DNA of 64,000 nucleotides from NCBI GenBank assembly GCA_028286685.1, contig JAQBRA010000002.1:65073-129072 (forward strand). Reading direction: 5' to 3'. The notes beneath the pieces are model-generated. The model did no database searches. It had not been told where the DNA came from and saw nothing but the letters and a program-made list of their open reading frames with translations. A program made the position numbers and the translations under genes. Source of the DNA: Candidatus Adlerbacteria bacterium (lineage in GTDB: Bacteria; Patescibacteriota; Minisyncoccia; Phycocordibacterales; SBAW01). This document shows positions 1 through 64,000 of this stretch, one piece after another (positions within the stretch are counted from its first letter, which is position 1; every line of letters begins with the position of its first letter).

Positions 1-336
1 CTTAAGGTCCGGGTATGCCTCAGAGACGGCAAACAAAGACTTGAGCGCTCCAGTGAGCATGTTCTCGGCCTCGGCTTTTGCCTCGACAGACCCGGCATCC
101 ATGGCGGCGGCGCGCGCAAGGGTTACCTTTTCGAGCGTGCCGGCCTCGTGGGTCATGTAGCCCTTAACCGCCTCTACCAGGTTAGGGATAAGGTCGTACC
201 GGCGCTTGAGCTGCACGTCGATATCCGCCCACGCCTCCTTGGTGCGCTGCACGAGCCGCACAAAGCGGTTGTAGGCCGCGATAACCCAGACCGCGAACAG
301 CACCAGGATCCCCAGCACTATGTAGATTATCGTCAT
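1..336 (-). CDS. LemA family protein (partial; C-terminus runs off the window start)
   Basis: Reverse-strand translation from the ATG at 334-336 gives [60 protein letters not shown]..., which matches the LemA signature. The frame stays open to position 1. Confidence 0.6.
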
Positions 337-423
337 GCCGTAATTGTAACAGGTCTACCCAGATTGCAAGGCCCTTTTAAAAATGGTACTTTCCAATCGG
401 AATCAAACCCAGGAGAAGTACCG

Positions 424-783
424 ATGCGCTCGCTGAATAACCCTCTTTCTGACGGCTCGCCCTACCACCCCAACAGTCATGGCGCGGAGACGACTAAAAC
501 GTATCCGGCCCGGACGATCGTCGTCCTCGACACCGGCAAGCCGGGCCAGAAGCGCGAGTATCGCCTGGCCATACTGACCAGGCGGGACTTCGAGGAAGGC
601 TTGCGCTGCCAAGACGGCATTAGCCTCAATCGGCGCGTGGCCGAGCGGTGTTTTAGCGGAAACACGGTCTACACGGATGAAGATGCGGCGAAGAAGGACG
701 CCCGAGCGCTTGTCCCCGCGGGAGAGAACAGCATCGGCATCAAGATACTGCAGTTCCATCAGGAGTTCCCCGGCATCGATTGA
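424..783 (+). CDS. hypothetical protein (~119 aa)
   Basis: An AGGAGA ribosome-binding site sits 8 nt upstream of the ATG at 424. A TTGCAA-N17-TACTTT promoter-like pair lies upstream. The longer track ORF 148..783 runs antisense to lemA and was trimmed. Confidence 0.4.
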   Translation: MRSLNNPLSDGSPYHPNSHGAETTKTYPARTIVVLDTGKPGQKREYRLAILTRRDFEEGLRCQDGISLNRRVAERCFSGNTVYTDEDAAKKDARALVPAGENSIGIKILQFHQEFPGID

Positions 784-840
784 GCCGCAGTGCTCCCGTT
801 TAGCCACAGGATCGGCACAAACTGATAGAGCAAAGAACAA

Positions 841-885
841 TGCGGCCCGGAACTCTTGGTTCCGGGCCGCATTTTTATTTATTTT
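841..885. terminator. bidirectional rho-independent terminator hairpin between the convergent hypothetical gene and groEL
   Basis: GCGGCCCGGAAC-tcttg-GTTCCGGGCCGC stem with T/A runs on both sides. Confidence 0.5.
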
Positions 886-887
886 GG

Positions 888-2974
<2,087 letters not shown>

Positions 2975-3118
2975 ATCAATCCTATAAAAAAGCTAATAAC
3001 GATATCGTATTTCGGGCTTACTATAGTTCGTCCTTCGGGCCATTTCAAGTCCCGAGGGTCAAGACCCCTTTTCTCTCGCCTATTGCGCCGCTTTTTCGGT
3101 GTGGTACTATACTTACCA

Positions 3119-3346
3119 ATGACTCTCGCGGGGATTCTCCCCTACATCCAGATGGTGCTCAGCATCTTGCTTATCACAAGCGTGCTTTTGCAGCAGACCG
3201 GGGCCTCCTTGGGAGGCGCCTTCGGCGGAGATAACTTCTCTGCGGCATACCATACCCGCCGCGGCTCGGAGCTCTTTCTCTTCTGGGCGACTATCGTCAT
3301 TGCGGTACTCTTTGCAGGCACCGCACTCCTCGCACTCGTTATCTAA
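3119..3346 (+). CDS. secG: preprotein translocase subunit SecG
   Basis: MTLAGILPYIQMVLSILLITSVLLQQTGASLGGAFGGDNFSAAYHTRRGSE... matches SecG. The track ORF was trimmed to the internal ATG. Confidence 0.8.
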   Translation: MTLAGILPYIQMVLSILLITSVLLQQTGASLGGAFGGDNFSAAYHTRRGSELFLFWATIVIAVLFAGTALLALVI

Positions 3347-3400
3347 CTTACTTACACAAGCACAAGCTTAAGGTCGACTTCGGCTTTACGTTTACGCGTT

Positions 3401-5155
3401 ATGTCAAAACTCCATCTCCCGAGCTTACGTTTGCCGTTTTTGCGCAAAGCGCACGAGACCTACGACTCATTCACCGCATCGGGCCGCGCGCTTTTCTTAT
3501 TCTTCGCCGCGCTGTGCGCCCTATCTTCGCTCAGTCTCGTCTATATGCTCAACGCCTCCCTCTTGGTGGCCGCTCCAGCGCGCGGGGGCTCCTTAACCGA
3601 AGGGCTCATAGGCTCGCCGCGCTTCATAAATCCGATCTTGGCGCTTTCGGACGCCGACCGCGATCTAACCGCATTGACCTACTCGGGCCTCCTGCGCGCC
3701 AATTCCGACGGCACCTACCAGCCCGACCTGGCGAGCGCATATACCGTATCCGACGACGGCCTCACGTACACCTTTACGATCCGGCCCGAAGCGACCTTCC
3801 ATGACGGCCGCGCGGTTACTGCGGCAGATATAGTCTTTACGGTACAGAAGGCGCAGGCTGCGGCGCTCAAGTCGCCCCTGCGCGCCAACTGGGACGGCGT
3901 TCTGGCAGAAGCAGTAGACCCCGCAACCGTGCGCTTTACGCTCAAGGCCGCCTACGCGCCGTTTATAAAAAACCTGACGCTGGGCATACTTCCCGAGCAC
4001 CTCTGGGGCAGCATCTCGGAGGAAGAGTTCCCTTTCAGCGAGCTTAATGCCGAGCCAGTAGGCTCGGGCCCCTACCGCGTCGAGCAAGTATCCCGCACCG
4101 CTTCCGGCATCCCCTCTTCCTACGAGCTTGTCCCTTTTAAGAACTACATGCTGGGGCAGCCCTACCTGTCGCTTACCCTGCGCTTTTACCAGAGCGAGGA
4201 CGCGCTGGTGCAGGCCCTCCAGGGAGGCGAGGTTGATGCGGCAAGCGGACTCTCTCCCGACAAGCTCGCGGGACTCAAGGCCGACATCTCGACCGCATCC
4301 CTTAACCGGGTCTTCGGCGTTTTCTTCAATCAGAACCAATCAGAACTCCTGAGGCAAAAGGCCGTGCGCGAGGCGCTCGACGCGGCCATAGATCGCCAGG
4401 ACCTGGTAGAGAAAGTGCTCGGAGGCTACGGCACGCCCCTTACCGGCCCCGTGCCGCCTTCTATCATGGGCGCGCTTAAGAGCGAGCCGGCCTCCAGCAC
4501 GCTTGCCGCGCAAGACCGCCTGGCAAAAGCCCAGAAAATTCTCTCTGACAACGGATGGGAGCTTAATGAGAGCGGCGTGCAGGTAAAGACGACCGGTACC
4601 GGCAAAAATGCCACGTCGCAGACGCTGGCCTTCGACCTTTCAACCGCCAACGTGCCGGAGCTGCGCGCCGCGGCGGAGTACCTGCGTGAGACGTGGGGCC
4701 GGCTCGGCGTCCAGGTTACCGTCAAGGTATTCGAGGCGGGCGACCTTTCGCAGAACGTTATCCGTCCGCGCAAATACGATGCGCTCCTCTTTGGCGAGGT
4801 CATCGGCCGCGAGCTCGACCTCTTCGCGTTCTGGCACAGCAGCCAGCGCAACGATCCGGGCCTCAATGTCGCTGGCTACGCCAACTCGACCGCCGATGAT
4901 GCGCTAGAGTCCCTGCGCCAGACAACCGACCAGGCAGAGCGCGCCAAGCTGTACCAGGAGTTCAGCGACGAGCTCGCCGCGGACATTCCGGCCGTGTTTC
5001 TCTATGCGCCCGATTTCGTGTATAGTATCCCTAAAGACATTCAGGGGCTTAACCTTGGATTAGTTGAGAGCCCGAGCGACCGTTTCTTAAGCGTAACGCA
5101 GTGGCACCGCGAAGTGGACTACGTGTGGCCCGTGTTTTTAGGCGGCAACCGCTAG
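3401..5155 (+). CDS. ABC transporter substrate-binding protein, family 5 (peptide/nickel, Opp/Dpp-like)
   Basis: N-terminal membrane anchor and signal. Internal motifs such as PDLASAYTVSDDGLTYTFTIRPEATFHDGRAVTAADIV are typical of SBP_bac_5. Confidence 0.75.
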   Translation: MSKLHLPSLRLPFLRKAHETYDSFTASGRALFLFFAALCALSSLSLVYMLNASLLVAAPARGGSLTEGLIGSPRFINPILALSDADRDLTALTYSGLLRANSDGTYQPDLASAYTVSDDGLTYTFTIRPEATFHDGRAVTAADIVFTVQKAQAAALKSPLRANWDGVLAEAVDPATVRFTLKAAYAPFIKNLTLGILPEHLWGSISEEEFPFSELNAEPVGSGPYRVEQVSRTASGIPSSYELVPFKNYMLGQPYLSLTLRFYQSEDALVQALQGGEVDAASGLSPDKLAGLKADISTASLNRVFGVFFNQNQSELLRQKAVREALDAAIDRQDLVEKVLGGYGTPLTGPVPPSIMGALKSEPASSTLAAQDRLAKAQKILSDNGWELNESGVQVKTTGTGKNATSQTLAFDLSTANVPELRAAAEYLRETWGRLGVQVTVKVFEAGDLSQNVIRPRKYDALLFGEVIGRELDLFAFWHSSQRNDPGLNVAGYANSTADDALESLRQTTDQAERAKLYQEFSDELAADIPAVFLYAPDFVYSIPKDIQGLNLGLVESPSDRFLSVTQWHREVDYVWPVFLGGNR

Positions 5156-5217
5156 CTAAGACAGCTCCAAAAACAGAGTCTTTCCTTTAATAAAAGTTAA
5201 CCGTTAGCATTACAATC

Positions 5218-7167
5218 ATGGAAGAAAAGAAACCGCAGCACGTGGCGCCGCGCCAGGCCCAGCCGGGACCATCCCAAGGCGGCAACCGCCCGGGCAGAAG
5301 CCCCCAGCAATCGCGCCCGCAAGGCGGCAAACCGGGAGCCAGGAGCCCCTTTGGCTCCGCAGGGCGCTCAGGCGGCCGCGGAGGACGCGGACGCTTGCGC
5401 CAGGGCGGCCCCAAGCCGCATCAGGCGCACCCCGTGCGCCAGGACATTGGCTCGGGCATCCCGGACCCTGAAGATAAGCCTATTCCTCCCCTAGCCCCCG
5501 GCAATATCCGCATCATCCCTTTGGGCGGCGTCGAGGAGATCGGCCGCAACATGACCCTCGTGGAGGTAGGCGATGACATTATCGCTATCGACTGCGGGTT
5601 CCAGTTCCGCGAGGCTGACACCCCGGGCGTCGACTACATTTTGCCCAATACCAAGTACATGGAGGAGCGCCGCGACAAGATCCGAGGCCTGTTCATCACG
5701 CACGGCCACCTCGACCACATCGGCGGCATCCCGTATGTCATCGATCGCATCGGCTACCCGCCGGTCTACACCCGCGCCCTTACCTCCGTCATGATCCGCA
5801 AGCGCCAGGAAGAGTTCCCTAACCTCAAGCCTTTGGACATCAAGGAGGTTGAGAAGGCCGACACCGTTACCGTGGGCAAGCTCAAAGTTAAATTCTTCAG
5901 CGTTACCCACACCATTCCCGACGCGATGGGCGTCATTATCGAGACCCCGTACGGCGACCTCGTCTTTACCGGCGACCTCAAAGTCGACCACAACGACGGC
6001 GTCCCTACCCCCGAGGAAGAGAAGGAGTTCGCTTACTTCAAGGACCGCAAGGTGCTCTTCCTCGCTGCCGACTCCACCAACTGCGAGCGCGCCGGCTTCT
6101 CTATCCCCGAGCGCGTGGTCACCAAGACCATGGACGACATTATCGCCAATACTCCGGGCCGGCTCATCATCGGCACGTTCTCCTCGCAGCTCGAGCGCCT
6201 GATGCGCATCATCGAGCAGGCGGAGCGCGTCGGCCGCAAGATTTTGGTTGAAGGCCGCTCCATGAAGGTCAACATCGAAATTGTTAAGCAGCTGGGCCTC
6301 CTCAAGGTAGACGAGAAGACCTTTATCGATTCCGCCCAGCTTGAAAACTTCCCCGACCCCAAGGTCATGATATTGGCGACCGGCGCCCAGGGCGACGAGT
6401 TTGCCGCGCTCATGCGCATCGCCATGAAGACGCACAAGTACGTCAAGATGCGCAAGGGCGACACCGTCGTCCTGTCTTCCTCTGTAGTCCCGGGCAACGA
6501 GCGCTCGGTGCAGAAGCTCAAGGACAACCTCTCGCGCCAGGGCGCCCGCATCATCCACCGCGAGCAGATGGACGTGCACGCCTCCGGCCACGCAAACCGC
6601 GACGAGACCTTCTGGATCCACCAGAAGATCAACCCGCGCTTCTTTATGCCGATGCACGGCTACCACTACATGCTGCGCGTGCACGCCGACATCGCCAAGG
6701 CCTGCGGCCGCACCGAGGACGAGATCATCGTTCCGGACAACGGCGCGATACTCGAGATCCAGGACGAGGGTCAGAAGATCGTGCGCCTCAAGGAGTCCGC
6801 TCCTAATTCCCTGCGCCTCGTAGACGGCTTCTCTATCGGCGACATCCAGGAGGTGGTCATCCGCGACCGCACCGTCCTGGCCCAGGAAGGCATGTTCGTC
6901 ATCATCGCCACCGTCAATCCCAAGACCGGCAAGCTGCGCAAGTCCCCGGACATCATCTCGCGCGGCTTCGTGTACCTGCGCGAGAGCCAGGAGCTCCTCA
7001 ACCAGGCGCGCATACTGGTCAAGAAATCGATCGAGGATGCGGCCGCGGGCCAGCAGCCGGTCAACTTCGACTTCGTCAAGAATCAGGTTACCGACAACCT
7101 CGCGCGCTTCCTCTTCGAGAAGACCAACAAGCGCCCGATCGTTATCCCGGTAGTGCTCGGCGTGTAA
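5218..7167 (+). CDS. rnj: ribonuclease J (metallo-beta-lactamase/beta-CASP) with an RG-rich N-terminal extension
   Basis: IIPLGGVEEIGRNMTLVEVGDDIIAIDCGF and ITHGHLDHIGGIPYV are RNase J motifs. The first ~100 aa are low-complexity and RGG-rich. Confidence 0.9.
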   Translation: MEEKKPQHVAPRQAQPGPSQGGNRPGRSPQQSRPQGGKPGARSPFGSAGRSGGRGGRGRLRQGGPKPHQAHPVRQDIGSGIPDPEDKPIPPLAPGNIRIIPLGGVEEIGRNMTLVEVGDDIIAIDCGFQFREADTPGVDYILPNTKYMEERRDKIRGLFITHGHLDHIGGIPYVIDRIGYPPVYTRALTSVMIRKRQEEFPNLKPLDIKEVEKADTVTVGKLKVKFFSVTHTIPDAMGVIIETPYGDLVFTGDLKVDHNDGVPTPEEEKEFAYFKDRKVLFLAADSTNCERAGFSIPERVVTKTMDDIIANTPGRLIIGTFSSQLERLMRIIEQAERVGRKILVEGRSMKVNIEIVKQLGLLKVDEKTFIDSAQLENFPDPKVMILATGAQGDEFAALMRIAMKTHKYVKMRKGDTVVLSSSVVPGNERSVQKLKDNLSRQGARIIHREQMDVHASGHANRDETFWIHQKINPRFFMPMHGYHYMLRVHADIAKACGRTEDEIIVPDNGAILEIQDEGQKIVRLKESAPNSLRLVDGFSIGDIQEVVIRDRTVLAQEGMFVIIATVNPKTGKLRKSPDIISRGFVYLRESQELLNQARILVKKSIEDAAAGQQPVNFDFVKNQVTDNLARFLFEKTNKRPIVIPVVLGV

Positions 7168-7185
7168 CTAACCGAATACTTAAAA

Positions 7186-7217
7186 GAAAAAGGCGCGGAA
7201 CATTCCGCGCCTTTTTC
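7186..7217 (+). terminator. rho-independent terminator after rnj
   Basis: GGCGCGGAA-cat-TCCGCGCC stem followed by TTTTTCT. Confidence 0.6.
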
Positions 7218-7286
7218 TAATCTCGTTGCCCTAAATGGACGGGCGTGCTATAAACCTTAGCGGACTTGAACCCAGGGAGGAAATGA

Positions 7287-7493
7287 TTGCGCTCATACAG
7301 GGCCAACGAAAAGAAGCACGCCAAGGATCAGTACGAGAAAAAGAAACAGGTGCCCGGCGGCCGGACAGCTCCGGCGGTGACACACATGGATCCAAGCCTG
7401 ATTCTAAGGAGCGATAAAAGCGCTCCCAGCGGCATGCAGCGCTTCTCGGATAAATACCGCGACCTGATGCCTCTGTTCGGTAAGCAGAGCTAG
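7287..7493 (+). CDS. hypothetical small basic protein (TTG start)
   Basis: GGGAGG lies 6 nt upstream of the TTG, and a terminator hairpin follows the stop directly. The alternative frame 7235..7417 has less support. Confidence 0.3.
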   Translation: MRSYRANEKKHAKDQYEKKKQVPGGRTAPAVTHMDPSLILRSDKSAPSGMQRFSDKYRDLMPLFGKQS

Positions 7494-7504
7494 GGAACGT
7501 TCGG

Positions 7505-7539
7505 GGCGCGGCATTCCATATGCCGCGCCTTTTGCTTTG
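7505..7539 (+). terminator. rho-independent terminator
   Basis: GGCGCGGCAT-tccat-ATGCCGCGCC stem followed by TTTTGCTTTG. Confidence 0.55.
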
Positions 7540-7564
7540 ACAAAAAACCTTTACGCGCTAAAGT
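7537..7564 (+). promoter_or_regulatory. sigma70-like promoter (TTGACA-N16-TAAAGT)
   Basis: -35 TTGACA at 7537-7542 and -10 TAAAGT at 7559-7564, upstream of the small ORF at 7615. Confidence 0.4.
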
Positions 7565-7614
7565 AACCCGTGGGCCACAAGGGGTGGCTTGTTCTATTGA
7601 AAAACGGGGATCTT

Positions 7615-7794
7615 ATGCGGGGACAAGGCAAGCTATCATTAGTGCTGAATCTTGAAGAAGCGCCTATAAGCGACCAGGAGCTGGGCAAGCTCCTGAAAGA
7701 CCAAGGACTCGACATGCAAACCTTACTCATCAGCGCCAGCCAGGCGTTCGAGAAGCAGTTCGGCACCAGCGAGGAGAGCGGGCGGCACTTTTAA
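7615..7794 (+). CDS. hypothetical small protein (~59 aa)
   Basis: GGGGA lies 6 nt upstream of the ATG. The track ORF 7570..7794 was trimmed to this methionine. Confidence 0.3.
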   Translation: MRGQGKLSLVLNLEEAPISDQELGKLLKDQGLDMQTLLISASQAFEKQFGTSEESGRHF

Positions 7795-8579
7795 GCCGCA
7801 ATTCTAAACTTTTTACCGGCCTCGATAATGAGGCCATCCTTCACCAAGCGCGATAGTTCGCGCGCAACCTCTTCCGCTTTGCGGGAGAGGTTTTTTGCTA
7901 GCACGGCCAGGGTTGCCGGATTTTTTAGCAGCTCGCGCAGTATGGCTCCGCGCAGCTCGCGAGCACTGCCCTTAAACTTCGACTGCTTTGCGTAATGCTT
8001 GCTCTTGGCGTTTAGCTTGACTCCTTTTGCCTTAAGATCCGAGCCGTAGTCCATGAGCGCGGCGTAAAAGTCGCGCGGCTCCATTTTGGATTTCTTTAAA
8101 GCTTCTTCAACCAGCGGCAGGAGTTCCGCATCGGACATCGGCTCTTTAGTATCCAGATGATAGAAAAAGACCGTGCGTATGTTGGTCTCGATAAAGACCG
8201 TCGGCTTATTGTGGGCAAAGGCCAAGACCGCTGCAGCAGTGTAGGGCCCCACGCCCGGCAGCTTGCGTCCATTCCACCCTTCTTGCGCCAAAATCTTCCC
8301 TGCCTCGTACAGGTAGCGGCCGCGGCGGTTATAGCCCAAGCCCTGCCACGCCTGCAAAACTTCCGATAACGGTCCCTTAGCGAGGGCCTTTGCAGTGGGA
8401 AACTTCTTGAGGAAATTCTTATAATACGGAATGACCCGGGCGACCTGCGTCTGCTGGAGCATCACCTCGGAAACTAAGATGCGATACGGGTCGCGGGTTG
8501 CGCGCCAGGGCAAATGGGATCTCCCCTCTTTTTTATAAAACGCCCTCAGGTCGCGCAAAAGCTTCTGCATACCCCACAC
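7791..8579 (-). CDS. HhH-GPD base-excision DNA glycosylase (MutY/endonuclease III-like, short form)
   Basis: ILVSEVMLQQTQVARVIPYYKNFLKKFPT...GLGYNRRGRYL matches HhH-GPD. I see no NUDIX-like C-terminal domain; the tail is a basic HTH-like segment. Confidence 0.7.
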   Translation of the reverse strand: MWGMQKLLRDLRAFYKKEGRSHLPWRATRDPYRILVSEVMLQQTQVARVIPYYKNFLKKFPTAKALAKGPLSEVLQAWQGLGYNRRGRYLYEAGKILAQEGWNGRKLPGVGPYTAAAVLAFAHNKPTVFIETNIRTVFFYHLDTKEPMSDAELLPLVEEALKKSKMEPRDFYAALMDYGSDLKAKGVKLNAKSKHYAKQSKFKGSARELRGAILRELLKNPATLAVLAKNLSRKAEEVARELSRLVKDGLIIEAGKKFRIAA

Positions 8580-8589
8580 TCTAAAGCAA

Positions 8590-8619
8590 AATGCCCCGCT
8601 TTGCAGCGGGGCATTTTGG
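8590..8619. terminator. perfect hairpin terminator downstream of the RRM gene
   Basis: AAAATGCCCCGC-tttgca-GCGGGGCATTTT. Confidence 0.6.
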
Positions 8620-8636
8620 ACCTATCGGCCGAAGAA

Positions 8637-8888
8637 TTATGCCTTCGGGCGAGCGTCGGAAACCGTCAGCATGCGTCCGCCGAAATCCTTGCCATTCCAC
8701 ATCTCGATGGCCTTGTCAGCGTCTGCATCCTGCGCCATCTCCACGAAGCCGAAGCCCCGGGAGCGGCCGGTCTCGCGATCGGTCACGATGGAAGCGGATG
8801 CAACCTCGCCCGCCTGGGCAAATGCATCGCGCAGCTCATCACCCGTCGTGCGGTACGGAAGACCGCCGACGAAAAGTTTGCGTGCCAT
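8637..8888 (-). CDS. RRM-type RNA-binding protein
   Basis: MARKLFVGGLPYRTTGDELRDAFAQAGEV...RGFGFVEM carries the RNP2 and RNP1 motifs. Confidence 0.8.
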   Translation of the reverse strand: MARKLFVGGLPYRTTGDELRDAFAQAGEVASASIVTDRETGRSRGFGFVEMAQDADADKAIEMWNGKDFGGRMLTVSDARPKA

Positions 8889-8991
8889 ATCTACGAAAAC
8901 AACTTTCTTGAGTAAAGCGTTCCTCGTAAGGCGACCCTCCTGACGCCTGATGGCACATGGAGCACTTACTGCGAACGCCCTCACTGTAGCA

Positions 8992-9678
8992 CTAGTATGC
9001 GGGCTTTGCAATGACTACCAGCCGCTTGTCAAAACCCCGCTCGCTCTCTATCCACTCGCCCTCGCAGGTAATCAAAACGAGCTGGGAAGGCCCCGAGGTC
9101 GCAAACAGGCTGGCCGCGGGCGCCTCATCGGCGTCAAACAGACGCAGCTCGGCTACCTGGTAGACCAGGGTGCGGCCTGCGGCATCGGAGACGGTTACAT
9201 AGTCCCCTTTTTGTATCTGGCTTAAATGCGCGAACACCCCGGCCTCAGTGAGCGCATTATTGACATGGCCGGCCATGACTGCGCTGCCTGCCGCGCCCGG
9301 CTTTGCGCCCGGCGCATAAAACCCGACCTTCATAAAATCGCGCGGCGTGCCCATCGAGCCGTCGGCCTTTTTGCCCACCTCCTCGACAACGGCATCAATT
9401 CCCAGCGATGGCACCTTGAGGCGCGCGGGCGCCAAGGCCGTAGAGCTCGCCGAAGCTTCCGGCACGACTGCAGGCTTAAGCGCTGCGGCCGGAGCGAAAG
9501 CATCAAACAAAGCGCCGTCTCCGGCGACTGCCTGGGCCAGGCGCGAGCTGACATCGGCCAGGCCGATAACCACCATGAGTATGCCTATAACGACCGCTAC
9601 CCGGCGCAGCCAAAGGGCCCAGGCAGGATCGCTGTCTGCGGACCTAGCGTGTAACAGCAGCAAGGGCTTGTCTTGCAT
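8992..9678 (-). CDS. sortase family transpeptidase
   Basis: N-terminal TM segment, then GTPRDFMKVGFYAPG...LVLITCEGEW, a TLxTC-like catalytic-cysteine motif. Confidence 0.7.
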   Translation of the reverse strand: MQDKPLLLLHARSADSDPAWALWLRRVAVVIGILMVVIGLADVSSRLAQAVAGDGALFDAFAPAAALKPAVVPEASASSTALAPARLKVPSLGIDAVVEEVGKKADGSMGTPRDFMKVGFYAPGAKPGAAGSAVMAGHVNNALTEAGVFAHLSQIQKGDYVTVSDAAGRTLVYQVAELRLFDADEAPAASLFATSGPSQLVLITCEGEWIESERGFDKRLVVIAKPAY

Positions 9679-10174
9679 AGGGGTAAAGCGCTATCGAAGT
9701 GCCCAGCAGGAGCACGACCGCAAAGGCCAGGGCGGCGGCATTGTGCGGAGCAAAGCCCGCATGAGGCCACGAAGGATAGAGGGCCGAGGTCAGCGTGACG
9801 CGCGGCCCTTGGCCATCGTACGGCTGGTAGAAAGACGGCGAAAACGGCTCGCCATAGCCCGGCATGGGGACCACCTCAACGTAGCAGCTGGCGCGGCGGC
9901 TGCCCCAGATAACCGTTACCTGCTGCACGCCCAGCTCGGTCATGGGCGCTACAAAGACGGAACCCGCATCAACGAAGCCGAGATCATTCGTACTCCACAT
10001 AAAAGGACCGGGCGCGGTAGCAACGGCCGTAAAGCGCCCCGCATTGCCCAAAGAGACGACCGGATAAGCTGCGGCGCAATCGAGCTCGGGAGTTACATAA
10101 GAAGTCCGGGCTGCAGTCAAGACCGGCACCAGGAGTCCTGCAAGAGCGAGGGCGTACAGAATGGGTTTCAGCAT
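9644..10174 (-). CDS. hypothetical exported protein with a C-terminal TM anchor
   Basis: Signal peptide MLKPILYALALAGLLVPVLTAA and a C-terminal hydrophobic segment with a basic tail. It sits next to the sortase gene. Confidence 0.4.
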   Translation of the reverse strand: MLKPILYALALAGLLVPVLTAARTSYVTPELDCAAAYPVVSLGNAGRFTAVATAPGPFMWSTNDLGFVDAGSVFVAPMTELGVQQVTVIWGSRRASCYVEVVPMPGYGEPFSPSFYQPYDGQGPRVTLTSALYPSWPHAGFAPHNAAALAFAVVLLLGTSIALYPYARQALAAVTR

Positions 10175-10218
10175 AGCGGGCCAATCCTACCACTTAGGGG
10201 CGGAATTTCAACCCGAAC

Positions 10219-10425
10219 CTAGAGACCTGCGGGGAGTGCGACAGAGCTCAAAAAGGCCGGTATGGCGAGCGGTATAAGTAGGAGCGGAATGACGATAACC
10301 GCCAAGGTAATGATTCCGGTCCAGAGCATGTACTTGCGCATCTTCTCCACCGAGGCCGCGGCAACGTCAAGCTTGCCCTCTAGCTCAGCAAGCTTTATTT
10401 CCATGCGGTCGAGCTGTTCGTTCAT
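10219..10425 (-). CDS. small membrane protein with an N-terminal coiled coil
   Basis: MNEQLDRMEIKLAELEGKLD... followed by one TM helix. Confidence 0.3.
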   Translation of the reverse strand: MNEQLDRMEIKLAELEGKLDVAAASVEKMRKYMLWTGIITLAVIVIPLLLIPLAIPAFLSSVALPAGL

Positions 10426-10440
10426 ACCCGTAGTATACCT

Positions 10441-11160
10441 TTATATCCCCGCCAGCCGAATGACGCCAAAAAGAGCGAGCGCGCCCAAGAGCGTCGCTGC
10501 CGTAGTCCAAAAGGTCGGATGCGCGTGATGAGACTCGGGTATGAGGTCCGAAGCGCCGATGTAGAGGAAGAAGCCGGAAAACAGCGCCAACAGGAGGCCG
10601 AGATTCTCATCCGTCACGCCAAACAGCATGGTGGCCGCGATGCCCAGCACGGGAGCGGCGGCATCCACCAGGAGCCACTGCATCGCGCGCGTGCGCGATC
10701 CGCCGTGGCGCGTGACGACGCTTACGGTATTGATGCCGTCGCTAAAGTCATGCGCCAAGACCGCCACTGCGACGATAAGCCCGACCGCGACATCGACCTG
10801 GAACGCCAGGCCAATTCCGATGCCGTCGAGGAAGCTGTGCAAAGAGAGCGAGCCGGCGCGGACATGGCCGCGGGACGCCTCGTGCTCGTGGTCTTCGTGC
10901 GCATGGCTGTGCAAAAGGAGCAGGCGATCAAGCAGCAGGTACAGCATAAAACCGAGCGCCACGACCCCTAATATAACGCTCGCGTCATAGGCTGCTCCCA
11001 GCTCCAGCGCCTCAGGCATAAGGTCAAAAAAAGCGACCGCAATAACCGCTCCTGCGCTGAAGCCCAGGATAAGATGCAGCCGGTCGCGCAAGCGCAGCGC
11101 CAGGTAGCCGCCAAGCATAGTCGAAGCAAAAGCTGCGGCGGCGATAAAAAATAGTGTCAT
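10441..11160 (-). CDS. ZIP family zinc transporter (ZupT-like)
   Basis: HEDHEHEASRGH histidine-rich loop and HSFLDGIGIGLAFQ motif. Start placed at MTLFF so it does not overlap the regulator gene. Confidence 0.8.
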   Translation of the reverse strand: MTLFFIAAAAFASTMLGGYLALRLRDRLHLILGFSAGAVIAVAFFDLMPEALELGAAYDASVILGVVALGFMLYLLLDRLLLLHSHAHEDHEHEASRGHVRAGSLSLHSFLDGIGIGLAFQVDVAVGLIVAVAVLAHDFSDGINTVSVVTRHGGSRTRAMQWLLVDAAAPVLGIAATMLFGVTDENLGLLLALFSGFFLYIGASDLIPESHHAHPTFWTTAATLLGALALFGVIRLAGI

Positions 11161-11180
11161 GAAAAGTAAGTAGCGGATAA

Positions 11181-11486
11181 TTAACAAACGCGGCACTGCG
11201 CTGAAACCCCGCAGTCGGTGCATACCATGTGGTGATGGTGCGGACGGCCCGCGTACTCGTACTGCATGACGCCCTCGCGCATCCCCTGCCGCAAGAGCCC
11301 CGCCGCCGCCAGCGCCTCTGCAGCGCGGTAGAGCGTTACCTCGTTGAGGTCAGGGAGCTTCTCTTCCAGCTCAGACACGGTAAGCGGGCACCGGGCCCGC
11401 TCCAATACTGCCAAAAGCGCCAGGCGCCCCGGAGTCGCGCGCGACCCGGCGGCCCGGAGCTCTTCCCTGCAGTCATGCGATGGCAT
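11181..11486 (-). CDS. Fur family transcriptional regulator (Zur-like)
   Basis: A winged-helix segment, then HHHH and CTDCG...C metal-binding motifs. It sits between the yibE/F-like and ZIP genes. Confidence 0.65.
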   Translation of the reverse strand: MPSHDCREELRAAGSRATPGRLALLAVLERARCPLTVSELEEKLPDLNEVTLYRAAEALAAAGLLRQGMREGVMQYEYAGRPHHHHMVCTDCGVSAQCRVC

Positions 11487-11539
11487 GAGTCTATCTTACA
11501 TTAAACGCAAATAACTTGCAAATACTTAAATACCAAAGA

Positions 11540-12664
11540 TTAGCTATGGTGCGAATGGCTGTGGCCCGCATGCGCGGCAGGCGCCCTGCCATGGAGCATC
11601 CAGACCGCTAGCGCGGTGGTGAGCGGCACCGCGAGTATGAGCCCGGTCGAGCCTACCAAGGTGCGCAATAGTTCGGTTGCAAAAAGCTCCTGGTTGATCG
11701 TTATCCAGATGCTCTGCGTCGACGTGAGCTTGAAAAGGAGGAGCAGCGGCAGATAGGCGCCGACGTACGCTATCGCCAGCGTATTGACCAGGGCGCCGAT
11801 ATGCTCGCGCCCGATGCGCAGGGCGCGCTTGAAAATATGGGCGCGCGACGCGTCCCGATTCATGCCCAAAAGCTCCTCGACCGCGATGGCTTGACTTATC
11901 GCCGCATCGTAGAGGATGCCCAAGAGACCGATGACCAGGCCGCCCAAAAGGAGGCCGACGAAATCGATGCCGCCGCGCGTATCGATATTGAGATAGGTTG
12001 CCTCTTCGGAGCTGAAGCCGGAGAGCCTCCCCCAATGCACGGCGATATAGGCCAGGATGCCGGTTACGACCACTGTGGCGAGCATGCCCGCGACTGCGGC
12101 GCTCGTAGTCCGATTGATTCCGTGGGTTATATAGGAGCCCGCGATGATAATGATGCCGGCAACGCCTATGGAAAGTGGGAGCGGCGATATCCCGGAAAGG
12201 ATCCCTGGCAAGAGCACGTAGACTATTAAGCCGATGCTTGCGGCAAGCGCCACGAGTCCGCGCAAGCCCTGCAGCCCGCCGAACGCGAACAGACACACCA
12301 GGAAGAGCCCGGCAAAAAATGCCAGGACCGGCAGGCGGTACGGATCGAGGACTGTATAGCGGTTGGTACCGTCGATCCGATTAACGGTGTGCCGTGCATA
12401 AAAAACCTCGCCCGCCTTAAGCCGCAAATAATCATTATCGAGCGTGAGCACTTGCCCCGCATCCTCGCCCTCGAGTATCTCCGCCCTGATGCTCTGGTAT
12501 ATGCTCGTAGCCCCTATCCCCGGTATGGGGCGCGTATCGTCAGACACCACTTCGACCACCTGCGCCTTAACGATAGTGACCGTATCGGGGACAAGCTCCT
12601 GCGCCTGCGCGGCCGTGGCTTGAAAGGAGAGCGCCAAGAACAGTGCTAGTGCGGCGTATTTCAT
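11540..12664 (-). CDS. YibE/F family membrane protein
   Basis: Signal peptide, a soluble N-terminal domain and multi-TM C-terminal half match the YibE/F architecture. Start placed at MKYAALALF. Confidence 0.6.
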   Translation of the reverse strand: MKYAALALFLALSFQATAAQAQELVPDTVTIVKAQVVEVVSDDTRPIPGIGATSIYQSIRAEILEGEDAGQVLTLDNDYLRLKAGEVFYARHTVNRIDGTNRYTVLDPYRLPVLAFFAGLFLVCLFAFGGLQGLRGLVALAASIGLIVYVLLPGILSGISPLPLSIGVAGIIIIAGSYITHGINRTTSAAVAGMLATVVVTGILAYIAVHWGRLSGFSSEEATYLNIDTRGGIDFVGLLLGGLVIGLLGILYDAAISQAIAVEELLGMNRDASRAHIFKRALRIGREHIGALVNTLAIAYVGAYLPLLLLFKLTSTQSIWITINQELFATELLRTLVGSTGLILAVPLTTALAVWMLHGRAPAAHAGHSHSHHS

Positions 12665-12739
12665 CGCCCCCACTGTACCACAATCACGCCAGAGGAATGC
12701 ATTCATATATCATTCATTCCCCTGCCTGCATACTCGACA

Positions 12740-12766
12740 CATATGAGCACGAAGACGTCTCATATG
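12740..12766. promoter_or_regulatory. 8-bp-arm palindrome (CATATGAG-N11-CTCATATG) in the divergent yibEF / DUF892 promoter region
   Basis: Seen in the sequence. It is a candidate operator, possibly for Zur. Confidence 0.25.
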
Positions 12767-12820
12767 TCCGTCGCTCGCTCGGAACCAAAGCCGCGCTTTT
12801 ATTCACTCACTCGCTAGGAC

Positions 12821-13411
12821 ATGGCTACCAAAAAATCAAAACCCAAGGCAAAAACGAAGGCGTCTGCCAGCAGCAAGAAATACGGCACCCTGCACGAGCT
12901 CCTGATACTAAAGCTCCAGAGCCTCTATGACATAGAGCAGGAACTGACCAAGGCGCTCCCCAAGCTCGCCAAAGCGGCAACCAGCTACGAGCTGCGCGAG
13001 GCCTTTGAGATGCACCTGCGCGAGACAGAGGTGCAGGTACGGCGCCTGGAGGAGGCCATGCAGCTTTTGGACGTTAACCCCAGGAAAGAAAAGGTTGCCG
13101 GGATCCGCGGCATTGCAGAGGACGGCAGCTGGGTTGCAGGCCACGTAACTCCGGAGGCGCGCGATGCGGCGCTCATTGCCGCGGCGCAGTATGCCGAGCA
13201 CTACGAGATAGCCGGATACACTTCCGCGCGCGAGTGGGCGGCCATGATGGACCACCAGGGCGTTACCGATCTTCTGGACGCGACGCTTATCGAGGAAAAG
13301 AACGCCAGCAGCAAGCTGGCTGAGCTGGCGCACAATGGCATAAACCAGCGCGCCGGCGGCATCCCCATGGAAGACGCACCGGTTGAAGAGGAAGAGATAG
13401 CACTGATGTAG
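12821..13411 (+). CDS. ferritin-like DUF892 (YciE/YciF family) protein with a lysine-rich N-terminus
   Basis: LQSLYDIEQELTKALPKLAKAATSYELREAFEMHLRETEVQVRRLEE matches the DUF892 signature. Confidence 0.6.
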   Translation: MATKKSKPKAKTKASASSKKYGTLHELLILKLQSLYDIEQELTKALPKLAKAATSYELREAFEMHLRETEVQVRRLEEAMQLLDVNPRKEKVAGIRGIAEDGSWVAGHVTPEARDAALIAAAQYAEHYEIAGYTSAREWAAMMDHQGVTDLLDATLIEEKNASSKLAELAHNGINQRAGGIPMEDAPVEEEEIALM

Positions 13412-13415
13412 CCCG

Positions 13416-14981
13416 CTAGTCGAGCTCAGGCTCTACCAGGCCTAAACGGATCAGGCGCGCCTGTATCGAGCCTTTCTGTCGGCCGAACTCTTTAACAAGT
13501 GCCGCTACCGACTTGCCCTCGCGGAACATTTCAGTGAGCTTGTCATCATCCTCGCGGCTCCACGGGCGGTACGCGTTGGGGAATTTTGCGCGCAATTTAT
13601 CGAGCTTACTGCCGTTCTCTTCTTTGTCTTTCCGGGCCGCTTCCTTTTCTTCCTGAACTACTTCGGGCTCGCGGCCTCCGGATGCTTTTATAAAATTCTT
13701 CTGGAGCACCGAGAGGTCTTCGGGCGGCAGTTTGCCAAATATATCTTCGGCCCCAAGCGACGCCGAGCGGAAGGCCGCGTCGCGCTCCAGAATTTCCGGA
13801 TGCACGCGCAGCGCCTGCTCGTTAAAGCCCAAAAGAAAAAGCCCTTCGAGCGTGCGCACGCGCGAAAGCGCTACGTAGCCCTGCCCGTACTCAAACGCGC
13901 CCGAGAGGTCCATAACCGCGGCATCGAGGCTCATTCCCTGGCTCTTGTGGACCGTCATGGCCCACGCCAGGCGCAGCGGCACCTGGGTAATCTGGGCCAG
14001 GACGCGCTTGCCGTCCTCTATGCGCCACTCCTCCTGGTCAGCCTCTATAAGCGCCCCTTGGCGAGTACGCACCAGAGGCCAGCCCGCAGGGCTCCAGGCC
14101 TCTACAACGCCCAGCGTGCCGTTAACGTAGCCATGCTCGTAGTTGTTGCGGGTAAACATGACCGCGGCCCCTACCTTAAGCACCAAAGTCTCGGGCGAGA
14201 GGCATCCGCGCTTAAGGGCCTCGACCAAAGTGGTAGAGCCCGAGGTGCGCATAGGAAAGGTGTGCACGGCGCCCTCAATCTGGCCCAGCGCGTCGGTGTT
14301 GATGCGGTCGACGTCGAGGTTGTGCGGATACAGCCGGGTGGCATTTTTAGGCGCGCCGTTCTTCTGGTAGCGGCTGCGCAAAAGCTCGCGATGCTCGTCT
14401 TCGAGTTCGCCCGAGCGCAGAGCCCCGAGCAATTGCAAAAACAAGCCGTCGTCTTGGCGGTGCTGCTCGTGCAAGTAACACACTAAAGGGTTAGCATCCT
14501 CCCAGGCAGTGGAAGCAAAGGCAAACTGCGATCGCTGATTTTTAGAAACAGGCGGCAACTGGAAAAAGTCTCCGACAAATACGACCTGCAGGCCGCCAAA
14601 CGGGCGATCCGAGCCGCGCAGGCTCGAGAGAGCGCGGTCGACCAAGCTCAGGAGCTTGGCATCGAGCATCGATACCTCGTCGATAATAAGCACGTGGGCG
14701 CCGCGTACGCGGCGCACCAGGGGCTCGCGTTCCAAGAGCGCCTCTATGTCCCAATCAGTCAATTCTTGCTTAATGCCCACCCCGCTCCAAGCGTGTATCG
14801 TCATGCCTCCCACGTGGGTAGCCGCAATGCCGGTCGAGGCAGTAATGGCAGGCTCGATCCCCCGCTCGCGCAGCCACTCCACGTAGCGGTTGATAACGTA
14901 CGTCTTGCCCGCGCCGGGCTCTCCGGTAAGGAATACGTTCGCTCCTGTTTTTAAGATTGTAAGGGCTTGTTCTTGAGTCAT
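13416..14981 (-). CDS. PIF1/RecD-like ATP-dependent DNA helicase with a C-terminal HTH
   Basis: Walker A GEPGAGKTYV, LIIDEVSML, and a PIF1-like C-terminal half. Confidence 0.7.
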   Translation of the reverse strand: MTQEQALTILKTGANVFLTGEPGAGKTYVINRYVEWLRERGIEPAITASTGIAATHVGGMTIHAWSGVGIKQELTDWDIEALLEREPLVRRVRGAHVLIIDEVSMLDAKLLSLVDRALSSLRGSDRPFGGLQVVFVGDFFQLPPVSKNQRSQFAFASTAWEDANPLVCYLHEQHRQDDGLFLQLLGALRSGELEDEHRELLRSRYQKNGAPKNATRLYPHNLDVDRINTDALGQIEGAVHTFPMRTSGSTTLVEALKRGCLSPETLVLKVGAAVMFTRNNYEHGYVNGTLGVVEAWSPAGWPLVRTRQGALIEADQEEWRIEDGKRVLAQITQVPLRLAWAMTVHKSQGMSLDAAVMDLSGAFEYGQGYVALSRVRTLEGLFLLGFNEQALRVHPEILERDAAFRSASLGAEDIFGKLPPEDLSVLQKNFIKASGGREPEVVQEEKEAARKDKEENGSKLDKLRAKFPNAYRPWSREDDDKLTEMFREGKSVAALVKEFGRQKGSIQARLIRLGLVEPELD

Positions 14982-15137
14982 AGGCTGCGCAAAATCAGAT
15001 TTTTAGGAGTACGTATAATTTTTTGCTAAAAATTTACTCAGTCTCGGCGCCAGTCGCGCCTGCGAAGCCTCCTAAAACTCTATTTTGCTCCGCTACGGCA
15101 AACTTCGCTTGGCGAAGTTTGCCCGGTCTCTGTAAAA

Positions 15138-15230
15138 CCAAGCTTGCCGGAGTGTCTGTAGATTCGACGGAATCGAGGTTAGGGAATTTTTAGCAAAAAA
15201 TTCCCGCACTCCGGCAAGCTTGGTTTTTAT
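15138..15230. terminator. long-stem hairpin with a nested palindrome, probable msrB terminator
   Basis: The 17-bp perfect inverted repeat CCAAGCTTGCCGGAGTG...CACTCCGGCAAGCTTGG encloses GGGAATTTTTagcAAAAAATTCCC and is followed by TTTTTAT. Confidence 0.4.
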
Positions 15231-15246
15231 GGAGACCTTCTGTTTT

Positions 15247-15633
15247 TTATTTCTCTCCTTCCCCAAACTCCAGGCACACCGAGTTCATACAGTAGCGCTG
15301 GCCGGTTACCGTGGGCCCGTCGTCAAACAGGTGTCCCAGGTGGCTGCCGCACTGGGCGCACACCACCTCGGTACGCGCCATGCCCGCACTCTTGTCCGCT
15401 ATCTCTTTGACCGCGCCCGGGAGCGCCTGGTCAAAGCTGGGCCACCCAGTACCGGAGTCAAACTTGGCATTGGACGGAAAGAGCGGGTTGCCGCAGGCCG
15501 CGCACTTAAACATACCATCACGCTCCTCATGCAGCAGCGCTCCAGTAAAGGGCGCCTCGGTCCCCTTCTCTCTTAGTACTTTATATTGCTCGGGAGTGAG
15601 CTTTTTCTTCCATTCCGCTTCGCTGTTGGGCAT
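15247..15633 (-). CDS. msrB: peptide-methionine (R)-S-oxide reductase MsrB
   Basis: CGNPLF...GWPSF...[16 protein letters not shown] are the MsrB zinc and catalytic motifs. Confidence 0.85.
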
Positions 15634-15652
15634 ATGCAGTATTTTTATGCGG

Positions 15653-16324
15653 CTAATTCCACTCCTCTTCCAGCGGAGTAACCTCCTCCATGTTTGCGGC
15701 GCCCGCCGGAATAATGCAGAGCACGCGGCCCGCAATCTTAAAGTCGCCGCGCAGGATGATCGGCTTGTACTTGGGGTCCTTATTCTCCGGGTAAAGGATA
15801 GTTACTCCGTCGCGGCGCTCGAGCCGCTTTACCGTTACCATGTCGCCCACAATGGCCGCCACGCGGTCCCCGTTCTTAACATTGTCGGTAAACTGCACCA
15901 AAATGTAGTCGCCGCTGTTGACCCCGGCGTCGAGCATGCTGTCGCCCACGGCGCGCACCGCCACGATGTCGCCGTTTTCCTCGACGATCTTCTTATCAAC
16001 CTGGAGAAATTCGTCGTACTGCTCCTGGGCAAAGACCGACAAGTCGTCGCAGCCTACATTGGCCACCACCGGTATGGACACCAGGGTTTCAGTGCGGCCG
16101 TAAGCGTCTATGGGGCGCAGCTCGATATTGCGGCGTGCAAACTTGCGGCGCGCCAGGTAGCCCTTGCGCTCGAGAATTTCGAGGTACTGCGCCACCGTGC
16201 GGATGGACTTAAAGCCCAAGTTCTTCCGCAGCTCGTCTATGGTAGGCGGTTCGCCTTTAGCCTGTATGTAGAGCGATATGTTCTCCAATACGCGCTTCTG
16301 CTTGCCAGTGAGAGTGCTGTCCAT
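15653..16324 (-). CDS. lexA: LexA repressor
   Basis: N-terminal wHTH, then the AVGDSM...VKRL S24 peptidase Ser/Lys dyad. Confidence 0.9.
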
Positions 16325-16327
16325 ACT

Positions 16328-16374
16328 TGTGTATATCTAAGCTGCTAATATACACATTGTAGCACAATTTGTGC
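16328..16374. promoter_or_regulatory. candidate LexA operator: TGTGTATAT-N11-ATATACACA, plus a second palindrome GCACAA-T-TTGTGC
   Basis: A 9-bp-arm palindrome starts 3 nt upstream of the lexA start codon. Its arms resemble E. coli SOS half-sites. Confidence 0.45.
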
Positions 16375-16440
16375 ATTCAAAAACAAGAAATACACAAGTT
16401 CTTGGGGATAATACACTCGGAAACAAGCGTTGCCGCGAGT

Positions 16441-16788
16441 CTAGAGCTGTTCCCCTGGTGCGATGATTTCGACAGCATCCTCTGCTACCGGAGCGGGCAC
16501 AGGAGCCTGCGTGCGGCCCATAACGCGGCCGATGATATAAAGTACGAGCCCCACTGCCGCCACCAGACCGCCGACCGGCACCGAGAAGAGAGCGAGCCAT
16601 CCGGTCATCGCCATCATGCCCAAAAGGCCGCCGAAATCGATTCCCCCGATAAGGCACGGGTACGCAGCCGCCTCGCTAAGTTGGCAGCCGTTGGCAACGG
16701 CCATCACAATCGCGATAAGCAAAACTATAACCGGAACGACTGCAAAAATAACGCCTCCTATAAGGGCCCAAAATCCAAGTTTACGCAT
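16441..16788 (-). CDS. hypothetical membrane protein
   Basis: Three to four predicted TM helices. Confidence 0.35.
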   Translation of the reverse strand: MRKLGFWALIGGVIFAVVPVIVLLIAIVMAVANGCQLSEAAAYPCLIGGIDFGGLLGMMAMTGWLALFSVPVGGLVAAVGLVLYIIGRVMGRTQAPVPAPVAEDAVEIIAPGEQL

Positions 16789-16803
16789 GCAAATAGTATA
16801 TCG

Positions 16804-17073
16804 CTAAATGAGTAAAAGTATCGCCGCCGCCAAACAGCTTAAGATTGCCGCCAGCCGCACCGACGAGAGCGAGCGGTGGATGCCGTAGGCCATCCACACG
16901 ACGTTGTTGCCCAAAATGAGCCACAGCGTAAGCGGCGAGAGGTTGTTTTGTACGCCCCAGGCAAGTATCACGAATATCTGCGGGTACAGGGCCAGGCCCG
17001 CAACCGCGCCGTTAACGACGGCCAGCTTGTCTATAAAGTGATGGTGGCCGCGCGGGGCAAGGACATGGGTCAT
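16804..17073 (-). CDS. small PQ-loop/SemiSWEET-like membrane protein
   Basis: ~89 aa with three TM helices, LALYPQIF (PQ motif) and W..YG in the last helix. Confidence 0.4.
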   Translation of the reverse strand: MTHVLAPRGHHHFIDKLAVVNGAVAGLALYPQIFVILAWGVQNNLSPLTLWLILGNNVVWMAYGIHRSLSSVRLAAILSCLAAAILLLI

Positions 17074-17100
17074 ATGCCCCTAGTATAAGGCCGGAATTTC

Positions 17101-17472
17101 TTAGCCGACCACTACCTTAAAGCCGCCGTAGGCCATGCGCTTCATATCAAACGGCATCGCCTGAGGCTTGGCGTCGGCGTACTTCTCGCCGAAGTGGGCC
17201 ATCACCTTCTTGTTGACCTGGTTGCGGTGCGTCTTGGAGCTAAAGGTGATGTAGGAAAACCACACCTGCTCGCCCGGCTTGGCCTTAATCATTTTGCCGA
17301 AAGGGGCAACGATGTCCTTGGGGTTTGCGTCCTCGATAACGCACTCCTTGTAATCGAGCGCGCCGAACTTAAGCCACGCCTCGCGGCCCTCGGTGGCCAT
17401 CTTCTTATAAGCAGCCGCCTTGGCCTTCGGAACGACCAGAACAAACCCGTCTACGTATGTTGCTTTTTCCAT
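17101..17472 (-). CDS. DUF1428 family protein
   Basis: An N-terminal YVDGFVLVVP signature. Confidence 0.5.
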   Translation of the reverse strand: MEKATYVDGFVLVVPKAKAAAYKKMATEGREAWLKFGALDYKECVIEDANPKDIVAPFGKMIKAKPGEQVWFSYITFSSKTHRNQVNKKVMAHFGEKYADAKPQAMPFDMKRMAYGGFKVVVG

Positions 17473-17489
17473 ATAAATTCCAGTATAGC

Positions 17490-17927
17490 TTACGCCTGGG
17501 CAGCGGGAGCGTCCGGAGTAGCCGGGGCTTGCGAAGCGTCGCCGTACATTATTTCCCAGACGTGGCTGTCCAGGTCGGTAAACGAGCGGGCGTACATCCA
17601 GCCATAATCATCGGCGGGGCGGTACTCGCGGCCGCCGGCAGCAACCGCCTTGCCGAGCATTTCATCTACCGCAGCGCGGCTCTCCAGCGAGATGCAGGTA
17701 AGCACTTCCTTGACCTTGCCCGCGTCGGCCTGCTCGTGGGCCGGGATAAAGCCCTTGAAGAACGGCTCGGTAACGAGCATGACATAGATGCTCCCCTCTT
17801 CGACTACCAGGCAGCCGGCCTGCTCGTTGGTAAACTGCGGATTAAAGGCAAAGCCCAGGGCCTTAAAAAACTCCATCGAGCGCGGCAGGTCCAGAACCGG
17901 CAGGTTTACGAATATTTGCTTTTGCAT
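17490..17927 (-). CDS. VOC/glyoxalase-like family protein
   Basis: Size and paired beta-alpha-beta pattern fit the family. The start position is uncertain by a few nucleotides. Confidence 0.45.
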   Translation of the reverse strand: MQKQIFVNLPVLDLPRSMEFFKALGFAFNPQFTNEQAGCLVVEEGSIYVMLVTEPFFKGFIPAHEQADAGKVKEVLTCISLESRAAVDEMLGKAVAAGGREYRPADDYGWMYARSFTDLDSHVWEIMYGDASQAPATPDAPAAQA

Positions 17928-17989
17928 ATGCAGATAGTATAGCAAAAGGGCCAAATTGCCTCCAGCGCCACTTGCTCAGCAGTTAGAGC

Positions 17990-19519
17990 TTAAACCCCGG
18001 ACGCCACGCCCCTAAAATGCTTCCATATCTCGTACATCGCCAAGGTATCGAGCTTGCAGTACTCGAGCATGTCCTTTTGCTTCTGCTCGGCCTCCTCGCC
18101 CTCAATTAGCGCGCGGGTCAGCTGGCGGTAGCCCTCTATGGCGTCGGTCCCGCTCTTAACCGGCAGCTCTTTGTACGACAAGCTCGGCACCAAGACGGGC
18201 AGCACCTTCTTGATAGAGGCACGGCCCATAAAGCCCGGGTGCACGTAGTGCTGGTGCTCCACAATATCCATAAGGTCGTAGGTGCGCTCCACCACGTTTA
18301 AGAAAAAGTCCTTATGCTCAGGCATCAGCGCGGCCATCTCCTTGTTGCGGCTGTTTTCAAACGCCTTGGACCACGATATAACCGTGCCCTTGGGGCCGAT
18401 ATGCGACACCAGCGCCTCGGCGATCTTTTCCGCCGGGTCGCCGCCCAATATCAGGTCGCCATAATGCTTAAGCTCGGCATCGGGTGCCTCGAGCACGTGG
18501 AGCGAATATTGAAAGACAATATGCTGGTAGGGCCGGTAGCCGCTAAAGGGCGGGATAGCTGTGGGATACGTCTCGTAGTCCAAAAAGTACAGCGGATACT
18601 CAAGCTTGTTTAGCTCCTCGGCAAGCCCCACCACATCAATGAGAGGCTCTTGCGAGAGATGCACGCGGACCTGGTTGAGCTTCTTTTCCGTAAGCCGGTC
18701 GTCATTCAGCGGCACATCCTTAACGTGCAAGACGCCGGCATGCAGCAGCTCTTCGAGATACTTTTTGCTCAGGCCAATACGGTTAAGGTCGTGGACGCTG
18801 TAGGCCGGCACGTCGGGGTTGATAAAGGCAAAGCTCGTGCAGTGCGCCGAGCGGCCCTTGTAGTAGCACGGGCAATGGCCCTCGGGCTGTACCGCCTGGC
18901 TCAGGTACTCTTGCGCATGCTTCATCTGATGCACCGCATTTTCCTGCGCCACCGCCATCGCCTCGGTCTTGTCCTCGAGTATAAAAAGGTTTGAGAAGTC
19001 CAAGTCGCCCTGGCGCACGTACTGCCTATTGAGCCGGACCAGGTACTTTTTATTGAGCTTAACGCCGCACGCCTCGACCACGTTTGCCTGGAAGGCCAGG
19101 TCGTACTCAAACTGCTCCTCTTTTTTCCTGTCCTTCCTGCCCTCTCCGTCCGCCTCAGACGAGGACATCTTTATCTCGTACAAGTCGTACGCCCCGGCAC
19201 CGGCGTTCCATACCAATACGTCGGTAGCGGCCAAGCAGGTGTCGGTGGCAAATACGGCCTGGAATAGTACCGGGGTCTGCTCGGCAACAAGCTTTTGAGT
19301 CAGCTCCTGGGCGCCCGCGTGGCGCTGCTCGATAAGGTAGCCGCCCGGAAACATCCCGCGCGCCAGCTCCTCGACCTCGTTGCCCATTTGGGCCAAAGCC
19401 TGTTCGAACTCCGATATCTCGTACTGGCTGTGTATGTCGGGCCGTTGGCGGCGCACCCAGGTGTTGTTAGGGCACTCCCTAAACATGATGTATTCGGTCT
19501 TGGAGAGCTTGGAGGCCAT
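17990..19519 (-). CDS. DUF2779 domain protein (Cas4/RecB-like nuclease fold)
   Basis: YFLDYETYPTAIPPFSGYRPYQHIVFQYSLHVL signature plus the Cys cluster CPCYYKGRSAHC. Confidence 0.55.
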   Translation of the reverse strand: MASKLSKTEYIMFRECPNNTWVRRQRPDIHSQYEISEFEQALAQMGNEVEELARGMFPGGYLIEQRHAGAQELTQKLVAEQTPVLFQAVFATDTCLAATDVLVWNAGAGAYDLYEIKMSSSEADGEGRKDRKKEEQFEYDLAFQANVVEACGVKLNKKYLVRLNRQYVRQGDLDFSNLFILEDKTEAMAVAQENAVHQMKHAQEYLSQAVQPEGHCPCYYKGRSAHCTSFAFINPDVPAYSVHDLNRIGLSKKYLEELLHAGVLHVKDVPLNDDRLTEKKLNQVRVHLSQEPLIDVVGLAEELNKLEYPLYFLDYETYPTAIPPFSGYRPYQHIVFQYSLHVLEAPDAELKHYGDLILGGDPAEKIAEALVSHIGPKGTVISWSKAFENSRNKEMAALMPEHKDFFLNVVERTYDLMDIVEHQHYVHPGFMGRASIKKVLPVLVPSLSYKELPVKSGTDAIEGYRQLTRALIEGEEAEQKQKDMLEYCKLDTLAMYEIWKHFRGVASGV

Positions 19520-19753
19520 GGGTCTATTGTACGGCCATTAGTGATCCCAAGTGGTACAAAATTGGAACCAGCCTATAATAGGAGAGCTTAGCAGGTGACT
19601 ACTCTTTGGACGGGACCTAAAGGCCGAGTTGGGCTAGTACTGCCATTGGGATTAGAACTATATGTATATCCCCTGCCTTGAGCGGCCGCCCGGCGAAAAT
19701 ATACCCTTAAAAAGGGCCGTTTTTAGCAGTGGTTTTTAGTGCTACATAGGACT

Positions 19754-19759
19754 ATAATG
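19754..19759 (+). promoter_or_regulatory. TATAAT -10 element 10 nt upstream of the kinase ATG (short or absent leader)
   Basis: Seen in the sequence. Confidence 0.3.
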
Positions 19760-19769
19760 GGCCCACGTT

Positions 19770-21830
19770 ATGAACCTAATTGGCAAGGTCGTAAATGGGT
19801 ATGAAATCGTTGAATTTATCAACGACGGAGGTTTCGGCGTGGTCTACAAGGCCGAGAAAGAAGGTAAACTATATGCTCTTAAGCTCTTTCGTGAGGCCTA
19901 TGTACTCAAGGAATATCGCAACGGTGGAGACAATCGCATACAGCGCGAGATAGACATTTTGAAGTCGGCGAACCACAAAAGCCTCGTGAACTACGTGGAT
20001 AACTTCGTCACAGACATTGACGGCTCTGCACACCACTTCCTAGTCATGGAGTTCATTGACGGCACAAACCTGCGAACGATAATCGACGGTAAAGGAAAGC
20101 TCGATGAGAAGACTGCTCTCCAATATTTCAACCAGGTCTTGGACGGCCTAGAAGCCTTACATCACACACCTGTGGCCGAGGGGGTCTCGGGAGTTGTCCA
20201 TAGGGATTTGAAGCCTGAAAATATACTTATTGACGGGGCGGGCCAAGTGAAAGTGTCCGATTTTGGCATCTCGAAAATCATCGATTTTACCTCTATAACA
20301 AGCACAGGTGACTTTATTGGCACGAGCCCTTACATGTCACCCGAGCAGATAGTCGACAGCAAGCACGTGGACCGGCGCTCCGATGTATACGCCCTCGGGG
20401 TACTGCTTTATGAAATGCTGACAGGCCAACATCCTCACGACTATCAATCTGAACCTGAGCTCATAGACAAGATAAAGAACGAACCCGCCATACCACCACG
20501 ACGCAGAGTTGCTGATATAAACAACGAAACCGAAAACGTTATCTTGCGATGTCTTGAAAAGCAACCGTACGGGCGTTTTAGTGACGTCGCGCAGTTGCGC
20601 CAGTCGCTCAACCAAAAGTCTGTCGTACTTACAAAGAAAAAATACGACCTCACGCCGCGATTTGTGCTACGGCTCTACGACGACAAAAGTACCTTGGAGA
20701 AGTACCTCCCCACTCACCAAAGTAAGTTCTTTGTAGAGTTCCCTGCAAACCTTGCCGATCATCAAAAGGGCCTCCTAAAAATTGTGCGTGAAAACAAGAA
20801 TGTGATTATGATTGTCGACCCAGCAACAGTGCGTCTCGCGTACGACACTTTCTCTGATGTCGAGGGTCTAAAACGACTTCCCTACGCAAGGGAGGATTTC
20901 CAGCCCATTACCCCAGACAACTTAAAGGACTACAAGGAGCAGAAGGAGTACGTAAAAAAAGTGCTGGATACAGAAGCAGAAATTGGTGCCGACATCTTAC
21001 TCGCACCCTTTCATTACACACACAATAGTAATATTTCGCTTACAACGGCTAACCCCCATGCCGAATGGTTCGACCTCGACGTGAAGCTTTTAAAAGAGGC
21101 TATCGACTATCGTGATGCAACCCCAGCACTACGTGACAAGCCACTATACGCCGGTATCTGCGTTAATCATACGTCGTTGAGCAACGATCGTGATTTGCGC
21201 CACATACTCAATACATTTTCAATTTTTGATTGCGACGGATACATGGTCTATGTCGATTGCATAGACGAAAACACCTCTCGCGCCACACTATCCAACTACA
21301 TCACTCTCTTGCGGGAACTCCAGTTAAAGACTGGGAAGCCGGTTATTGCCGCACGGGTAAATGGAATTGGTCTCGGCTTATTGTGCGCCGGCGTGGCAGG
21401 CTTTACCTCTGGCGCCGCACGCTTTGAAACCTTTAACGAGGACTTGTACAAGGTGGAGAGGCCATCTTTCAACCTGTACGAGCGCTACTATTACCCCACA
21501 CTGATGAAAGCAGTTGCCATCTTGCGCAAAGACCCCGCCCGTTTCGACCTCATTCGCGACAAAATAGGAATATGTACATGCCGTTATTGCGGCGGCAAAG
21601 ATGCAGCAGGATCGATACTGGCGGCAAATAATAAACTCCACTTCCTCGAAATGCGCGCTCAGGAGGTAGCGGAAATCGCTGCCTTGCCCGAAGGCGAACG
21701 GATCGGGCACTTCATCCAGAGAATAAGTACAGCGTTGGATAATTACGCTCTGCTCACGCCGAGCGTCTTTAAGCCATCCGACTATGCACACCTCAACGGT
21801 TGGAAAGATGTCTTTCAGAGGCTAAAATAG
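19770..21830 (+). CDS. Ser/Thr protein kinase fused to an uncharacterised ~400-aa C-terminal domain
   Basis: Kinase motifs are present: VYKAEKEGKLYALK (VAIK-like), HRDLKPENIL, DFG, SPE. Residues ~290-686 match no family I recognise; they alternate beta and alpha segments and contain a CTCRYCGG motif. Confidence 0.8.
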   Translation: MNLIGKVVNGYEIVEFINDGGFGVVYKAEKEGKLYALKLFREAYVLKEYRNGGDNRIQREIDILKSANHKSLVNYVDNFVTDIDGSAHHFLVMEFIDGTNLRTIIDGKGKLDEKTALQYFNQVLDGLEALHHTPVAEGVSGVVHRDLKPENILIDGAGQVKVSDFGISKIIDFTSITSTGDFIGTSPYMSPEQIVDSKHVDRRSDVYALGVLLYEMLTGQHPHDYQSEPELIDKIKNEPAIPPRRRVADINNETENVILRCLEKQPYGRFSDVAQLRQSLNQKSVVLTKKKYDLTPRFVLRLYDDKSTLEKYLPTHQSKFFVEFPANLADHQKGLLKIVRENKNVIMIVDPATVRLAYDTFSDVEGLKRLPYAREDFQPITPDNLKDYKEQKEYVKKVLDTEAEIGADILLAPFHYTHNSNISLTTANPHAEWFDLDVKLLKEAIDYRDATPALRDKPLYAGICVNHTSLSNDRDLRHILNTFSIFDCDGYMVYVDCIDENTSRATLSNYITLLRELQLKTGKPVIAARVNGIGLGLLCAGVAGFTSGAARFETFNEDLYKVERPSFNLYERYYYPTLMKAVAILRKDPARFDLIRDKIGICTCRYCGGKDAAGSILAANNKLHFLEMRAQEVAEIAALPEGERIGHFIQRISTALDNYALLTPSVFKPSDYAHLNGWKDVFQRLK

Positions 21831-21838
21831 CAGTAAGC

Positions 21839-22495
21839 ATGTTCCAGCTTGAAAAAGAGATGATTCCGGTGCTCAAAAGGGATCTATCGAGGATCTTTGG
21901 TGCAGTTCACGCTGCCGAAGAGTTCGTAAGCGGGAACGGTCGTCCAGATTTAGTATTTGCTCGTTTCACAAGCGAGACGTCCTCACGAGGCGCACTTGAT
22001 TACGAGACCCTCCACCTGCTCGTAAGACATTTAAATAAAGAAGGGCGCGTGTACCATGTGGACGAAGTGCTTGGAATTGACCTGCAAAACAGAAAGCGGG
22101 TACATGGCATACTCGATGTGTTGAGCAACTATGGCTTTGTGGAGTACCAAGACGACACCCATTTCATCGTCCGGAGGAAGTACCAACCAGTGGCAGACGA
22201 ATTTGTTTCGATAGAGGCAAAATTAAGTGACTGGAAGTCTGGTGTCAGTCAGGCCATAAGATACAAGTCTTTCTCTAACAGCACGTACCTTGCCATTTCC
22301 GAAGAATATTTAGACCGTGTAGATAGGCAAACCTTGCGCGCCAGCGGCGTTGGGCTTATTAGCGTATCAAGGGAGAATGCTTCGCTTATTTTAAAGGCAA
22401 GAACAAGTAAACCTAAAAGTATGGTATCCAACTACTACCTTACTGAACGCCTCGTTGACACAGTAAACAGTTCTCGAGCTAGTGCAATAGTTTAA
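21839..22495 (+). CDS. hypothetical protein with a PD-(D/E)xK-like motif set and a possible winged-helix tail
   Basis: GRPDLVFARF...VSIEAKLSDWKSGVSQAIRY resembles restriction-endonuclease-fold D...ExK...Q spacing. It lies just after the kinase gene. Confidence 0.35.
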   Translation: MFQLEKEMIPVLKRDLSRIFGAVHAAEEFVSGNGRPDLVFARFTSETSSRGALDYETLHLLVRHLNKEGRVYHVDEVLGIDLQNRKRVHGILDVLSNYGFVEYQDDTHFIVRRKYQPVADEFVSIEAKLSDWKSGVSQAIRYKSFSNSTYLAISEEYLDRVDRQTLRASGVGLISVSRENASLILKARTSKPKSMVSNYYLTERLVDTVNSSRASAIV

Positions 22496-22596
22496 GCTTT
22501 TTTGCGTATCATTTTGTGGTCAGTAAGGAAACCTATTCCCAAGGCGACAAGTCATCCGAAACGGCGCATGTAAAGAGAACAGGGAGTGCTTCTTGA

Positions 22597-22935
22597 TTAT
22601 TTCAATGTCTCGCAAGCAAGACCGTCTTTGTCCGCGTCGAGACGGTGAGGGTCAGAGCTAGGGCCGCCATTTGCAATAAAGAAGGCTTGCGCTTGTGCAT
22701 GCGTAGCAAAGTCAGGGCAGTTTTTGTCGACAAAGCCCGATTTAGCTGCAGTCTTGGCGACAGTCTTTGTAACTACCTTTGCCTCAGTTTTAACCGCAGG
22801 CTTGCTGTGGCAGTGGTAGTTTCCTGTTTTGCTCTCGGTATGGCAGCCTTTTGCGTCGGTGCGGCCGGGGGAAGCCAACGCCACCGCCGGAGCGATGGAA
22901 ATGGCGAGTACTAAACCGGCGAGCAGGGTGCGCAT
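22597..22935 (-). CDS. excalibur calcium-binding domain protein (secreted)
   Basis: Signal peptide and a C-terminal DADKDGLACE motif. Confidence 0.5.
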   Translation of the reverse strand: MRTLLAGLVLAISIAPAVALASPGRTDAKGCHTESKTGNYHCHSKPAVKTEAKVVTKTVAKTAAKSGFVDKNCPDFATHAQAQAFFIANGGPSSDPHRLDADKDGLACETLK

Positions 22936-22936
22936 A

Positions 22937-23152
22937 TTAGCCAATGGTGAAAGCAATAACGAGTGCAGCACCAAAGACGACCGCTGCCATAACGATTGCT
23001 ACAGCCATATTGCCCTGCCTAAGCTCCTCCCACTCGTTAATAGGGGTAATGAAGGAGAACAATTTAACCAAAATACCAAGGGAAATTGCCATCGAGATGG
23101 CGCCAGTAATAGCCCAGCCGAACGTTATAAAATACTGTGTAAATATGTCCAT
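22937..23152 (-). CDS. DUF350-like small membrane protein
   Basis: Two TM helices flanking NEWEELRQGNMAVAI. Confidence 0.4.
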   Translation of the reverse strand: MDIFTQYFITFGWAITGAISMAISLGILVKLFSFITPINEWEELRQGNMAVAIVMAAVVFGAALVIAFTIG

Positions 23153-23206
23153 GGCCCCAGAGTAGCAAATGTGGCGGATTTAGCTACCTACTTAAACTAA
23201 TATTGA

Positions 23207-23235
23207 CATAATAAACTTATGTATGTAATGTATTC
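23207..23235 (+). promoter_or_regulatory. sigma70-like promoter (TTGACA-N17-TAATGT) heading an ORF-poor stretch
   Basis: Seen in the sequence. Confidence 0.35.
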
Positions 23236-23702
23236 GCTGGCTGTTCCCTTTCGTCGGTTTGTCTAGTTGAGCCCCGAAAGGGGTTTCAGCTGCAATATCG
23301 ATGGAGGTATAAGATGGACGTTGTTCAATGGTTCTGTAGTAGCAGGAGTAATATGGCTGTTTGGTTGTGTAGATTCCTTGGGTGCGAGGTAAAGCATAGC
23401 AATCCCTCTCCCGTGGTTATACCACCCCTACCAGTTCCTCTTGTTACAAGACCACTGCCAAGCTCGACTTGTCTCAAGTCGTACTGCAGATGCAACCCCC
23501 ACCTTTGGATTTTTCATCTGGTCATGCAGCATCCTGGGATTAATACTCCTGGCATCCGTCGCAAGATGGGCTGCTACTGCACAGATAGAATTATTCAAGG
23601 AATCTTAGTCGACCTACGGACACAAGGGTATGTACGTATGCACGGCTACGGCCGATGGTCTACGTACTGGCCCAATGCCGTTCTGGTCGACAAATAGCCA
23701 AA

Positions 23703-23737
23703 CCGCGCGCTGCAAGGCGCGCGGTTTTTATTGTTTT
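23703..23737. terminator. hairpin terminator (CCGCGCGC-tgcaag-GCGCGCGG + T-run)
   Basis: It ends the plus-strand noncoding stretch and abuts the stop codon of the minus-strand DUF2726 gene. Confidence 0.5.
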
Positions 23738-24261
23738 AGAACCAATTTCTTTTCTACCTCCCCTTTTATAGCTTCCTTATCCAACTTATCGGCTCTTAAG
23801 TGCAAAATGGATACGCCAGCATCAGCCATCATGCTATCTACGAGGTCGTCCCTATCCATCCGACGAGGGATAGAGTGGCTGCCGCCATCTAGTTCTATAA
23901 CTAGTTGAGGCGCCGCACGCTCTTTGTCGCAGAGCAAAAAGTCGACCGATTTCCTATCTATCCGGCTTCTCAGCCTCATCCGCTCGCGGTAATCAAAGTC
24001 CTTGTTAGGCTCGATAAAATGAGTAAAATTGACCTGGGCAAATATATAAAACCTGTCGCCATACAGCTCAAGCAAAATCTTGTACATCTCAGCCTCAGTC
24101 TTGGTATCGAAAATTGAGGCCTTCTTATTAAAATATTTAACAGCCTCTTCTTTGCTTTGTATGAGCAAGGCTAAAGCAACCAATCCAACAAGAAGCACTG
24201 CGGTAATTGCCCAAACCCACCAAGGGATATGAGGCAACCCAAGTAATTCAAAAATGGACAT
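23728..24261 (-). CDS. DUF2726 (nuclease-related, restriction-endonuclease-like fold) protein with an N-terminal TM
   Basis: KSVDFLLCDKERAAPQLVIELDGGSHSIPRRMDRDDLVDSMMADAGVSILHLRADKL matches the DUF2726 core. Confidence 0.55.
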   Translation of the reverse strand: MSIFELLGLPHIPWWVWAITAVLLVGLVALALLIQSKEEAVKYFNKKASIFDTKTEAEMYKILLELYGDRFYIFAQVNFTHFIEPNKDFDYRERMRLRSRIDRKSVDFLLCDKERAAPQLVIELDGGSHSIPRRMDRDDLVDSMMADAGVSILHLRADKLDKEAIKGEVEKKLVLKQ

Positions 24262-24262
24262 A

Positions 24263-24484
24263 CTACTTAGCTAAAGGGCCATTATGAGTGGGCGCCTCTG
24301 TAGTCTTCTTTGAGACTATCGGGATATCTTTGCGAGTGTTTTCATCTATCTGCTCAAGCAAACTTACTATCCTATTTGTTTTCCAGTACCAAGTGAGCAA
24401 CTCTCTTACTACAAAAAAGCCTACAAGCACCAAAAAGACGAACAAAAGCGGGTCGGTCCCAAAACTTGGGAGGTTTAGATTCAT
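24263..24484 (-). CDS. small membrane protein
   Basis: One TM helix. Located 1 nt downstream of the DUF2726 gene. Confidence 0.3.
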   Translation of the reverse strand: MNLNLPSFGTDPLLFVFLVLVGFFVVRELLTWYWKTNRIVSLLEQIDENTRKDIPIVSKKTTEAPTHNGPLAK

Positions 24485-24601
24485 GCCACCAGTATATCCC
24501 CGTATGAAGGACTCAATATTACGATGTGCACAGCTACTGATTTAATTACGTAAACAAAAAACCGCCTCACCGAGAAGGTCCCGGTGAGGGGAGGTCTTCT
24601 G

Positions 24602-25216
24602 CTAGTGGGCGGTCAATAACACTCTTCTGCCCGTGCCGAGAATATAGGGACGCGAGATCGGATCGTTGTCCCATTCCTCATTGCGTCGCTCTGCCCTCTC
24701 CTGCACTTCGTCCATGCACATATCAATGAGCCACTGTGGTAAAACGAAGCAGCCATACATGATACGGGTCTCGTCGTAGTACCGAACTTGTCCGTACTCG
24801 ATGGCCCGAATGAGGGTATGAATGAACGCATTGAACGCCCATTCGACGCAGTGGTTATGATCTGGGAGGAGGGGACCTCCGCGCCGATCATGCCCCTTTG
24901 CTACGTCTCTCGCCCAAGCGGCCATATACGATACCAACTGTGCATCGACGGGTACGAAATCTTTAGTGGCAAACGCCTTCTCGATTGCACTGAAGAAAGC
25001 CTTGCCCAGCGGGTCGGGCGGCAACTCCTTAAGGGAGCTTAGGTCCGCAGTTCCGTATTCCTGCACCAAAACATAGTCCCAGAGACGCTTTATGTTAGCT
25101 TCTTCATTATCCCAAAAGCGCATGATGTGCTCTTTTCTCAAACCCCCTTTGTTCGGCAGAGGGTAAAACCGTACTATAGCTTTTTCTATTATATACCAAA
25201 ATATATATTTTGTCAA
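24602..25216 (-). CDS. hypothetical protein
   Basis: The ORF has protein-like composition. I cannot recognise the family. Confidence 0.35.
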   Translation of the reverse strand: MTKYIFWYIIEKAIVRFYPLPNKGGLRKEHIMRFWDNEEANIKRLWDYVLVQEYGTADLSSLKELPPDPLGKAFFSAIEKAFATKDFVPVDAQLVSYMAAWARDVAKGHDRRGGPLLPDHNHCVEWAFNAFIHTLIRAIEYGQVRYYDETRIMYGCFVLPQWLIDMCMDEVQERAERRNEEWDNDPISRPYILGTGRRVLLTAH

Positions 25217-25438
25217 CTAAGACTGTGCCGAAAAAATCTTGGAGGGGCTGGTGTGGCCCGACAAAAGGCGAACATCCGCTAAGGGCAGATTGAGGTGGGC
25301 GGCTACCAGCTCGCGCACGCGATGGTTGGCCAAGTTGCGCTCGGCGGGCTCTTTGACCCAGATTTTAAGCCGCCCCTTGGGCAGCTCTTCGACCAGCTCC
25401 TTTTTGGCCCCCGCCACCACCCGAACGCTTACATACAT
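25217..25438 (-). CDS. DUF167 (YggU/UPF0235) family protein
   Basis: MYVSVRVVAGAKK...LKIWVKEPAERNLANHRV...LLSGHTSPSK. Confidence 0.5.
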   Translation of the reverse strand: MYVSVRVVAGAKKELVEELPKGRLKIWVKEPAERNLANHRVRELVAAHLNLPLADVRLLSGHTSPSKIFSAQS

Positions 25439-25776
25439 ACTTACTTCCTTACTTCCGCTTTCCTCCCGGCCAGCAGACGGGGCACACGCCCGTGCCGCGG
25501 TATTTGTGGCCACGGGTGCACGTGCGCCAGACATTCTTAGTTTTTTTGATCATAAGTATCACATCTCCACTGCCCCAACACTACACCTATTCCCACCCTC
25601 ACGACTTTTTATTCTAGCTTTCTGCAGAAGCCTGGAGTGGATTCGGTAGGCTTTTGCTCTGCCATATGCCCTTATAGTACACCCGACAAGAAGCCTTCAA
25701 GTCCCTCCCTCCTGCATAACAAAATAATAAAAGTGGCCGATCCGAAGCGTCGGAACAGCACAGCAAGGCGAACCAG

Positions 25777-25800
25777 ACGCCCGGGCGTTTTTCTTTTGCC
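25777..25800 (+). terminator. terminator-like hairpin, short member of a three-copy family
   Basis: ACGCCCGGGCGT followed by TTTTCTTTTGCC. Confidence 0.35.
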
Positions 25801-25882
25801 CCTGTCGTACGACAATTGCCAAATAGGCCTATTTATTGTATTTTGCCTGCAGACTAGAGAACAACCACAGAGAGGCTAGCTC

Positions 25883-26479
25883 ATGACAACCCTTGTAGCG
25901 CCCCTTACCGGGGAGAGCTTGGAGACCATCCAGTCGCTCGCGCGGAACGTATTCCTGGATGGCGAATGCTATGCGTTTGCCATCGGGCTCAGCCGGGGCC
26001 TTGGCTGGTCTATGGTCGGGCTTATGGAAGGGCCGGTGATCCGGCACGCTCTGGCCTACAACCCAAAAAAGCCCTCCGGCCTGGGCGTGCTCTACGATGT
26101 GCGCGGCAAGCTGGCTCTAAACGAGCCGGAGCTCGGCAACCCTTTCCACCATCGTCCGCCGTATATACTGCGCGAAGTAACCGAGGACGACCTGCGCGCC
26201 GTGCGACCCGTACACGAGCGCAGCATTGCTATGGCCGGCCGGATGGCAGAGGCCATGTGGCCGCACCTGCCCTGGAAACAGGGCCTGGCCGTCCGCGCCA
26301 AGGCATTTGCCGACGCGCTTGCTGCCCTCAGCCGCGAGCACGGGTTTTGGATACGAAGCCCTTACGACACCATGCGCCCCATCCTTTCGGAAGCGCACGG
26401 CGACGAGCGGGGCTACACGATCCGCATACTCGACGACGGGATGGCGTACACTATCGACCGCAGGCTTACCGACGCATGA
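25883..26479 (+). CDS. hypothetical protein (198 aa)
   Basis: The ORF has balanced composition. The overlapping R-rich frame 25966..26739 was rejected. Confidence 0.4.
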   Translation: MTTLVAPLTGESLETIQSLARNVFLDGECYAFAIGLSRGLGWSMVGLMEGPVIRHALAYNPKKPSGLGVLYDVRGKLALNEPELGNPFHHRPPYILREVTEDDLRAVRPVHERSIAMAGRMAEAMWPHLPWKQGLAVRAKAFADALAALSREHGFWIRSPYDTMRPILSEAHGDERGYTIRILDDGMAYTIDRRLTDA

Positions 26480-26493
26480 TAAAAGGAGAACGC

Positions 26494-26739
26494 ATGGCAA
26501 CATCGCCATATCTCTTCGTTCCGGACGAATTCGTTGTCTGGCGCGAACAGGACCAGCCGAACCTTGCAGAGACGCTCGAAGAGTTAAAAAGCGAGTACGG
26601 CGACGGGCCTTTCAGGGTAGAAAGCGTCCAGCTTGAGGAGGAGAACTTGAAGCATCCTCAAGTCGTAACGATCTGGTCCTCCCGCGCAGGCTCCTCAGTG
26701 CCCTTCTCGGGACACTGGTTTAATCCGGTCTCCAACTAG
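26494..26739 (+). CDS. hypothetical small protein (81 aa)
   Basis: AGGAGA ribosome-binding site, and a terminator follows directly. Confidence 0.4.
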   Translation: MATSPYLFVPDEFVVWREQDQPNLAETLEELKSEYGDGPFRVESVQLEEENLKHPQVVTIWSSRAGSSVPFSGHWFNPVSN

Positions 26740-26746
26740 AACAGAA

Positions 26747-26780
26747 CGCCCGGACCATTGGTCCGGGCGGTTTTCTTTGC
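26747..26780 (+). terminator. terminator hairpin, copy A of the repeated element
   Basis: CGCCCGGACC-att-GGTCCGGGCG followed by GTTTTCTTTGC. Confidence 0.55.
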
Positions 26781-26781
26781 A

Positions 26782-27189
26782 CTAGTTTATAAGGTCGTGC
26801 AGCGTCATTTTTATCTTATGCGCGACAGCATCCAGCTGTTCTTGCTCCTCAGCATCCACCTTATCGTCTACATATAAAGTTTTGCGGATGATATCCATGG
26901 AGTCCAGATACGCATACACTCGCTGTGTAACCAGGCGCGACACAGCCCTATGGTCCGGCGCGCAAGGCGCGTATTCTTTTGCCACAGTTACCAAGTACCA
27001 AAACTCATACGCGTGAGTAATGGAAAACTGGTGCCGGAGGTCGATAACTTGCAACTGGCGCTTCATCTCCTTGTCGAGCACCGAAAGAGTATGCACTTTC
27101 CATGCCTTATTTTTGTATACCGATTTCAAGATCGGCATGCCGTAGCGGATCGCCGAGTGCTCCGGCGGAAACCTCTGCTTCCATTCCAT
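26782..27189 (-). CDS. hypothetical protein (135 aa)
   Basis: ORF only. Confidence 0.35.
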   Translation of the reverse strand: MEWKQRFPPEHSAIRYGMPILKSVYKNKAWKVHTLSVLDKEMKRQLQVIDLRHQFSITHAYEFWYLVTVAKEYAPCAPDHRAVSRLVTQRVYAYLDSMDIIRKTLYVDDKVDAEEQEQLDAVAHKIKMTLHDLIN

Positions 27190-27276
27190 AAGGATCTCCC
27201 CTTCTGCCCACCACTGTACTCTCCTGCCCTAAAAAAGAAAGACTGGCAGTTGGATTCATGCACCCAGCAAATAGCG

Positions 27277-27311
27277 CGCCCGGACCAATGGTCCGGGCGT
27301 TTTTCTTTTCC
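27277..27311 (+). repeat. terminator-like hairpin, copy B of the repeated element
   Basis: CGCCCGGACC-aat-GGTCCGGGCG followed by TTTTTCTTTTCC; near-identical to copy A. Confidence 0.5.
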
Positions 27312-27327
27312 TATCGGCAAGCCTGGG

Positions 27328-27720
27328 CTAGATGTCGCCGAGCTCGAACAGATTTATTTCGACCCCGGCCCCTTCCGCGGCCTTTTGCATGGCGCTTATG
27401 TACGGCTTCCACCCGTCACTCGCCTCAACATAAAAGTCGAGTTCCGTGATGCCGAAGTTGGTCATCTGGATGCCAACCTTGCGCGCAAGATCCTCGATAA
27501 CCGCCTCGTCGTCGGGCAGGCGATAATCGTAATGATGCAGCTCCTGGGTGCTGTGCAGCAGGCCGAATCTTCCCGACAAGATGTAATAGTCGGCTTTTTG
27601 GGTCCCGGCAATGTTCTCGACTTGCGCAATGTGCCGGCCCAAATAGAGCTGCGAGGCCGGCATCTGGTCGGGGTCTGCCCGCTTCTTCCAGCTGCAGATA
27701 GTGGCAACGGCTTTTTTCAT
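27328..27720 (-). CDS. hypothetical protein (130 aa)
   Basis: ORF only. Confidence 0.35.
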   Translation of the reverse strand: MKKAVATICSWKKRADPDQMPASQLYLGRHIAQVENIAGTQKADYYILSGRFGLLHSTQELHHYDYRLPDDEAVIEDLARKVGIQMTNFGITELDFYVEASDGWKPYISAMQKAAEGAGVEINLFELGDI

Positions 27721-27790
27721 GACACCTCTCTTTAAAGAATTGTTCCACTTCTACCCTACCAATACTTGGGGGATTTTGCCACGAACGCTC

Positions 27791-28141
27791 CTATGCGCTT
27801 TTCTCCGCTAGGCGCAGCCTTTGGCGCAGGGCTTTATGCTCGGGGCACGCCTGCGCCACCAGCGCCCAAAAATGGGGCCCATGGTTAAACTCGCGCAAAT
27901 GGCACAGCTCGTGGACGATGACATAGTCGGCGACCTCGGGCGGCAAAAACAGGAGCTTATAGGAAAAGTTGAGGTTGCCCTTGCTCGAGCAGCTGCCCCA
28001 GCGGCTCTTGGAGTTCTTTATAAATACGCGCCTGAGCGTATGGTTGTAGTAGCGGTTGTAGTGCGCGAGCCTAGTGTGGACCAGGGCGCGGGCGGCCTCT
28101 TTGTGGGCCGCGTAGTGCTTGGAATTTCTGCGGCGGAGCAT
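27791..28141 (-). CDS. DUF45/YgjP-like zinc metallopeptidase domain protein (short)
   Basis: IVHELCHLREFNHGPHFW is an HExxH...NH motif. Confidence 0.55.
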   Translation of the reverse strand: MLRRRNSKHYAAHKEAARALVHTRLAHYNRYYNHTLRRVFIKNSKSRWGSCSSKGNLNFSYKLLFLPPEVADYVIVHELCHLREFNHGPHFWALVAQACPEHKALRQRLRLAEKSA

Positions 28142-28147
28142 TATTTT

Positions 28148-29590
28148 TTAGTATACCTCTATGGCCTGTGTAAAGGGAGTCTCGTATGGCTCGACTTTGA
28201 GGGTGCCGCGGGCGCGGCGACCATTGAGCAAAAAGCGGCTGAGTATCTTGTAGCTATCGAGGTCAAACACCACCTCGTGGCGCTGCGAGGATACTTCGCC
28301 CTCTGCGTACTCGACGGTCTCCACCAGGCACCACTGGTTGACCACGTAGGCCGTACCCTCGCCCTCGTCGTTCTCGTCGCGCACGACTATGGCGCCCTTA
28401 AATGGCCAGGATTTTATCTTGTAGCGGGCAAAGGCCGCGGCTACACGCTTGTTGTAGCTCGCGGGCGTTTCGGCACCCGTGCACGCTCCTGCGCACCATT
28501 CGAGCTGCCGGCCCCAGCAGGCCCCGCCGCCCTTCTCAAGCCCCAGAAGCTTGCCGCACAGGCCCTTTTCTTTAGCGAGCGAGCGCAAAAAGGCCTTGGC
28601 TTGTGCGCGGGTGCGGCATACGCCCAAGATATTATTAAAGTCCTTGGCTTCAATTTCCGAGCGGTACTCGACATCAGCCGCCGTGTAACCCTCGGCAGTG
28701 GCCCGGGAAACGATAAGCGCCAGCTGTTTGTGCTTGCGCAAAACGCGATTGTAGGTGGGCAGCAACTCCTTGACGAGCTTGGATTCCAAAAACAGTGCGC
28801 CCAGCTCGCCTGAAGTTTCGCGATATTCGATATCGGCCGTGTCCTGGCACATGCGCATTTCTTTGGCAGATGCGTGATCGTTTGAAAAATGGGACAGCAC
28901 CCGCGTACGCAGCGTAACGCTCTTGCCCACGTACAAGACCTCGCCATCTGCTGCGTAGAAAATATAGACGCCGGGGCGGTTGGGTATGGCGCTGATTACC
29001 TCGCGGCTGAGCTGCGAGGGCAGCGTGTTGGACTTAAGCGCGCGATCTATGGCGCCTCTAAGCGCCTCGGTGCCCAAGCCTTTTTCGGCCGAGCGCAAAA
29101 ACTCCCACACCACCTGCGCGTCGTCCATGGCGCGATGCCGGTTGGCGCACGCTATGCCGTGCGCGGCCATGACCTCGTCTAGGTTGTGGCGCGCCTGCAG
29201 CGGGTACAAGGCGCGCGAGAGCTTGACCGAGCATAGGGTTTTAGCTCGATAGGGCTGCTCGATGCGAGCGAACTCGGCCTTGATAAACGCGTAGTCAAAG
29301 CGGGCGTTGTGCGCCACGAATACGGCGCCATCGAGCATTTCGCGGATGTCTTCTGAGACCTGGTCGAAGGTCGGGGCATTCTCCAGCTCCTCATTGCTGA
29401 TGCCGGTAATGCCCATGATGACGTGCGAGATGCGGCGCTCGGGCCTGATGAGCGAGTGATATTTCTTGACCACCCTGCCGTCTTCCACGCGCAATATGCC
29501 TATCTCGATAATCCCGCCATGCGCCGGACTCATGCCAGTCGTTTCAGTATCGACTATGGCGTACGTTCTTGATTTGAGGCTGTGTACCAT
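28148..29590 (-). CDS. DnaQ-like 3'-5' exonuclease fused to a GIY-YIG nuclease domain
   Basis: N-terminal YAIVDTETTG...HNARFD (DEDDh exonuclease), then PGVYIFYAADGEVLYVGKS (GIY-YIG). Confidence 0.8.
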   Translation of the reverse strand: MVHSLKSRTYAIVDTETTGMSPAHGGIIEIGILRVEDGRVVKKYHSLIRPERRISHVIMGITGISNEELENAPTFDQVSEDIREMLDGAVFVAHNARFDYAFIKAEFARIEQPYRAKTLCSVKLSRALYPLQARHNLDEVMAAHGIACANRHRAMDDAQVVWEFLRSAEKGLGTEALRGAIDRALKSNTLPSQLSREVISAIPNRPGVYIFYAADGEVLYVGKSVTLRTRVLSHFSNDHASAKEMRMCQDTADIEYRETSGELGALFLESKLVKELLPTYNRVLRKHKQLALIVSRATAEGYTAADVEYRSEIEAKDFNNILGVCRTRAQAKAFLRSLAKEKGLCGKLLGLEKGGGACWGRQLEWCAGACTGAETPASYNKRVAAAFARYKIKSWPFKGAIVVRDENDEGEGTAYVVNQWCLVETVEYAEGEVSSQRHEVVFDLDSYKILSRFLLNGRRARGTLKVEPYETPFTQAIEVY

Positions 29591-29618
29591 TTATGTAAGC
29601 GTACGCCTACGATAACGC

Positions 29619-29650
29619 TTAGGCCATACACAAAAATGAAGAAGGCACGC
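29619..29650 (-). terminator. terminator hairpin downstream of the 29703..29996 gene
   Basis: AAGCGCGAG-gttctt-CTCGCGCTT with a T-run on the minus strand. Confidence 0.4.
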
Positions 29651-29702
29651 AAAAGCGCGAGGTTCTTCTCGCGCTTGCTGCAATCATAATTTGCCCAATG
29701 AG

Positions 29703-29996
29703 CTACTTGAGCATCCCCTGGGCCTGCTCCTCGATCGTCTTTTTTATCTTACCCTCGAACATGCGCAGCATGAGCGGGAGTTTGGCATTGAGCTCGAACT
29801 CGCCCTCGCGCACCTCAAAGGTGCCGGTTATGGTCTGCTTTTGCGCAGTAAAGCCAAAGTGGAGCGTATCGCCCTGCCACTCTTCCTTGTCTATGGTCGC
29901 CTGGTCGCCCAGATTGGGGCGCGCCTCGTGGAGCGCCCTGATAACGCGCTGCTTGGCATCGAACTTGGAGAATTTGTGCGGGATCTTGATCTGCAT
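29703..29996 (-). CDS. hypothetical protein (97 aa)
   Basis: ORF with plausible composition. Located 2 nt upstream of the cyclophilin gene. Confidence 0.4.
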   Translation of the reverse strand: MQIKIPHKFSKFDAKQRVIRALHEARPNLGDQATIDKEEWQGDTLHFGFTAQKQTITGTFEVREGEFELNAKLPLMLRMFEGKIKKTIEEQAQGMLK

Positions 29997-29997
29997 A

Positions 29998-30681
29998 TTA
30001 CTTGAGCGTAACCGAGGTAATGACCATAGGCTCTACCGGACGATCGCCTGCGCCGACCGGAGTGCCTTCAATGGCGGCAACGACTTCCATGCCGGATACC
30101 ACGTGGCCAAAGACCGTGTGCTTGGTGTCGAGGAAGGAATTCTCCGCCGTATTGATGAAGAACTGGCTGCCGTTGGTATTGGGCCCCGAGTTGGCCATGG
30201 AGATAGTGCCGACGGCATTGTGGTTAGTCGCGGAAATTTCGTCGGCAAACTGGTAGCCCGGGCCGCCAGTGCCCCAGCGCCCCGCCATGGAGTCGTCCTT
30301 GGTCAGCGGGTCGCCGCCTTGGATCATGAAGTCCTTGATGACGCGATGGAACTTGGTGCCGTCGTAAAAGCCTGCGGATGCGAGCTTGGTGAAGTTGGCA
30401 ACGGTATTAGGCGTCGCGTCACTAAACTCGATGACAATGTCGCCCTTAGTGGTGTGGAGTGTTGCCTGCATAATTTTTTCGTTAGTGCTGATAGGCTGTA
30501 CTGCTGCCTGCTGTGTTGTTGACGCGGGAGCCTGCTCTGTTTGGCCCTGCTGCGGCTCCTGCTCCCTAATGGAGTACAGGTCGCTGAGGGGTGCGGGCTC
30601 GGCGCCCCGGTTTATAAAATACCAGCCACCGCCGAAAATGACTACTGCGGCAGCAATTGCTGCGAGTGCTGATTTGTCCAC
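29998..30681 (-). CDS. peptidyl-prolyl cis-trans isomerase, cyclophilin type, membrane-anchored
   Basis: HRVIKDFMIQGGDP...GTISMANSGPNTNGSQFFI. The probable GTG start at 30681 follows a TTACAAT hexamer, and the upstream gene's stop is at 30686. Confidence 0.75.
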   Translation of the reverse strand: MDKSALAAIAAAVVIFGGGWYFINRGAEPAPLSDLYSIREQEPQQGQTEQAPASTTQQAAVQPISTNEKIMQATLHTTKGDIVIEFSDATPNTVANFTKLASAGFYDGTKFHRVIKDFMIQGGDPLTKDDSMAGRWGTGGPGYQFADEISATNHNAVGTISMANSGPNTNGSQFFINTAENSFLDTKHTVFGHVVSGMEVVAAIEGTPVGAGDRPVEPMVITSVTLK

Positions 30682-30685
30682 CGGG

Positions 30686-31297
30686 CTATTGTAACAAATC
30701 CTTAAGCACCGGCGCCAGGCGGGCAGCCAAAAGGGCGTATCCTTGGGCGTTCGGGTGGATCGTGTCGGACATATACTCTTTCTTTCCAAAGAGCCCAGAA
30801 AGCGCGTCGGGCACGTAGGCGGTGCGGTACGTGCGCGCAAGCTCCTCAAACCGGGACGCGTACGGGTCGGCTAGCACTCCGCCGCGGATGCCCACCAAAA
30901 GCACCGCAGCTCCCCTGCGCTGCAGGCCCTCTATAATGCTCGCCAGATTGGCAAAGACCGCCTCGTCGCTCACCTGCTGCAGGTAGTCATTGCCGCCCAC
31001 CAGCAGTATGACGACTTTGGGGCGGTAGGCATCAAGATCGTCCAGGCGCCCCAGCACGTCGCTAGTCGTGTCGCCCGGATGCCCCAAGTTGGCGATAGGC
31101 TGGCCTATGTCATTTGAAAGGACCGGCACGAAGCCGCTTTCCCGGGGAGCACCGGTGCCGTATACCAGGCTGTCGCCCAGCGCGATAATGTCGGTGCCGG
31201 CCGAGGGATAGTTGGCGATATCCGGAGCGCGCAAAAAGAAAAACCAGGCCGCCGCGGCCACAGCCAAAACCACCACTCCGGCCCAAAGCAATCTCAT
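30686..31297 (-). CDS. SGNH/GDSL family hydrolase
   Basis: IIALGDSLVYG (GDSL block), GGNDY, and a DxxH-like C-terminal block. Confidence 0.7.
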   Translation of the reverse strand: MRLLWAGVVVLAVAAAAWFFFLRAPDIANYPSAGTDIIALGDSLVYGTGAPRESGFVPVLSNDIGQPIANLGHPGDTTSDVLGRLDDLDAYRPKVVILLVGGNDYLQQVSDEAVFANLASIIEGLQRRGAAVLLVGIRGGVLADPYASRFEELARTYRTAYVPDALSGLFGKKEYMSDTIHPNAQGYALLAARLAPVLKDLLQ

Positions 31298-31301
31298 GGA
31301 G

Positions 31302-31913
31302 CTATTTTAGCACCAGGCTCTTGCGGATCGCGTCGAGCTGGCTTACGAGCGCCGCGCGGTCAAACTCGCGCACAGTCCCCTCCGGATAATTTTCTACTGT
31401 AGTTGAGTGTATGAAGTACCGCACGCCGACGCAGCCGCCCTCAATTGGCGTGGCGTAGACGCGCTCCTCGTAGCGATTGCCTGCGCCAGCACCCCCGCCG
31501 CGCGCGACCGAGAAGCGCTTGCCGTTCTCATCGACAAAGCCCTCGTAGGTCGGGTTGCTCATGTATATCTCGGCGCTGCAGGAATTTACGGCGCCCGGAA
31601 GAAACTCGATCGAAATGCCGGAATCCGGCGAGAGATTAGTGCCCGTAGCCATTTCGGCCGGCACCACGAACTTGACCCCGGCAATGTCGCGGCCGGGACC
31701 GAGCGCCTGATAGGCATAGGGCTCTACCACCGAGTACCCCTCGGGGTACAGCAAGGAGAACCCGTACGCGCTGTTGTCGTACGCCACGAAGCCCGACGGG
31801 GTCGTGGTCGCGTTGCCCGACTGCTCGGCAGGCTCGATGCGCCCCATGGTAAGCGAGAGCCACACGCCCAAAATTAAGACGAGCACTACGAGGACGCCCA
31901 GGGTCGCTTTCAT
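31302..31913 (-). CDS. hypothetical secreted protein
   Basis: Signal peptide. Confidence 0.4.
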   Translation of the reverse strand: MKATLGVLVVLVLILGVWLSLTMGRIEPAEQSGNATTTPSGFVAYDNSAYGFSLLYPEGYSVVEPYAYQALGPGRDIAGVKFVVPAEMATGTNLSPDSGISIEFLPGAVNSCSAEIYMSNPTYEGFVDENGKRFSVARGGGAGAGNRYEERVYATPIEGGCVGVRYFIHSTTVENYPEGTVREFDRAALVSQLDAIRKSLVLK

Positions 31914-32293
31914 ACTTGTTGAGACGGCATAAGCGGATTTTTGTTACGCGTACGCCAAGCATTGGCAGCAAGCGCTAAGGATGCGGCAGCTATCGCGAGG
32001 TCGCGGAAGAGTATCTCGAACTGGGCCAGGTTAAACAGCACAATGCTAACCAGTATGACCGTGGCGGCCATAGCGGGCCAGAAGAGGTTGCGGCCCATCA
32101 GGAGCCAGACCGCGATCCCGACCTCGAGCGCGCCGAAGCCGTGCAAGAGCAGCTCGCTTGGAATGCCCGAGTTGAGCAGGAAGGGCGGGAAATACCCTAT
32201 CCATGAGTCGGGGTTGCCAAGCGCATTGAGCGCCGGGTACAGGAAGGCAAAAGCCACCCCGACCCGCAGCAAGAGATGCGCAGTCCTGTCCAT
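31910..32293 (-). CDS. hypothetical membrane protein (DoxX-like topology)
   Basis: Four predicted TM helices. Confidence 0.35.
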   Translation of the reverse strand: MDRTAHLLLRVGVAFAFLYPALNALGNPDSWIGYFPPFLLNSGIPSELLLHGFGALEVGIAVWLLMGRNLFWPAMAATVILVSIVLFNLAQFEILFRDLAIAAASLALAANAWRTRNKNPLMPSQQV

Positions 32294-32296
32294 ATG

Positions 32297-32803
32297 CTAC
32301 TGGACCGTCACGACGCCCCCGAACTGGGCTGCCGAGTGATTGTGATACTCGAAGGTCCCCGTCTTATCAAAGACAAAGGTGTAGGAGGATCCGTTCTGGC
32401 ACTCGTCAAACGGCGTGGCGCCTTGGTAGGAGCCCGAGCAGTGTGTGGTGCGGTCAGTGCCGTCAAACTCGGTGTGCGTCGGATGCTGGTTAGAGCCTAT
32501 CCACATAGGACCCGAGGTATCGTTGATAAAAGTGACGCCTGTTCCGCGCACAACGGTAACGTTAGCTGGCTCGAAGCCGGCTGCGGTGTAGTGGACCTCG
32601 ACGCGGGTCGAGGCGTCGCCGACGCCGACATCGACGCTTCCGTCTGCGCCGACCGCGCCGTTATTAGCCGTGCCGGTGCCGGTCTGCTGCGTAGCGGTAG
32701 TGTCGGTTACTGCGGGCGCGGGCGCCTGCGCGGAGTACCACCAAACGCCGCCGATAATGACTAGGAGTGCTACGATGACTGCTGCCCATCCGGTATTGCT
32801 CAT
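32297..32803 (-). CDS. hypothetical exported protein (beta-rich, His/Cys-containing; possibly cupredoxin-like)
   Basis: N-terminal TM anchor and a TG-rich linker. The fold assignment is weak. Confidence 0.3.
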   Translation of the reverse strand: MSNTGWAAVIVALLVIIGGVWWYSAQAPAPAVTDTTATQQTGTGTANNGAVGADGSVDVGVGDASTRVEVHYTAAGFEPANVTVVRGTGVTFINDTSGPMWIGSNQHPTHTEFDGTDRTTHCSGSYQGATPFDECQNGSSYTFVFDKTGTFEYHNHSAAQFGGVVTVQ

Positions 32804-32901
32804 GAGAGAAGAAGGATTAGTGAAAGGTTAATAACGCCACTATATCACACCACTCTTTGGCTGAAGGCTATATGAACTAAAAAATCCGGCTGAGGCCGGA
32901 T

Positions 32902-33144
32902 TTAGCGATGCGAGGAGGTGGTGAGGTAGGCCATGCAGCGCAGGCACTTGGCCTGGGACGCGCGGGTCTTGAGGTATTTGTTACCGCAGTCGCATACGAG
33001 TATGGGAGTCTTCTTCTCCTTTACGATCCAATGCCCGTCCTGCTGGAAGGTCTTAGTGGGGCCGCGGCCCATGCGCGAGGGCTCCGAGCGCACCTTAGAG
33101 TCGTGCTCGGGCTTGGCAACGATTTTGGCGATAGTCTTTTTCAT
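32902..33144 (-). CDS. small zinc-ribbon protein
   Basis: CDCG...CLRC motifs in a basic 80-aa protein. Confidence 0.35.
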   Translation of the reverse strand: MKKTIAKIVAKPEHDSKVRSEPSRMGRGPTKTFQQDGHWIVKEKKTPILVCDCGNKYLKTRASQAKCLRCMAYLTTSSHR

Positions 33145-33148
33145 ATAG

Positions 33149-34444
33149 TTACTTAGACTCGATGAAGGTCAATGCCTTACCTTTCTTTCCAGCGCGGCCG
33201 GTGCGGCCGATGCGGTGGATGTAGTCCTCGTGCGTGTTGGGGAGGTCGTAGTTGATGACGTGCGAGACGCCGGAGATGTCGAGGCCGCGGGCGGCAACGT
33301 CGGTAGCGCAGAGGATCTGCACATGGTCCTTCTTGAAGTAATCCAGAGCGCGCACGCGCTGGCCCTGGCTCTTGTTGCCGTGGATGGATTCGGATTTGAG
33401 GCCCTTCTGCACCAGCTGCTTGGAAAGGCGCTCGACGCCGTGCTTGGTGCGGCCGAAGATGATTACCTTGTCGAAGCCCGGCTGGATCAGGAGGTCGTGC
33501 AGGACCTCGAGCTTGTCCTGGCCGGGGGCCACGCGCACGATGTCCTGGTCGATAGAAGAGGACGTGTCGCGGGTCTTAACGGAAATGCGCACGGGCTCAT
33601 TGAGGAACTCGCCGATGAGCTTCTCGATCTCAGTCGAGAGCGTCGCGGAGAAGAAGAGCGTGTGGCGCGGAGTCGGCAACAGGGCCAAAATCTGGCGCAT
33701 GTCGTTTATAAAGCCCATGTCGAGCATGCGGTCGGCCTCATCGAGGATGGCCGCGGAGAAGTCGTCGAGCTTGAGCGCTTTGCGCTCCAAGAGGTCCTTG
33801 AGGCGGCCGGGCGTGCCGATAACGAACTGCGGGCGGCGGGAAAGCTCGCGGATCTGCGGGCCAATAGCAGCACCACCCACGCACACGGTCGCGTACATGC
33901 CGAGACCCTTGGCAAAGCCCTTGAACTCCTCGTTAATCTGGATCGCGAGCTCGCGCGTGGGCACCATGATAAGCACGCGGCCCGAGCCGGCCTGGAGGCG
34001 CTTGTTGATGAGCGGAATGAGGAACGCGGCGGTCTTGCCGGTGCCCGTGTTGGCGATGCCGACGACGTCGGCGCCGCGGATGACGTGCGGGATGGCGCGG
34101 TCCTGGATCGGCGTCGGGTCGATGTAGCCCTTGTCGGCAATGTTCTTTTTGACGCGCTCGTCGAGTGCAAAGTCCGCAAAGCGGTGCTCGGGGATGAACT
34201 TCTCTACCTCTTCGGTAATGACCGCCTTATTGATGAATTTGGAGATATCGGAAAAAATCTGCGGCTTGTGTCCGCCGCCACGGGAGCCTCCCCTGCCGCC
34301 AAAAGACGGGCGTCCGCCCCCGAAGGATGGGCGCGAAGAAGAGCCCGAGCGGTTAAACGGGCGGCGGAAAACGGGCTTGGCACCCCCAGGGCGCGAGCCG
34401 CTATAGGACCTTGAAGGTCCCTTATTGGATCCGGTATTCGGCAT
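33149..34444 (-). CDS. DEAD-box ATP-dependent RNA helicase with an RGG-rich N-terminal tail
   Basis: GTGKTAAF, DEADRMLDMGF, SAT and HRIGRTGRAG motifs. The N-terminal ~60 aa are S/R/G-rich. Confidence 0.9.
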   Translation of the reverse strand: MPNTGSNKGPSRSYSGSRPGGAKPVFRRPFNRSGSSSRPSFGGGRPSFGGRGGSRGGGHKPQIFSDISKFINKAVITEEVEKFIPEHRFADFALDERVKKNIADKGYIDPTPIQDRAIPHVIRGADVVGIANTGTGKTAAFLIPLINKRLQAGSGRVLIMVPTRELAIQINEEFKGFAKGLGMYATVCVGGAAIGPQIRELSRRPQFVIGTPGRLKDLLERKALKLDDFSAAILDEADRMLDMGFINDMRQILALLPTPRHTLFFSATLSTEIEKLIGEFLNEPVRISVKTRDTSSSIDQDIVRVAPGQDKLEVLHDLLIQPGFDKVIIFGRTKHGVERLSKQLVQKGLKSESIHGNKSQGQRVRALDYFKKDHVQILCATDVAARGLDISGVSHVINYDLPNTHEDYIHRIGRTGRAGKKGKALTFIESK

Positions 34445-34492
34445 CTATATTAGTATAGTATCAAATGAACCGCCAATTGTCAATTAAGCGGC

Positions 34493-35953
34493 TTATTTGA
34501 GCACAGACCACAAGTTAGAGTCCTCGCCGCCGTCGATCTTGAATATTGCGACGCCCTTAAGCCCATAGTTTTTAGCTTGCTCTATCTGATTTTGGATAGC
34601 TACCGAGTCGCTCCACCAAACAATGTTAACCGGAGCCGAACCGGTGCCCGCCTGGGCGCCCGCGTTGGTTGCGCTCTCGGTCGCCATATTGCCCGTGCCG
34701 GTTTCGGTCGTCTCAGAGGCATCGGGCTCTTCAGCCAAGCTCGGGCTGTAGGTAAACGACAGCTCGCCTGCCGAGTTGCGCTTGGGCGTAATGCCGAGCT
34801 GCTTAGCGAGGTCGGTAGCGTAGCGCGGGTTGAAGGCCCACTGATAGTCGTAGCGGTAGCCGAACTCGGAGAGCTTGGTCATCTCGTACTCGCGGCCGTA
34901 GGTAGCGACGCCGATGACGAGCTTCTTAGCCGGAATGCTCTGCTTGGTAAGCTCGATGACCTTGCCCACCCACCCCGGGTCAGAAACCGGTATGTAGGGG
35001 GCGAAACGCGCCTTGTTAAGCACCACGTCGGCCGTGCCCTGGTCGTAGGTCATGAGCTTGACCCGGTCGCAGTACTTGTTGATCTCGACGTAGTTGTTGC
35101 CATACTGGCCGGCGTCGGCCGGGCGCGGGCGCGTCTCGTCGTACAGAGAATCAAGCGGCGTACGCGCTTCGATCGTGCAGGAAACCCACTTCTGACCCAT
35201 GCGCTGGTAGAGGCCCTTGAGGAAGGTCGAGAAGAAGGGGCCCGTCTCGTAGCTCTTGCCCTCAAAATCGAGATCGATGCCGTCGTAGCCGCTGTCGTTA
35301 ACGAGCTTGACGATGCGGTCTTCCAGCGCGATGCGCGTGGTCTGGTTGGAGAGGATGCGGTACATAGCCTCGCTATCGCTCCACATGAGGGTCGGAATGA
35401 TGCGGACTTTTTTAGCCTGAGCGGCCTTGATAAGATTCTGCCACGCCGGCTGGCTCATGTCCGCCGCATCTTTAATTGAGCCGTCGGGCTGGCCGATATA
35501 TACAAATGGGTTGATTTCGCTCAACTGGTCGAGATGCGCCATCGCGTCTGCGGTACCGAGCTCGGTGCGCCAATACGGTATCCAGCCGGAATATTCGAAC
35601 TTGCCCGCAGCGCCAGCACCGCTCGTCGCCGTGCCTCCGCCAGTTGCAGCGCCGCCCAACGCCGCCTGCGTGCGCGGGCCGGCAACGCCGTAGCCGGCCG
35701 CCGTAGTGCCCGAACACATGATGCCCTGCGCGCACTGGAACTTCTTGACTGCGGCGAGCGTAAGCGGTCCGAACGTCCCCGTGTTGTTGCCTGCGGCAAG
35801 ATGGCCCTTAGCAATGAGCTGATTTTGCAGGGCCGTAACGTCGCTCCCGGACATGCCGGAAGAAAGCGAGCGGGCAGAAGCCGTGCCCGGAAGCACGGCG
35901 AAACTTAGGACAAAAATAAAGGCGGCCAAAGCGCCAAATGATGTGATACGCAT
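34493..35953 (-). CDS. secreted peptidoglycan-binding domain plus GH18-like (chitinase/cortex-lytic-like) glycosyl hydrolase
   Basis: Signal peptide, a PG_binding_1-like LQNQLIAKGHLAAGNNTGTFGPLTLAAVKKFQ segment, and the GH18 catalytic block DGIDLDFE. Confidence 0.65.
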   Translation of the reverse strand: MRITSFGALAAFIFVLSFAVLPGTASARSLSSGMSGSDVTALQNQLIAKGHLAAGNNTGTFGPLTLAAVKKFQCAQGIMCSGTTAAGYGVAGPRTQAALGGAATGGGTATSGAGAAGKFEYSGWIPYWRTELGTADAMAHLDQLSEINPFVYIGQPDGSIKDAADMSQPAWQNLIKAAQAKKVRIIPTLMWSDSEAMYRILSNQTTRIALEDRIVKLVNDSGYDGIDLDFEGKSYETGPFFSTFLKGLYQRMGQKWVSCTIEARTPLDSLYDETRPRPADAGQYGNNYVEINKYCDRVKLMTYDQGTADVVLNKARFAPYIPVSDPGWVGKVIELTKQSIPAKKLVIGVATYGREYEMTKLSEFGYRYDYQWAFNPRYATDLAKQLGITPKRNSAGELSFTYSPSLAEEPDASETTETGTGNMATESATNAGAQAGTGSAPVNIVWWSDSVAIQNQIEQAKNYGLKGVAIFKIDGGEDSNLWSVLK

Positions 35954-35986
35954 ATATACAGTATAGACGAAGCGGGCGCTTTTGCC

Positions 35987-36256
35987 TTACGAATCGCCTT
36001 CGGCCAACATTAGCTCATCACGCGCGATAAACTCGTAGACCGAACTGTCGTCGTCTTGGATATGCGCGAAGGCCATGCCCTCCTCCTCGAATATATCGAA
36101 AAAGTCGCGCCAGGAAAGGCGCTCGAGCTCGTCCCCGCCTTCGCCCCAATCGAAGCGCAGGCCGGTTTCGGTACCTAAGAGGAGCGCCGGGGTGCCGCCG
36201 CGCTCCAGCGCCCAAGCCCGTATAATTTCGTGGCCGGTGGTGATAACTTGCTGCAT
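35987..36256 (-). CDS. hypothetical protein
   Basis: ORF only. Confidence 0.3.
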   Translation of the reverse strand: MQQVITTGHEIIRAWALERGGTPALLLGTETGLRFDWGEGGDELERLSWRDFFDIFEEEGMAFAHIQDDDSSVYEFIARDELMLAEGDS

Positions 36257-36296
36257 ACTCCCTTGTACCCCGGACGGCGTGTAGGGAGTGTGAACA

Positions 36297-36848
36297 CTAC
36301 CAGCCCAAGCCGCGCGCCAACAGGCCGATGAATACGATGCCCATGAAGTTCATGCCATAAGCAATAAGCAAGAACGTGCGCGTGCGCAATTTTGAAACTC
36401 CCAAGAGCGCGAGGCCCAGCTCGTCGGGCAATGGCGAGGCAATGATGAGCGCGCCCATGACCGGCAGCACGCGCCTGAAGTGCCGGCTTTTAAATATATG
36501 CAGGGCGCGGCGGATGCGCGAGCCGCGCAAAAGGTATGCGGCATCCTGCGAGACGCGGTCGCGCACGAAAGCGTACAAGAGATAGTCGCCCGCAACCGCG
36601 CCCACAGAGCCCACGAGCGCTATCAAAAATAAATTACCCTCCAAAGACAGCTCACCCAAGACGGCAATAGCAGGCGCAGTCGTAAGCAGCGAGGTAAAAA
36701 AGAGACCGGCCAGCAGGCTCGCCCACAATAGTCCGTCCCCCGCCTGAGCGAGCGCTTGCGGTACAAAATTAAAATGCACGATGGCCCATGCCGCCCAGAT
36801 GCTGGCGACGACAAGCAGGGCGTCTTGAAGCAAACGCGTGCGGCGCAT
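36297..36848 (-). CDS. DedA/VTT-like membrane protein
   Basis: Multi-TM protein with a G..GD..LY-like segment. Confidence 0.35.
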   Translation of the reverse strand: MRRTRLLQDALLVVASIWAAWAIVHFNFVPQALAQAGDGLLWASLLAGLFFTSLLTTAPAIAVLGELSLEGNLFLIALVGSVGAVAGDYLLYAFVRDRVSQDAAYLLRGSRIRRALHIFKSRHFRRVLPVMGALIIASPLPDELGLALLGVSKLRTRTFLLIAYGMNFMGIVFIGLLARGLGW

Positions 36849-36875
36849 TAGCTACATTATTGCACGAGGCAGGAG

Positions 36876-37277
36876 CTACTCGGTGGTGGAGCCGTCCCAA
36901 TGATCGTTCGACTCGTCCGCATCAGCTTCTGCTTTGGTCTTATGCACCAGGCCGTCCTTGTGGTTAGGCGGCGTATATACCGTGTAGAGCTTAAGCGGCA
37001 CCTCCGGCGAGGTGTTGATGATGTTGTGCTTGGTGCCTGCGGGCACTGTGATTGAGAAGCCGTCAGCAAACTCGTGCTCGACGGCGTCGAGCACTGCCTT
37101 ACCCTGCCCTACCTCAATGCGCAGAAACTGGTCAACGTCATGCACCTCCTCGCCAATCTCACCTTTAGGATCGATGCTCATGACCACCAATTGCGAGAGC
37201 TTGGTCGTATAGAGCACCTTCCTGAAATTATCGTTGGCAAACGTCGCTTTTTCTATGTCGTTTATATAGCCTTTCAT
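36876..37277 (-). CDS. cupin domain protein
   Basis: Spacing of the beta-barrel motifs in GEIGEEVHDVDQFLRIEVGQGKAVLD...H. Confidence 0.55.
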   Translation of the reverse strand: MKGYINDIEKATFANDNFRKVLYTTKLSQLVVMSIDPKGEIGEEVHDVDQFLRIEVGQGKAVLDAVEHEFADGFSITVPAGTKHNIINTSPEVPLKLYTVYTPPNHKDGLVHKTKAEADADESNDHWDGSTTE

Positions 37278-37350
37278 ATGCGCGCATTATACCATTTGGA
37301 GTTTTTGGTTGCCCGTAAGTCCTATATTGGATTACCTGCCGCACTATAGC

Positions 37351-38283
37351 CTATTTTACGTAGGGCCCGATGGCGCTCCGGATAGAATCACGCAACTTTA
37401 CCAACTCGGGATACTGGTAGAAGAAAAGAATCTTTTGGTCTTTGACAAGAGAGCCGGTCGGCTTTGCGCGAAGAACAAAGTCGGTGAACGCCTCGGCAAT
37501 ATCCTCCTCGGGGCCCGTGGCCGCATAAACCGTCGTAAAACTGTTCTTGTTCTGCGCGTAGTAAAGGTCAGTCGCGCCGGTCGTCGCCGAATCTTTGGCC
37601 GCTTTTTGGGCCGACGCTGTCCAGAACTTCTGTGCAAATGCCGAGAGGTAGGAGTCCGTGAGCGTGCATCCATCCCCATTCGTTGCATACAGGTTTGCCT
37701 TTCTGCACTTGAGTTTGTTGATCTTCTTATAGTCTACTTGCGAAGAGTTAAGGGTGATAAGGTGCGCATATTCGTGGACCAGCGTTATGGAGATGTCGCG
37801 CTTCCATGCTGCATTTGAGAAGTTGATGCCGTTGGTATTGATAGCGAGGCCAAAGGCGGGATTCTTGCTGTTTACGCGCGCAACGAAGCCCAAAACCGGG
37901 CTTGGCAGCTTGTACGTAATGTATTGGCGGATGTTCTTATCAATGAAATCCCAGCCCGCTATGCCGGCAAAAATATCCCACACCTTTTGCTCGTCAGGAT
38001 TCGGCTTGTAGGCGCTCGAATTTTTCTCAAGCTTTTTGTTGAAGACGACGTAATCGGTGACAACGTCGCCGGCATCATATTGGATATCCTCCATGGCCTC
38101 GACGCCAATAGGCACGTTTAGCGAAGAGCGGTCAACACTCCAAGTTTGGGGCGCGGCAGCGGGATTAGGGATAGTAGAAAGGGGTGTCGCTTTGCCTGCC
38201 GCGTGGGCAGTTAAATGACTTGGACTTATAACCAGCATGGCAACAACTACCGCAAAATAGGAAAAAAGCCTCCGTCGATTCAT
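37351..38283 (-). CDS. secreted HExxH metallopeptidase-like protein
   Basis: Signal peptide and a LVHEYAHLITLN zincin motif. This marks the start of a visibly AT-richer stretch. Confidence 0.45.
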   Translation of the reverse strand: MNRRRLFSYFAVVVAMLVISPSHLTAHAAGKATPLSTIPNPAAAPQTWSVDRSSLNVPIGVEAMEDIQYDAGDVVTDYVVFNKKLEKNSSAYKPNPDEQKVWDIFAGIAGWDFIDKNIRQYITYKLPSPVLGFVARVNSKNPAFGLAINTNGINFSNAAWKRDISITLVHEYAHLITLNSSQVDYKKINKLKCRKANLYATNGDGCTLTDSYLSAFAQKFWTASAQKAAKDSATTGATDLYYAQNKNSFTTVYAATGPEEDIAEAFTDFVLRAKPTGSLVKDQKILFFYQYPELVKLRDSIRSAIGPYVK

Positions 38284-38664
38284 AAAATAATAATTAAAAG
38301 TAATTCCTTCTATTGTGGAGCTTCCACCTGAAGGATTGGTGAAATATAAGCAAAAAACCCGAATGGTACCTGACAGTATTTTCCTCCCCTCTCCCCTTTT
38401 CTTAAACAATTTTAATACAAAGCGACAGTTTCTATTAGATTATGTACAGAACGTAACTTACTGGGACGACAAGATTGAACTTCGCGGATTTGTACCAGTG
38501 AAGTCAAAAGCTTACGCAGATGGAGAAAGTCGAAGTGAATTAGGAAAACTGGAATTCCGCATAAGTGGACATCTTCCAAGGATTGGAGGGATAAAGATTG
38601 AAAGAAGACCTTACGCCTCAACAGAGGTTATAGGCAGGAAGGAGTATGATCTATTGGCTTCCAG

Positions 38665-38886
38665 TTAAACTAATTTGAGAAAAAGAAGTAGGAACCATAC
38701 TGAAAATATTAGGCTACTTAGAACCAATCTAAAGGAATGTATTTGGAACAAGAAATCCCTGTCCTCCTTTTCAAAGTTTAAGAAAACTTTTGTACGAACC
38801 TTATAAGAGAACGGCTCGGAAACCATCATTCCAATACTTGTAAGAAACACTAGAAAACTAAACGCAGATAAGATTAACCAAATCAT
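38665..38886 (-). CDS. small membrane protein (candidate orphan immunity protein)
   Basis: Two TM helices. AT-rich, in a tandem series downstream of the RHS toxin. Confidence 0.35.
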   Translation of the reverse strand: MIWLILSAFSFLVFLTSIGMMVSEPFSYKVRTKVFLNFEKEDRDFLFQIHSFRLVLSSLIFSVWFLLLFLKLV

Positions 38887-38938
38887 AAATATTTTTAATT
38901 ATCTATACTTCCCGTCCCTGAATCTAGAGTATTATTAT

Positions 38939-39208
38939 TTATTTTTTGAAAAAATGCTTATACCCCATTCTCAAAGTCACGACAAACAAAACAGAAAGAA
39001 TAATAATTCCCACCCAAGATCTTACCAAGTTTACCTCTGGAGGAAAATAATTTGATAAACGAGTCAAGATAGCGAAAAAGAGAGCAACTAGTGCACCTAT
39101 GCTTAAAAAGAGGTCTTCTTTATCGTTACTTTTATTCCAGTTATAGAGGCAAAAAATAACAAGAGCAACACCGAGTGCTGGAAAGATTAAAACTTCAAAG
39201 TGTAGCAT
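38939..39208 (-). CDS. small membrane protein (candidate orphan immunity protein)
   Basis: Two to three TM helices. Confidence 0.35.
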   Translation of the reverse strand: MLHFEVLIFPALGVALVIFCLYNWNKSNDKEDLFLSIGALVALFFAILTRLSNYFPPEVNLVRSWVGIIILSVLFVVTLRMGYKHFFKK

Positions 39209-39221
39209 TTACTTTTTTAAA

Positions 39222-39425
39222 CTACTTATCCGAAGGCGGAGATTTGAGTTTGACTACCAACATCGCTAGAGCGGCAATACCAAAGCAGACTACAAAAATG
39301 GTAATTAGGTCGTGAAAAATATTACTGACCTGGACGAGGGCAATTATTGTCACAGCGAATACCACCCACCCCTCCCATGAGGCCGGGTATAATCCTTTAT
39401 CTTTTTTGAACCAGTATTTATTCAT
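39222..39425 (-). CDS. small membrane protein (candidate orphan immunity protein)
   Basis: Two TM helices. Confidence 0.35.
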   Translation of the reverse strand: MNKYWFKKDKGLYPASWEGWVVFAVTIIALVQVSNIFHDLITIFVVCFGIAALAMLVVKLKSPPSDK

Positions 39426-39436
39426 AAGTAATATAA

Positions 39437-39916
39437 TTACACATTTCCAGCAAGTTTTTCAGCATAACCACTAAGTTCTATATTAGGATTTAGTTGTTTA
39501 AGATCTTTAACAAGTCTACCAAGAGTTTTTTCTGAAAACAGAGTGATGCGAAACTCAATATACTTTATACTCCCATCCTGGTCTTTATAAAAAATATAAA
39601 GGGACCGAAATGATCCTTTAGCTGTTTTATAAGTTGCCTGGTCATTGATTTCAGTTATTGAGTCGATATTAACGGTTCTTCGATAAAAAAAGAGATAGAC
39701 GTATGTGAGAGTGTTGTTTGTGATAGATGCATATGAATAACAAGTGGTAATAAGTAGAAAAAAGGCCCAAAATATTACCCAAATTAATAGCCCCTTAATA
39801 GCGACATCCGTACCAAGATCAGGGTTACGGTTTAGATATAAAGTAAATGCCATTAATACACCAGCACTAACTCCAATCATAAGAATACTCTTCCAGTCAG
39901 TAGTATACTTTTTCAT
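39437..39916 (-). CDS. membrane protein directly downstream of the RHS toxin gene and overlapping it (candidate cognate immunity protein)
   Basis: Three to four TM helices. Its start overlaps the toxin stop codon by 4 nt. Confidence 0.45.
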   Translation of the reverse strand: MKKYTTDWKSILMIGVSAGVLMAFTLYLNRNPDLGTDVAIKGLLIWVIFWAFFLLITTCYSYASITNNTLTYVYLFFYRRTVNIDSITEINDQATYKTAKGSFRSLYIFYKDQDGSIKYIEFRITLFSEKTLGRLVKDLKQLNPNIELSGYAEKLAGNV

Positions 39917-42900
39917 TTTTTATCATTCTTAACCTTAAAAGCACTCATGAGATTTTGGACTGCCTTTGCTTGTGTTGAATTTGTAGGAGCAAAAGCATTT
40001 CGAATACTCGAAAAGAGTGAAGCTTGAGACTGTCCACCTTGGTACATTTGACCTGCATTACTTTGAACATTTCCATAGTAAGTATCAATACCTACTCCAA
40101 AGGCAGCCTCTTGCGCATACCGTTGCGCATGAGCACCAGTATAATATGTACTTCCTAGAACTTTAGTGGCTTGTACTCCTCTTACCTGAGGGAGACCTTT
40201 TAGATAACCAGCCGTCAACCCAGTGACTGCTCCATCAGCGACAGCTTGCACTGCACCCTCTGGAGTAATGGTGCCATTTTGCAAGTAGTTTTCTCCGAGG
40301 GAAATGGTGGAAGCTGTTCCTGCGCCCGCCCACGGACTTACAGCTGTAGCAAGTCCTATAACTGCTCCCTTACTCATTGATGTGCCGTATGCTCCAAAGC
40401 CACTAAATTGGCCTGATTGGAGATCAGAAATACCTTGGTATATACCTCCTCCAATACCACCCAGCACGAAACCAGCCGCGAGCACTTGAGGGATAAATCG
40501 TCCAGATGGATCCTTATTAAGGATCGGATTATTCCCTGCGTAAGAATAACTATTCTGTAGTTGAGGATTGATAAGCGCAGCCTTTCCGTCCTGAGTCTGC
40601 CCTATCTCCCAGAAGACTGGGTCTTGGCTCAAGAACTGACCACGTCCCCCGTCGTAATAACGTGCATTTAGATAATTGAGCCCCGAGAGCTCGTCCGCCA
40701 CCTCCCCTATATACTCCCGCTGGCTCACGTCCGTGCCAGTTTCTGCCTGTACCGAGCCGAAGGGATAGTAGGCCAGGGATTGGACCGGAGCGCCACTCTG
40801 GTCGGTTACCACATGGGTAGAGCCCAGGTGGTCGGTGTGTATGTACCGGGTAGTGCCCCCTGCCCCGCCGGAGATGCTTATCAGGCGTATATCGTCGTAG
40901 TAGACCGTGCCGGTGGAGTCCTTTTGGAACACGAAGCCCGTGGTCATCGCGCCTGCGATGCCCAAGTCCGCTAGCGGGATGTCTATGCTGTACCAGGTGT
41001 TGGCCGCTATGGTGCCGCCGGAGACGTAGGAAGAGAGCTGGACCGTGTTGGCCGGAGAACCGCCTGAGTTGTAGCCGATGACTTGCAGGAGCGGCGAGGC
41101 GGAGGTGGAGCGGAACGCCAGGCGCAGGTGAGTAGAACCTACCGTGCTTATGCCCGCATTATGAAGATATAGCCCGCCCCACGCTTCGGTGTACGTAACC
41201 GCTATGGAATTAGAGCCTGCGTATGTCGGACTGGTATTGCTGAAGTTCTGCGTCGAGCCCCACGACCAGTTGTCCCATGAGGTGGTATCGGCGTAGATAG
41301 TCTGGGTTGTGGAAGCCGTGGGCGACCCAACGCTCGCGGATGATTTTTCCACGGTCGACACCAGCATGCCGGCGGCGTAGATGTTCTTAGTAGTAGTGCC
41401 CGCCCCGCCCGCCATGGCGCTATAGAGCCTGTTGGGGAAATAGGTGGTCTTTGAGCCCTCAACCAGCTTGATGCGGCTGCTTTCATGATCGTAGGAGTAC
41501 GTGGAGGTTGCCGTGCCGCTGCCCGCGCTTGCGAGGCGGTTGGCATAGTCCCATGCGTAGGCAAATCCGCCGCCCGAGGCAAGGTTGCCGTTGTTGTCGT
41601 AGGCATAGGTAGAGCTGGCGATGCTTGTAGGCGCGTGAGGATTAGCGTAGCCAGTGCCCGCGTACGCATACGCTCCCACGTCGGACTTGGCAATAATATT
41701 TCCCAAGATGTCGTAGTTGTACGTCTGCGTATAGCCGCCTGAGGCCGTGGACGTGCTTGTCGAGCCTACGGACCAGAACGAGGACGGCGACGACATGTTG
41801 TTGTAACGAGTCGCCAAATAATTGTCGCTGCGGGCCGCACTATGCACGCGTATTTCGTCCAAGCGCCCATCAAGGCGCTCGCCGCCCGCGTAGTCGGCAC
41901 CAAAGCGCAGGACGTCGTTGGAGTTAAAGGTAGTGCCGGGCGTATCGGCCGTATAAGTATTGGCGCTCGAGCCGTTGGCGCGCACCGACGCCTCTGCAGT
42001 GGTGCTGGCCGGGTCGTGGCGCAGCGCGACATAGTACCAGGTGCCGGTTGCCATAGAGCCCGCATAGGTGCCCGCGTACGAAGTGCTGCTGGCAGCGCTT
42101 ATCCATTCGCCATCGAGCCGGTTAGTCGGGCTCGATACGTATGAGGAGTAGGAGCGCCAAGGCGAGGCAGTGTGCTTCTTGCTGATGAGCCGGGCATTTT
42201 CGCCACGCGCGCTCGGCGTCGCATCCATATATACCCAACCCTCAAGCGTCATGGACGCTCCTTCAAAATTGCTGCTATCGGGCACGTCGATAGTGTCGTC
42301 GACACCATCGAAGTTGGCAGCGGCGCCGAACTTGCCGGTAGTGGTACCTATGGCTGACGCCACATAGTTTGAATACATGGTGCCGTTATGGCTTCCCGAG
42401 GTTGAGTCTTTGATAGCTCCCCCGGTAGCGCTATTTTCCTCCAAATGCCAGACGCCCTCAGTATCGGAGTCATACACCTCCCGAGCTCCATAAGTGTTGC
42501 CCGCAGAATAGCAGTTAGCATCCGGGTTGCCGTAATAGACGTAGTATTGCGCAGACGAACTCGCAGAAAGGGCGTTGCCGGTCGAGAAGTGGAGCTGCCC
42601 TGCTCCGGCACCATAGGACACCAGGTCTATGGGCAGCTCAGTCGTGCCGTCTTGCTTGGTTACGCGGATATCGCAGCCATTGGCTTTGACCCCGGTATGG
42701 AAGCTTATAGGCAACAGCGACAAGTCGAGATAGACGTCTTTAGTATCTTCCAGCACCTTGGTAGAGCTGGCTGCCACCGGCACGCGATAATCCCAGTTCG
42801 GGTCGTACCAATCGGAAGAGGGGCCGACTGCATACTGTGCCTGAGCCAGACGGTACAAATCATCGTAATCGTAACTTGCTGTTTTTGGCGCTGTAGAGCT

Positions 42901-45900
42901 TGCCAGGTCGGAAATCTCCACAATATTGCCGACAGGGTCGTAGGTATAGTTGAAGTCCTGGAGGGTAAGGCCGGAGGAGTTTTTTGCCTGGACTCGCGAA
43001 AGTCGGTAGAGCGCAGCGGCATTATAGGTGCTGGTAGAGACATCGCCGTTGGCGTATGCCACGACCGCAGGCTTGCCCGTAGGGGCGTAGTCAATCCGCG
43101 TTACAACGCCCGCAAAAGAAGGCTCTCCGCTTTCTTTCTTCTGTACGGCATCAACAAGCCCGGCAGCATTATAGAAGTACGCAACCTGCGCCTGGTCGGG
43201 ATACGTCACGAGCGTCTGATTGCCTTGGCGGTCATACTCATAGGCAGTTGCAAATGCGGTCGTAGTACCGACCAAGGTTGAAGTAGCAGCCCTAACAAGG
43301 CCCGCAGGATTATATGCATATTGGACAAGAGAGTTGGTGGAGCTTGCCGTGCACAGCCTCCCTACCCCGTCTTGGCAGGAGTCATAGACGTAGGACACCT
43401 CCGTACCCGCCTGACCCGTGTAATTTTCTGATACGGGACGATTGAGCACATCGTAGGAATACTGGACCGTTTGGCCCTTTGCATCGATTTTTTGGGTAAG
43501 ATTGCCCGCCGCATCATAGCTATAAGTGGTCGAGCCGAATGAGGCATCTGCCGGAGCATGGAGATCTCCCGCAGAAGTGCGCCGGCCGAGGCCGTCATAC
43601 GCAAAGCTGCGCACATTGCCCGCAGCGTCGGTCAGACTCACAAGACTGCCCGTAAGATCCCACGCATAGGTAGTGGTATACGGCGTCCCCGAAAGATACT
43701 CAACAACGCTTATAAGATTGCCGCGCGCGTCTTTTGTATATTCTTTTGCCTTATCATTAGCGTCCGTAGTGGTAGTCTTCCATTGGTCATAGGCATTGGT
43801 GGTCGTGCCCACGGCAGTCCCAACCCCCACCGCGCGCTGGAGCGGATCATACAGGTAGTTCGTGTAGAGCGTCCCAATCGAAGTGGCAGAGGAACGCGAG
43901 GAGCCCGAGGCAAAGTACGGCAAGCTTTCGGAAGACATGAGGCCCCTCCGGTCATACTTCCAATCCCTTACTGCAAACGTGCCCGCAACCTCGGCTTGCG
44001 AGCGCTCCTGGAATTTGCGGTTTAAGCCGTCAAAATACGTATAGCGCGAGGTGGTTGTAGCAGCGTTTAAGTACCTAGTTTCCTCTACGCTGGTGGAGCC
44101 CGGCGTGCTGCTGGCGCTGTACGCATAGGCAGTCGTAGTAGCGAGCGTACCAGTTAAAGGATCGGGCTCTTGCACAGCGAGCACCCTGTCCAGACCATCG
44201 TAAGCTTTTACATGCAGGCGCCCGTTGGGATCGGCAATCTGGCGCACCTGGCCGGAAGAATAGTCGTACAAATACCCGGTTGCCTGACTAAGCGCGTTGG
44301 TGGTAGTCGCTGGATACAGGTTGAACGCATCATAGGCGTAGGCTGTAAGATTTGACTTGGCGTCACGCTCCTGAGTTACCAGGCCATAGGTACCGTACAC
44401 CTTGGTGGTAGACGCGTAGGCAGAAGCGGCAATCCAATCCTCCTTTTTAGTCAGATTACCTTTGACCAGACTGCCAAGCGTCTGGTTGTCATAGTAATAG
44501 CGCGCCTCTTTTATTTTGGCTCCGCTCTGATTATGCGTAAGCTCGCTTGACGGAAGACCGACAAGAGTCGAGCTCGCCGCGTAGGAGATAGTCGTTGAGG
44601 CAAGATCGCTGCCAGTATCGCTAAAAGTGCCGTCGCCCGAGCCGGTTACCTCGCCCCAGTCGATCTTTTGAACCAGGTTACCATTGGTATTGTTGTAGGC
44701 ATACGAGACAGCCTTGTCTTTATGGTCGGAATCACCGTCATACTCCTGCTCGAGTGCCTGTGTTGTTTTGACGAACCTAGCTTCCCCGCCACGGTCATGA
44801 GTCTCCCACTTATTTATATTTGACTTAAACAGGTCGCCGGAACTATCGGAAACATCCGTACGGAATACTTTGCCTATCTTTGAGCGGTCGTCAGAGTATT
44901 CTCCCAAAGAAGATTCTGAGGCATTGCCTTGGTGATAGCGGGTAACGACCGTATCCCCTACTGCATCAGTCTTGGTTATAGACCCAAAGCCCGCAATGCG
45001 CCTATCAAACGGATTGTCGAAGTAAAAGTCACCGTCTGCGTACTCGAACGTATCGGTACTGGTCGCAGAGAGACCGTCACTGATTTCAACCTTCTCAAGG
45101 GTCGTTAGTGTCGCTGGAAGCGAGGGATTGAGCAACTCATCGCTGTCATCCCTGTATTGCGCACTGCCTTTGTAGGCCACACTAATAGTGCCGCCTGTCT
45201 GATTAATCACCCGGGAGAGCAAGTCGGGTTCCTGGCCCTGGGATATAAATTGACTGTCCTGCTCCCAGGAATAGAAATGGGGCTGGCCCCAACCATACGC
45301 GACAAAATCGGCAATACCGTCGCCATTAAGGTCTGCAAACCGCACGCCGCCTTCTTGTCCGCTGTGCCGCAGCGCGACAGGCGCCCACCTGGAGTGATCT
45401 TGAATAAACCCAATGCCAGTATTGAGGTAAACGCTATTTCCCAGCCAATGAACAACCGGAGGGGTTGGATACGGCCCCACCTGAGCCTCGCTTGAGACCA
45501 CATCGGGCAAGCTATCTCCATTTATATCCACCAGGCGCGCAGATTGGCCGCCTATGTCTCCCGGCAACGACCACGCAGGATCAGATGACCAGCCTGAGCC
45601 GGTATTGATATAAACGGAACCTTCTTGTGTTAGGTCGGCAAGATTGTCGCCATTGATGTCGGCCACCTGGCCGCGACTATTACCGTTATGGTTACTGTTT
45701 CCAAAGAGTATAGTTGTTGTCGGGAACGCCCACCCAACAGCCGTGGTCCAACCAGCCCCCGTATTGAGATATATGCTTTGCGAGTATGTTGTAGCCCCAG
45801 TGAAGGCGTTTATATTTGCGAAAGAGCGCAACACGTCAATCAATCCGTCGCCATCTATATCGCCGAAGCGCACGCCATTATCATACAAGCCCTCGAATCT

Positions 45901-47520
45901 TATACTTAAAGGCAACGACCATGCACTTGCCGACCAATTGCTACCGGTATTGAGATATACATTCGTGTCGCATATGAAATCAGGCAGGAGGTCTCCGTTG
46001 ACGTCCGCTAGCCGGCCTCCCCCATCGAATAAATAATTGTTAGATTCGAGATAGGTGAACGTGCACGGAGGAGTCCAGCCCGAGTCGAGAGTCCAACTCT
46101 CGCCGTTATTTATGTATACATGGCGATAAACGTCATAACCATTCCTACCGTTCCACGCATCATAAGCTTGCACCTCATCTGCAAGCCCGTCGCCATTAAT
46201 ATCGACAACATTGACGCCCTTATCCCAGCCATCTCCGACGAAACCAGTAGCCATAGGCTGGGTCCACGTAGTCGTGGCCCACGTTTTAGAAGACTCCGTA
46301 TAACCAAAGGCTGTCTGCGGCAAAGCGATCGGCGTAGAACTTCCTTCGGCCTGGCCTGCTTCTGTAACACTGGCTAATATAAGCCTGGAATCGTTGTCCC
46401 CAGCACGATAAGTAAGAGTATAAGCATGAACAGTATCGCCACTCACCTTGGCTGTGATGGCGTCTATCTTGTATTTGGTCTTTACCGTAAAACCGGTAGC
46501 AGTAGAAGTGGCTGTGGAAGTGGCACGCAAACTTTTGGCAAAGTCGACTGAAAATATGCCTGTACTAGAGCCGCTGCCCGTATAGGAAATTGATGCCGGA
46601 TAGATTTGGCCGGAATCCTTAGAATAAGAGTAGATTATCGTGTTGCCGTTAGAGTCCGTTACCTGCTGCAGCATCCATTTAAATATTCTCCCAGAGTTAC
46701 CTGGATCATCCTGCCTCCCGCTGGTTGAAGTGCCGAAAAGATACGTTTTGCCGGTTTTATCCGTTACAGTCCAAGCATTGCCACTGAATGAATAAGACAA
46801 ATTTGAACCATCATCATCGCGCGCCACAAACAAGGTCGAAGTTGAAGTTGTAGCCAACTCGCCCGACATCGAGGAGGAGAAATAGACCGGCGACGTCGTC
46901 GCGTACAGCGTACCGAGGCCTTTTTTGTTTATGCGCTCAATATACGGGATAGGCATATCCCAACCATATCCGTAAAAATCGTCGTCATGGTGCGATTGGG
47001 ACGAGTACACAAGCTTAAGATCCGGCTCCATGCCACTGCGCCCTGGCGGCACCTTCAGCGGGACCTGGTAGAGATACGCTCCCGTATATGATTCGGATGA
47101 GCTGTCCGGCACGCTCCCCAGCGCAGCACTTTGCCTGATAAATGAAGGCAGATTGTCGTCAACGGCGCTTGCCGAACTAAGCGACTGGGGTTCAGGAGTG
47201 AGGGAGTCCATTGACTCAACCGTGGAGGGTTCTGTAAAACTTTCCTCAAGGACTGATTCCTGCTCTGTCGGCGAACTAACAGGAACTGCCGCCGGTTCAA
47301 TAATCGGCCCTTCTTCTATGGGAAATATTGGGTCAGGCAGCGGACTTGTCTGAAATTCAGGTATTTGAACTTGCGAAGAATTCGGGGGGATAATTTCTGC
47401 CTCTTGGGCATACACTTGCACTAAAGGCGTGCCTGCCAAAGACAAAACTAAGCCAAAAGCAATTGCGCGAACCAAAAACTGACCGGGAGTTGCGCGGAAA
47501 GAAATGCCTCCTCTGCTCAT
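39913..47520 (-). CDS. RHS/YD-repeat polymorphic toxin with N-terminal FG-GAP-like repeats, a LamG-like domain and a glycine-rich C-terminal toxin domain
   Basis: Signal peptide; repeated D(I/V)NGDGL(A/P)D motifs; many YD repeats such as YAYDAFN and YSYDAAGNL; the RHS core end YSYAGNNPILNKDPSGRF; and a ~190-aa tail with GGIGGGIYQG and VIGLATAV glycine-zipper-like segments. Confidence 0.85.
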   Translation of the reverse strand: MSRGGISFRATPGQFLVRAIAFGLVLSLAGTPLVQVYAQEAEIIPPNSSQVQIPEFQTSPLPDPIFPIEEGPIIEPAAVPVSSPTEQESVLEESFTEPSTVESMDSLTPEPQSLSSASAVDDNLPSFIRQSAALGSVPDSSSESYTGAYLYQVPLKVPPGRSGMEPDLKLVYSSQSHHDDDFYGYGWDMPIPYIERINKKGLGTLYATTSPVYFSSSMSGELATTSTSTLFVARDDDGSNLSYSFSGNAWTVTDKTGKTYLFGTSTSGRQDDPGNSGRIFKWMLQQVTDSNGNTIIYSYSKDSGQIYPASISYTGSGSSTGIFSVDFAKSLRATSTATSTATGFTVKTKYKIDAITAKVSGDTVHAYTLTYRAGDNDSRLILASVTEAGQAEGSSTPIALPQTAFGYTESSKTWATTTWTQPMATGFVGDGWDKGVNVVDINGDGLADEVQAYDAWNGRNGYDVYRHVYINNGESWTLDSGWTPPCTFTYLESNNYLFDGGGRLADVNGDLLPDFICDTNVYLNTGSNWSASAWSLPLSIRFEGLYDNGVRFGDIDGDGLIDVLRSFANINAFTGATTYSQSIYLNTGAGWTTAVGWAFPTTTILFGNSNHNGNSRGQVADINGDNLADLTQEGSVYINTGSGWSSDPAWSLPGDIGGQSARLVDINGDSLPDVVSSEAQVGPYPTPPVVHWLGNSVYLNTGIGFIQDHSRWAPVALRHSGQEGGVRFADLNGDGIADFVAYGWGQPHFYSWEQDSQFISQGQEPDLLSRVINQTGGTISVAYKGSAQYRDDSDELLNPSLPATLTTLEKVEISDGLSATSTDTFEYADGDFYFDNPFDRRIAGFGSITKTDAVGDTVVTRYHQGNASESSLGEYSDDRSKIGKVFRTDVSDSSGDLFKSNINKWETHDRGGEARFVKTTQALEQEYDGDSDHKDKAVSYAYNNTNGNLVQKIDWGEVTGSGDGTFSDTGSDLASTTISYAASSTLVGLPSSELTHNQSGAKIKEARYYYDNQTLGSLVKGNLTKKEDWIAASAYASTTKVYGTYGLVTQERDAKSNLTAYAYDAFNLYPATTTNALSQATGYLYDYSSGQVRQIADPNGRLHVKAYDGLDRVLAVQEPDPLTGTLATTTAYAYSASSTPGSTSVEETRYLNAATTTSRYTYFDGLNRKFQERSQAEVAGTFAVRDWKYDRRGLMSSESLPYFASGSSRSSATSIGTLYTNYLYDPLQRAVGVGTAVGTTTNAYDQWKTTTTDANDKAKEYTKDARGNLISVVEYLSGTPYTTTYAWDLTGSLVSLTDAAGNVRSFAYDGLGRRTSAGDLHAPADASFGSTTYSYDAAGNLTQKIDAKGQTVQYSYDVLNRPVSENYTGQAGTEVSYVYDSCQDGVGRLCTASSTNSLVQYAYNPAGLVRAATSTLVGTTTAFATAYEYDRQGNQTLVTYPDQAQVAYFYNAAGLVDAVQKKESGEPSFAGVVTRIDYAPTGKPAVVAYANGDVSTSTYNAAALYRLSRVQAKNSSGLTLQDFNYTYDPVGNIVEISDLASSTAPKTASYDYDDLYRLAQAQYAVGPSSDWYDPNWDYRVPVAASSTKVLEDTKDVYLDLSLLPISFHTGVKANGCDIRVTKQDGTTELPIDLVSYGAGAGQLHFSTGNALSASSSAQYYVYYGNPDANCYSAGNTYGAREVYDSDTEGVWHLEENSATGGAIKDSTSGSHNGTMYSNYVASAIGTTTGKFGAAANFDGVDDTIDVPDSSNFEGASMTLEGWVYMDATPSARGENARLISKKHTASPWRSYSSYVSSPTNRLDGEWISAASSTSYAGTYAGSMATGTWYYVALRHDPASTTAEASVRANGSSANTYTADTPGTTFNSNDVLRFGADYAGGERLDGRLDEIRVHSAARSDNYLATRYNNMSSPSSFWSVGSTSTSTASGGYTQTYNYDILGNIIAKSDVGAYAYAGTGYANPHAPTSIASSTYAYDNNGNLASGGGFAYAWDYANRLASAGSGTATSTYSYDHESSRIKLVEGSKTTYFPNRLYSAMAGGAGTTTKNIYAAGMLVSTVEKSSASVGSPTASTTQTIYADTTSWDNWSWGSTQNFSNTSPTYAGSNSIAVTYTEAWGGLYLHNAGISTVGSTHLRLAFRSTSASPLLQVIGYNSGGSPANTVQLSSYVSGGTIAANTWYSIDIPLADLGIAGAMTTGFVFQKDSTGTVYYDDIRLISISGGAGGTTRYIHTDHLGSTHVVTDQSGAPVQSLAYYPFGSVQAETGTDVSQREYIGEVADELSGLNYLNARYYDGGRGQFLSQDPVFWEIGQTQDGKAALINPQLQNSYSYAGNNPILNKDPSGRFIPQVLAAGFVLGGIGGGIYQGISDLQSGQFSGFGAYGTSMSKGAVIGLATAVSPWAGAGTASTISLGENYLQNGTITPEGAVQAVADGAVTGLTAGYLKGLPQVRGVQATKVLGSTYYTGAHAQRYAQEAAFGVGIDTYYGNVQSNAGQMYQGGQSQASLFSSIRNAFAPTNSTQAKAVQNLMSAFKVKNDKK

Positions 47521-47611
47521 AAAATATTAATGAAATAAATAATACCCCAATCATGAGGTATTAATATGAAGTTTTTATGAAGTTGTCAGAAAAACCTTTA
47601 AATACGGCTGC

Positions 47612-49375
47612 TTAGCGCGTGCGGCCGCCGGGCTGCTTGCGCAGGCGGATCGACTTGGGCGTAACCTCGAGGTATTCGTCGCCCTGCATTACCTCGAGCC
47701 CGCGCTCGATAGTAAGGGTAAACGGCGGAATGAGTTGTATTGCCTCATCCGAGCCCGATGCGCGCATGTTGGTGAGCTGCTTCCCTTTGGTCGGGTTGGC
47801 AAACATCTCATCGCCCTTGGAGGTATTGCCGATGATCATACCTTCGTACACCTCGGTAGCGGCGCCGATATAGAGCGCGCCGCGGTCCTGGAGGTTATAC
47901 AGCGAGAAGCCCAAGGCTTTTCCTGCGGCCATGGAAACCATCGAACCCACCGGGCGCTTCTCTATCTCGCCGGCGTACGGACGGAACTCGATAAAGCGCG
48001 AGGAGAAGATGCCTTCGCCCTTAGTGTCGAGCACGAACTGCGAGCGGAAGCCCAAGAGGCCGCGGGTCGGGCCCTCGAAGATCATGCGCACCACGCCCGA
48101 GCCCGGCTTCATATCCTTGAGTATCGCCTTGCGCTTGCCCAAGCGCTCGATGACGGAGCCCTGGTACTCTTCCGGAACGTCGATGATAACCTCTTCGTAC
48201 GGCTCCTCCTTGGTGCCGTTGTTGTCGTGGAAAATAACCTGGGGCTCTGACACCTGGAGCTCGTAGCCCTCGCGGCGCATATTCTCAAGAAGGATAGCGA
48301 TGTGGAGCTCGCCGCGGCCGTAGACGCGGAATGCCTCGGCCGAGGAAAAGTCCACCTTAAGGCCTACGTTGATCTCGAGCTCTTTCTCGAGGCGGTCGCG
48401 GATCTGTCGAGTGGTAACGAACTTGCCCTCGCGGCCGGCGAACGGCGAGTTGTTAACGAGGAAGTTAAGGCCGATGGTCGGCTCATCCACAGCAATAGTC
48501 GGGAGCATCTCTACCGTCTCCAGCTCCCCTACCGTGTCGCCGATGTAAACGTCGCCAAGGCCGGCAACGAGCACGATGTCTCCGGCCTGCGCCTCCGGGA
48601 TTTCGATGCGCTCAAGGCCCTTGAATGAAAATATTTTGATTACTTTGGCTACGTGGCTCTTGCCGTCCGGCTTCTTAACAAAGAGGCTCTGGCCAGTCTT
48701 AAGGATGCCCTCGTAAATGCGCACGACCGCGAGGCGGCCGAGGAAGTTGTCGTAGCCGAGGTTAAACGGCTGCATGCGCAAGGGCTTGCTTGCAAGCGAC
48801 TCGTCTACGGACGGCACGTGCTCAAGGATCGCATCCAAGAGCGGTGTGAGGTCCTTAGAATCGTCGTCGAGCTTCTTCTTGGCAATACCCTGGCGGCCGA
48901 TAGCGTAGATGACCGGAAAATTGGACTGCTCGTCGTTGGCGCCGAGTTCCAAGAAGAGCTCAAGCACCTGCTCCTCTGCCTGGGCCGGGTTGGCTGCAGG
49001 CTTGTCTATCTTGTTGATGATGACCATCGGCTTGAGGCCCAGCTCGAGGGACTTCTTAAGAACGAAGCGCGTCTGGGGCATCGGGCCCTCCTGAGCGTCG
49101 ACAACGAGGAGCACGGAGTCGATGGAACGCAGCACGCGCTCGACCTCGGAGCCGAAGTCGGCGTGGCCCGGCGTGTCGACGATGTTTATCTTGGTGCCCT
49201 TGTACTCGACGGCGGCGTTCTTGGCGTAAATGGTGATGCCGCGCTCGCGCTCAAGGTCGTTGGAGTCCATGGAGGTACCCTCGCCCGCAGCGCCGGTCTG
49301 GCGCATAAGTGCGTCAGTAAGGGTGGTCTTGCCGTGGTCCACGTGTGCGATGATGGCGATGTTGCGGATTTCCAT
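47612..49375 (-). CDS. typA: translational GTPase TypA/BipA
   Basis: [26 protein letters not shown] and the EF-G-like domain order. Confidence 0.9.
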
Positions 49376-49520
49376 AATAGTTTTAGCGATCTTTTTATAT
49401 ATGCTTGCGGGCGCCGCCGCAAACAAAAAAGCGCCTGGGCGCTCTCATATATATAGTATACGCCAAATGCGCGATAAGACAAGCCATCGCGCACGGGCAT
49501 ATATCCGGCTATTGGTCTGG

Positions 49521-49979
49521 TTACCGAGCCTGGGTACGGACAGAACCGCCGGCCGGAGCCGCCATGCCAGCCGGGCGGATTTGGACCGACTGGGCGGTCA
49601 CGCTGCCGTCGCCGTTGGCGCTGCCGGTTACCGTGACCATGGTGCCGATTGAAAGGTCATCCGCGCTTCCCTCTGCCTGCTTGAGCACTTGGGTCGAGCC
49701 GCCTATCAGTACAAGCTTGGTGCTGCCGTCCTGCATTTTGACCGTTACGCCATTTGCATCCTTGGACAGTATCTCGCCCGCAACAAGTCCGCCGCCGCGC
49801 ACCATAGTTGTCCCTCCCGCGCCGCGCATCATAAATTGCGCATTGCCGCCTGCGGCTGAAAAGCCGCTGCGCATCGTCGAGGCGCTTTTGGCATAGCTCA
49901 TGCCGCCCCAAAAGCTCGCACTGAGGAGCACTACTGCCGCGACTGCGCCCCCTATCATCTGATTCTTCGTTATATGCAT
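49521..49979 (-). CDS. hypothetical exported protein (G/A-rich)
   Basis: N-terminal TM/signal segment. Confidence 0.35.
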
Positions 49980-50012
49980 ATGCGTTATTTCTAACTTCTA
50001 GTAGTAATGCTG

Positions 50013-51242
50013 TTACTCGTACCGCAGCGCCTCAATGGGGTTGAGCCCCGCTGCGCGCCGCGCCGGATACCATCCGAACACGATGCCGATAATCGCCGAG
50101 GTACAAAACGCCAGTGCCACTGCGGTGAGCGACAGGCTGGTCGATATGAGTCCGCTCTGGTTGACGCCCCACGATATCGCCGCACCAAGCGCAATGCCCA
50201 CCACGCCGCCTATGACCGTCAGCGCCATGGCCTCGACTAGGAACTGGCGGCTTATGTCGGAGCGGCGCGCACCTATGGCTTTGCGCAGGCCTATCTCGCG
50301 GGTGCGCTCGGTCACCGTCGTGAGCATCATATTCATGATGCCGATGCCGCCGACCAAAAGCGATATCCCGGCGATAGCGCCCAAAAGAAGGGTCAGCGTT
50401 GCGGTAATGGACGAGGCGCTCGAGAGTATATCGGCCTGGTTGAGCACGCTGAAGTCAGCCGCCGAGGAGTCGCTGATGCGATGTCGTTCAAGCAGGAGCG
50501 CGGTGATATCGGCCTGCACCCCAGTCATCACATCGGACGAGGCAGCCTGTACGTCGATAGTCGTCAAATATTTATCGCCCGCAAGATAGCGGCTGGCCGG
50601 CTGCTGCGGGATATAGATGATGTCGTCCTGGTTTTGGAATCCGCTCCCGCCCTTTGCCGCCGTAATGCCGATCACCTTGAACTCCATGCCCTTGATGCGG
50701 ATCGCAGAGCCTATGACATCGGCAGCGAGCGCTTCTTCGCCGAAGAGATCGGCCATAGTGGTAGGCCCTAGGACCGCTACCTTTGCCGCAGAGGCATCCT
50801 GGCTCTCGCTGAAAAACGAGCCCTCGGCCACAGCCAGGTTTCGTATCTCCGGATAGGAAGCAGTGACGCCGTTAACCGTCGTATTAGTATTGGTGCCTTT
50901 GGCGGTTATCTGATAGCGGCCCGATACTTCGCCGGCAACGCCTAACACTCCCTCAAGGCTCGCGATCGTTTCGGCGTCGGCTACCGTCAGCGTCTTAGCG
51001 CCGCCGCGACCGCCCGAGGCACTGAAGCCCTGCGTACGGGCTGCGCCGGGAGAAATAAGCAGCAGGTTGGAGCCCAGGGACTCGATGCTCGACTGTATGG
51101 AAGAGGTCGCGCCCTGCCCGATGGAGACAAGCGCAATGACGGAGGAAATGCCGATAACGATGCCAAGCATCGTGAGTCCCGAGCGGGTCTTGTTTGCCGA
51201 AAGGGCGGCGTATGTTTCCTGGAGGGTATCGTTGAAAGTCAT
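50013..51242 (-). CDS. ABC transporter permease, MacB/FtsX family
   Basis: An N-terminal TM, a large periplasmic domain and three C-terminal TM helices. Confidence 0.85.
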   Translation of the reverse strand: MTFNDTLQETYAALSANKTRSGLTMLGIVIGISSVIALVSIGQGATSSIQSSIESLGSNLLLISPGAARTQGFSASGGRGGAKTLTVADAETIASLEGVLGVAGEVSGRYQITAKGTNTNTTVNGVTASYPEIRNLAVAEGSFFSESQDASAAKVAVLGPTTMADLFGEEALAADVIGSAIRIKGMEFKVIGITAAKGGSGFQNQDDIIYIPQQPASRYLAGDKYLTTIDVQAASSDVMTGVQADITALLLERHRISDSSAADFSVLNQADILSSASSITATLTLLLGAIAGISLLVGGIGIMNMMLTTVTERTREIGLRKAIGARRSDISRQFLVEAMALTVIGGVVGIALGAAISWGVNQSGLISTSLSLTAVALAFCTSAIIGIVFGWYPARRAAGLNPIEALRYE

Positions 51243-51315
51243 AAGCTTCTAGAAAAAGTTCCTGAAAAAAGTCCTCGGGTCTCCCGTATCGCGCTCGGCG
51301 CGCTCTCGGGCCAGA

Positions 51316-52020
51316 CTATTTTTCATAAACTTTTTCTCTGCGCGATTTCTCGTCGGATACGATAACTCCGTCGCGGATCGTAATGACGCGGTCGGCATGC
51401 GCCGCCACATCCGGCTCGTGGGTAATGAGAATAATAGTGCGGCCGTGCTCGCGGTTGAGCGTTTGGAACGTGCCGAGCACGATCTCGCCGGTCTTGGTGT
51501 CGAGATTGCCGGTCGGCTCATCGGCCAGAATGAGCGTCGGGTCGTTGACTAGCGCCCGCGCTATGGCCACGCGCTGGATCTGCCCGCCGGAGAGCTCATT
51601 GCTCTTGTGTAGAAAATGGGTCTTGACCATGCCTGCCGCCTCAAGGGAACGCTCGGCGCGCCGCTGCCGCTCCCCTTCCTCTACCCCGGCGTACATCAGC
51701 GGCAGCATGACGTTGCGCAGCACGGTCGTGCGCGGCAGCAGGTTAAACGCCTGGAACACGAAGCCGATGTGGTCTTTGCGGATATCGGCAAGCGCTTCGT
51801 CGTCGAGCGTCGACACGTCTTTGCCGTCGAGGAGGTACGCGCCGGATGTCGGCGTATCGAGGCACCCCAATATGTGCATGAGGGTCGACTTGCCCGAGCC
51901 CGACGGGCCCATGATGGCGACGAATTCTCCGTCTTCGATTCGGAATGAGACTCCCTTAAGCGCCTGGAATGCGGTCTCGCCCTGCCCGTATGTCTTGGTT
52001 ATGTCCTTAATTTCAATCAT
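51316..52020 (-). CDS. ABC transporter ATP-binding protein (MacB/LolD-like)
   Basis: [25 protein letters not shown] and [11 protein letters not shown]. Confidence 0.9.
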   Translation of the reverse strand: MIEIKDITKTYGQGETAFQALKGVSFRIEDGEFVAIMGPSGSGKSTLMHILGCLDTPTSGAYLLDGKDVSTLDDEALADIRKDHIGFVFQAFNLLPRTTVLRNVMLPLMYAGVEEGERQRRAERSLEAAGMVKTHFLHKSNELSGGQIQRVAIARALVNDPTLILADEPTGNLDTKTGEIVLGTFQTLNREHGRTIILITHEPDVAAHADRVITIRDGVIVSDEKSRREKVYEK

Positions 52021-52025
52021 GAAAT

Positions 52026-53729
52026 TTAGAAGGCCCGCATGACCGCTCCCGCCGGGGCCGTGCCGCCCACGCCGCCAGTGCGTACTCCGGTAGCGCCACT
52101 AGCAGATCTTGTGGCAGATGCAGTGGCGGCGCTTGAAGCGGCAATTGAGCGCACTACGATCTGGCGCCCCTCCTCCAAGCCGGAAACTATCTCAACATTC
52201 GCATCGTCGGAAATTCCAACCTCGACTTGAACCTGTACCGGAGCGACGGCGGAGGCGACTCCTTGCGAGCCGGCTGTAGCCGCACTCTCATCAAGGACCG
52301 GGTCAAAGACGAGCACGTAATTCTGGCCCTGCGATGTTTTAACCGCGCTTGCGGGCACCATGAGTACGTCGAGCGCCGTCTCAGTCTGGATATTCGCGTT
52401 GACCGTCATGCCTGGCTTGATGCGGCTATCCTGAGCGTCGAGCGCTATCTGCACGCCATAGGAAACGACCCCGGAGCTTACGGCGCCGATCGCATCAACT
52501 TCGACGACCGTGCCGGTAAGCGTCAGGTCTTCGAGCGCATCGAACGTGAGCGTCGCCTTCTGGCCTACCGCTACTTTGGCCGCATCAACTTCATTGAGAG
52601 ACACTTCGGCGATCTGGGACTTACTAATGAGCGTCGCCACTGCAGTGCCGCTGCTGCCGGCCTCCCCTACTTTGGCATCCACGGAAGCTATTACGCCGCT
52701 AAACGGCGCATATACGGAGTAGTCGGCGAGCGCTTCGCGCTTCTGAGCAACTTCTAGCGCCTGCGAGCGGCGATCCAGATCGTCCGGACCATCCTTTATG
52801 TCACCAAGCGCATCCTGCGCCTTGGTCAAAGCTCGCTTGCTTGCAGTAATAGATGCCTGCGCCGAGGAAAGCGCCGAGACGATGCCGTTTGCCGTCCCCG
52901 TGAGCTCGGTTACAGAAGCGTAGGCTTCATCAGCAGCGGAATTGCCGTCATGACTGCGCATATACACGACTGCATCCTGAGAATATTTGGCGGCCGAAGA
53001 CACTGCTGAAGCTGCCTCGTATGACTGATTAAGCAGTGTATCAATCTCAGACTCTGAAGCGGCGAGCGGCACCGACCGGTAACTCTTTACAAGGGCACTG
53101 AGGAGCAGGTCTGCTTCGTACCAGGCGTCCCGCGCGCGATCACGGTATTCCTTCTCTGTCGGAGTAAGGCTGTAGTTTTGTATAGATAGATACCCAGTTC
53201 TGGCAAACAGGTCGTTGAGGCCTGTCAGAACATCCGGCATGTCGGTCGACGCCTTGGTGAGGGTTGCCCGAGCTGACACATAAGACGCCTCGACATTTTC
53301 CCCTGCTTCGTCTGCGGATGTCTGTGCATCACGCAGATCGCCCGAATCCACCGTCACCAGCTTTTCGTACTCAAGCTGCGCGGTCTCAAGAGCGTCGGCC
53401 GCGTCTCCCGCGTCGAGCCGCACCAGCAGCTGGCCTGCCTTTACTTCCTGGCCGGCCTTAACTCCGACATAGGTCACCTTGCCCGACGCCCCAGGCTTTA
53501 GATCTACTTGGTTGGATGCGGATACCTGACCGGAAGCCGACAAGGAGGAAACGATCGTCCCCCGCTCGACCGTACCCAGCACATAGCGCGTCTCAATGCT
53601 TGCCGCCGTTGCCTTGCCGAAGACATACCATCCTCCCGCAAGCAGCAAGACAGCTGCCACGAGGCTTATGGCCCTGTGCGCGGATACATATGTCCCAAGT
53701 GCGGAGAAAAATCGAGCAAGCGTATTCAT
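52026..53729 (-). CDS. HlyD/MacA-family periplasmic adaptor subunit with a long S/A/G-rich C-terminal tail
   Basis: N-terminal TM, coiled-coil hairpin and barrel-sandwich motifs. Operonic with the ABC ATPase and permease. Confidence 0.7.
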   Translation of the reverse strand: MNTLARFFSALGTYVSAHRAISLVAAVLLLAGGWYVFGKATAASIETRYVLGTVERGTIVSSLSASGQVSASNQVDLKPGASGKVTYVGVKAGQEVKAGQLLVRLDAGDAADALETAQLEYEKLVTVDSGDLRDAQTSADEAGENVEASYVSARATLTKASTDMPDVLTGLNDLFARTGYLSIQNYSLTPTEKEYRDRARDAWYEADLLLSALVKSYRSVPLAASESEIDTLLNQSYEAASAVSSAAKYSQDAVVYMRSHDGNSAADEAYASVTELTGTANGIVSALSSAQASITASKRALTKAQDALGDIKDGPDDLDRRSQALEVAQKREALADYSVYAPFSGVIASVDAKVGEAGSSGTAVATLISKSQIAEVSLNEVDAAKVAVGQKATLTFDALEDLTLTGTVVEVDAIGAVSSGVVSYGVQIALDAQDSRIKPGMTVNANIQTETALDVLMVPASAVKTSQGQNYVLVFDPVLDESAATAGSQGVASAVAPVQVQVEVGISDDANVEIVSGLEEGRQIVVRSIAASSAATASATRSASGATGVRTGGVGGTAPAGAVMRAF

Positions 53730-53853
53730 GTGGCTATGGTATTTAAAGAATAAAATGAGTGAGACGGCAAAAACGGACGACAGTACTCCATTACAAGCAT
53801 TTCAGCTTACCTGGCTACTAGTACACCCCTCGCAAGCCATTTATTTCATATAT

Positions 53854-54279
53854 TTACCAAAACAGAACCAAGGCCAGTATGGCCGCTCCGACCCACGATG
53901 CGGCAGAAACCGCGCCGCTCAGCATCAGCGGGATTTTTTGCTTTTTCGTCAGCGAGGCAAACGAGCCCCGGGTCGGCAAGTGCATGAGCTTCTCTATAAC
54001 GAATGCGTTGATTACCAAGGCTCCGACGAACGCCATCTTCATCCAAAAGAGCGGCTGCCCGAGCAAGTAATCGCGCATCGGCCAGAAAAGTATGAGGCCA
54101 GTCAGGATAATGAGCGAGAGGGCTACCGACACTACATGATGCGCCCTGAGAATGTGCTGGTGCAGCAGCACATCTTTTTTGCCACGCAGCCAAGCCAGCG
54201 CCTGCGAATCCGCATAGAGCATGCCCAGCGCCGCAAGCGCGAGACCGGCTATATGGATATACAGAATTAGGTCATCCAT
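53854..54279 (-). CDS. hypothetical membrane protein
   Basis: Four TM helices. Confidence 0.35.
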   Translation of the reverse strand: MDDLILYIHIAGLALAALGMLYADSQALAWLRGKKDVLLHQHILRAHHVVSVALSLIILTGLILFWPMRDYLLGQPLFWMKMAFVGALVINAFVIEKLMHLPTRGSFASLTKKQKIPLMLSGAVSAASWVGAAILALVLFW

Positions 54280-54284
54280 ACCAA

Positions 54285-54731
54285 TTATTGGGCGAGCGCT
54301 GCCAGATAAAAGCTTGCGAGCTCAGACTCGGGGCGGCGCTCGCCACCATGCTGGCCGTTGAAGGCCGCAGAGCCGTCGCGCCCACACATCGACAGTATGG
54401 CTGACTTGCCGCCCGGATGCTGATTTATCCAAGAGGTAAGGTCGTACACCTTGCCATTGACGACGCTCCAGCAGCTTGCGGCGGAGTTATGTGTTGCGAC
54501 CGCCGCCATGGTGTAGGGCGACGCGGTCGGTGTTTGAACTGGGGCCTTAGCCGGCGCTGTCGGCTTTGTTGTGGAATCGGGCGCGGAAGAAGTCGGGACG
54601 GAGGACTTCGGAACCGGGATTGCCGCCTGCGGCGCATCCGCCAGGGACATCTCCGGGGTGCGCATATAGAAGGCTGCCGAAAATACGACAATTGCAACGA
54701 AGCCTACAAGGCCCAAAATTTTAGTACTCAT
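54285..54731 (-). CDS. membrane-anchored cytochrome b5-like heme-binding domain protein
   Basis: N-terminal TM helix, a P/T-rich linker, and YTMAAVATHNSAASCWSVVNGKVYDLTSWINQHPGG. Confidence 0.55.
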   Translation of the reverse strand: MSTKILGLVGFVAIVVFSAAFYMRTPEMSLADAPQAAIPVPKSSVPTSSAPDSTTKPTAPAKAPVQTPTASPYTMAAVATHNSAASCWSVVNGKVYDLTSWINQHPGGKSAILSMCGRDGSAAFNGQHGGERRPESELASFYLAALAQ

Positions 54732-54765
54732 ACTTCCTTAATACAAACCAAGAAAGGTTATTATT

Positions 54766-55512
54766 TCAATTTTCTATCTCCTGCGTCTCCGGCGCATGGG
54801 ATGGCACCTTGCGCACACCAAAAGCGCGTATAACCACATCGTCCTCATCGTTATCCTTGTCTCCATCGCCCGCAATAAGGACGGTGTCCCCTACCACAAG
54901 CCCCGAAGTAGTCGCTCGAAGATCATTTAGGGGCAGAATGACGGTTACGAGCGAACCGCTGCGCACGTCTTTAACCTGCAACATGTTTTTATCTATGTTC
55001 AAAATACTGCATACACATATACCATTCCTAGGCGGCGGCATACGGCGAACCTGTCCATAGAATATGTTTGCGGGCCGGAATAGCTCGTCCCTGTCGGAGC
55101 GGCGCAAGAGCTCGTCGTTGAACCCTGTTCCCCGATCAAGTAAAAATCCAAAAACAAGCGTGCCAAGCACAAGACCCGCAAGTACATATGCCACAGGAAT
55201 CCGATAGCCAAAGCGGAATTCCCGTATTAGCCATTGAAGCGCGAAAACGAGAGCAGTATCGATAAGCAGAAGCACCCAAGGAAAGAACGCCAAAAACGCG
55301 AACACGCCGCGCGGGCCGAATCCAATAAGCGTTCCCTGGCTGTTGATGCGGATGCTAAAGAGGATGAAATTGAGTATGAAAACCGAAACCACCAGTATTG
55401 CAGCAGCTATTGCCGACAAGGCTGCCACCTTGAGCACGAAGTAGTACCGCGGGCGCATGGATACCTGGCCGTCGCGTATTTTTTTCAGTAAATTCTCTTT
55501 TAGATTATCCAT
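54766..55512 (-). CDS. membrane protein downstream of, and overlapping, the ECF sigma gene (putative anti-sigma factor)
   Basis: An 8-nt overlap with the sigma gene, and multiple TM helices. Confidence 0.4.
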   Translation of the reverse strand: MDNLKENLLKKIRDGQVSMRPRYYFVLKVAALSAIAAAILVVSVFILNFILFSIRINSQGTLIGFGPRGVFAFLAFFPWVLLLIDTALVFALQWLIREFRFGYRIPVAYVLAGLVLGTLVFGFLLDRGTGFNDELLRRSDRDELFRPANIFYGQVRRMPPPRNGICVCSILNIDKNMLQVKDVRSGSLVTVILPLNDLRATTSGLVVGDTVLIAGDGDKDNDEDDVVIRAFGVRKVPSHAPETQEIEN

Positions 55513-56059
55513 AAGATTTTTCCAGCTTTTCGTACTCCTTCCTGAGCGCCTCTTTCGCCCGCCTGAGCCTGATCCCCACCGTGCCCTGCGGCACCTGGAG
55601 GATGTCTGCTATGTCCTTATAAGAAAGCTCTTCTAGGTAGTAGAGTATCAGCACTTCGCGGTACTTATAGTCGAGGCCGTCGAGCGACTTCCCGAGCATC
55701 GCTTTTATTTCTTCCTGCTCGCGCTCGCGCGGCGCAGGATCGTCGTAAGCCGGATGCGCCAAAAACGTATCAAAGTCGACATACACCAGAGGGTTGCGCG
55801 ACTTGCGGCGCAGGCCGTTTACGAACGCGTTGTGCGCAATACGGTATATCCAGGGACTGAACTTCTGCGAAGCATCGAAGCTTTGGATGTTCTGGTACGC
55901 GCTCACGAACACGTCCTGCACGATATCCTCTATGTCCTCGCGCGCGGACAGGAACTTGCGCCCATAGCGCAGGAGTTTAGCCTCGTATTGTTCCACCAAA
56001 GGGCCGAACATGTCGGGATTGCCCGCCTGCACCGCTTTTGCGAGCTCTTCGTCGGTCAT
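55505..56059 (-). CDS. RNA polymerase sigma-70 factor, ECF subfamily
   Basis: Region 2 (FSPWIYRIAHNAFVNGLRRK) and region 4 (ILYYLEELSYKDIADILQVPQGTVGIRLRRAKEALR). Confidence 0.85.
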   Translation of the reverse strand: MTDEELAKAVQAGNPDMFGPLVEQYEAKLLRYGRKFLSAREDIEDIVQDVFVSAYQNIQSFDASQKFSPWIYRIAHNAFVNGLRRKSRNPLVYVDFDTFLAHPAYDDPAPREREQEEIKAMLGKSLDGLDYKYREVLILYYLEELSYKDIADILQVPQGTVGIRLRRAKEALRKEYEKLEKSYG

Positions 56060-56148
56060 CCCTTAATAATACAACCCAGCTGCCCGGTTTATTTCATACA
56101 GGCTACAGGCCCCGCAAAGGGGCCTGTAGTGCCTATGGACTGCTTCGG

Positions 56149-56577
56149 TTACTGCACCCGGGGTGTCCCGCGGCCGTGCCGACCAGTCTCGGTTGCGGTA
56201 ACTGCGTAGTTTTGGTCGAACTTTACCGTGACGCGGCTGCCGTCTGCCTTAGTCATGTGAGCCTCGTAAGCAGCGCCCTCGGCGTCGTTCTCGACTCGCT
56301 CGACTGTGCCTCCGGGGACTGCCGCCAAGGCCGCTGCAGTGACTCGAGCCGCGGCGTCGCCGGTCAATAGTTCCTCTTTGATGCCATTGTGCCCGACGTG
56401 GCCCCCCATATGCGGACTGCGTTGCGACTGAGCCGATGCGGAGGTATCGGTCGTTGTAGTGACCGCCGTGGCCGCATCGACTGTCTGCGCGCTTGCGAGA
56501 GTCGCCATGCCTGCCCCGCCCCCAAGCGCCGCGAGGGCGCCTAGGGCAAGGAGGGATTTAGTCAGTGTGCTTTTCAT
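56149..56577 (-). CDS. secreted PepSY-like domain protein
   Basis: Signal peptide and a C-terminal VERVENDAEGAAYEAHMTKADGSRVTVKFDQNYAV segment. Confidence 0.45.
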   Translation of the reverse strand: MKSTLTKSLLALGALAALGGGAGMATLASAQTVDAATAVTTTTDTSASAQSQRSPHMGGHVGHNGIKEELLTGDAAARVTAAALAAVPGGTVERVENDAEGAAYEAHMTKADGSRVTVKFDQNYAVTATETGRHGRGTPRVQ

Positions 56578-56691
56578 GTATGCGTTGGTGTTAGGAATTA
56601 ATGCCGGCGAGGGTCGGATCTTTCCTTCCCTCACCTATTACTACACCCGCCTTACAGCGATTATTTCACCTTTACAAAGGCTCTTTTTATT

Positions 56692-58854
56692 TTATTGCGA
56701 TGCAACGACGCGCACCGTGCCTATGTTGTCGAAGCGCTTATTGAGCAGGCCGTCGGCATTGTTGAGCACTACGACAGACACCGCATAATCGCCGGGCGAC
56801 AGGGTCGCAGGCACTCTGAGGCTGAAGGACTTTTGCGAGTCGTGGAGTATATCGGCATTTGTCCTGCTCTCTGCCGCAACTGCGCCGCCGCTGTTTATAA
56901 GCTGCACGCGTACCGATACATTGTTGGCATTATCGCCCTGGCTTATGAGCGAGGCGCCGACCGAGGGCTGCTGGCCTTGCACTACATTCTGCTTGGGCAG
57001 ATCGGTAACTACAATCTGTACATTGCCGTTGCGGATGGGCGATTGTGCTGGGCCGGACGAGGGAGGAGGAGAGGCCGGCGGAGTCGAGGTAGGCGAAGGA
57101 GGGGGCGGGCTTTGCGGCTGGCCGCTTACGACCGAGAAGGCCGCCGCCTCGTTGTTCCAGACATAGAGCTTGGACCAATCGGGGCTGAATACTGCCGAGG
57201 TTATGCGGTACGTACCCGCCGCCGGAGGAGTCCAGGAAAGCGAGTAGCTTTTTATCTCCCCCGCCGCAAAGCTTTGCGCGCCGAAGAATTGCTGGAACTT
57301 CTTTTGCCCCGCGGAGTCGTACACCTCGACGTCGACCAGGGCAGACGCAGCCCCGCCCGTGGCTTTTGCCGAGGCGGTAAAGCCTACCGCCTGGCCGAGC
57401 GGAGATTGCGCCGGCGCCGAGGCGCTTGCAGTAAACGCGGCGGCCGCAGGCGGCGGAGTCGGCGTGCCTGAGGAAACAGCTACAGTGCCAGCGCTGCCGT
57501 TCCACGCATAGACCGGAGTCCATCCGGGCCCGAAGACCCCCACTTTTATCTGGTAGGTGCCGGGGGCGGACGGAGTCCACGATACGGAGTAGTTCTTGGT
57601 ACCGAGGGGGATGCTCTCATTTTCATAAAATTTTTGCAGTACGCGGGCGCCTGCCGAATCGTACACCTCGATATCGACCACAATGCCCTGCTCTGCCTGG
57701 CCGGTATTGGTAACCGACGCGCTGATGGTCGCGGCCGAGCCCGGAGCTACAGTAGCCGACTGCGCGCTTGCGGCAAGCGCATGCGGGCCGCTTGAGGCGG
57801 GAGGCGTCGAGGACGCGCCGCCGCTGAACCAGTTTTTCATTGTGATTTCCGCCGGTTTGTTTTGGGGCGAGTAATTGGTGTCTTGGCCGGAAGGGTTGGG
57901 CCGCGCGCTCCACTCCCACAAGTACACGCCGCTCAAGTACGGCGAATTGTTCCAGTAAGAAAAGAGCGCTTCATACGCGTTGTCCTGCTCCTGCAGGTTG
58001 ATGCCGTTATTTATATAGTAGTCACCCGGGTCCAGGTGCGCGCCGCCGGTCGACTTGTACCCTATCTCGCTGAACACGATACGCTTGCCGGTGCGCTGCG
58101 CGAGAGGCCCGAGATCGTTCTTGTCTACGGCCTCCCACGCCGCCTTAAAGGTCGCAACCGAGTTGTCGTTGTAATCGTTACCGAGCTTGAAGTACGCGTC
58201 GATGGCTATATAGTCGACCGCATCCCAAAAAGCGATGCGGTTCTTTTCGTCGTTCCATTGGCCCTTGGGGCCCCAGTTGGCCGCATATGACACCGTGCCG
58301 GAGTAGACCGAGCGCACATCGGCTATGATCTTACGCCAGCCGGGAGTATTGGCTGCACTGGCGTCGCCTGCCGACATCTTTATAAGCTCAGTGCCGACTA
58401 TGAGGCTTTCGGCGCCGTGCGCCTGCGCGAGCGAGGCGTAGCGCTTGATGGTGGCGCCATAGGAGGCAAACCAGGGCGCACGGTCGGCATCTATATTTGC
58501 GCGCCATTGCCCGTCTTGGGGATCAAGATGCGGCTTTAGCGTGACCGAAAGCCCGAGACTGTGTGCAAAATCTATCGCGCGGCCGATAGAGGCATCGCTC
58601 GGCGTCTGCCCCCCGGCGTAAATTTCGGAAGAATAGATATTGGCCTGGAAGATGGGCACCACCAAACTAACCGCATTAGCATGGTCGGCCTTAAGCTGCC
58701 GCAGCGACTGCTTGAATTCCTCGCTGTCAAAATCGGTCGACCACATGGGGGCGATATTGGCTCCCCGCTCGCCAGAGGCGATGCTGGCCCACGAGACGGA
58801 TGGGCAAACCAAAAGCGCGAACGCGCACAAAATAATGCCCGCATGTCGATACAT
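56692..58854 (-). CDS. secreted TIM-barrel glycoside hydrolase (GH5-like) with two tandem ~90-aa beta-sandwich repeats and a P/S-rich linker
   Basis: Signal peptide, FSEIGY and LWEW motifs, then two related modules (ATISASVTNTGQAEQGIVVDIEVYDSAG... and ALVDVEVYDSAGQKKFQQFF...). Confidence 0.55.
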   Translation of the reverse strand: MYRHAGIILCAFALLVCPSVSWASIASGERGANIAPMWSTDFDSEEFKQSLRQLKADHANAVSLVVPIFQANIYSSEIYAGGQTPSDASIGRAIDFAHSLGLSVTLKPHLDPQDGQWRANIDADRAPWFASYGATIKRYASLAQAHGAESLIVGTELIKMSAGDASAANTPGWRKIIADVRSVYSGTVSYAANWGPKGQWNDEKNRIAFWDAVDYIAIDAYFKLGNDYNDNSVATFKAAWEAVDKNDLGPLAQRTGKRIVFSEIGYKSTGGAHLDPGDYYINNGINLQEQDNAYEALFSYWNNSPYLSGVYLWEWSARPNPSGQDTNYSPQNKPAEITMKNWFSGGASSTPPASSGPHALAASAQSATVAPGSAATISASVTNTGQAEQGIVVDIEVYDSAGARVLQKFYENESIPLGTKNYSVSWTPSAPGTYQIKVGVFGPGWTPVYAWNGSAGTVAVSSGTPTPPPAAAAFTASASAPAQSPLGQAVGFTASAKATGGAASALVDVEVYDSAGQKKFQQFFGAQSFAAGEIKSYSLSWTPPAAGTYRITSAVFSPDWSKLYVWNNEAAAFSVVSGQPQSPPPPSPTSTPPASPPPSSGPAQSPIRNGNVQIVVTDLPKQNVVQGQQPSVGASLISQGDNANNVSVRVQLINSGGAVAAESRTNADILHDSQKSFSLRVPATLSPGDYAVSVVVLNNADGLLNKRFDNIGTVRVVASQ

Positions 58855-58896
58855 ACGGGCATTATCCTTGAATTCAGCTGAAGGAAGCTTGAAGTC

Positions 58897-59325
58897 CTAG
58901 AGCTTAAACCAGAGCCGGTCGAGCGAGTAGCGTCCCGCCCCTGAAACCAGAAGCGTCAGGCATGCGGCAAAGATAAGTACAATAAACTCGTAGCCGCCAC
59001 CGCCGACGAAGAAGCCATGGCTTGCATGTACCGTCAGGAATGCCATGAGCGCCACGAAACCGGTTACGAATGCAGAGAGTCGGGTAAGCGCTCCTAATAT
59101 GAGCAGGATGCCGCCGCCGAGCTCTGCCGCGATAAGCAGCACCGCGAAGACTTCCGGCATGGGAAAGCCGAGGCCGCCAAGGAAGCCGGTTACGCCCTCA
59201 ACGCCCATCTGGGTCAGCTTCTGGTAGCCATGCATAGCGAATACTGCGCCCAATGCCAGGCGCAAGACAAGAACTCCCGCGTCGCCCCAGCTTGCCGCCC
59301 AATGGAATGAAAGGAACTTGTGCAT
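58897..59325 (-). CDS. DoxX family membrane protein
   Basis: LRLALGAVFAMHGYQKL and four TM helices. Confidence 0.7.
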   Translation of the reverse strand: MHKFLSFHWAASWGDAGVLVLRLALGAVFAMHGYQKLTQMGVEGVTGFLGGLGFPMPEVFAVLLIAAELGGGILLILGALTRLSAFVTGFVALMAFLTVHASHGFFVGGGGYEFIVLIFAACLTLLVSGAGRYSLDRLWFKL

Positions 59326-59334
59326 GAATTAAAA

Positions 59335-59349
59335 ATCTAAGCTGCTAAT
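59335..59349. repeat. 15-mer ATCTAAGCTGCTAAT, identical to 16335-16349 upstream of lexA, at the same offset from a minus-strand start codon
   Basis: An exact match seen in the sequence. Confidence 0.4.
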
Positions 59350-59461
59350 GCCGTAAGTATAACCCGAGCGAGCGAGCGAAATAAAGCAAAGCTTTCTTTC
59401 CGAGCGAGCGACGGTTATATGAGCGCCGAGGCTCATATACCATTGTGCCGTTTGGGGCAGC

Positions 59462-60913
59462 TTACTTGGAGAGATCCAGGACTTCGTCGATGCGGATCTT
59501 TTCGATAAAGTCCGGCACGTGCGAGACGACTATCATGGGGCCCTCGTAGGCGGAGAGCGCCTCGGCAATTATGGGCAAATGGCGGAAGTTGATGTGGTTG
59601 GTAGGCTCGTCGAGTATCAAAAGACCGGGCTTCAAGAGGACCAGGCGCGCGAACGCGACCAGACCCTTCTGCCCTTCCGAGAGCGTGCCGATTTTTGAGT
59701 GGAATATCTCGCCCGAGATAAGAAACCCGGCTGCCACGCGACGCACCTCTTCCTCTATCGGGCGACTCAGCACTGCGGAAAGTTCCTGATAAACCGTCTT
59801 ATCAAAGTCGAGGTTGGAGAAGTCCTGTCGGTAATACCCCAGGCGCACGCCCGGGAGCAGCGTGGCGCCTTTTGCCGTGCCGTCCGCCAAAGATTGCAAC
59901 AGTGTCGACTTGCCGATGCCGTTGGGGCCCGCCAAGAGGAGGTGGAAATTGCGGCGCAGCGAAGCTTTCATTTTGCGCTCAACCGGCTTATGGTTTTTTA
60001 TAACCAAAAGCGAAGAAATGGTGAGTATCTCCCCCACCAGGTTCTCCTGGAACGGGATACGGAAGGAGCGTATGGCCTTGTCCTCTTTGCGGACATCAAC
60101 CTTGGACTCCTCGAGCTCCTCGGCCTTCTCCCTCATGCGCTTGGCGACCATGCGCATCTGGCCGCCTTTGTTGGCAAAGAAGTTGGCCTTGTCCTTGTTC
60201 TCCTGGATTTCCTTGGCCAAGAGCGCGTTCTTGCGGTTTTCTTTCTCGATGCGCACGGAGATCTCTTGGAGCACGTCGTCATAGTTGCCCACATACTGCT
60301 CTACCTTGCGGGTGCGCACGTCCAGGTAGAGGACGCCCTGGGTAAAGGAGTTGAGGAATTCGGCATCGTGCGAAATGACGATTACCGTTTTCTTGTAGTC
60401 GATGAGGAACTTCGTGAGGTGCTCGATGCCGTCGTGGTCGAGATTGTTGGTGGGCTCGTCCAAAAGGAGGAGATCCGGATTCTGTATGAGGGCCGAAGCA
60501 AGCAGCAGGCGCGCCTGCTGTCCGCCGGAAAATGCGCGGATTATCTTATCGTGCGGCGCAACAAGGTTCACCACCTCGAGCACCGCATCGATCTTAGGGT
60601 CAATATCGTATACAACCTTGGGAAATACTTTCTGGAAAAATTCGCGCACCGTGAGGTCGAGCTGGTCGCGCGGTATGACCTGCCGGCTTATAGCGATCGA
60701 GAGCCCGCTTTGGATATGGATGATGCCCTCGGTGGGCTCGCCCGTACCAGTAACTAGCCCGAAGATGGTGCTCTTGCCCGCGCCATTCTGGCCCATGAGC
60801 GTAATCTTGGAACCTTTGCGTATGGAAAAATCAACCTCTTCCAAGATAGGCTTCTTGATGCCGAAGTCGTACGAGACGCCTTCGAACCGGACTATGACCT
60901 CTCCGCGGGTCAT
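59462..60913 (-). CDS. ABC-F family ATPase (two tandem ABC domains, no TM)
   Basis: Two Walker A / signature / Walker B sets separated by a charged linker. Confidence 0.85.
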   Translation of the reverse strand: MTRGEVIVRFEGVSYDFGIKKPILEEVDFSIRKGSKITLMGQNGAGKSTIFGLVTGTGEPTEGIIHIQSGLSIAISRQVIPRDQLDLTVREFFQKVFPKVVYDIDPKIDAVLEVVNLVAPHDKIIRAFSGGQQARLLLASALIQNPDLLLLDEPTNNLDHDGIEHLTKFLIDYKKTVIVISHDAEFLNSFTQGVLYLDVRTRKVEQYVGNYDDVLQEISVRIEKENRKNALLAKEIQENKDKANFFANKGGQMRMVAKRMREKAEELEESKVDVRKEDKAIRSFRIPFQENLVGEILTISSLLVIKNHKPVERKMKASLRRNFHLLLAGPNGIGKSTLLQSLADGTAKGATLLPGVRLGYYRQDFSNLDFDKTVYQELSAVLSRPIEEEVRRVAAGFLISGEIFHSKIGTLSEGQKGLVAFARLVLLKPGLLILDEPTNHINFRHLPIIAEALSAYEGPMIVVSHVPDFIEKIRIDEVLDLSK

Positions 60914-61320
60914 TTGACCGCCTTGCGTGCCGGAGTGTCCCCCAGAGCCGCGACCATGCGGGTAAGCGTATCTATTTTTGCGGTGAGCGCCTGTACCTCG
61001 GAGCGGAGGTCGTCCTGGCGCGGAACGATGCTGCTGCGCACTACCGTGCGCTCGGCATATGCGGGCTTCGATGCGTATTGGCGCGTCGTAGAGCCGCTCT
61101 CTTGGGTTGCAAAGCAGTCGCGGCAGAAGACCGGCTTCTTGCCGTTGGGCTTGAAGGGCACCTCGCAGAACTTCTTGCAGCTGACGCAGGTAGCCTGATG
61201 CATCTCAAGCGGTCCCGACTTATCGCGCTTGGGAGCCCCCTTAAACCCGCCGGCGCGCGGGCCCTTAAAGGGGATAGGATTGTAGGAGCCCTTGCGCGGA
61301 CCCTTCTTAAACTCTTTCAT
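60910..61320 (-). CDS. hypothetical basic zinc-ribbon protein
   Basis: CVSCKKFCEVPF...FCRDCF motifs. Start placed at MKEFKKG. Confidence 0.4.
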   Translation of the reverse strand: MKEFKKGPRKGSYNPIPFKGPRAGGFKGAPKRDKSGPLEMHQATCVSCKKFCEVPFKPNGKKPVFCRDCFATQESGSTTRQYASKPAYAERTVVRSSIVPRQDDLRSEVQALTAKIDTLTRMVAALGDTPARKAVK

Positions 61321-61330
61321 ATACCGAAAT

Positions 61331-61362
61331 ATAACATTGATTTCGGTAAAAATCAATGTTAT
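61331..61362. promoter_or_regulatory. perfect 12-bp inverted repeat ATAACATTGATT-N8-AATCAATGTTAT, 10 nt upstream of the zinc-ribbon gene start
   Basis: Seen in the sequence. It overlaps a second palindrome, CCGAAAT...ATTTCGG. Confidence 0.4.
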
Positions 61363-61523
61363 CGACCTAATGCGCGGCCCCTGAGAGCGCTTACACAGGG
61401 CACTTAGCTAGTTGCCCGTCCCTCCCTTTTTGGGCTTCTTTTTGTCCTTGCGGTATGCGTTGTTTCCTTTTCCCATATGGCTTTATTATAGCTCGTCTAT
61501 TGTCCACTGTTCTTCATTCCTCA

Positions 61524-61538
61524 GCTGCCAGACTTGGA
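61524..61538. repeat. 15-bp direct repeat of the tRNA-Gln 3' end (att-like)
   Basis: GCTGCCAGACTTGGA is identical to 61654-61668. Confidence 0.5.
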
Positions 61539-61654
61539 ACCTCACATCCTGGAAAACCCTCGGTTTTCCCAATCCTTCCTCCACGGGGAACTCCCGTTCC
61601 CCGACCCCTTCCCGGTTCAAATCCAAGTCAGCGCTTCATCACTATGTTCTTTTG

Positions 61655-61725
61655 CTGCCAGACTTGGATTCGAACCAAGATAAACGGATTCAGAGTCCGT
61701 TGTCCTACCATTAGACGATCTGGCA
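61655..61725 (-). tRNA. tRNA-Gln (anticodon CTG)
   Basis: Hand-folded cloverleaf: acceptor TGCCAGA/TCTGGCA, D-arm GTCT-AATGGTA-GGAC, anticodon arm ACGGA-CTCTGAA-TCCGT, T-arm CTTGG-TTCGAAT-CCAAG, discriminator G. CCA is not encoded. Confidence 0.8.
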
Positions 61726-61834
61726 ATACAGCACTACCGGTCTTATACCATTAGTGGACCTGGCAATACCACCGAAAGATATCAGAAAAACGCTATTTTT
61801 CAAGGCTTTCGCGCAACACTCGCCAGGCCTTTGC

Positions 61835-62764
61835 CTAGATTTTCAGATACCGGCGCACTGCCAAGAAGCTGGCGATAGCTCCCAGGAAGACGCCGGTGCC
61901 GACGATTATCCCGAAGAACATAAGGAAGTTCTGGAGGTAGTAGGTGAAGATGTTGACCCCGCCGAAGAACGAAGCGGTAGCCGAGCCCAGCCACCACGTG
62001 AGCGGGTAGAACAGCAGCAGCGTGACAACGCCGGCCACGAGCCCGTAGAGCATGCCCTCTATCATGAAGGGCGCCCGGATAAAGAACTGCCCTGCGCCGA
62101 CGAGCCGCATGACCTGTATCTCCTCGCGGGAGGAGTAGATAGCGAGCCTGAGCGTATTGAACGAAATGGCGATCGTCGTGAGTATGAGTATGGCGATGAC
62201 GATAAGCCCCAGGCGCTGCGCCGAATCGGTAATGTCCTGCAGGCGGTCGAGCGCGACGCGGTACTTGGCGTCGTAGAAGCTTATCTTGTCTATGCTTGCG
62301 GCGGTGCCGGACTCGGTGTCCTGGCTTTCCGCGAACTGCGCTATGGCCTCGTACTGCGCAATATCCTTGGCGCGTATCTGGAGCGAAGCCTCAAGAGGAT
62401 TCTGCCCGAGCTCCTCCAGCGCCTGCAGCGCCAGCTGGTCGTCCTTGTAGCGCTCGCGGAATTGGGCCAAAGCCTCGTCGCGCGATATGTAGCCCACTGA
62501 AGTAACCTCGGGACGCGCCTCAAGCGCCGACTTGAGCGTGAGGATGCGCTCCTCGGGAGTGTCGGTCAGGAAGTAGACGCTGACGTCGACCTTATTGCGC
62601 AGCTCGGCGATGGTGAAGTTGAGCATCACGCCCGCGAATATCGTGAGTCCGACTACAAAGAGGGTTACCGTCATGACCAGGATGGACGCGAAGGAGACGA
62701 AGGCATTGCGCCAGAAGTCGAGGAAGCCGGCGCGGAATATTCTTTTTAAGGTTACCCAGTTCAT
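61835..62764 (-). CDS. ftsX: cell division protein FtsX (permease-like)
   Basis: An N-terminal TM, a periplasmic domain and three C-terminal TM helices. It lies downstream of ftsE. Confidence 0.85.
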   Translation of the reverse strand: MNWVTLKRIFRAGFLDFWRNAFVSFASILVMTVTLFVVGLTIFAGVMLNFTIAELRNKVDVSVYFLTDTPEERILTLKSALEARPEVTSVGYISRDEALAQFRERYKDDQLALQALEELGQNPLEASLQIRAKDIAQYEAIAQFAESQDTESGTAASIDKISFYDAKYRVALDRLQDITDSAQRLGLIVIAILILTTIAISFNTLRLAIYSSREEIQVMRLVGAGQFFIRAPFMIEGMLYGLVAGVVTLLLFYPLTWWLGSATASFFGGVNIFTYYLQNFLMFFGIIVGTGVFLGAIASFLAVRRYLKI

Positions 62765-62779
62765 ATGATAGGTGCGGTT

Positions 62780-63460
62780 TTAGAGTATGTACTTTCCTTC
62801 TCGGTCGTCGCGGATGACCTTGCCGCGATCCATGGTGATAACGCGCTTCTTAAGGCTGTCGATGACGCCCTTGTTGTGGGTGGTAAGTATGATGGTCGTG
62901 CCGAGGTCGTTGATTTTCTTCAAAATCTGCACCACTTCGAAGGTGTTGACCGGGTCGAGGTTACCAGTCGGCTCATCGGCGATGATGACGTCCGGCTGGT
63001 TGACGATGGCGCGGGCTATGGCAACGCGCTGCTGCTCGCCGCCGGAAAGCTCGTCGGGGAAATTGTTCAGCTTGTCGCCGAGGTCCACCAGCTCCAATAC
63101 GTGCGGCACGTCGGAGCGGATATCGGCCTCGGAGCGGCCGGCGGCCTCCATGGCAAAGGCGATGTTCTCGTACGCGGTCTTGTTAGGCAAAAGGCGGAAG
63201 TCCTGGAACACCGTGCCGATCTTGCGGCGCATCTCGCCGATGCGGTGCAGCGGGAGCTCGTGGATATTTATGGACTCGAAGAATACCGAGCCTGCGGAGG
63301 GCCGCTCTTCGGCCAGAAGCATCTTCACCAGCGTGGTCTTGCCCGCGCCGGAGTGCCCTACTATGGAAATAAATTCGCCCGGCTCGACCGAAAAAGACAC
63401 GTCTTCAAGAGCCGTGGAGTTGTCTGCGTATATCTTGGATACGCGGTCGTAATAGATCAT
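62780..63460 (-). CDS. ftsE: cell division ATP-binding protein FtsE
   Basis: [25 protein letters not shown] and [11 protein letters not shown]. Confidence 0.9.
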
Positions 63461-63511
63461 TGTTCTGAATTAGGGGGTCGTGCGGCCGCAACGGAAAAGA
63501 CCCACCTATTA

Positions 63512-64000
63512 TTATACACCTTTTGTATCCGTGGTGACCAGAAAGGGCTCAATGTCGCCCCCCAATACCCCTTCGGCATCATGGACCTCTACCCCGGTGC
63601 GATGGTCTTTAACGAGCTTGTAGGGATGGAGCACGTAGGAGCGTATCTGGCTGCCCCACTCTATTTTATTCGTCGCAGTCGAGAGATCATCGACGCGCTC
63701 CTTGCGCTCGGCCTCCAGCTGGCGCATGATCTTGGCGCGCAAGATTGCGAGCGCCTTTTCCTTATTCGCGCCCTGCGTGCGCTCGCCGTCTACGTGCGCC
63801 GAGAGGCCCGTCGGGGTGTGGACAATGCGCACGGCAGTCTCGCGCTTATTGACGTTCTGTCCGCCGGGGCCCGAGCTGCGCGCTACGGTAATTTCAAGAT
63901 CCTTCTCATCAAGAGCAATTGCGCCCACTTGATCTATGACCGGCAGGACCTCGACCAGCGCGAAAGAGGTTTGACGCTTCTGGCTGGCATTAAAGGGCGA
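63512..64000 (-). CDS. prfB: peptide chain release factor 2 (partial; N-terminus lies beyond the window end)
   Basis: GGQ motif ([11 protein letters not shown]), and an SPF tripeptide in the in-frame upstream translation that continues to the window edge. The track's M at 63928 is a GTG inside the gene. Confidence 0.8.

What the first reader, a model, noticed from the sequence alone, without database searches (positions are those of the whole stretch)
17990..22495. Divergent three-gene locus (Cas4-like DUF2779 nuclease | Ser/Thr kinase fused to an unknown domain | PD-(D/E)xK-like protein), visibly AT-richer than its surroundings: candidate undescribed defence or signalling system
A nuclease-fold gene, a eukaryote-like kinase fused to a large domain I cannot place, and a small restriction-endonuclease-fold-like protein lie in one ~4.5-kb locus that is AT-richer than its flanks. 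The kinase and small gene overlap by 31 nt and are divergent from the DUF2779 gene across a 250-bp intergenic region carrying a TATAAT. Kinase-nuclease pairings recur in anti-phage systems, but I do not recognise this exact architecture.
Basis: partly seen in the sequence, partly recalled or inferred. Interest (0 to 1): 0.8.

Follow-up and report, generated by a model that had tools for sequence, protein, structure and literature searches.

The report
Kinase–transglycosylase-fold fusion plus nuclease cassette
Two of the three flagged genes form a horizontally mobile cassette (a protein kinase fused to a divergent, zinc-binding tRNA-guanine-transglycosylase-fold domain, followed by a small nuclease-fold protein) that recurs across many phyla, often inside restriction-modification operons, so it is probably an undescribed anti-phage defence system; the third gene (DUF2779) is only a neighbour.

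Summary
All three ORFs exist, but the unit is two genes, not three. DUF2779 (17990-19519, -) has host-like composition and is absent from all 45 related loci. The kinase's "unknown" C-terminal domain (res ~291-686) has the tRNA-guanine transglycosylase (TGT/DpdA/Cap10) TIM-barrel fold, with an invariant CxCxxC...H zinc site. It matches no Pfam, NCBIfam, PADLOC or PDB sequence family. The small protein starts at ATG 21839 (218 aa), so there is an 8-nt gap rather than a 31-nt overlap. It has a PD-(D/E)xK nuclease fold with an inserted winged helix. It follows the kinase fusion in 43/45 loci; the other two are cut by contig ends. A profile search finds 373 clusters (50% identity), many of them stand-alone TGT-like proteins. 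All eight of those sampled have a homologue of the same small protein adjacent. A fused kinase, a PIN gene, a DUF3800 gene, or nothing supplies a third module. Contexts are defence-like: inside type I and type III R-M operons, next to Mrr, SMODS, Abi, HEPN, integrases and IS, and in a prophage. Best reading: a candidate new defence family. Mechanism is inferred, not shown.

The parts
19520..19769 (+). Upstream intergenic region and left edge of the low-GC island; presumed promoter region of the cassette
   Evidence: GC 0.476. TATAAT at 19574-19579 and 19753-19758. The second ends 11 nt before the ATG. No full sigma-70 consensus match, so promoter function is not shown.
19770..21830 (+). Gene 1: 686-aa fusion of a Ser/Thr protein kinase and a TGT-fold domain
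   Evidence: ORF. Identical to a deposited Candidatus Adlerbacteria protein. About 680-aa homologues occur in many phyla.
19800..20591 (+). Hanks-type Ser/Thr kinase domain (res 11-274) with intact catalytic motifs
   Evidence: Pfam Pkinase 4e-52. Invariant K38, E60, H144-R145-D146, N151, D164-x-G166, P191-E192 and activation-loop T177.
20640..21827 (+). TGT-fold (beta/alpha)8 barrel with C-terminal zinc/helical subdomain (res 291-686)
20817..20828 (+). D350-P351-A352-T353 motif at the end of barrel strand 3; candidate counterpart of the TGT/DpdA general acid/base Asp
   Evidence: Invariant in fusions. D is kept in 46/57 stand-alone and 34/35 fusion representatives. The mapping is by strand order and is an inference.
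21426..21428 (+). E553, an always-acidic position that MAFFT and hhalign place opposite the TGT nucleophile Asp (E. coli D264)
   Evidence: The alignment is not statistically significant (hhalign Prob 0.8%) and the residue lies in a low-pLDDT loop, so the equivalence is tentative.
21573..21641 (+). Zinc-binding motif C602-x-C604-x2-C607 ... H624
   Evidence: Invariant in 28 fusions and about 90-98% conserved in stand-alone relatives. Aligns with the E. coli Tgt C302/C304/C307 motif.
21839..22495 (+). Gene 2: 218-aa PD-(D/E)xK nuclease-fold protein with an inserted winged helix
21971..22189 (+). Winged-helix insertion (res ~45-117), the fastest-evolving part of gene 2
22214..22222 (+). E126-A127-K128, the (D/E)xK part of the nuclease motif. 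The metal-binding D37 is at 21947-21949.
   Evidence: Invariant in 28 homologues. Also kept in the partners of stand-alone TGT-like genes.

Best explanation
Genes 19770-21830 and 21839-22495 form a self-contained, horizontally transferred two-gene operon, most likely an anti-phage or anti-mobile-element defence cassette. Its conserved core is a TGT-fold, zinc-containing domain paired with a PD-(D/E)xK-winged-helix nuclease. In this branch an active Ser/Thr kinase is fused to the N-terminus of the TGT-fold domain. In sister branches a PIN gene or a DUF3800 (RNase H2-like) gene takes that place, or there is nothing.

Proposed mechanism (inferred): the TGT-fold domain has kept the zinc subdomain that supports nucleic-acid binding in TGT enzymes, but it has a remodelled base pocket. 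It binds, and perhaps chemically acts on, a nucleic acid (foreign DNA or a tRNA). This event switches on the fused kinase, which phosphorylates host or phage proteins and possibly the partner. The winged-helix-guided nuclease cuts nucleic acid. The outcome is restriction or abortive infection.

Shown: gene pairing, folds, conserved motifs, mobility and genomic contexts.

Inferred: the defence function, the ligand, and the order of events.
For: - Pairing: a small-protein homologue lies immediately downstream in 43/45 loci from about 10 phyla. The two exceptions are truncated by contig ends. Gaps are -8 to +18 nt and co-divergence is r = 0.88. No other gene is conserved within +/-8 kb.
- Reciprocity: distant small-protein homologues sit next to a kinase fusion, or to one truncated by IS21.
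- Core plus variable module: the A2 profile finds 373 clusters. Of the top 149 representatives, 57 are stand-alone and 35 are near-complete kinase fusions. All 8 sampled stand-alone members have a small-protein homologue adjacent (E 6e-13 to 7e-36; three of these are contig-end fragments), with PIN_3, DUF3800 or no third gene.
- Folds and motifs.
- Defence context: embedded in a type I R-M operon (hsdM-cassette-hsdS-hsdR) in 6 loci and directly after hsdR. Between type III Mod and Res. After Eco57I/MmeI-like, Mrr and YhcG nucleases. Next to SMODS+DUF6602 with a serine recombinase, RelA_SpoT+Abi_C and NTP_transf_2/HEPN. In a prophage.
- Mobility and turnover: low-GC island, and pseudogenised or IS-disrupted copies.
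- DUF3800 is a retron effector module.
Against: - There are no experimental data.
- Many loci have ordinary housekeeping neighbours.
- The six type I R-M-embedded loci are close relatives and may reflect one or two events.
- The cassette was not found in IMG/VR viral contigs or PHROGs. PADLOC 2.0 recognises only the kinase domain.
- The proteins are unusually well conserved for defence genes (about 50% identity across phyla).
- Ligand and catalytic status of the TGT-fold domain are unknown. Residue mapping to TGT rests on non-significant alignments.
Confidence: 0.6

Rival explanations
1. A restriction-modification-like system based on base exchange. The TGT-fold enzyme replaces or excises a base in host DNA (as DpdA inserts preQ0) to mark self. 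The PD-(D/E)xK-wHTH protein restricts unmarked DNA. The kinase, PIN or DUF3800 modules are regulators or second-line effectors.
Against: No 7-deazaguanine or other base-biosynthesis gene travels with the cassette, unlike dpd clusters and type IV CBASS. The base-reading Asp that is invariant in TGT and DpdA is replaced by P-F/Y-H/F/L. The cassette often sits inside complete R-M operons that already mark self. The TGT-fold barrel is highly conserved (0.675 mean column identity) and shows no sign of specificity diversification.
Confidence: 0.17
2. A selfish addiction or toxin-antitoxin-like mobile module, or a homing-type nuclease cassette, that persists by inserting into operons and killing cells that lose it. 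It would have no dedicated anti-phage role.
For: It is small and tightly coupled with a patchy cross-phylum distribution. Insertions occur within operons, including a ribosomal-protein operon and hsd operons. It neighbours integrases, recombinases and IS elements. PIN partners are classic toxins.
Against: No terminal repeats, tRNA or att sites were found at the window's island. The cassette carries no recombinase of its own. The kinase fusion is 686 aa and strongly conserved, unlike a typical antitoxin. TA modules and defence systems overlap in any case.
Confidence: 0.1
3. A housekeeping signalling or RNA-modification enzyme: a kinase-regulated tRNA transglycosylase paralogue with a DNA-binding partner, unrelated to conflict with mobile elements.
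For: The TGT fold with an intact zinc site suggests tRNA binding. Sequence conservation is high. Some loci have only housekeeping neighbours.
Against: The distribution is sporadic, not lineage-wide. Composition is foreign. Pseudogenised and IS-disrupted copies exist. Flanks differ in every lineage. The kinase module is swapped for PIN or DUF3800. The obligatory partner is a nuclease with an intact active site. R-M embedding recurs.
Confidence: 0.06
4. One reading: DUF2779 nuclease, kinase fusion and small nuclease acting together.
For: The only support is adjacency and divergent orientation in this window.
Against: There are 0 DUF2779 homologues in 45 related loci and none in the closest relative's locus. 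DUF2779 has host GC and GC3, and the compositional break falls between it and the kinase gene.
Confidence: 0.02

Closest known systems
tRNA-guanine transglycosylase superfamily (bacterial TGT, QTRT1/2, ArcTGT) and the DNA preQ0 insertase DpdA of the Dpd system
   Different: About 12-13% identity. No Pfam TGT hit and no PDB sequence hit. hhalign Prob <1%. The base-reading Asp, invariant in TGT and DpdA, is absent. No preQ0-pathway, DpdB or DpdC genes are linked. It is fused to a kinase and paired with a nuclease, an architecture not reported for TGT or DpdA in the papers searched.
Cap10 of type IV CBASS (TGT-family enzyme that handles a deazaguanine-protein conjugate)
   Different: Cap10 has lost the zinc site and the tRNA-binding surface. 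It keeps the D-S/D/K base-reading residues and works with the QueC-like Cap9 and a CD-NTase. The protein here keeps the zinc site, lacks those reading residues, and has no Cap9 or CD-NTase partner in the cassette.
Kinase-based defence proteins: PD-T4-6, MADS MAD6, BREX PglW, Stk2-type abortive infection kinases
   Same: Active Hanks-type kinase domain with strong domain-level matches (PD-T4-6 1e-68, mad6 5e-64). A kinase as the effector of an abortive response is the working analogy. That Stk2 acts this way is from my own knowledge, not tested here.
   Different: Matches cover only the kinase domain, residues 5-291. NCBIfam MAD6 scores 142 against a cutoff of 460, and PglW 62 against 990. PADLOC's PD-T4-6 models also label housekeeping PASTA kinases. 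None of these systems is described with a TGT-fold domain or this nuclease partner.
Accessory defence genes embedded in type I R-M operons (for example the PrrC anticodon nuclease in the EcoprrI locus)
   Same: Same genomic habit: the cassette sits between hsdM and hsdS/hsdR, or directly after hsdR, or between type III mod and res. A tRNA-binding fold would fit a PrrC-like logic. The PrrC comparison is from my own knowledge.
   Different: No sequence or fold relationship to PrrC. R-M embedding is seen in only a minority of loci. Dependence on the R-M system is untested.
Modular defence families with a constant core and swappable effectors (for example retrons with DUF3800, HEPN or protease modules)
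   Same: A constant pair (TGT-fold plus PD-(D/E)xK-wHTH) carries kinase, PIN, DUF3800 or no third module. DUF3800 is the RNase H2-like module of type VII retrons.
   Different: The core components are unrelated to retrons. Which part senses and which executes is unknown.

Membership tests
TGT/DpdA transglycosylase family | TGT-type (beta/alpha)8 barrel | tested here: met
TGT/DpdA transglycosylase family | C-terminal zinc site CxCxxC...H | tested here: met
   C602, C604, C607 and H624 are invariant in 28 fusions and 77-98% conserved in stand-alone relatives. They align to the E. coli Tgt zinc motif.
TGT/DpdA transglycosylase family | Sequence-level membership (Pfam TGT model; homology to solved TGT or DpdA) | tested here: not met
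   No TGT family at E <= 0.1 in Pfam or NCBIfam. A profile against PDB sequences finds nothing. hhalign to a Tgt profile gives Prob 0.8%.
TGT/DpdA transglycosylase family | General acid/base Asp at the end of strand 3 (DpdA D95, Z. mobilis TGT D102) | tested here: inconclusive
   By strand order, D350 (DPxT) occupies this place and is conserved family-wide. MAFFT and hhalign instead align TGT 'TDSGG' to a non-conserved segment. No structural superposition was available.
TGT/DpdA transglycosylase family | Base-reading Asp at the end of strand 4 (DpdA D130, TGT D156), invariant in both families | tested here: not met
   The aligned segment is P413-F-H415 in fusions and P-(F/Y)-(F/L) in stand-alone forms. 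No conserved acid is present.
TGT/DpdA transglycosylase family | Nucleophile Asp at the end of strand 8 (DpdA D256, E. coli D264) | tested here: inconclusive
   The strand ends in T546/S547. An always-acidic E/D553 aligns with D264 in MAFFT and hhalign, but it lies in a low-confidence loop and the alignment is not significant.
Dpd system / type IV CBASS (TGT-like enzymes in defence) | Linked 7-deazaguanine genes or partners (QueC-like Cap9, CD-NTase; DpdB, DpdC) | tested here: not met
   Only the two cassette genes are conserved within +/-8 kb of 45 loci. The flank census shows no such families among the most frequent.
Hanks-type Ser/Thr protein kinases | Kinase domain with catalytic Lys, HRD, DFG and APE-like motifs | tested here: met
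   Pfam Pkinase 4e-52. K38, E60, H144-R145-D146, N151, D164/G166 and P191-E192 are invariant.
PD-T4-6 (single-gene kinase defence system) | Full-length similarity to the PD-T4-6 protein, not the kinase domain alone | tested here: not met
   All PADLOC PD-T4-6 hits cover residues ~5-291 only, even for 450-547-position models. The same models label housekeeping PASTA kinases.
MADS MAD6 / BREX PglW kinases | Score above the NCBIfam curated cutoff | tested here: not met
   MAD6 142.5 bits against a cutoff of 460. PglW 61.8 against 990.
PD-(D/E)xK nuclease superfamily (small protein) | Restriction-endonuclease-like fold with a D...(D/E)xK catalytic motif | tested here: met
   0 of 45 loci. Absent from the closest relative's locus. 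Host-like composition.
Anti-phage defence systems in general | Recurrent location among known defence genes or on mobile elements | tested here: met
   Type I, III and IIG R-M, Mrr, YhcG, SMODS, Abi_C, HEPN, integrases, IS and prophage contexts. No genome-wide enrichment statistic was computed.
Anti-phage defence systems in general | Experimental protection against phage | not testable with these tools
   This requires heterologous expression and phage challenge.

The most novel reading that the evidence does not exclude
The TGT-fold domain is an active enzyme with a new substrate. It would be a base-exchanging or base-excising enzyme acting on phage DNA or on a tRNA. Alternatively, like Cap10, it would handle a nucleobase-protein conjugate. 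Its reaction would be the trigger that controls a fused kinase (or PIN or DUF3800 in sister systems) and a dedicated nuclease. That would be a new kind of nucleobase-chemistry-based immune sensing, spread over at least 373 protein clusters.
Probability: 0.2. Interest if true: 0.9.

Novelty: new variant of a known kind. Interest (0 to 1): 0.7.

Why it matters
If confirmed, this adds a widespread, so far unannotated family to the catalogue of prokaryotic immune systems: 373 clusters at 50% identity, found across bacterial phyla including Patescibacteria and in one MAG labelled archaeal. It would also give the tRNA-guanine transglycosylase fold a third, independent role in immunity, after Dpd DNA modification and CBASS Cap10 deazaguanylation. 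Here the fold is coupled directly to protein phosphorylation. The constant core with swappable kinase, PIN or DUF3800 modules gives a natural experimental handle on which part senses and which part executes. In practical terms, current tools would see only a 'Ser/Thr kinase', or mislabel it PD-T4-6, and would miss both the TGT-fold domain and the nuclease partner.

Tried and rejected
1. Sequence-family searches gave only kinase-domain hits. The C-terminal domain and the small protein were run against Pfam, NCBIfam, PADLOC and PHROGs. The C-terminal profile was also run against PDB sequences.
2. hhalign of the family against E. coli Tgt alone, and against an 8-sequence Tgt profile, was not significant. 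The single-sequence and global runs aligned only short stretches, and the local run gave Prob 0.8%. Catalytic-residue mapping therefore stays tentative.
3. No tgt gene was found in any held sequence to serve as an internal reference.
4. No tRNA genes or att-like repeats were found at the island borders.
5. The sigma-70 promoter scan found no full match in the intergenic region.
6. A viral-contig scan with the fusion profile found no relatives.
8. The afdb50 fold library was unavailable.
9. Four completed literature searches for a kinase-TGT fusion or a TGT-plus-kinase defence system, and a reading of the BREX paper's TGT passages, found TGT only in Dpd, CBASS IV and BREX-related systems.
10. 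P0314, a distant 557-aa hit, has no small-protein neighbour and was set aside as outside the family.
11. Membership in PD-T4-6 or MAD6 was rejected as a domain-level cross-hit.
Full report
**1. The observation**

Pfam confirms DUF2779 in the first (E 2e-38) and a protein kinase domain in residues 11-274 of the second (E 4e-52). Nothing in Pfam, NCBIfam or PADLOC covers residues ~300-686 of the kinase protein or the small protein.

Two details needed correction.

- The AT-rich block is 19520-25216 (GC 0.479 against 0.58 on both sides). The break falls exactly in the 250-bp intergenic region. DUF2779 has host composition (GC 0.575, GC3 0.78). The kinase gene (0.485/0.56) and the small gene (0.463/0.48) do not.
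- The 31-nt overlap comes from choosing the first TTG. The ATG at 21839 gives an M-F start that is invariant in 28 homologues, and it is the start of the deposited 218-aa protein. The genes are therefore separated by 8 nt.

TATAAT occurs twice in the intergenic region, at 19574 and 19753. The hexamer is not enriched in the window and no full promoter consensus is present. The window comes from a Candidatus Adlerbacteria MAG contig of 196 kb.

**2. Which genes belong together**

A scan of one genome per species with the C-terminal-domain profile returned 45 loci. They come from Patescibacteria, Bacteroidota, Ignavibacteriota, Chlorobiota, Calditrichota, Firmicutes, Proteobacteria, Planctomycetota, Acidobacteriota and one MAG labelled archaeon.

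- In 43 of them a homologue of the small protein lies immediately downstream on the same strand. The two exceptions end inside the kinase gene at a contig edge.
- The distance from the kinase stop to the conserved start is -8 to +18 nt where it could be placed. The divergence of the two proteins from the window's copies is correlated (r = 0.88).
- No DUF2779 homologue, and no homologue of the other island genes (Excalibur/YHYH, DUF350, DUF2726, the 204-aa ORF), occurs in any locus.
- All-against-all clustering of flanking ORFs finds no third conserved gene.
- In the closest relative (87% identity) the pair is flanked by a serine recombinase, a SMODS cyclase with DUF6602, and a TrwB-type coupling protein. 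None of these is shared with the window.

The transferred unit is the pair. DUF2779 is a host neighbour.

**3.

Twenty-eight homologues share invariant C602, C604, C607 and H624. This resembles the CxCxxC...H zinc site of tRNA-guanine transglycosylases. An AlphaFold2 model of residues 291-686 (pLDDT 84, pTM 0.86) shows eight beta/alpha units followed by a helical subdomain.

At the sequence level the relationship is invisible. There is no PDB profile hit, and hhalign to a Tgt profile gives Prob 0.8%.

MAFFT and hhalign nevertheless agree on a register in the C-terminal half:

| This family | E. coli Tgt |
|---|---|
| GADIL | GSDIV |
| CDGYMV | FDGYAV |
| GKPV | DKPR |
| SGAARF(E/D553) | RGIDMF(D264, the nucleophile) |
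| zinc cysteines | zinc cysteines |

According to the DpdA study, three aspartates are invariant in TGT and DpdA: the acid/base at the end of strand 3, the base-reading Asp at the end of strand 4, and the nucleophile at the end of strand 8. In this family:

- D350 (DPxT) sits at the end of the third strand and is conserved family-wide.
- The strand-4 position is P-F/Y-H/F/L, so the base-reading Asp is missing.
- The nucleophile position is ambiguous. It is either T546/S547 at the strand end, or the always-acidic 553 six residues later in a low-confidence loop.

The fold and zinc site are therefore those of a TGT, but the base pocket is remodelled. Catalysis is possible but unproven. Cap10, which acts on a protein, has lost the zinc site that supports nucleic-acid binding. 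Its retention here favours a nucleic-acid ligand; this is an inference.

**4. The small protein**

**5. A larger family with a constant core**

An exhaustive profile search of 1.84 billion representatives found 373 clusters. Among the top 149, there are 35 near-complete kinase fusions and 57 stand-alone proteins of ~380-430 aa that consist of the TGT-fold domain alone and match no Pfam family.

Every stand-alone member whose surroundings I could read has a homologue of the small PD-(D/E)xK-wHTH protein next to it (E 6e-13 to 7e-36):

| Member(s) | Arrangement |
|---|---|
| P0205, P0213, P0202 | nuclease then TGT-like, two genes only |
| P0222 | upstream small-protein fragment at a contig end, then TGT-like; downstream not held |
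| P0201 | adds a DUF3800 gene |
| P0209, P0211, P0218 | TGT-like then PIN_3, with the nuclease gene convergent |

Conversely, distant small-protein homologues sit next to a kinase fusion, or next to one truncated by an IS21 insertion.

The conserved core is therefore TGT-fold plus nuclease. The kinase is one of several interchangeable third modules. DUF3800 is the RNase H2-like module of type VII retrons.

**6. Context**

The cassette or its relatives occur in these settings:

- Inside a type I R-M operon (hsdM - cassette - 166-aa ORF - hsdS - hsdR) in six loci, and directly after hsdR.
- Between type III mod and res, and next to a type III system and an integrase.
- Directly after an Eco57I/MmeI-type enzyme, an Mrr nuclease and a YhcG nuclease.
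- Beside SMODS+DUF6602, RelA_SpoT+Abi_C and NTP_transf_2/HEPN.
- In a prophage, between the lysis genes and the recombinase.

R-M subunits are the commonest families among 140 flanking ORFs, but many flanks are housekeeping genes. Several copies are split or disrupted by IS elements. None was found in IMG/VR contigs or PHROGs.

**7. How it most likely works**

Shown:

- A mobile, tightly coupled gene pair.
- An intact Hanks kinase (K38, HRD, DFG, SPE and a conserved activation-loop Thr).
- A TGT-fold domain with a zinc site and a conserved but remodelled pocket.
- A nuclease with an intact active site and a variable winged helix.
- Defence-type neighbourhoods.

Inferred: the TGT-fold domain binds, and perhaps chemically acts on, foreign DNA or a tRNA. 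This activates the fused kinase. The nuclease cuts. The result is restriction or abortive infection. I give the defence-cassette reading a probability of 0.6, and the specific order of events much less.

Rivals:

- An R-M-like base-exchange system (0.17). It is attractive because the minimal form is nuclease plus enzyme and DpdA is a precedent. It is weakened by the absence of linked base-synthesis genes and of the base-reading Asp.
- A selfish addiction or homing module (0.10).
- A housekeeping kinase-regulated tRNA enzyme (0.06).
- The original three-gene model (0.02).

**8. Comparison with what is known**

PADLOC's strong PD-T4-6 and MAD6 hits cover only the kinase domain. The NCBIfam scores are far below the curated cutoffs. 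The PD-T4-6 models also label the housekeeping PASTA kinase of every Streptococcus thermophilus strain analysed in that study. Membership is therefore not supported.

In the papers I could search, TGT homologues in defence appear as DpdA, Cap10 and a component of BREX-related systems. None of these has a kinase fusion or this nuclease partner. The library is incomplete, so prior description elsewhere cannot be excluded.

**9. Verdict**

The finding is real and more interesting than ordinary, but it is not what was described. It is a two-gene cassette belonging to a broad, unannotated family built on a TGT-fold/nuclease core. Novelty: a new variant of a known kind (modular defence cassettes). 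There is a minority chance of new nucleobase chemistry in immunity. Interest: 0.7.

Noticed in passing
window 22597-25216: The rest of the low-GC island carries unrelated small genes. These are an Excalibur/YHYH-domain protein (22597-22974, -), a DUF350 membrane protein (22937-23152, -), a DUF2726/DUF559-type PD-(D/E)xK-like protein with an N-terminal hydrophobic segment (23728-24261, -; it also matches phrog_14167), a 73-aa ORF and a 204-aa ORF with no family. None recurs next to the cassette elsewhere.
   Followed up: partly
window 39437-47520: A 2,535-aa RHS/TcdB/SpvB-type polymorphic-toxin-like protein lies at 39913-47520 (-). Its C-terminal tip and the small downstream ORF (39437-39916, no family) fall in the window's deepest low-GC patch (GC 0.35-0.40 at 38-40 kb). 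This looks like a swapped toxin tip plus immunity gene.
   Followed up: partly
L057 6001-8302 (also L058): A stand-alone TGT-like gene, a PIN_3 gene and a convergent nuclease gene are inserted in the ribosomal-protein gene cluster between rpsJ (S10) and rplC (L3). This is an unusual insertion site.
   Followed up: no
L021 9819-10301 (also L025-L028): In the type I R-M-embedded loci, a conserved ~160-aa ORF with no Pfam family follows the small nuclease gene and precedes hsdS. It could be an extra component of that subgroup.
   Followed up: no
L040, L042, L043 (split ORFs); L075 1858-4990: Several copies of the kinase fusion are split into fragments. In L075 an IS21-family element (rve + IstB) truncates the gene, leaving only the last 231 residues next to an intact small gene.
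   Followed up: partly
window 19770-20640 (kinase domain), PADLOC models PDLC04039-04064: PADLOC's PD-T4-6 models behave as generic Hanks-kinase detectors. They match only the kinase domain here. A published survey shows them labelling a PASTA kinase present in every S. thermophilus genome analysed. Automatic 'PD-T4-6' calls on this family would be misleading.
   Followed up: partly
window 19753-19772: The second TATAAT ends 11 nt before the kinase ATG, and no Shine-Dalgarno-like sequence is obvious before either gene. The transcript may be leaderless or have a very short leader.
   Followed up: no
L018 (MAG labelled 'archaeon', contig WSZW01000157.1): A full cassette at about 47-50% identity sits on a 3.4-kb contig of a MAG labelled archaeal. 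This is either cross-domain transfer or a binning artefact.
   Followed up: no

Follow-up and report, generated by a model that had tools for sequence, protein, structure and literature searches.

A Ser/Thr kinase fused to a divergent TGT-like barrel and paired with a predicted PD-(D/E)xK nuclease: a probable new conflict module in Candidatus Adlerbacteria

The window analysed here is a stretch of 64,000 nucleotides from a Candidatus Adlerbacteria bacterium. On its forward strand it carries a gene for a Ser/Thr kinase with a long C-terminal tail, and directly behind it a small second gene. The features discussed below are the following:

19770..21830, + strand: whole gene for a 686-aa Ser/Thr kinase fused to a predicted TGT-like barrel (from the ORF list)
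19800..20591, + strand: Hanks-type protein kinase (residues 11-274) with all its catalytic motifs (Pfam PF00069, E=4e-52)
20625..21827, + strand: predicted TGT-superfamily (beta/alpha)8 barrel with C-terminal zinc subdomain, residues 286-686
20817..20828, + strand: 'DPAT' motif with D350 at the C-terminal end of predicted barrel strand beta3, invariant in the kinase clade
21573..21641, + strand: zinc-binding cluster C602-x-C604-x-x-C607-x16-H624, invariant in 83/83 sequences
21839..22495, + strand: partner gene, predicted 218-aa PD-(D/E)xK nuclease into which a winged helix is inserted
22001..22171, + strand: predicted winged-helix insert of the partner nuclease, about residues 55-111

A protein identical to the first gene product (P0001, 100% identity) was found in the homologue search, and its sole annotation is 'serine/threonine protein kinase'. 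A first-pass annotation, made from the letters of the DNA, had described a complete N-terminal Hanks-type kinase followed by an extension of about 400 aa. Both are borne out by the Pfam Pkinase match to residues 11-274 and by the length of the remaining part, since 20625-21830 corresponds to residues 286-686 and the stop codon. The kinase domain contains all elements by which Hanks-type kinases are recognized, namely the Gly-loop (GGFGVVY, 20-26), the VAIK lysine (ALK, 36-38), the HRD motif (HRDLKPEN, 144-151), DFG (164-166) and an APE-like motif (SPEQ, 190-193). These motifs are near-invariant among the homologues of the kinase-barrel protein. The closest PADLOC models are those of the defence kinases PD-T4-6 (E=1.3e-68) and mad6 (Mad6 of the MADS system, E=4.9e-64). 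The likeness is one of the kinase domain: the matches end at about residue 290-312, and neither the barrel nor the partner nuclease is covered by any PADLOC model. PD-T4-6 is described as a single-gene system, whereas a second gene is obligatory in the kinase-barrel module.

For the tail (residues 286-686) no match was obtained in Pfam, NCBIfam or PADLOC, and no PDB sequence was found by phmmer with the single sequence or by a profile search, so that the tail is indeed unannotated, as had been proposed. Searched alone it retrieves 126 homologues from many phyla. Nearly all of them are kinase fusions of about 686 aa which are annotated merely as 'serine/threonine protein kinase'. The alignment of 83 sequences has 34 invariant positions in the tail, C602, C604, C607 and H624 among them. 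These 126 homologues and 34 invariant positions rule out a chance extension of the ORF. The computed pI of the domain is neutral (7.2), which does not speak for a nucleic-acid-binding surface. The motifs quoted from the tail by the first-pass annotation all lie at real positions, that is ILLAPF at 409-414, AGICVNH at 461-467, FDC at 486-488, YMVYVDCID at 491-499, VIAARVNG at 525-532 and the stretch GIGLGLLCAGVAGFTSGA at 532-549. Its late cluster, CTCRYCGG with a histidine, is found at 602-609 and H624; the spacer of 15 residues given for it needs correction, as the histidine is separated from GG by 14 residues and from the third cysteine by 16.

The structure of residues 286-686 was predicted from the alignment of 83 sequences. 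With a mean pLDDT of 90.3 and a pTM of 0.90 the model is confident; it comprises eight beta-alpha units, followed by a beta-hairpin and a helical C-terminal part. Its best structural match is bacterial tRNA-guanine transglycosylase (TGT; 3UNT, 22.3, 293 residues aligned), followed by QTRT2 (20.3), the DNA preQ0 insertase DpdA (18.6), archaeosine TGT (16.4) and the CBASS protein Cap10 (16.0). The topology is that of a TGT-type barrel, and the scores are well above those of generic TIM barrels. Because the fold of the predicted model matches TGT structures best, we assign residues 286-686, at the level of the model, to a previously unannotated and highly divergent branch of the TGT/ArcTGT/DpdA/Cap10 superfamily. 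The suggestion of an unannotated alpha/beta or barrel domain is in agreement with this (beta/alpha)8 model. A TGT/DpdA-like TIM barrel had been considered and dismissed in the first-pass annotation on account of motif order and spacing, a dismissal that is overturned at the level of the fold. The structure prediction and fold search proposed there thus led to a well known fold, that of TGT; the ordinary metabolic role and the common kinase-fusion architecture that might have come with a well known family were not found.

The late CxCxxC...H cluster is the zinc site of the TGT superfamily. In the alignment C602, C604, C607 and H624 stand opposite C302, C304, C307 and H333 of E. coli Tgt, and the four ligands are 83-97% conserved in the broad family. 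It is by structure and zinc site that the barrel belongs to the TGT superfamily, and it lies outside the TGT sequence family PF01702. The PF01702 profile does not match the window protein at E<=0.1, and a search of 10 relatives, fused or standalone, gave no match at E<=1 either. Identity to Tgt (3UNT/1Q2R) and to QTRT1/QTRT2 is 13-14%. The barrel further differs from Tgt by its Cys-to-His spacer (16 residues versus 25), and in contrast to Tgt and QTRT it has a kinase attached and a nuclease as partner and is not the product of a universal housekeeping gene.

Sequence relatedness to TGT is marginal, and the residue equivalences are therefore tentative. With a narrow family profile, hhalign aligned only the CxCxxC motif to E. 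coli Tgt. A broadened profile of 94 fused and standalone sequences (Neff 7.1) gave a near-global alignment with a probability of 4-9%. Homologues of E. coli Tgt were used to deepen the target profile, with little gain; all of the 120 matches listed are at least 83% identical. The low-probability register agrees with the strand order of the predicted barrel model. Its anchors (window versus E. coli Tgt, each within this 4-9% alignment) are 'TPRF'/'TPCF' in beta1, 'GADIL'/'GSDIV' in beta4, 'LYAGIC'/'LFGIIQ' in beta5, 'CDGY'/'FDGY' in beta6, 'KP' before beta7, and the zinc motif.

In the same low-probability register D350 of the 'DPAT' motif stands opposite D89 of E. coli Tgt, which is Asp102 of the Z. 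mobilis enzyme. Across fused and standalone relatives the Asp of this motif is 91% and the Pro 93% conserved, and D350 is likely to be the equivalent of the TGT Asp102. The positions of Z. mobilis D156, Q203 and G230(L231) are occupied in the kinase clade by H415, C464 and D496 in this tentative alignment (4-9% probability), and these three are not conserved in the broad family. The residues which read guanine or 7-deazaguanine in TGT thus appear to be replaced. Strand beta8 ('GFTSG', 544-548) has no acidic residue at the position of the Z. mobilis nucleophile D280, so that no nucleophile Asp like that of Tgt is evident in the tentative alignment. The nearest conserved acids are E553 (E, D or Q in the relatives) and E557. 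The 'FDC' segment had been noted for its likeness to TGT; as a nucleophile motif it was rejected, since D487 lacks conservation and the alignment places the segment opposite Tgt strand beta6 'FDGY'.

Positions conserved to at least 75% in the 94 sequences of the wide family are 'DPxT' (D350), L370-P371-Y372 ('LPY'), Q402, P413, a few glycines, Y574, the four zinc ligands and W678. Within the kinase clade the polar residues T353, R355, H415, D437, K439, C464, D489, D496, R529, R551 and E557 are invariant, and most of them are located at or near strand ends. We read this pattern, as far as the alignments go, as a TGT-type pocket that is kept with an altered ligand specificity; catalysis is putative.

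The second gene was called mechanically from a TTG at 21800. The alignment of homologues and a public protein of 218 aa (P0272) indicate ATG 21839, which is most likely the true start. No Pfam domain was found in the protein. Its invariant residues D37, E126-A-K128 and Q138-A..Y142 form a PD-(D/E)xK signature followed by QxxxY, and the predicted model (pLDDT 92.3) has a restriction-endonuclease fold. Structural matches are NucS (11.2), the restriction enzyme PaqCI (10.6) and a XisH-like protein, and in addition Can2, SdaI, AspBHI and DpnI. The inserted winged helix matches RPA32C and MarR/ArsR structures. With an intact D...(D/E)xK signature and this predicted fold, the partner is placed in the PD-(D/E)xK nuclease superfamily.

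Both genes belong together. In a genome scan of 53 loci a partner homologue was found directly 3' of the kinase-barrel gene in all of the approximately 45 intact loci with room for it, and the distance between the genes is -52 to +16 nt. The partner is likewise located downstream in the four inspected contigs L001, L003, L004 and L005. A third small ORF upstream of the kinase gene in L001 and L003 was considered as a further member of the module and rejected, since its conservation is confined to closely related loci.

The barrel family is wider than its kinase fusions. A barrel profile compared with 1.84 billion representative proteins yielded 381 clusters, many of which are standalone barrel proteins of 390-430 aa; these have no Pfam, PADLOC or NCBIfam match. 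A search for standalone homologues and their neighbourhoods had been recommended in the first-pass annotation; nuclease, PIN or RES genes are located near them. The partner-family nuclease is encoded upstream of the standalone barrel gene in L006 and L064, and downstream in convergent orientation in L063 (E=1e-43) and L065 (E=3e-41). In the latter two loci the barrel gene and a PIN_3 gene overlap at the end of the former. One protein, P0253, unites both domains, with the nuclease N-terminal to the TGT-like barrel. More distant barrel members precede genes for a Xre/ParS antitoxin and a RES toxin; this arrangement is seen in L068 and, carried by the Gordonia plasmid pSMJS1.1, in L070. Because the contexts of the standalone barrels vary in nuclease, PIN and RES genes, the barrel is the constant element and its toxic partners are swappable: the nuclease is the commonest partner, and kinase, PIN and RES/Xre are alternative toxic add-ons. 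The best explanation is an older core which consisted of the TGT-like barrel and the nuclease.

Several loci lie amongst known defence genes. Gabija GajA/GajB and a resolvase directly adjoin the module in L004, type I restriction-modification (RM) genes do so in seven loci (several of the seven being closely related), and AbiEi/AbiEii in three to four; a PD-Lambda-3_A-like gene is also adjacent. When the flanking ORFs of the genome loci were clustered, the recurrent neighbours were type I RM, AbiE, the PD-Lambda-3_A-like gene and regulators only. Further direct neighbours are an integrase together with a type III-like methylase/helicase pair in L063, a serine recombinase and a T4SS pilin in L005, and a NERD protein in L001. 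Homologues are encoded on three mobilizable plasmids; none were found in phages by a pattern scan of IMG/VR or by tblastn against INPHARED. In L065 the module interrupts a ribosomal-protein operon, and the copies in L053 and L055-L057 are fragmented or pseudogenised. The hosts are distributed patchily over Patescibacteria, Bacteroidota, Chlorobiota/Ignavibacteria, Calditrichota, Bacillota, Pseudomonadota, Desulfobacterota and Planctomycetota, together with one record labelled 'archaeon'. Horizontal spread across many bacterial phyla, in defence islands and on mobile elements, explains this picture best.

The locus in the window is itself not an obvious defence island. The module is flanked on one side by a DUF2779 gene and on the other by genes for an Excalibur-domain protein, DUF2726 and unknown proteins. 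A weak match of the DUF2726 neighbour to DpdF (E=0.023) was taken as chance. The GC content, about 0.58 on either side, falls to 0.48-0.50 at 20-26 kb.

For a long time the TGT fold was known from enzymes of tRNA modification alone. With DpdA, which serves DNA modification, and Cap10 the fold has repeatedly been recruited in the conflict between phage and host. Cap10 acts in type IV CBASS on the N-terminus of the CD-NTase (protein deazaguanylation). The defining partner genes of both systems are absent here: genes of the queuosine pathway, a DpdB-like ATPase, a QueC-like protein or a CD-NTase are not recurrent near the module, neither in five kinase-clade loci nor in the clustered flanks. The barrel therefore belongs neither to the Dpd system nor to type IV CBASS. 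The Dpd operon (DpdA, PDB 7UI4) has more than 10 genes and the module two, with no DpdB-like ATPase, DpdC or genes for 7-deazaguanine synthesis nearby, and in contrast to DpdA no phage-encoded homologues were found in IMG/VR or INPHARED. Cap10 (PDB 9NTN) lacks the zinc site, works with the QueC-like Cap9 and a CD-NTase, both of which are absent from the module, and keeps the 7-deazaguanine-reading residues D73/S74/D122/K154. Neither a kinase-TGT fusion nor a module that joins a TGT-like protein to a PD-(D/E)xK nuclease, nor any TGT-like defence module of this kind, was found described in the searchable literature, the coverage of which is incomplete.

A barrel gene beside a small nuclease gene argues for a conflict module rather than for ordinary metabolism, and the role of the module is probably anti-phage defence. 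On balance we favour the view that kinase-barrel protein and nuclease form a self-contained two-gene conflict module, in which the barrel captures a base and effectors are controlled thereby, by a little over an even chance. The mechanism that we prefer in particular, a barrel that senses and partners that act, is more tentative and somewhat short of an even chance. In a first step the canonical TGT pocket (D350 and the polar residues at the strand ends) and the zinc subdomain would engage nucleic acid and take up a base, either flipped out or free. This base or nucleobase-like ligand would probably be neither guanine nor 7-deazaguanine. Base capture, triggered by invading DNA or RNA, would then license the partner nuclease. 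In the kinase clade the fused kinase would be activated as well and might phosphorylate host or phage proteins, which would lead to abortive infection. We infer the defence role, the function of the barrel as a sensor and not a modifier, and the direction of signalling. The sensor mechanism is preferred because swappable PIN, RES and kinase partners typify systems with a constant sensor, and because the residues that an exchange of guanine or 7-deazaguanine would require are apparently lacking. More generally, TGT-like barrels may represent a new class of immune sensors: descended from tRNA/DNA transglycosylases, they would flip or bind a nucleobase, recognize some trait of invading nucleic acid, perhaps a modified base, and control interchangeable toxic effectors, namely a PD-(D/E)xK nuclease, a RES NADase, a PIN RNase or, in the kinase clade, a fused eukaryotic-like Ser/Thr kinase; this is put forward as a possibility, with some reserve. 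A functional parallel, and only that, is offered by the modification-dependent type IV enzymes AspBHI/MspJI and DpnI, which pair, or fuse, a base-flipping reader with a PD-(D/E)xK nuclease. AspBHI and DpnI are among the structural matches of the partner, and P0253 is a nuclease-barrel fusion. The reader in these enzymes is, however, an SRA domain or a winged helix instead of a TGT barrel, and they have no kinase.

The strict coupling to a nuclease with an intact active site is compatible with sensing and with restriction-modification alike. In the latter case the barrel, as an active DpdA-like base exchanger, would mark host DNA by a non-canonical base, the nuclease would cut invading DNA which is not marked, and the kinase would stand for ATP-dependent regulation. 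The P0253 fusion fits this as well. In the tentative alignment, however, there is no Asp at the Z. mobilis D280 position, and other residues appear to stand where TGT reads 7-deazaguanine; around the 53 loci no recurrent queC/D/E, folE or DpdB-like ParB ATPase gene was seen in the flanks. The module is also present in MAGs of Patescibacteria, which are generally metabolically reduced. Moreover, PIN and RES/Xre toxins and a kinase suit abortive infection better, and phage homologues, which DpdA has, were not found in IMG/VR and INPHARED. We regard a restriction-modification role as unlikely, but as the strongest of the rival readings. If the barrel does modify DNA, new DNA base chemistry may emerge.

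Overlapping operons as in toxin-antitoxin systems, the interchangeable toxic partners and the module inside the ribosomal-protein operon of L065 would also agree with an addiction module. The barrel would then be a large antitoxin or regulator that sequesters the nuclease, PIN or RES protein, and the TGT fold a mere scaffold free of ligand chemistry. Such a scaffold is hard to reconcile with a pocket Asp and a zinc site that are conserved family-wide and with a dozen polar residues at strand ends that are invariant in the subfamily; these therefore favour ligand binding or catalysis. The RES-linked loci, moreover, already have their own Xre/ParS antitoxin. All this makes an antitoxin function of the barrel improbable.

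Very improbable, too, is a role of the barrel in transferring or holding a nucleobase attached to a protein such as the kinase or the nuclease, in the manner of its structural relative Cap10: no gene for a QueC-like Cap9 or a CD-NTase was seen in the inspected neighbourhoods, the zinc site lost in Cap10 is kept in the barrel family, and a counterpart of the catalytic pair D248/H226 of Cap10 is not evident. A housekeeping role in translation, in which the kinase would regulate a transglycosylase that modifies tRNA, might be suggested by the closest structures, the tRNA enzymes TGT and QTRT1/2; it is hardly credible in view of the missing PF01702 match, the patchy distribution with horizontal transfer and frequent pseudogenisation, the obligatory nuclease, the defence and mobile neighbours and the substrate-reading residues, which tentatively appear to be replaced.

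The barrel is a new, unannotated branch of the TGT superfamily in a new architecture, and the module is a probable new conflict system. The barrel family would be the third, independent recruitment of the TGT fold to conflict. Should the defence role hold true, a new type of sensor or enzyme would be at hand, as would a new way of activating bacterial Ser/Thr kinases; should the barrels be immune sensors, a family of undescribed anti-phage systems would extend across bacteria and to the one 'archaeon'-labelled record. Several hundred proteins which are annotated as 'serine/threonine kinase' or 'hypothetical protein' gain a domain assignment and a place in a two-gene unit.

The kinase-barrel gene, which encodes a Hanks-type Ser/Thr kinase fused to a TGT-like barrel, and its partner nuclease lie within a stretch of the window (20000-26000) with a GC content of 0.48-0.50 versus 0.55-0.61 on either side. 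The same stretch contains three further genes:

22597-22974, minus strand: Excalibur-domain protein
23728-24261, minus strand: DUF2726 protein
24602-25216, minus strand: unannotated ORF of 204 aa

This region looks like a small islet which was gained by horizontal transfer. Neither an integrase nor a flanking tRNA was seen at the islet, and the sole tRNA of the window is located at 61654-61725.

The following genes are found around the islet:

13416-14981, minus strand: PIF1/RecD-like helicase with weak PADLOC matches to typeIV_RecD and PDC-S68
17990-19519, minus strand: DUF2779 protein of 509 aa (E=2e-38), divergent from the kinase gene
28148-29590, minus strand: RNase_T exonuclease fused to GIY-YIG

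The helicase gene and the RNase_T/GIY-YIG gene flank the islet, one per side. For the DUF2779 protein no PADLOC match was obtained, and its gene is absent at the other module loci inspected.

A second drop in GC content is found at 38-40 kb of the window, where it falls abruptly to 0.37. It spans the 3' end of an RHS/Tc-toxin-like gene and a small downstream ORF (39437-39916):

39913-47520, minus strand: RHS/Tc-toxin-like protein of 2534 aa, comprising SpvB, TcdB_toxin_midN, FG-GAP, RHS repeats and Laminin_G_3 domains

This low-GC pattern would be consistent with a C-terminal toxin tip that was swapped in, accompanied by an immunity gene. In the public record, the proteins identical to the kinase-barrel protein and the partner nuclease carry the label 'Candidatus Adlerbacteria bacterium'. 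The window has an overall GC content of about 58% and encodes this large RHS toxin; since both seem unusual in a genome of the Patescibacteria, its genome bin assignment may be wrong.

At four loci of kinase-barrel relatives (L053, L055, L056 and L057) either the kinase-barrel gene is fragmented or the partner is truncated, which suggests that the module decays often. One of the decayed copies is found in the complete genome of Paraflavitalea speifideaquila.

TGT-like relatives also occur in other arrangements:

L063 3411-5733 and L065 5001-7302: three-gene variant
L068 5001-7186 and L070 6983-9029: distant standalone TGT-like gene with antitoxin and toxin
L061 6001-7674: natural fusion protein P0253

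In the three-gene variant the standalone TGT-like gene overlaps a PIN_3 gene, and a third gene, convergent with them, encodes a PD-(D/E)xK winged-helix nuclease; in L065 this cassette separates the S10 gene from the L3 gene of the ribosomal-protein operon. In L068 and on the Gordonia plasmid NZ_CP123382.1 (L070), genes for an Xre/MbcA/ParS antitoxin and for a toxin of the RES family (NAD+ phosphorylase) come after the distant TGT-like gene, a set which could possibly be a tripartite toxin-antitoxin or defence module. In P0253 a PD-(D/E)xK domain of the partner type, which lacks the winged helix, is joined to the N-terminus of the TGT-like barrel. According to the index this fusion occurs in 92 blocks of the searched collection; 24 contigs were read.

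Follow-up and report, generated by a model that had tools for sequence, protein, structure and literature searches.

The hok/sok system of plasmid R1 and the aapA1/IsoA1 system of Helicobacter pylori rely on monocistronic, highly structured mRNAs of a few hundred nucleotides (PMC5416894, PMC6733600). The hallmarks of hok and aapA1 are a long-distance pairing of the 5' and 3' ends, sequestration of the Shine-Dalgarno (SD) sequence and a metastable fold of the nascent RNA (PMC5416894, PMC6733600). In this study, we describe a predicted mRNA of the same general build, encoded in a 64,000-nt stretch of DNA (the window, by which we mean the whole stretch analysed). In silico, its 5' and 3' ends are predicted to pair, its SD is sequestered at full length and the nascent molecule passes through another fold; as in hok and aapA1, the sequence is locked because its segments have two alternative pairing partners. 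It differs from these mRNAs in several respects. The product is a 127-aa soluble winged-helix protein and not a membrane peptide of at most 60 aa, no antisense RNA gene was detectable in a promoter scan of the window and two homologous loci (L003 and L004), the SD is held by a local leader hairpin instead of a long-distance interaction, and 3' trimming in silico does not activate the mRNA. There is also no sequence or Rfam similarity between hok or aapA1 and this mRNA.

Translational riboswitches and RNA thermometers likewise possess a conserved 5' UTR with anti-SD:SD pairing and a mutually exclusive helix that frees the SD. However, unlike riboswitches, the leader described here has no recognisable ligand pocket and belongs to no Rfam family, and, at -31 to -35 kcal/mol, the stability of its hairpin is far above what an RNA thermometer would allow. 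In contrast to both kinds of leader, selection on structure spans the whole coding region and closes both RNA ends. The protein shares with the DNA-binding domains of ArsR/SmtB, MarR/MexR and BlaI/MecI a predicted C-terminal arrangement of three helices followed by a beta-wing, and, as is often the case for local regulators, its gene is divergent from the neighbouring genes. Unlike ArsR, MarR and BlaI, the protein reaches the threshold of no Pfam or NCBIfam model and carries its winged helix-turn-helix (wHTH) at the C terminus, behind a variable, Cys-bearing N-terminal half; unlike in MarR or ArsR, no dimerisation helices are modelled. We consider it likely that the locus produces a monocistronic mRNA encoding a small regulator of the wHTH type and that translation of this mRNA is gated by RNA folding.

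A sigma-70-type promoter is predicted to drive a transcript of about 490 nt (Table 1). A preliminary description of the region had recognised both promoter boxes and the 17-nt spacer between them, but its coordinates (23207-23235) were about 4 nt off. The -10 box shares only 3 of its 6 positions with TATAAT (T1, A2 and T6 are retained) and for this reason was absent from the output of a strict consensus scan. In the alignment of four loci (the window, L003, L004 and L008), TTGAC(A/G) is invariant, and all four carry TTGAC(A/G)-N16/17-TAnnnT at an equal distance to a conserved GGCTG. The equally spaced -10 hexamers of the homologues are TAGTTT (L003), TATGGT (L004, where the consensus scan did call the promoter site) and TAGATT (L008), and the distance from the -35 box to the conserved TGGCTG is 29 nt in the window and L003 alike. 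Promoter geometry would place the transcript start near G23239, 8 nt past the -10 box. The hairpin and T-run that had been proposed as a terminator at 23703-23737 were confirmed with a small shift in coordinates, the stem occupying 23700-23727 and being followed by TTTTTATTGTTTT. This terminator scores on the minus strand too and is common to the convergent DUF2726 gene; those of L003, L004 and L008 are homologous to it, with four compensatory pairs.

Table 1. Predicted features of the transcript, in window coordinates (position 1 is the first letter of the window).
Feature	Position	Strand	Basis or remark
-35 box TTGACA	23203..23208	+	read directly from the sequence
-10 box TAATGT	23226..23231	+	17-nt spacer from the -35 box; weak
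5' arm of clamp GGCTGTT, predicted transcript start	23239..23245	+	pairs with 23693-23699
SD-sequestering leader hairpin	23248..23307	+	anti-SD CCCTTTCGTCGG pairs with ATCGATGGAGG; apical hairpin CCCC-GAAA-GGGG
Switch segment CGAAAGGGG...CAGCT	23275..23291	+	perfectly complementary to the 5' end and anti-SD (23239-23253)
Shine-Dalgarno GGAGG	23303..23307	+	6 nt upstream of ATG; invariant in 4/4 homologues
CDS, 127 aa	23314..23697	+	homologues, pN vs pS, ORF length, synonymous shuffles
wHTH domain, residues 57-125	23482..23688	+	AlphaFold2 model, Foldseek, BlaI profile
3' arm of clamp AATAGCC	23693..23699	+	overlaps the TAG stop codon; abuts the terminator hairpin
Intrinsic terminator	23700..23740	+	12-bp GC-rich stem (8 G-C pairs, 23700-23727), 4-nt loop, T-run

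The region between these signals had been put forward as a candidate large noncoding RNA or a decayed gene. We found instead that ORF 23314-23697 is a genuine, unannotated protein-coding gene, neither noncoding nor decayed. The first reading overlooked both the strong GGAGG-N6-ATG ribosome-binding site in front of the ORF and the position of its stop codon, 2 nt ahead of the terminator stem. An ORF of this length appeared in just 0.4-0.8% of dinucleotide shuffles (p 0.004-0.008). The open frame (112-134 codons), start codon and SD are retained at 4 of 4 loci despite a nucleotide identity of 50-58%. In the conserved block, differences at the three codon positions are distributed 22/23/55, a third-position excess; pN is about 0.30 against a pS of 0.64-0.94, with synonymous sites saturated, and the conserved R and Y of a GRW.TY motif are encoded by differing synonymous codons. 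The noncoding and decayed readings fall because of these third-position substitutions, the kept ORF, start and SD, the three protein-coding homologues of like length and the modelled winged helix. The product had also been called Cys/Trp-rich and unprotein-like. The first part is correct, since its 127 residues include 8 Cys and 5 Trp and are poor in Glu and Ala, but the second does not suit a genuine gene with homologues and a confident wHTH model. By codon usage the ORF scores poorly (-0.39), as would be expected if RNA structure constrains synonymous sites, and gene calling for the source assembly had left this position empty. The absence of minus-strand ORFs, as first reported, is true of long ones only; minus-strand ORFs of 33-56 aa are present in the stretch.

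The family to which this protein belongs is difficult to detect. A word-indexed protein search with the ORF gave no match, and the family surfaced only via an exhaustive HMMER scan, in which three homologues of 112-134 aa were found: P0067 (E 3.9e-27), P0068 (7.7e-18) and P0069 (3.5e-6). A repeat search with the family profile returned no further members, and a profile scan of genomes added one Parcubacteria MAG that is identical to L008. When metagenomes were scanned with CCCCGAAAGGGGTTTCAGCT, only the already known L004 and L005 contigs and five false positives were recovered; the 20-mer also encodes P-E-R-G-F-S in five unrelated coding sequences, which we take to be rsmH. The region gave no blastn match in plasmid and phage collections, and nothing was found in viral contigs scanned with the protein, the profile and a leader 23-mer. 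The family has four distinct members (the window, L003, L004 and L008), only three of which are close. It is tiny, and these four known members are probably of Parcubacteria.

The C-terminal 65 residues of the protein model confidently as a winged helix-turn-helix. In the AlphaFold2 model, residues 57-125 have a pLDDT of 83-92 and form three helices (62-72, 78-85 and 91-104) and two strands (107-110 and 117-120). Almost all of the best 50 Foldseek matches in the PDB are wHTH regulators or domains, most with a probability of 0.99-1.00; the leading ones are ArsR, MexR/MarR, MecI/BlaI and the Fur DNA-binding domain, and the best structures are 6j05, 1lnw, 1okr and 1p6r. A profile comparison with BlaI (1p6r) gave E=0.006 over residues 60-120. 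The window protein matches no Pfam or NCBIfam model, and single family members show only sub-threshold matches to HTH_DeoR, HTH_27 and LexA_DNA_bind (E 0.007-0.02). No transmembrane segment is present and the product models as a soluble wHTH protein; because the C-terminal 65 residues are predicted to form such a domain, a role as a small DNA-binding regulator is the most likely one. The N-terminal half (about 55 residues) is variable and probably disordered. It carries conserved Cys, and another Cys, C89, lies in the C-terminal domain. We infer that the Cys conserved in both halves could bind metal or sense redox state.

The preliminary description was right in suspecting a novel structured RNA; our results support this and identify the RNA as the messenger of the wHTH protein, together with its leader and end clamp. 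The transcript of about 490 nt has a minimum free energy (MFE) of -202 kcal/mol (z=-7.0), and about 70% of its bases are paired. After correction for GC content, it ranks second strongest among the 508 window/strand segments. In the window and the two close homologues, the sense z-scores are -7.0, -9.05 and -9.13, whereas the antisense values are -3.9, -4.4 and -4.9; the antisense folds are 17-26 kcal/mol worse, and each transcript uses 21-25 G:U pairs. Structure is also selected within the CDS. Compared with synonymous-codon shuffles, z is -5.8 for the window and -3.5 and -4.2 for the two homologues, whereas 35 other genes used as a control gave a mean of -0.18 (sd 0.86, minimum -1.77). Synonymous sites thus reveal strong selection on the mRNA to fold compactly with its ends closed. 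Against column shuffles, the consensus fold of the whole transcript has a z of -9.4, while the CDS gives -3.7 and the leader -4.8; this consensus comes from a codon-guided alignment of three sequences, and the leaders, including that of L008, were compared by their individual folds. Consensus pairs show 18 compensatory and 14 one-sided changes, and 39 of 125 are broken in one sequence, figures that carry little statistical weight for covariation in a family of four distinct members, three of them close. The fold of the N-terminal part of the CDS differs from homologue to homologue, so part of the signal reflects general compaction and not one fixed architecture. In L008, the most distant member, the leader hairpin is significant, but the whole-transcript z is only -2.7 and that of the CDS (-1.4) is not significant. 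Of the local hairpins noted at first, CCCCGAAAGGGG was located at 23272-23283. The RNA had not been matched to a known family by eye, and a scan of Rfam at gathering and permissive thresholds returned no relevant family for it. With Rfam 15 at the gathering threshold, the window yields a single match, a tRNA at 61655; the best match of the region is Leu_leader, with 24.5 bits against a threshold of 50, over the terminator.

The leader is better conserved than the CDS. The identity of its 77 nt is 82-88%, compared with 50-58% for the CDS. Its hairpin has a predicted stability of -31.7 kcal/mol in the window and of -31 to -35 kcal/mol across 4 of 4 homologues, with the architecture unchanged, and the stem shows two compensatory and two one-sided changes. 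The probability that the SD is unpaired is about 0.01, and folding predicts it to be paired at each of the four loci. The switch segment, which is the 3' half of the apical hairpin, may pair alternatively with the 5' end and the anti-SD, and this pairing leaves the SD free. For the window, L003 and L004, this alternative helix is the MFE structure of a nascent RNA of 55 nt (z -3.4 to -5.1), and in L008 the MFE of the nascent RNA is an analogous helix between the anti-SD and GGGG. If the SD is forced open, the energetic cost is only 4.2-8.1 kcal/mol. Both conformations of the leader exist in silico; no further copies of the leader motifs were found within the window.

The conservation of the leader could partly reflect a DNA operator. 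If so, the locus would be an ordinary regulator gene with an operator for autorepression by its wHTH product, and the RNA hairpins would be incidental to palindromes. Palindromic operators are typical of wHTH dimers, CCCCGAAAGGGG and CAGCTG are perfect DNA palindromes at +34 to +54, the leader sequence itself is conserved beyond its pairing, and CCCCGA(C)AAGGGG is retained even in the distant L008. We nevertheless regard this explanation as unlikely. The advantage of the sense over the antisense RNA indicates that G:U pairs are in use, and the changes G:U to A:U and C:G to U:A in stems keep RNA pairing but not DNA symmetry. Moreover, structure at synonymous sites through the CDS lies beyond what any operator would explain, and neither the anti-SD/SD logic nor the pairing of the RNA ends has a rationale at the DNA level. 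An operator and gating by RNA folding are mutually compatible.

Both MFE and partition function calculations pair nt 1-7 of the transcript with nt 455-461, and the equivalent segments pair in L003 and L004. The GGCTGTT clamp site occurs once in the window. In the window, L003 and L004, AAYAGCC lies 1-3 nt upstream of the terminator stem although its coding context changes: it covers the stop codon in the window, falls in the 3' UTR in L003 and is inside the codons for Q-Q-P in L004. The pair is preserved through a G:U to G:C change. In L008, no obvious 3' clamp was seen. When the transcript was cut before the 3' clamp, the SD was still predicted thermodynamically to be paired (probability unpaired 0.009-0.015); clamp and SD lock are not thermodynamically coupled. 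The 7-bp terminal inverted repeat formed by the two arms was also considered as a sign of a mobile element or inverton. This was rejected; the promoter and terminator are conserved outside the repeats, and there are no target duplications, longer repeats or recombinase.

Structure along the whole body of the mRNA would also be accounted for by a dual function: besides encoding the wHTH protein, the structured transcript could regulate or scaffold in its own right, for instance by serving as a sponge for proteins or by partnering with the protein that it encodes. The selection on CDS structure in three homologues (z -3.5 to -5.8), where the structure is partly conserved, is consistent with this; the closed ends suggest a long-lived RNA, and with the SD locked, most molecules would not be undergoing translation. 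However, the helices of the body are only partly conserved and no two homologues fold the N-terminal region alike, a pattern that suits selection for compaction or stability better than a specific architecture. No trans target or second conserved motif was found in the window. Such a dual function therefore seems to us rather improbable.

The genomic setting invites a further comparison with toxin genes. The locus lies in an island with a GC content of 48%, compared with 58% elsewhere in the window, which also holds a PD-T4-6-like kinase and a DUF2726 nuclease-like gene. The L003 copy adjoins an Mrr-type restriction enzyme, and the neighbouring genes differ at each locus. The closest relative of the DUF2726 neighbour (77% identity, L002) is without the element, the similarity ending at the end of the gene. 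Together with the 5'-3' clamp, the SD sequestration and the distinct metastable nascent fold, this setting would suit a type I toxin-like or other self-limiting selfish or defence gene with a stable, inert mRNA that is activated by processing. But the products of 112-134 aa are soluble wHTH proteins, not hydrophobic peptides, and in silico truncation of the 3' end fails to free the SD. No antisense promoter-like site was seen in the window, L003 or L004, by consensus scans that can miss weak promoters. In addition, PADLOC matched only the nearby kinase (to PD-T4-6) and not the ORF, and the phage, plasmid and viral collections gave no match. We therefore give little credence to a toxin-like gene. 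Least tenable of all, and strongly disfavoured, is a large noncoding structured RNA with an ORF that is an untranslated by-product of nucleotide conservation: the exceptional folding (z -7 to -9), the poor codon score, the odd composition, the silence of the gene caller and the lack of a Pfam match would agree with it, but a frame open at four loci at such low nucleotide identity, the third-position excess with pN well below pS, the invariant and perfect GGAGG-N6-ATG, the varying synonymous codons of GRW.TY and the modelling of the conserved block as a canonical wHTH (pLDDT about 90) all stand against it.

A regulator mRNA with translation gated by its own folding, the explanation that we favour, would work as follows. 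The promoter would give rise to a transcript running from about G23239 to the terminator (23700-23740) and encoding the 127-aa protein. GGCUGUU would pair with AAUAGCC beside the terminator hairpin, leaving neither RNA end single-stranded. In 5'-end-dependent RNA decay, a paired 5' end should favour longevity, and from this we infer that the clamped RNA is long-lived. With the SD locked in its hairpin, the mature RNA is predicted to be very poorly translated. The leader appears to have two states because its 5' end and anti-SD also find a perfect complement in the apical hairpin, namely in its 3' half. This competing helix would be the most stable fold as long as transcription has not reached the SD, and the SD would then be free. 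Translation is probably confined to a brief co-transcriptional window, or needs a trigger, such as cleavage or the binding of a protein or RNA to the leader, to shift the balance towards the SD-open state. Afterwards, the RNA would relax to its stable, silent form. It is conceivable, though speculative, that the family represents a previously undescribed class of self-locking mRNA in Parcubacteria-like (CPR) bacteria, in which a toxin-type folding logic is applied to a transcription factor and the RNA is stored silent until triggered, or serves a second function.

The results presented here correct a candidate large noncoding RNA to an unannotated protein-coding gene, one that was also missed by the gene caller of the assembly, and define an orphan family, tiny and probably parcubacterial, of small winged-helix proteins. 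The mRNAs of this family rank with the most strongly structured coding RNAs likely to be encountered, and conservation is higher in their leader than in the protein. RNA pairing may dictate codon choice in the variable N-terminal half and so account for its odd amino-acid composition. If the two-state leader and the clamp do gate translation, fold-back control would not be confined to toxin genes, and this mRNA of about 490 nt would offer a compact model for the coexistence of coding and structural constraints in one RNA.

The element is a self-contained promoter-to-terminator unit that carries a protein gene. Sequence comparison indicates that its open reading frame (ORF) is a real gene under coding selection, and the claim of a large novel noncoding RNA in the preliminary description is wrong. 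A word-indexed protein search with the window ORF gave no match, and an exhaustive HMMER scan over 1.84 billion representatives recovered three homologues of similar size: P0067 (122 aa, E 3.9e-27, in the close locus L003), P0068 (134 aa, E 7.7e-18, loci L004-L007, L004 being the second close locus) and P0069 (112 aa, E 3.5e-6, in the distant locus L008). P0069 has an identical counterpart in a Parcubacteria MAG (L009), listed by NCBI as hypothetical protein MDB5244490.1. None of the four loci has lost the open frame, its start codon or the GGAGG site. Within the conserved C-terminal block, a codon-guided alignment counts 22, 23 and 55 differences at codon positions 1, 2 and 3, and pN is ~0.30 against a saturated pS of 0.64-0.94. 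The noncoding reading had been made to depend on the lack of a coding homologue of 23314..23697, and on that point it fails. The Rfam scan suggested at the time found no known family for the element. For the window protein, Pfam, NCBIfam, PADLOC and PHROG gave no significant family, and nothing matching was found in phage, plasmid and viral collections. Four members of the family are known, each either unannotated or labelled hypothetical.

The promoter and terminator reported earlier as bracketing this stretch are present at slightly different coordinates (TTGACA begins at 23203, not 23207), while the Shine-Dalgarno (SD) spacing GGAGG-N6-ATG and the stop codon ending 2 nt 5' of the terminator stem had been overlooked. 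The -10 box matches the consensus at three of six positions, including the critical T1, A2 and T6, and was unlisted by a strict promoter scan. The geometry TTGAC(A/G)-N16/17-TAnnnT is common to all four loci; the spacing to GGCTG is kept in the three close loci, and in L008 a GGCT box lies immediately 3' of the -10 box. This conservation places the predicted transcript start at ~G23239. The terminator has four compensatory pairs among the homologues and also scores on the minus strand, for the convergent DUF2726 gene. The ORF is indeed rich in Cys and Trp (8 Cys, 5 Trp, 1 Glu, 2 Ala), as had been noted, but it is a genuine gene rather than an unprotein-like frame, and an ORF of such length arises in just 0.4-0.8% of dinucleotide shuffles of the region. 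The preliminary description saw no minus-strand ORF, which is true of long frames; short ones (33-56 aa) exist.

Positions of the element's parts and of other features in the window
Feature	Position	Strand	Description
-35 box	23203-23208	+	TTGACA, from sequence reading
-10 box	23226-23231	+	TAATGT, 17 nt beyond TTGACA
ORF	23314-23697	+	127 aa, GGAGG-N6-ATG upstream
Terminator	23700-23727	+	12-bp stem, 8 G-C pairs, then TTTTTATTGTTTT
Low-GC island	~19500-25500		48% GC (range 47-50%)
Hairpin stretch	14982-15246 (surroundings 14986-15485)	both	265 nt, intergenic
Palindromic repeats	26745-26778, 27277-27308		25-32 nt, either side of ORF 26782-27189
GC drop	38000-40000		35-40% GC

Structural modelling indicates that the element encodes a small winged-helix protein. 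The four-protein profile hits 1p6r, the winged-helix domain of BlaI, at E=0.006, and AlphaFold2 models residues 57-125 at pLDDT 83-92 in the order helix-helix-helix-strand-strand. The top 50 Foldseek matches in the PDB are nearly all winged-helix regulators or domains (ArsR, MexR/MarR, MecI/BlaI, Fur DBD, IclR). The N-terminal 55 residues are variable and of low model confidence; Cys53 and Cys89 are invariant. The winged helix-turn-helix (wHTH) protein is probably a local regulator.

The window is ~58% GC, and the low-GC island within it looks horizontally acquired. The first gene of the island codes for a Ser/Thr kinase of 686 aa and overlaps a 231-aa gene without assigned function; the PADLOC models PD-T4-6 and MADS6 hit the kinase domain with E-values as low as 1e-68. 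Its other genes are YHYH/Excalibur, a DUF350 membrane protein, the element, DUF2726 and several unknowns. Both immediate neighbours of the element are on the opposite strand. The divergent neighbours are DUF350-YHYH/Excalibur in the window, DUF3761 in L004 and an Mrr-type nuclease in L003, and no partner gene is conserved across the loci. Among named sequences, the DUF2726 neighbour is most closely related to proteins from Parcubacteria and Patescibacteria MAGs. Together with the homologue found in MAG RYN_382, these relatives are the basis for a probable assignment to Parcubacteria. Window 17715-28436 is matched at 100% identity by a Logan contig (L001, run SRR13312974). In the public assembly, the gene caller placed no gene within window 22496-23727 (L001 4710-5941; 1.2 kb), although three good ORFs lie there, one for YHYH/Excalibur (NCBIfam E=3e-13), one for DUF350 (Pfam E=4e-11) and one for the wHTH protein. 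The window wHTH protein is therefore missing from the 15-billion-protein collection.

The 77-nt leader is 82-88% identical between loci in which the coding sequence (CDS), with synonymous sites saturated, reaches 50-58% identity. All four members form a leader hairpin of -31 to -35 kcal/mol, in which CCCUUUCGUCGG pairs with AUCGAUGGAGG below an apical CCCC-GAAA-GGGG hairpin; the SD is predicted to be unpaired with a probability of ~0.01. In L004 the stem carries compensatory C:G to U:A and G:U to U:G changes. The 5' end and the SD-pairing anti-SD segment (GGCUG-U-UCCCUUUCG) also have a perfect Watson-Crick complement in CGAAAGGGG-UUU-CAGCU, which is the apical hairpin's 3' half. For the window, L003 and L004, the resulting alternative helix is the minimum free energy (MFE) structure of the nascent 55-mer (z -3.4 to -5.1), and L008 has an analogous anti-SD:GGGG helix. 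The locked hairpin takes over as the MFE once the SD is transcribed, and forced opening of the SD costs only 4.2-8.1 kcal/mol (13.3 in L008). On these predictions, the leader can adopt an SD-open state that would form first during synthesis. Every leader segment has two partners, which would explain the frozen leader sequence. The leader 20-mer CCCCGAAAGGGGTTTCAGCT also occurs by coincidence in five unrelated coding sequences (metagenome contigs L010-L014), presumably rsmH methyltransferase genes, where it encodes P-E-R-G-F-S; pattern searches with this motif call for caution.

The transcript ends are predicted to be clamped together. GGCUGUU, the initial 7 nt, forms a helix with AAYAGCC, 1-3 nt 5' of the terminator stem. 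Separate predictions for the window, L003 and L004 each give this helix, and a G:U to G:C change preserves one pair. AAYAGCC has a different setting in each locus: it overlaps the stop codon in the window, belongs to the 3' UTR of L003 and is part of Q-Q-P codons in L004, which indicates conservation at the nucleotide level. The SD stays closed when the 3' clamp is removed in silico, so a role in stability is likelier for the clamp than one in switching translation. Near the 3' end, the string CGTTGATTAAC is conserved in L003 (1573-1600), L004 (3600-3625) and L008 (895-915), compared with window 23670-23699. It includes the stop codon (K-R-stop) in L003 and L008, is read in another frame in L004 (S-L-I-N) and is lost from the window; the C-terminal tails thus differ by frame or stop shifts, with the underlying RNA sequence retained.

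Against dinucleotide shuffles, the whole window transcript (MFE -202 kcal/mol, centroid nearly identical to the MFE structure) has z -7.0 in sense and -3.9 in antisense, L003 -9.05 and -4.4, L004 -9.13 and -4.9, and L008 -2.7 in sense. After GC regression, the element segment ranks second of 508 window/strand segments. Antisense folds are 17-26 kcal/mol weaker, and the sense MFE structures, with ~70% of bases paired, contain 21-25 G:U pairs each; selection therefore acts on the sense RNA rather than on palindromes in the DNA. When synonymous codons were permuted with the protein unchanged, the CDS alone gave z -5.8 in the window, -3.5 in L003, -4.2 in L004 and -1.4 in L008, against a mean of -0.18 (sd 0.86, minimum -1.77) in 35 other window genes. 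The folding signal goes beyond leader and terminator into the CDS. An RNAalifold consensus on the codon-guided three-sequence alignment, tested against column shuffles, gave z -9.4 for the whole transcript, -3.7 for the CDS (codon position preserved) and -4.8 for the leader. The consensus comprises 125 pairs: 54 invariant, 14 with a one-sided change, 18 compensatory and 39 disrupted in one sequence. Almost all the disrupted pairs lie within the transcript body. A hairpin spanning the S-T-C-L-K-S codons is kept, with a register shift and compensatory changes. The N-terminal CDS part folds differently in each homologue, where selection seems to favour a compact RNA in general over a single fixed architecture. 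With three close family members and one distant, the covariation is suggestive, short of statistically decisive.

The hairpin stretch, the top GC-corrected folding outlier of the whole window on both strands, has three long, near-perfect hairpins, one of which contains further hairpins within a stem of ~40 bp. Folded as RNA, its minus strand reaches z=-10.6, and Rfam gave no family; it could represent stacked bidirectional terminators, REP-like palindromes or an unknown RNA. The two palindromic repeats, ~530 nt apart, are 94-100% identical, match in both orientations and may be terminators or REP-like elements. The sharp GC drop lies just downstream of ORF 39913-47520 (2535 aa, minus strand).

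A DNA operator is a plausible additional source of leader conservation alongside the RNA role, but it does not account for the strand asymmetry, G:U pairs, compensatory changes or structure inside the CDS. The transcript could also be a dual-function RNA. A type I toxin-antitoxin-like module would have its RNA logic in common with the described systems aapA1 and hok (PMC5416894, PMC6733600); however, the product is no toxin-like peptide, and promoter scans of the window, L003 and L004 detected no antisense promoter. A pure noncoding RNA is essentially excluded.

The folding models indicate an mRNA selected for compactness, two closed ends and a locked SD. RNA decay can depend on the 5' end, and SD-containing hairpins quantitatively affect initiation; from this general knowledge, the mature RNA is predicted to be long-lived and nearly untranslatable. 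Protein synthesis would probably be confined to a brief co-transcriptional window or need a trigger of the open state, candidates being cleavage of the long leader helix and a protein or RNA binding the apical element. The element resembles two known kinds of system, winged-helix regulators and fold-back or SD-sequestering mRNA control. In its mRNA, selection for coding and selection for structure overlap to a striking degree, and the architecture is directly testable.
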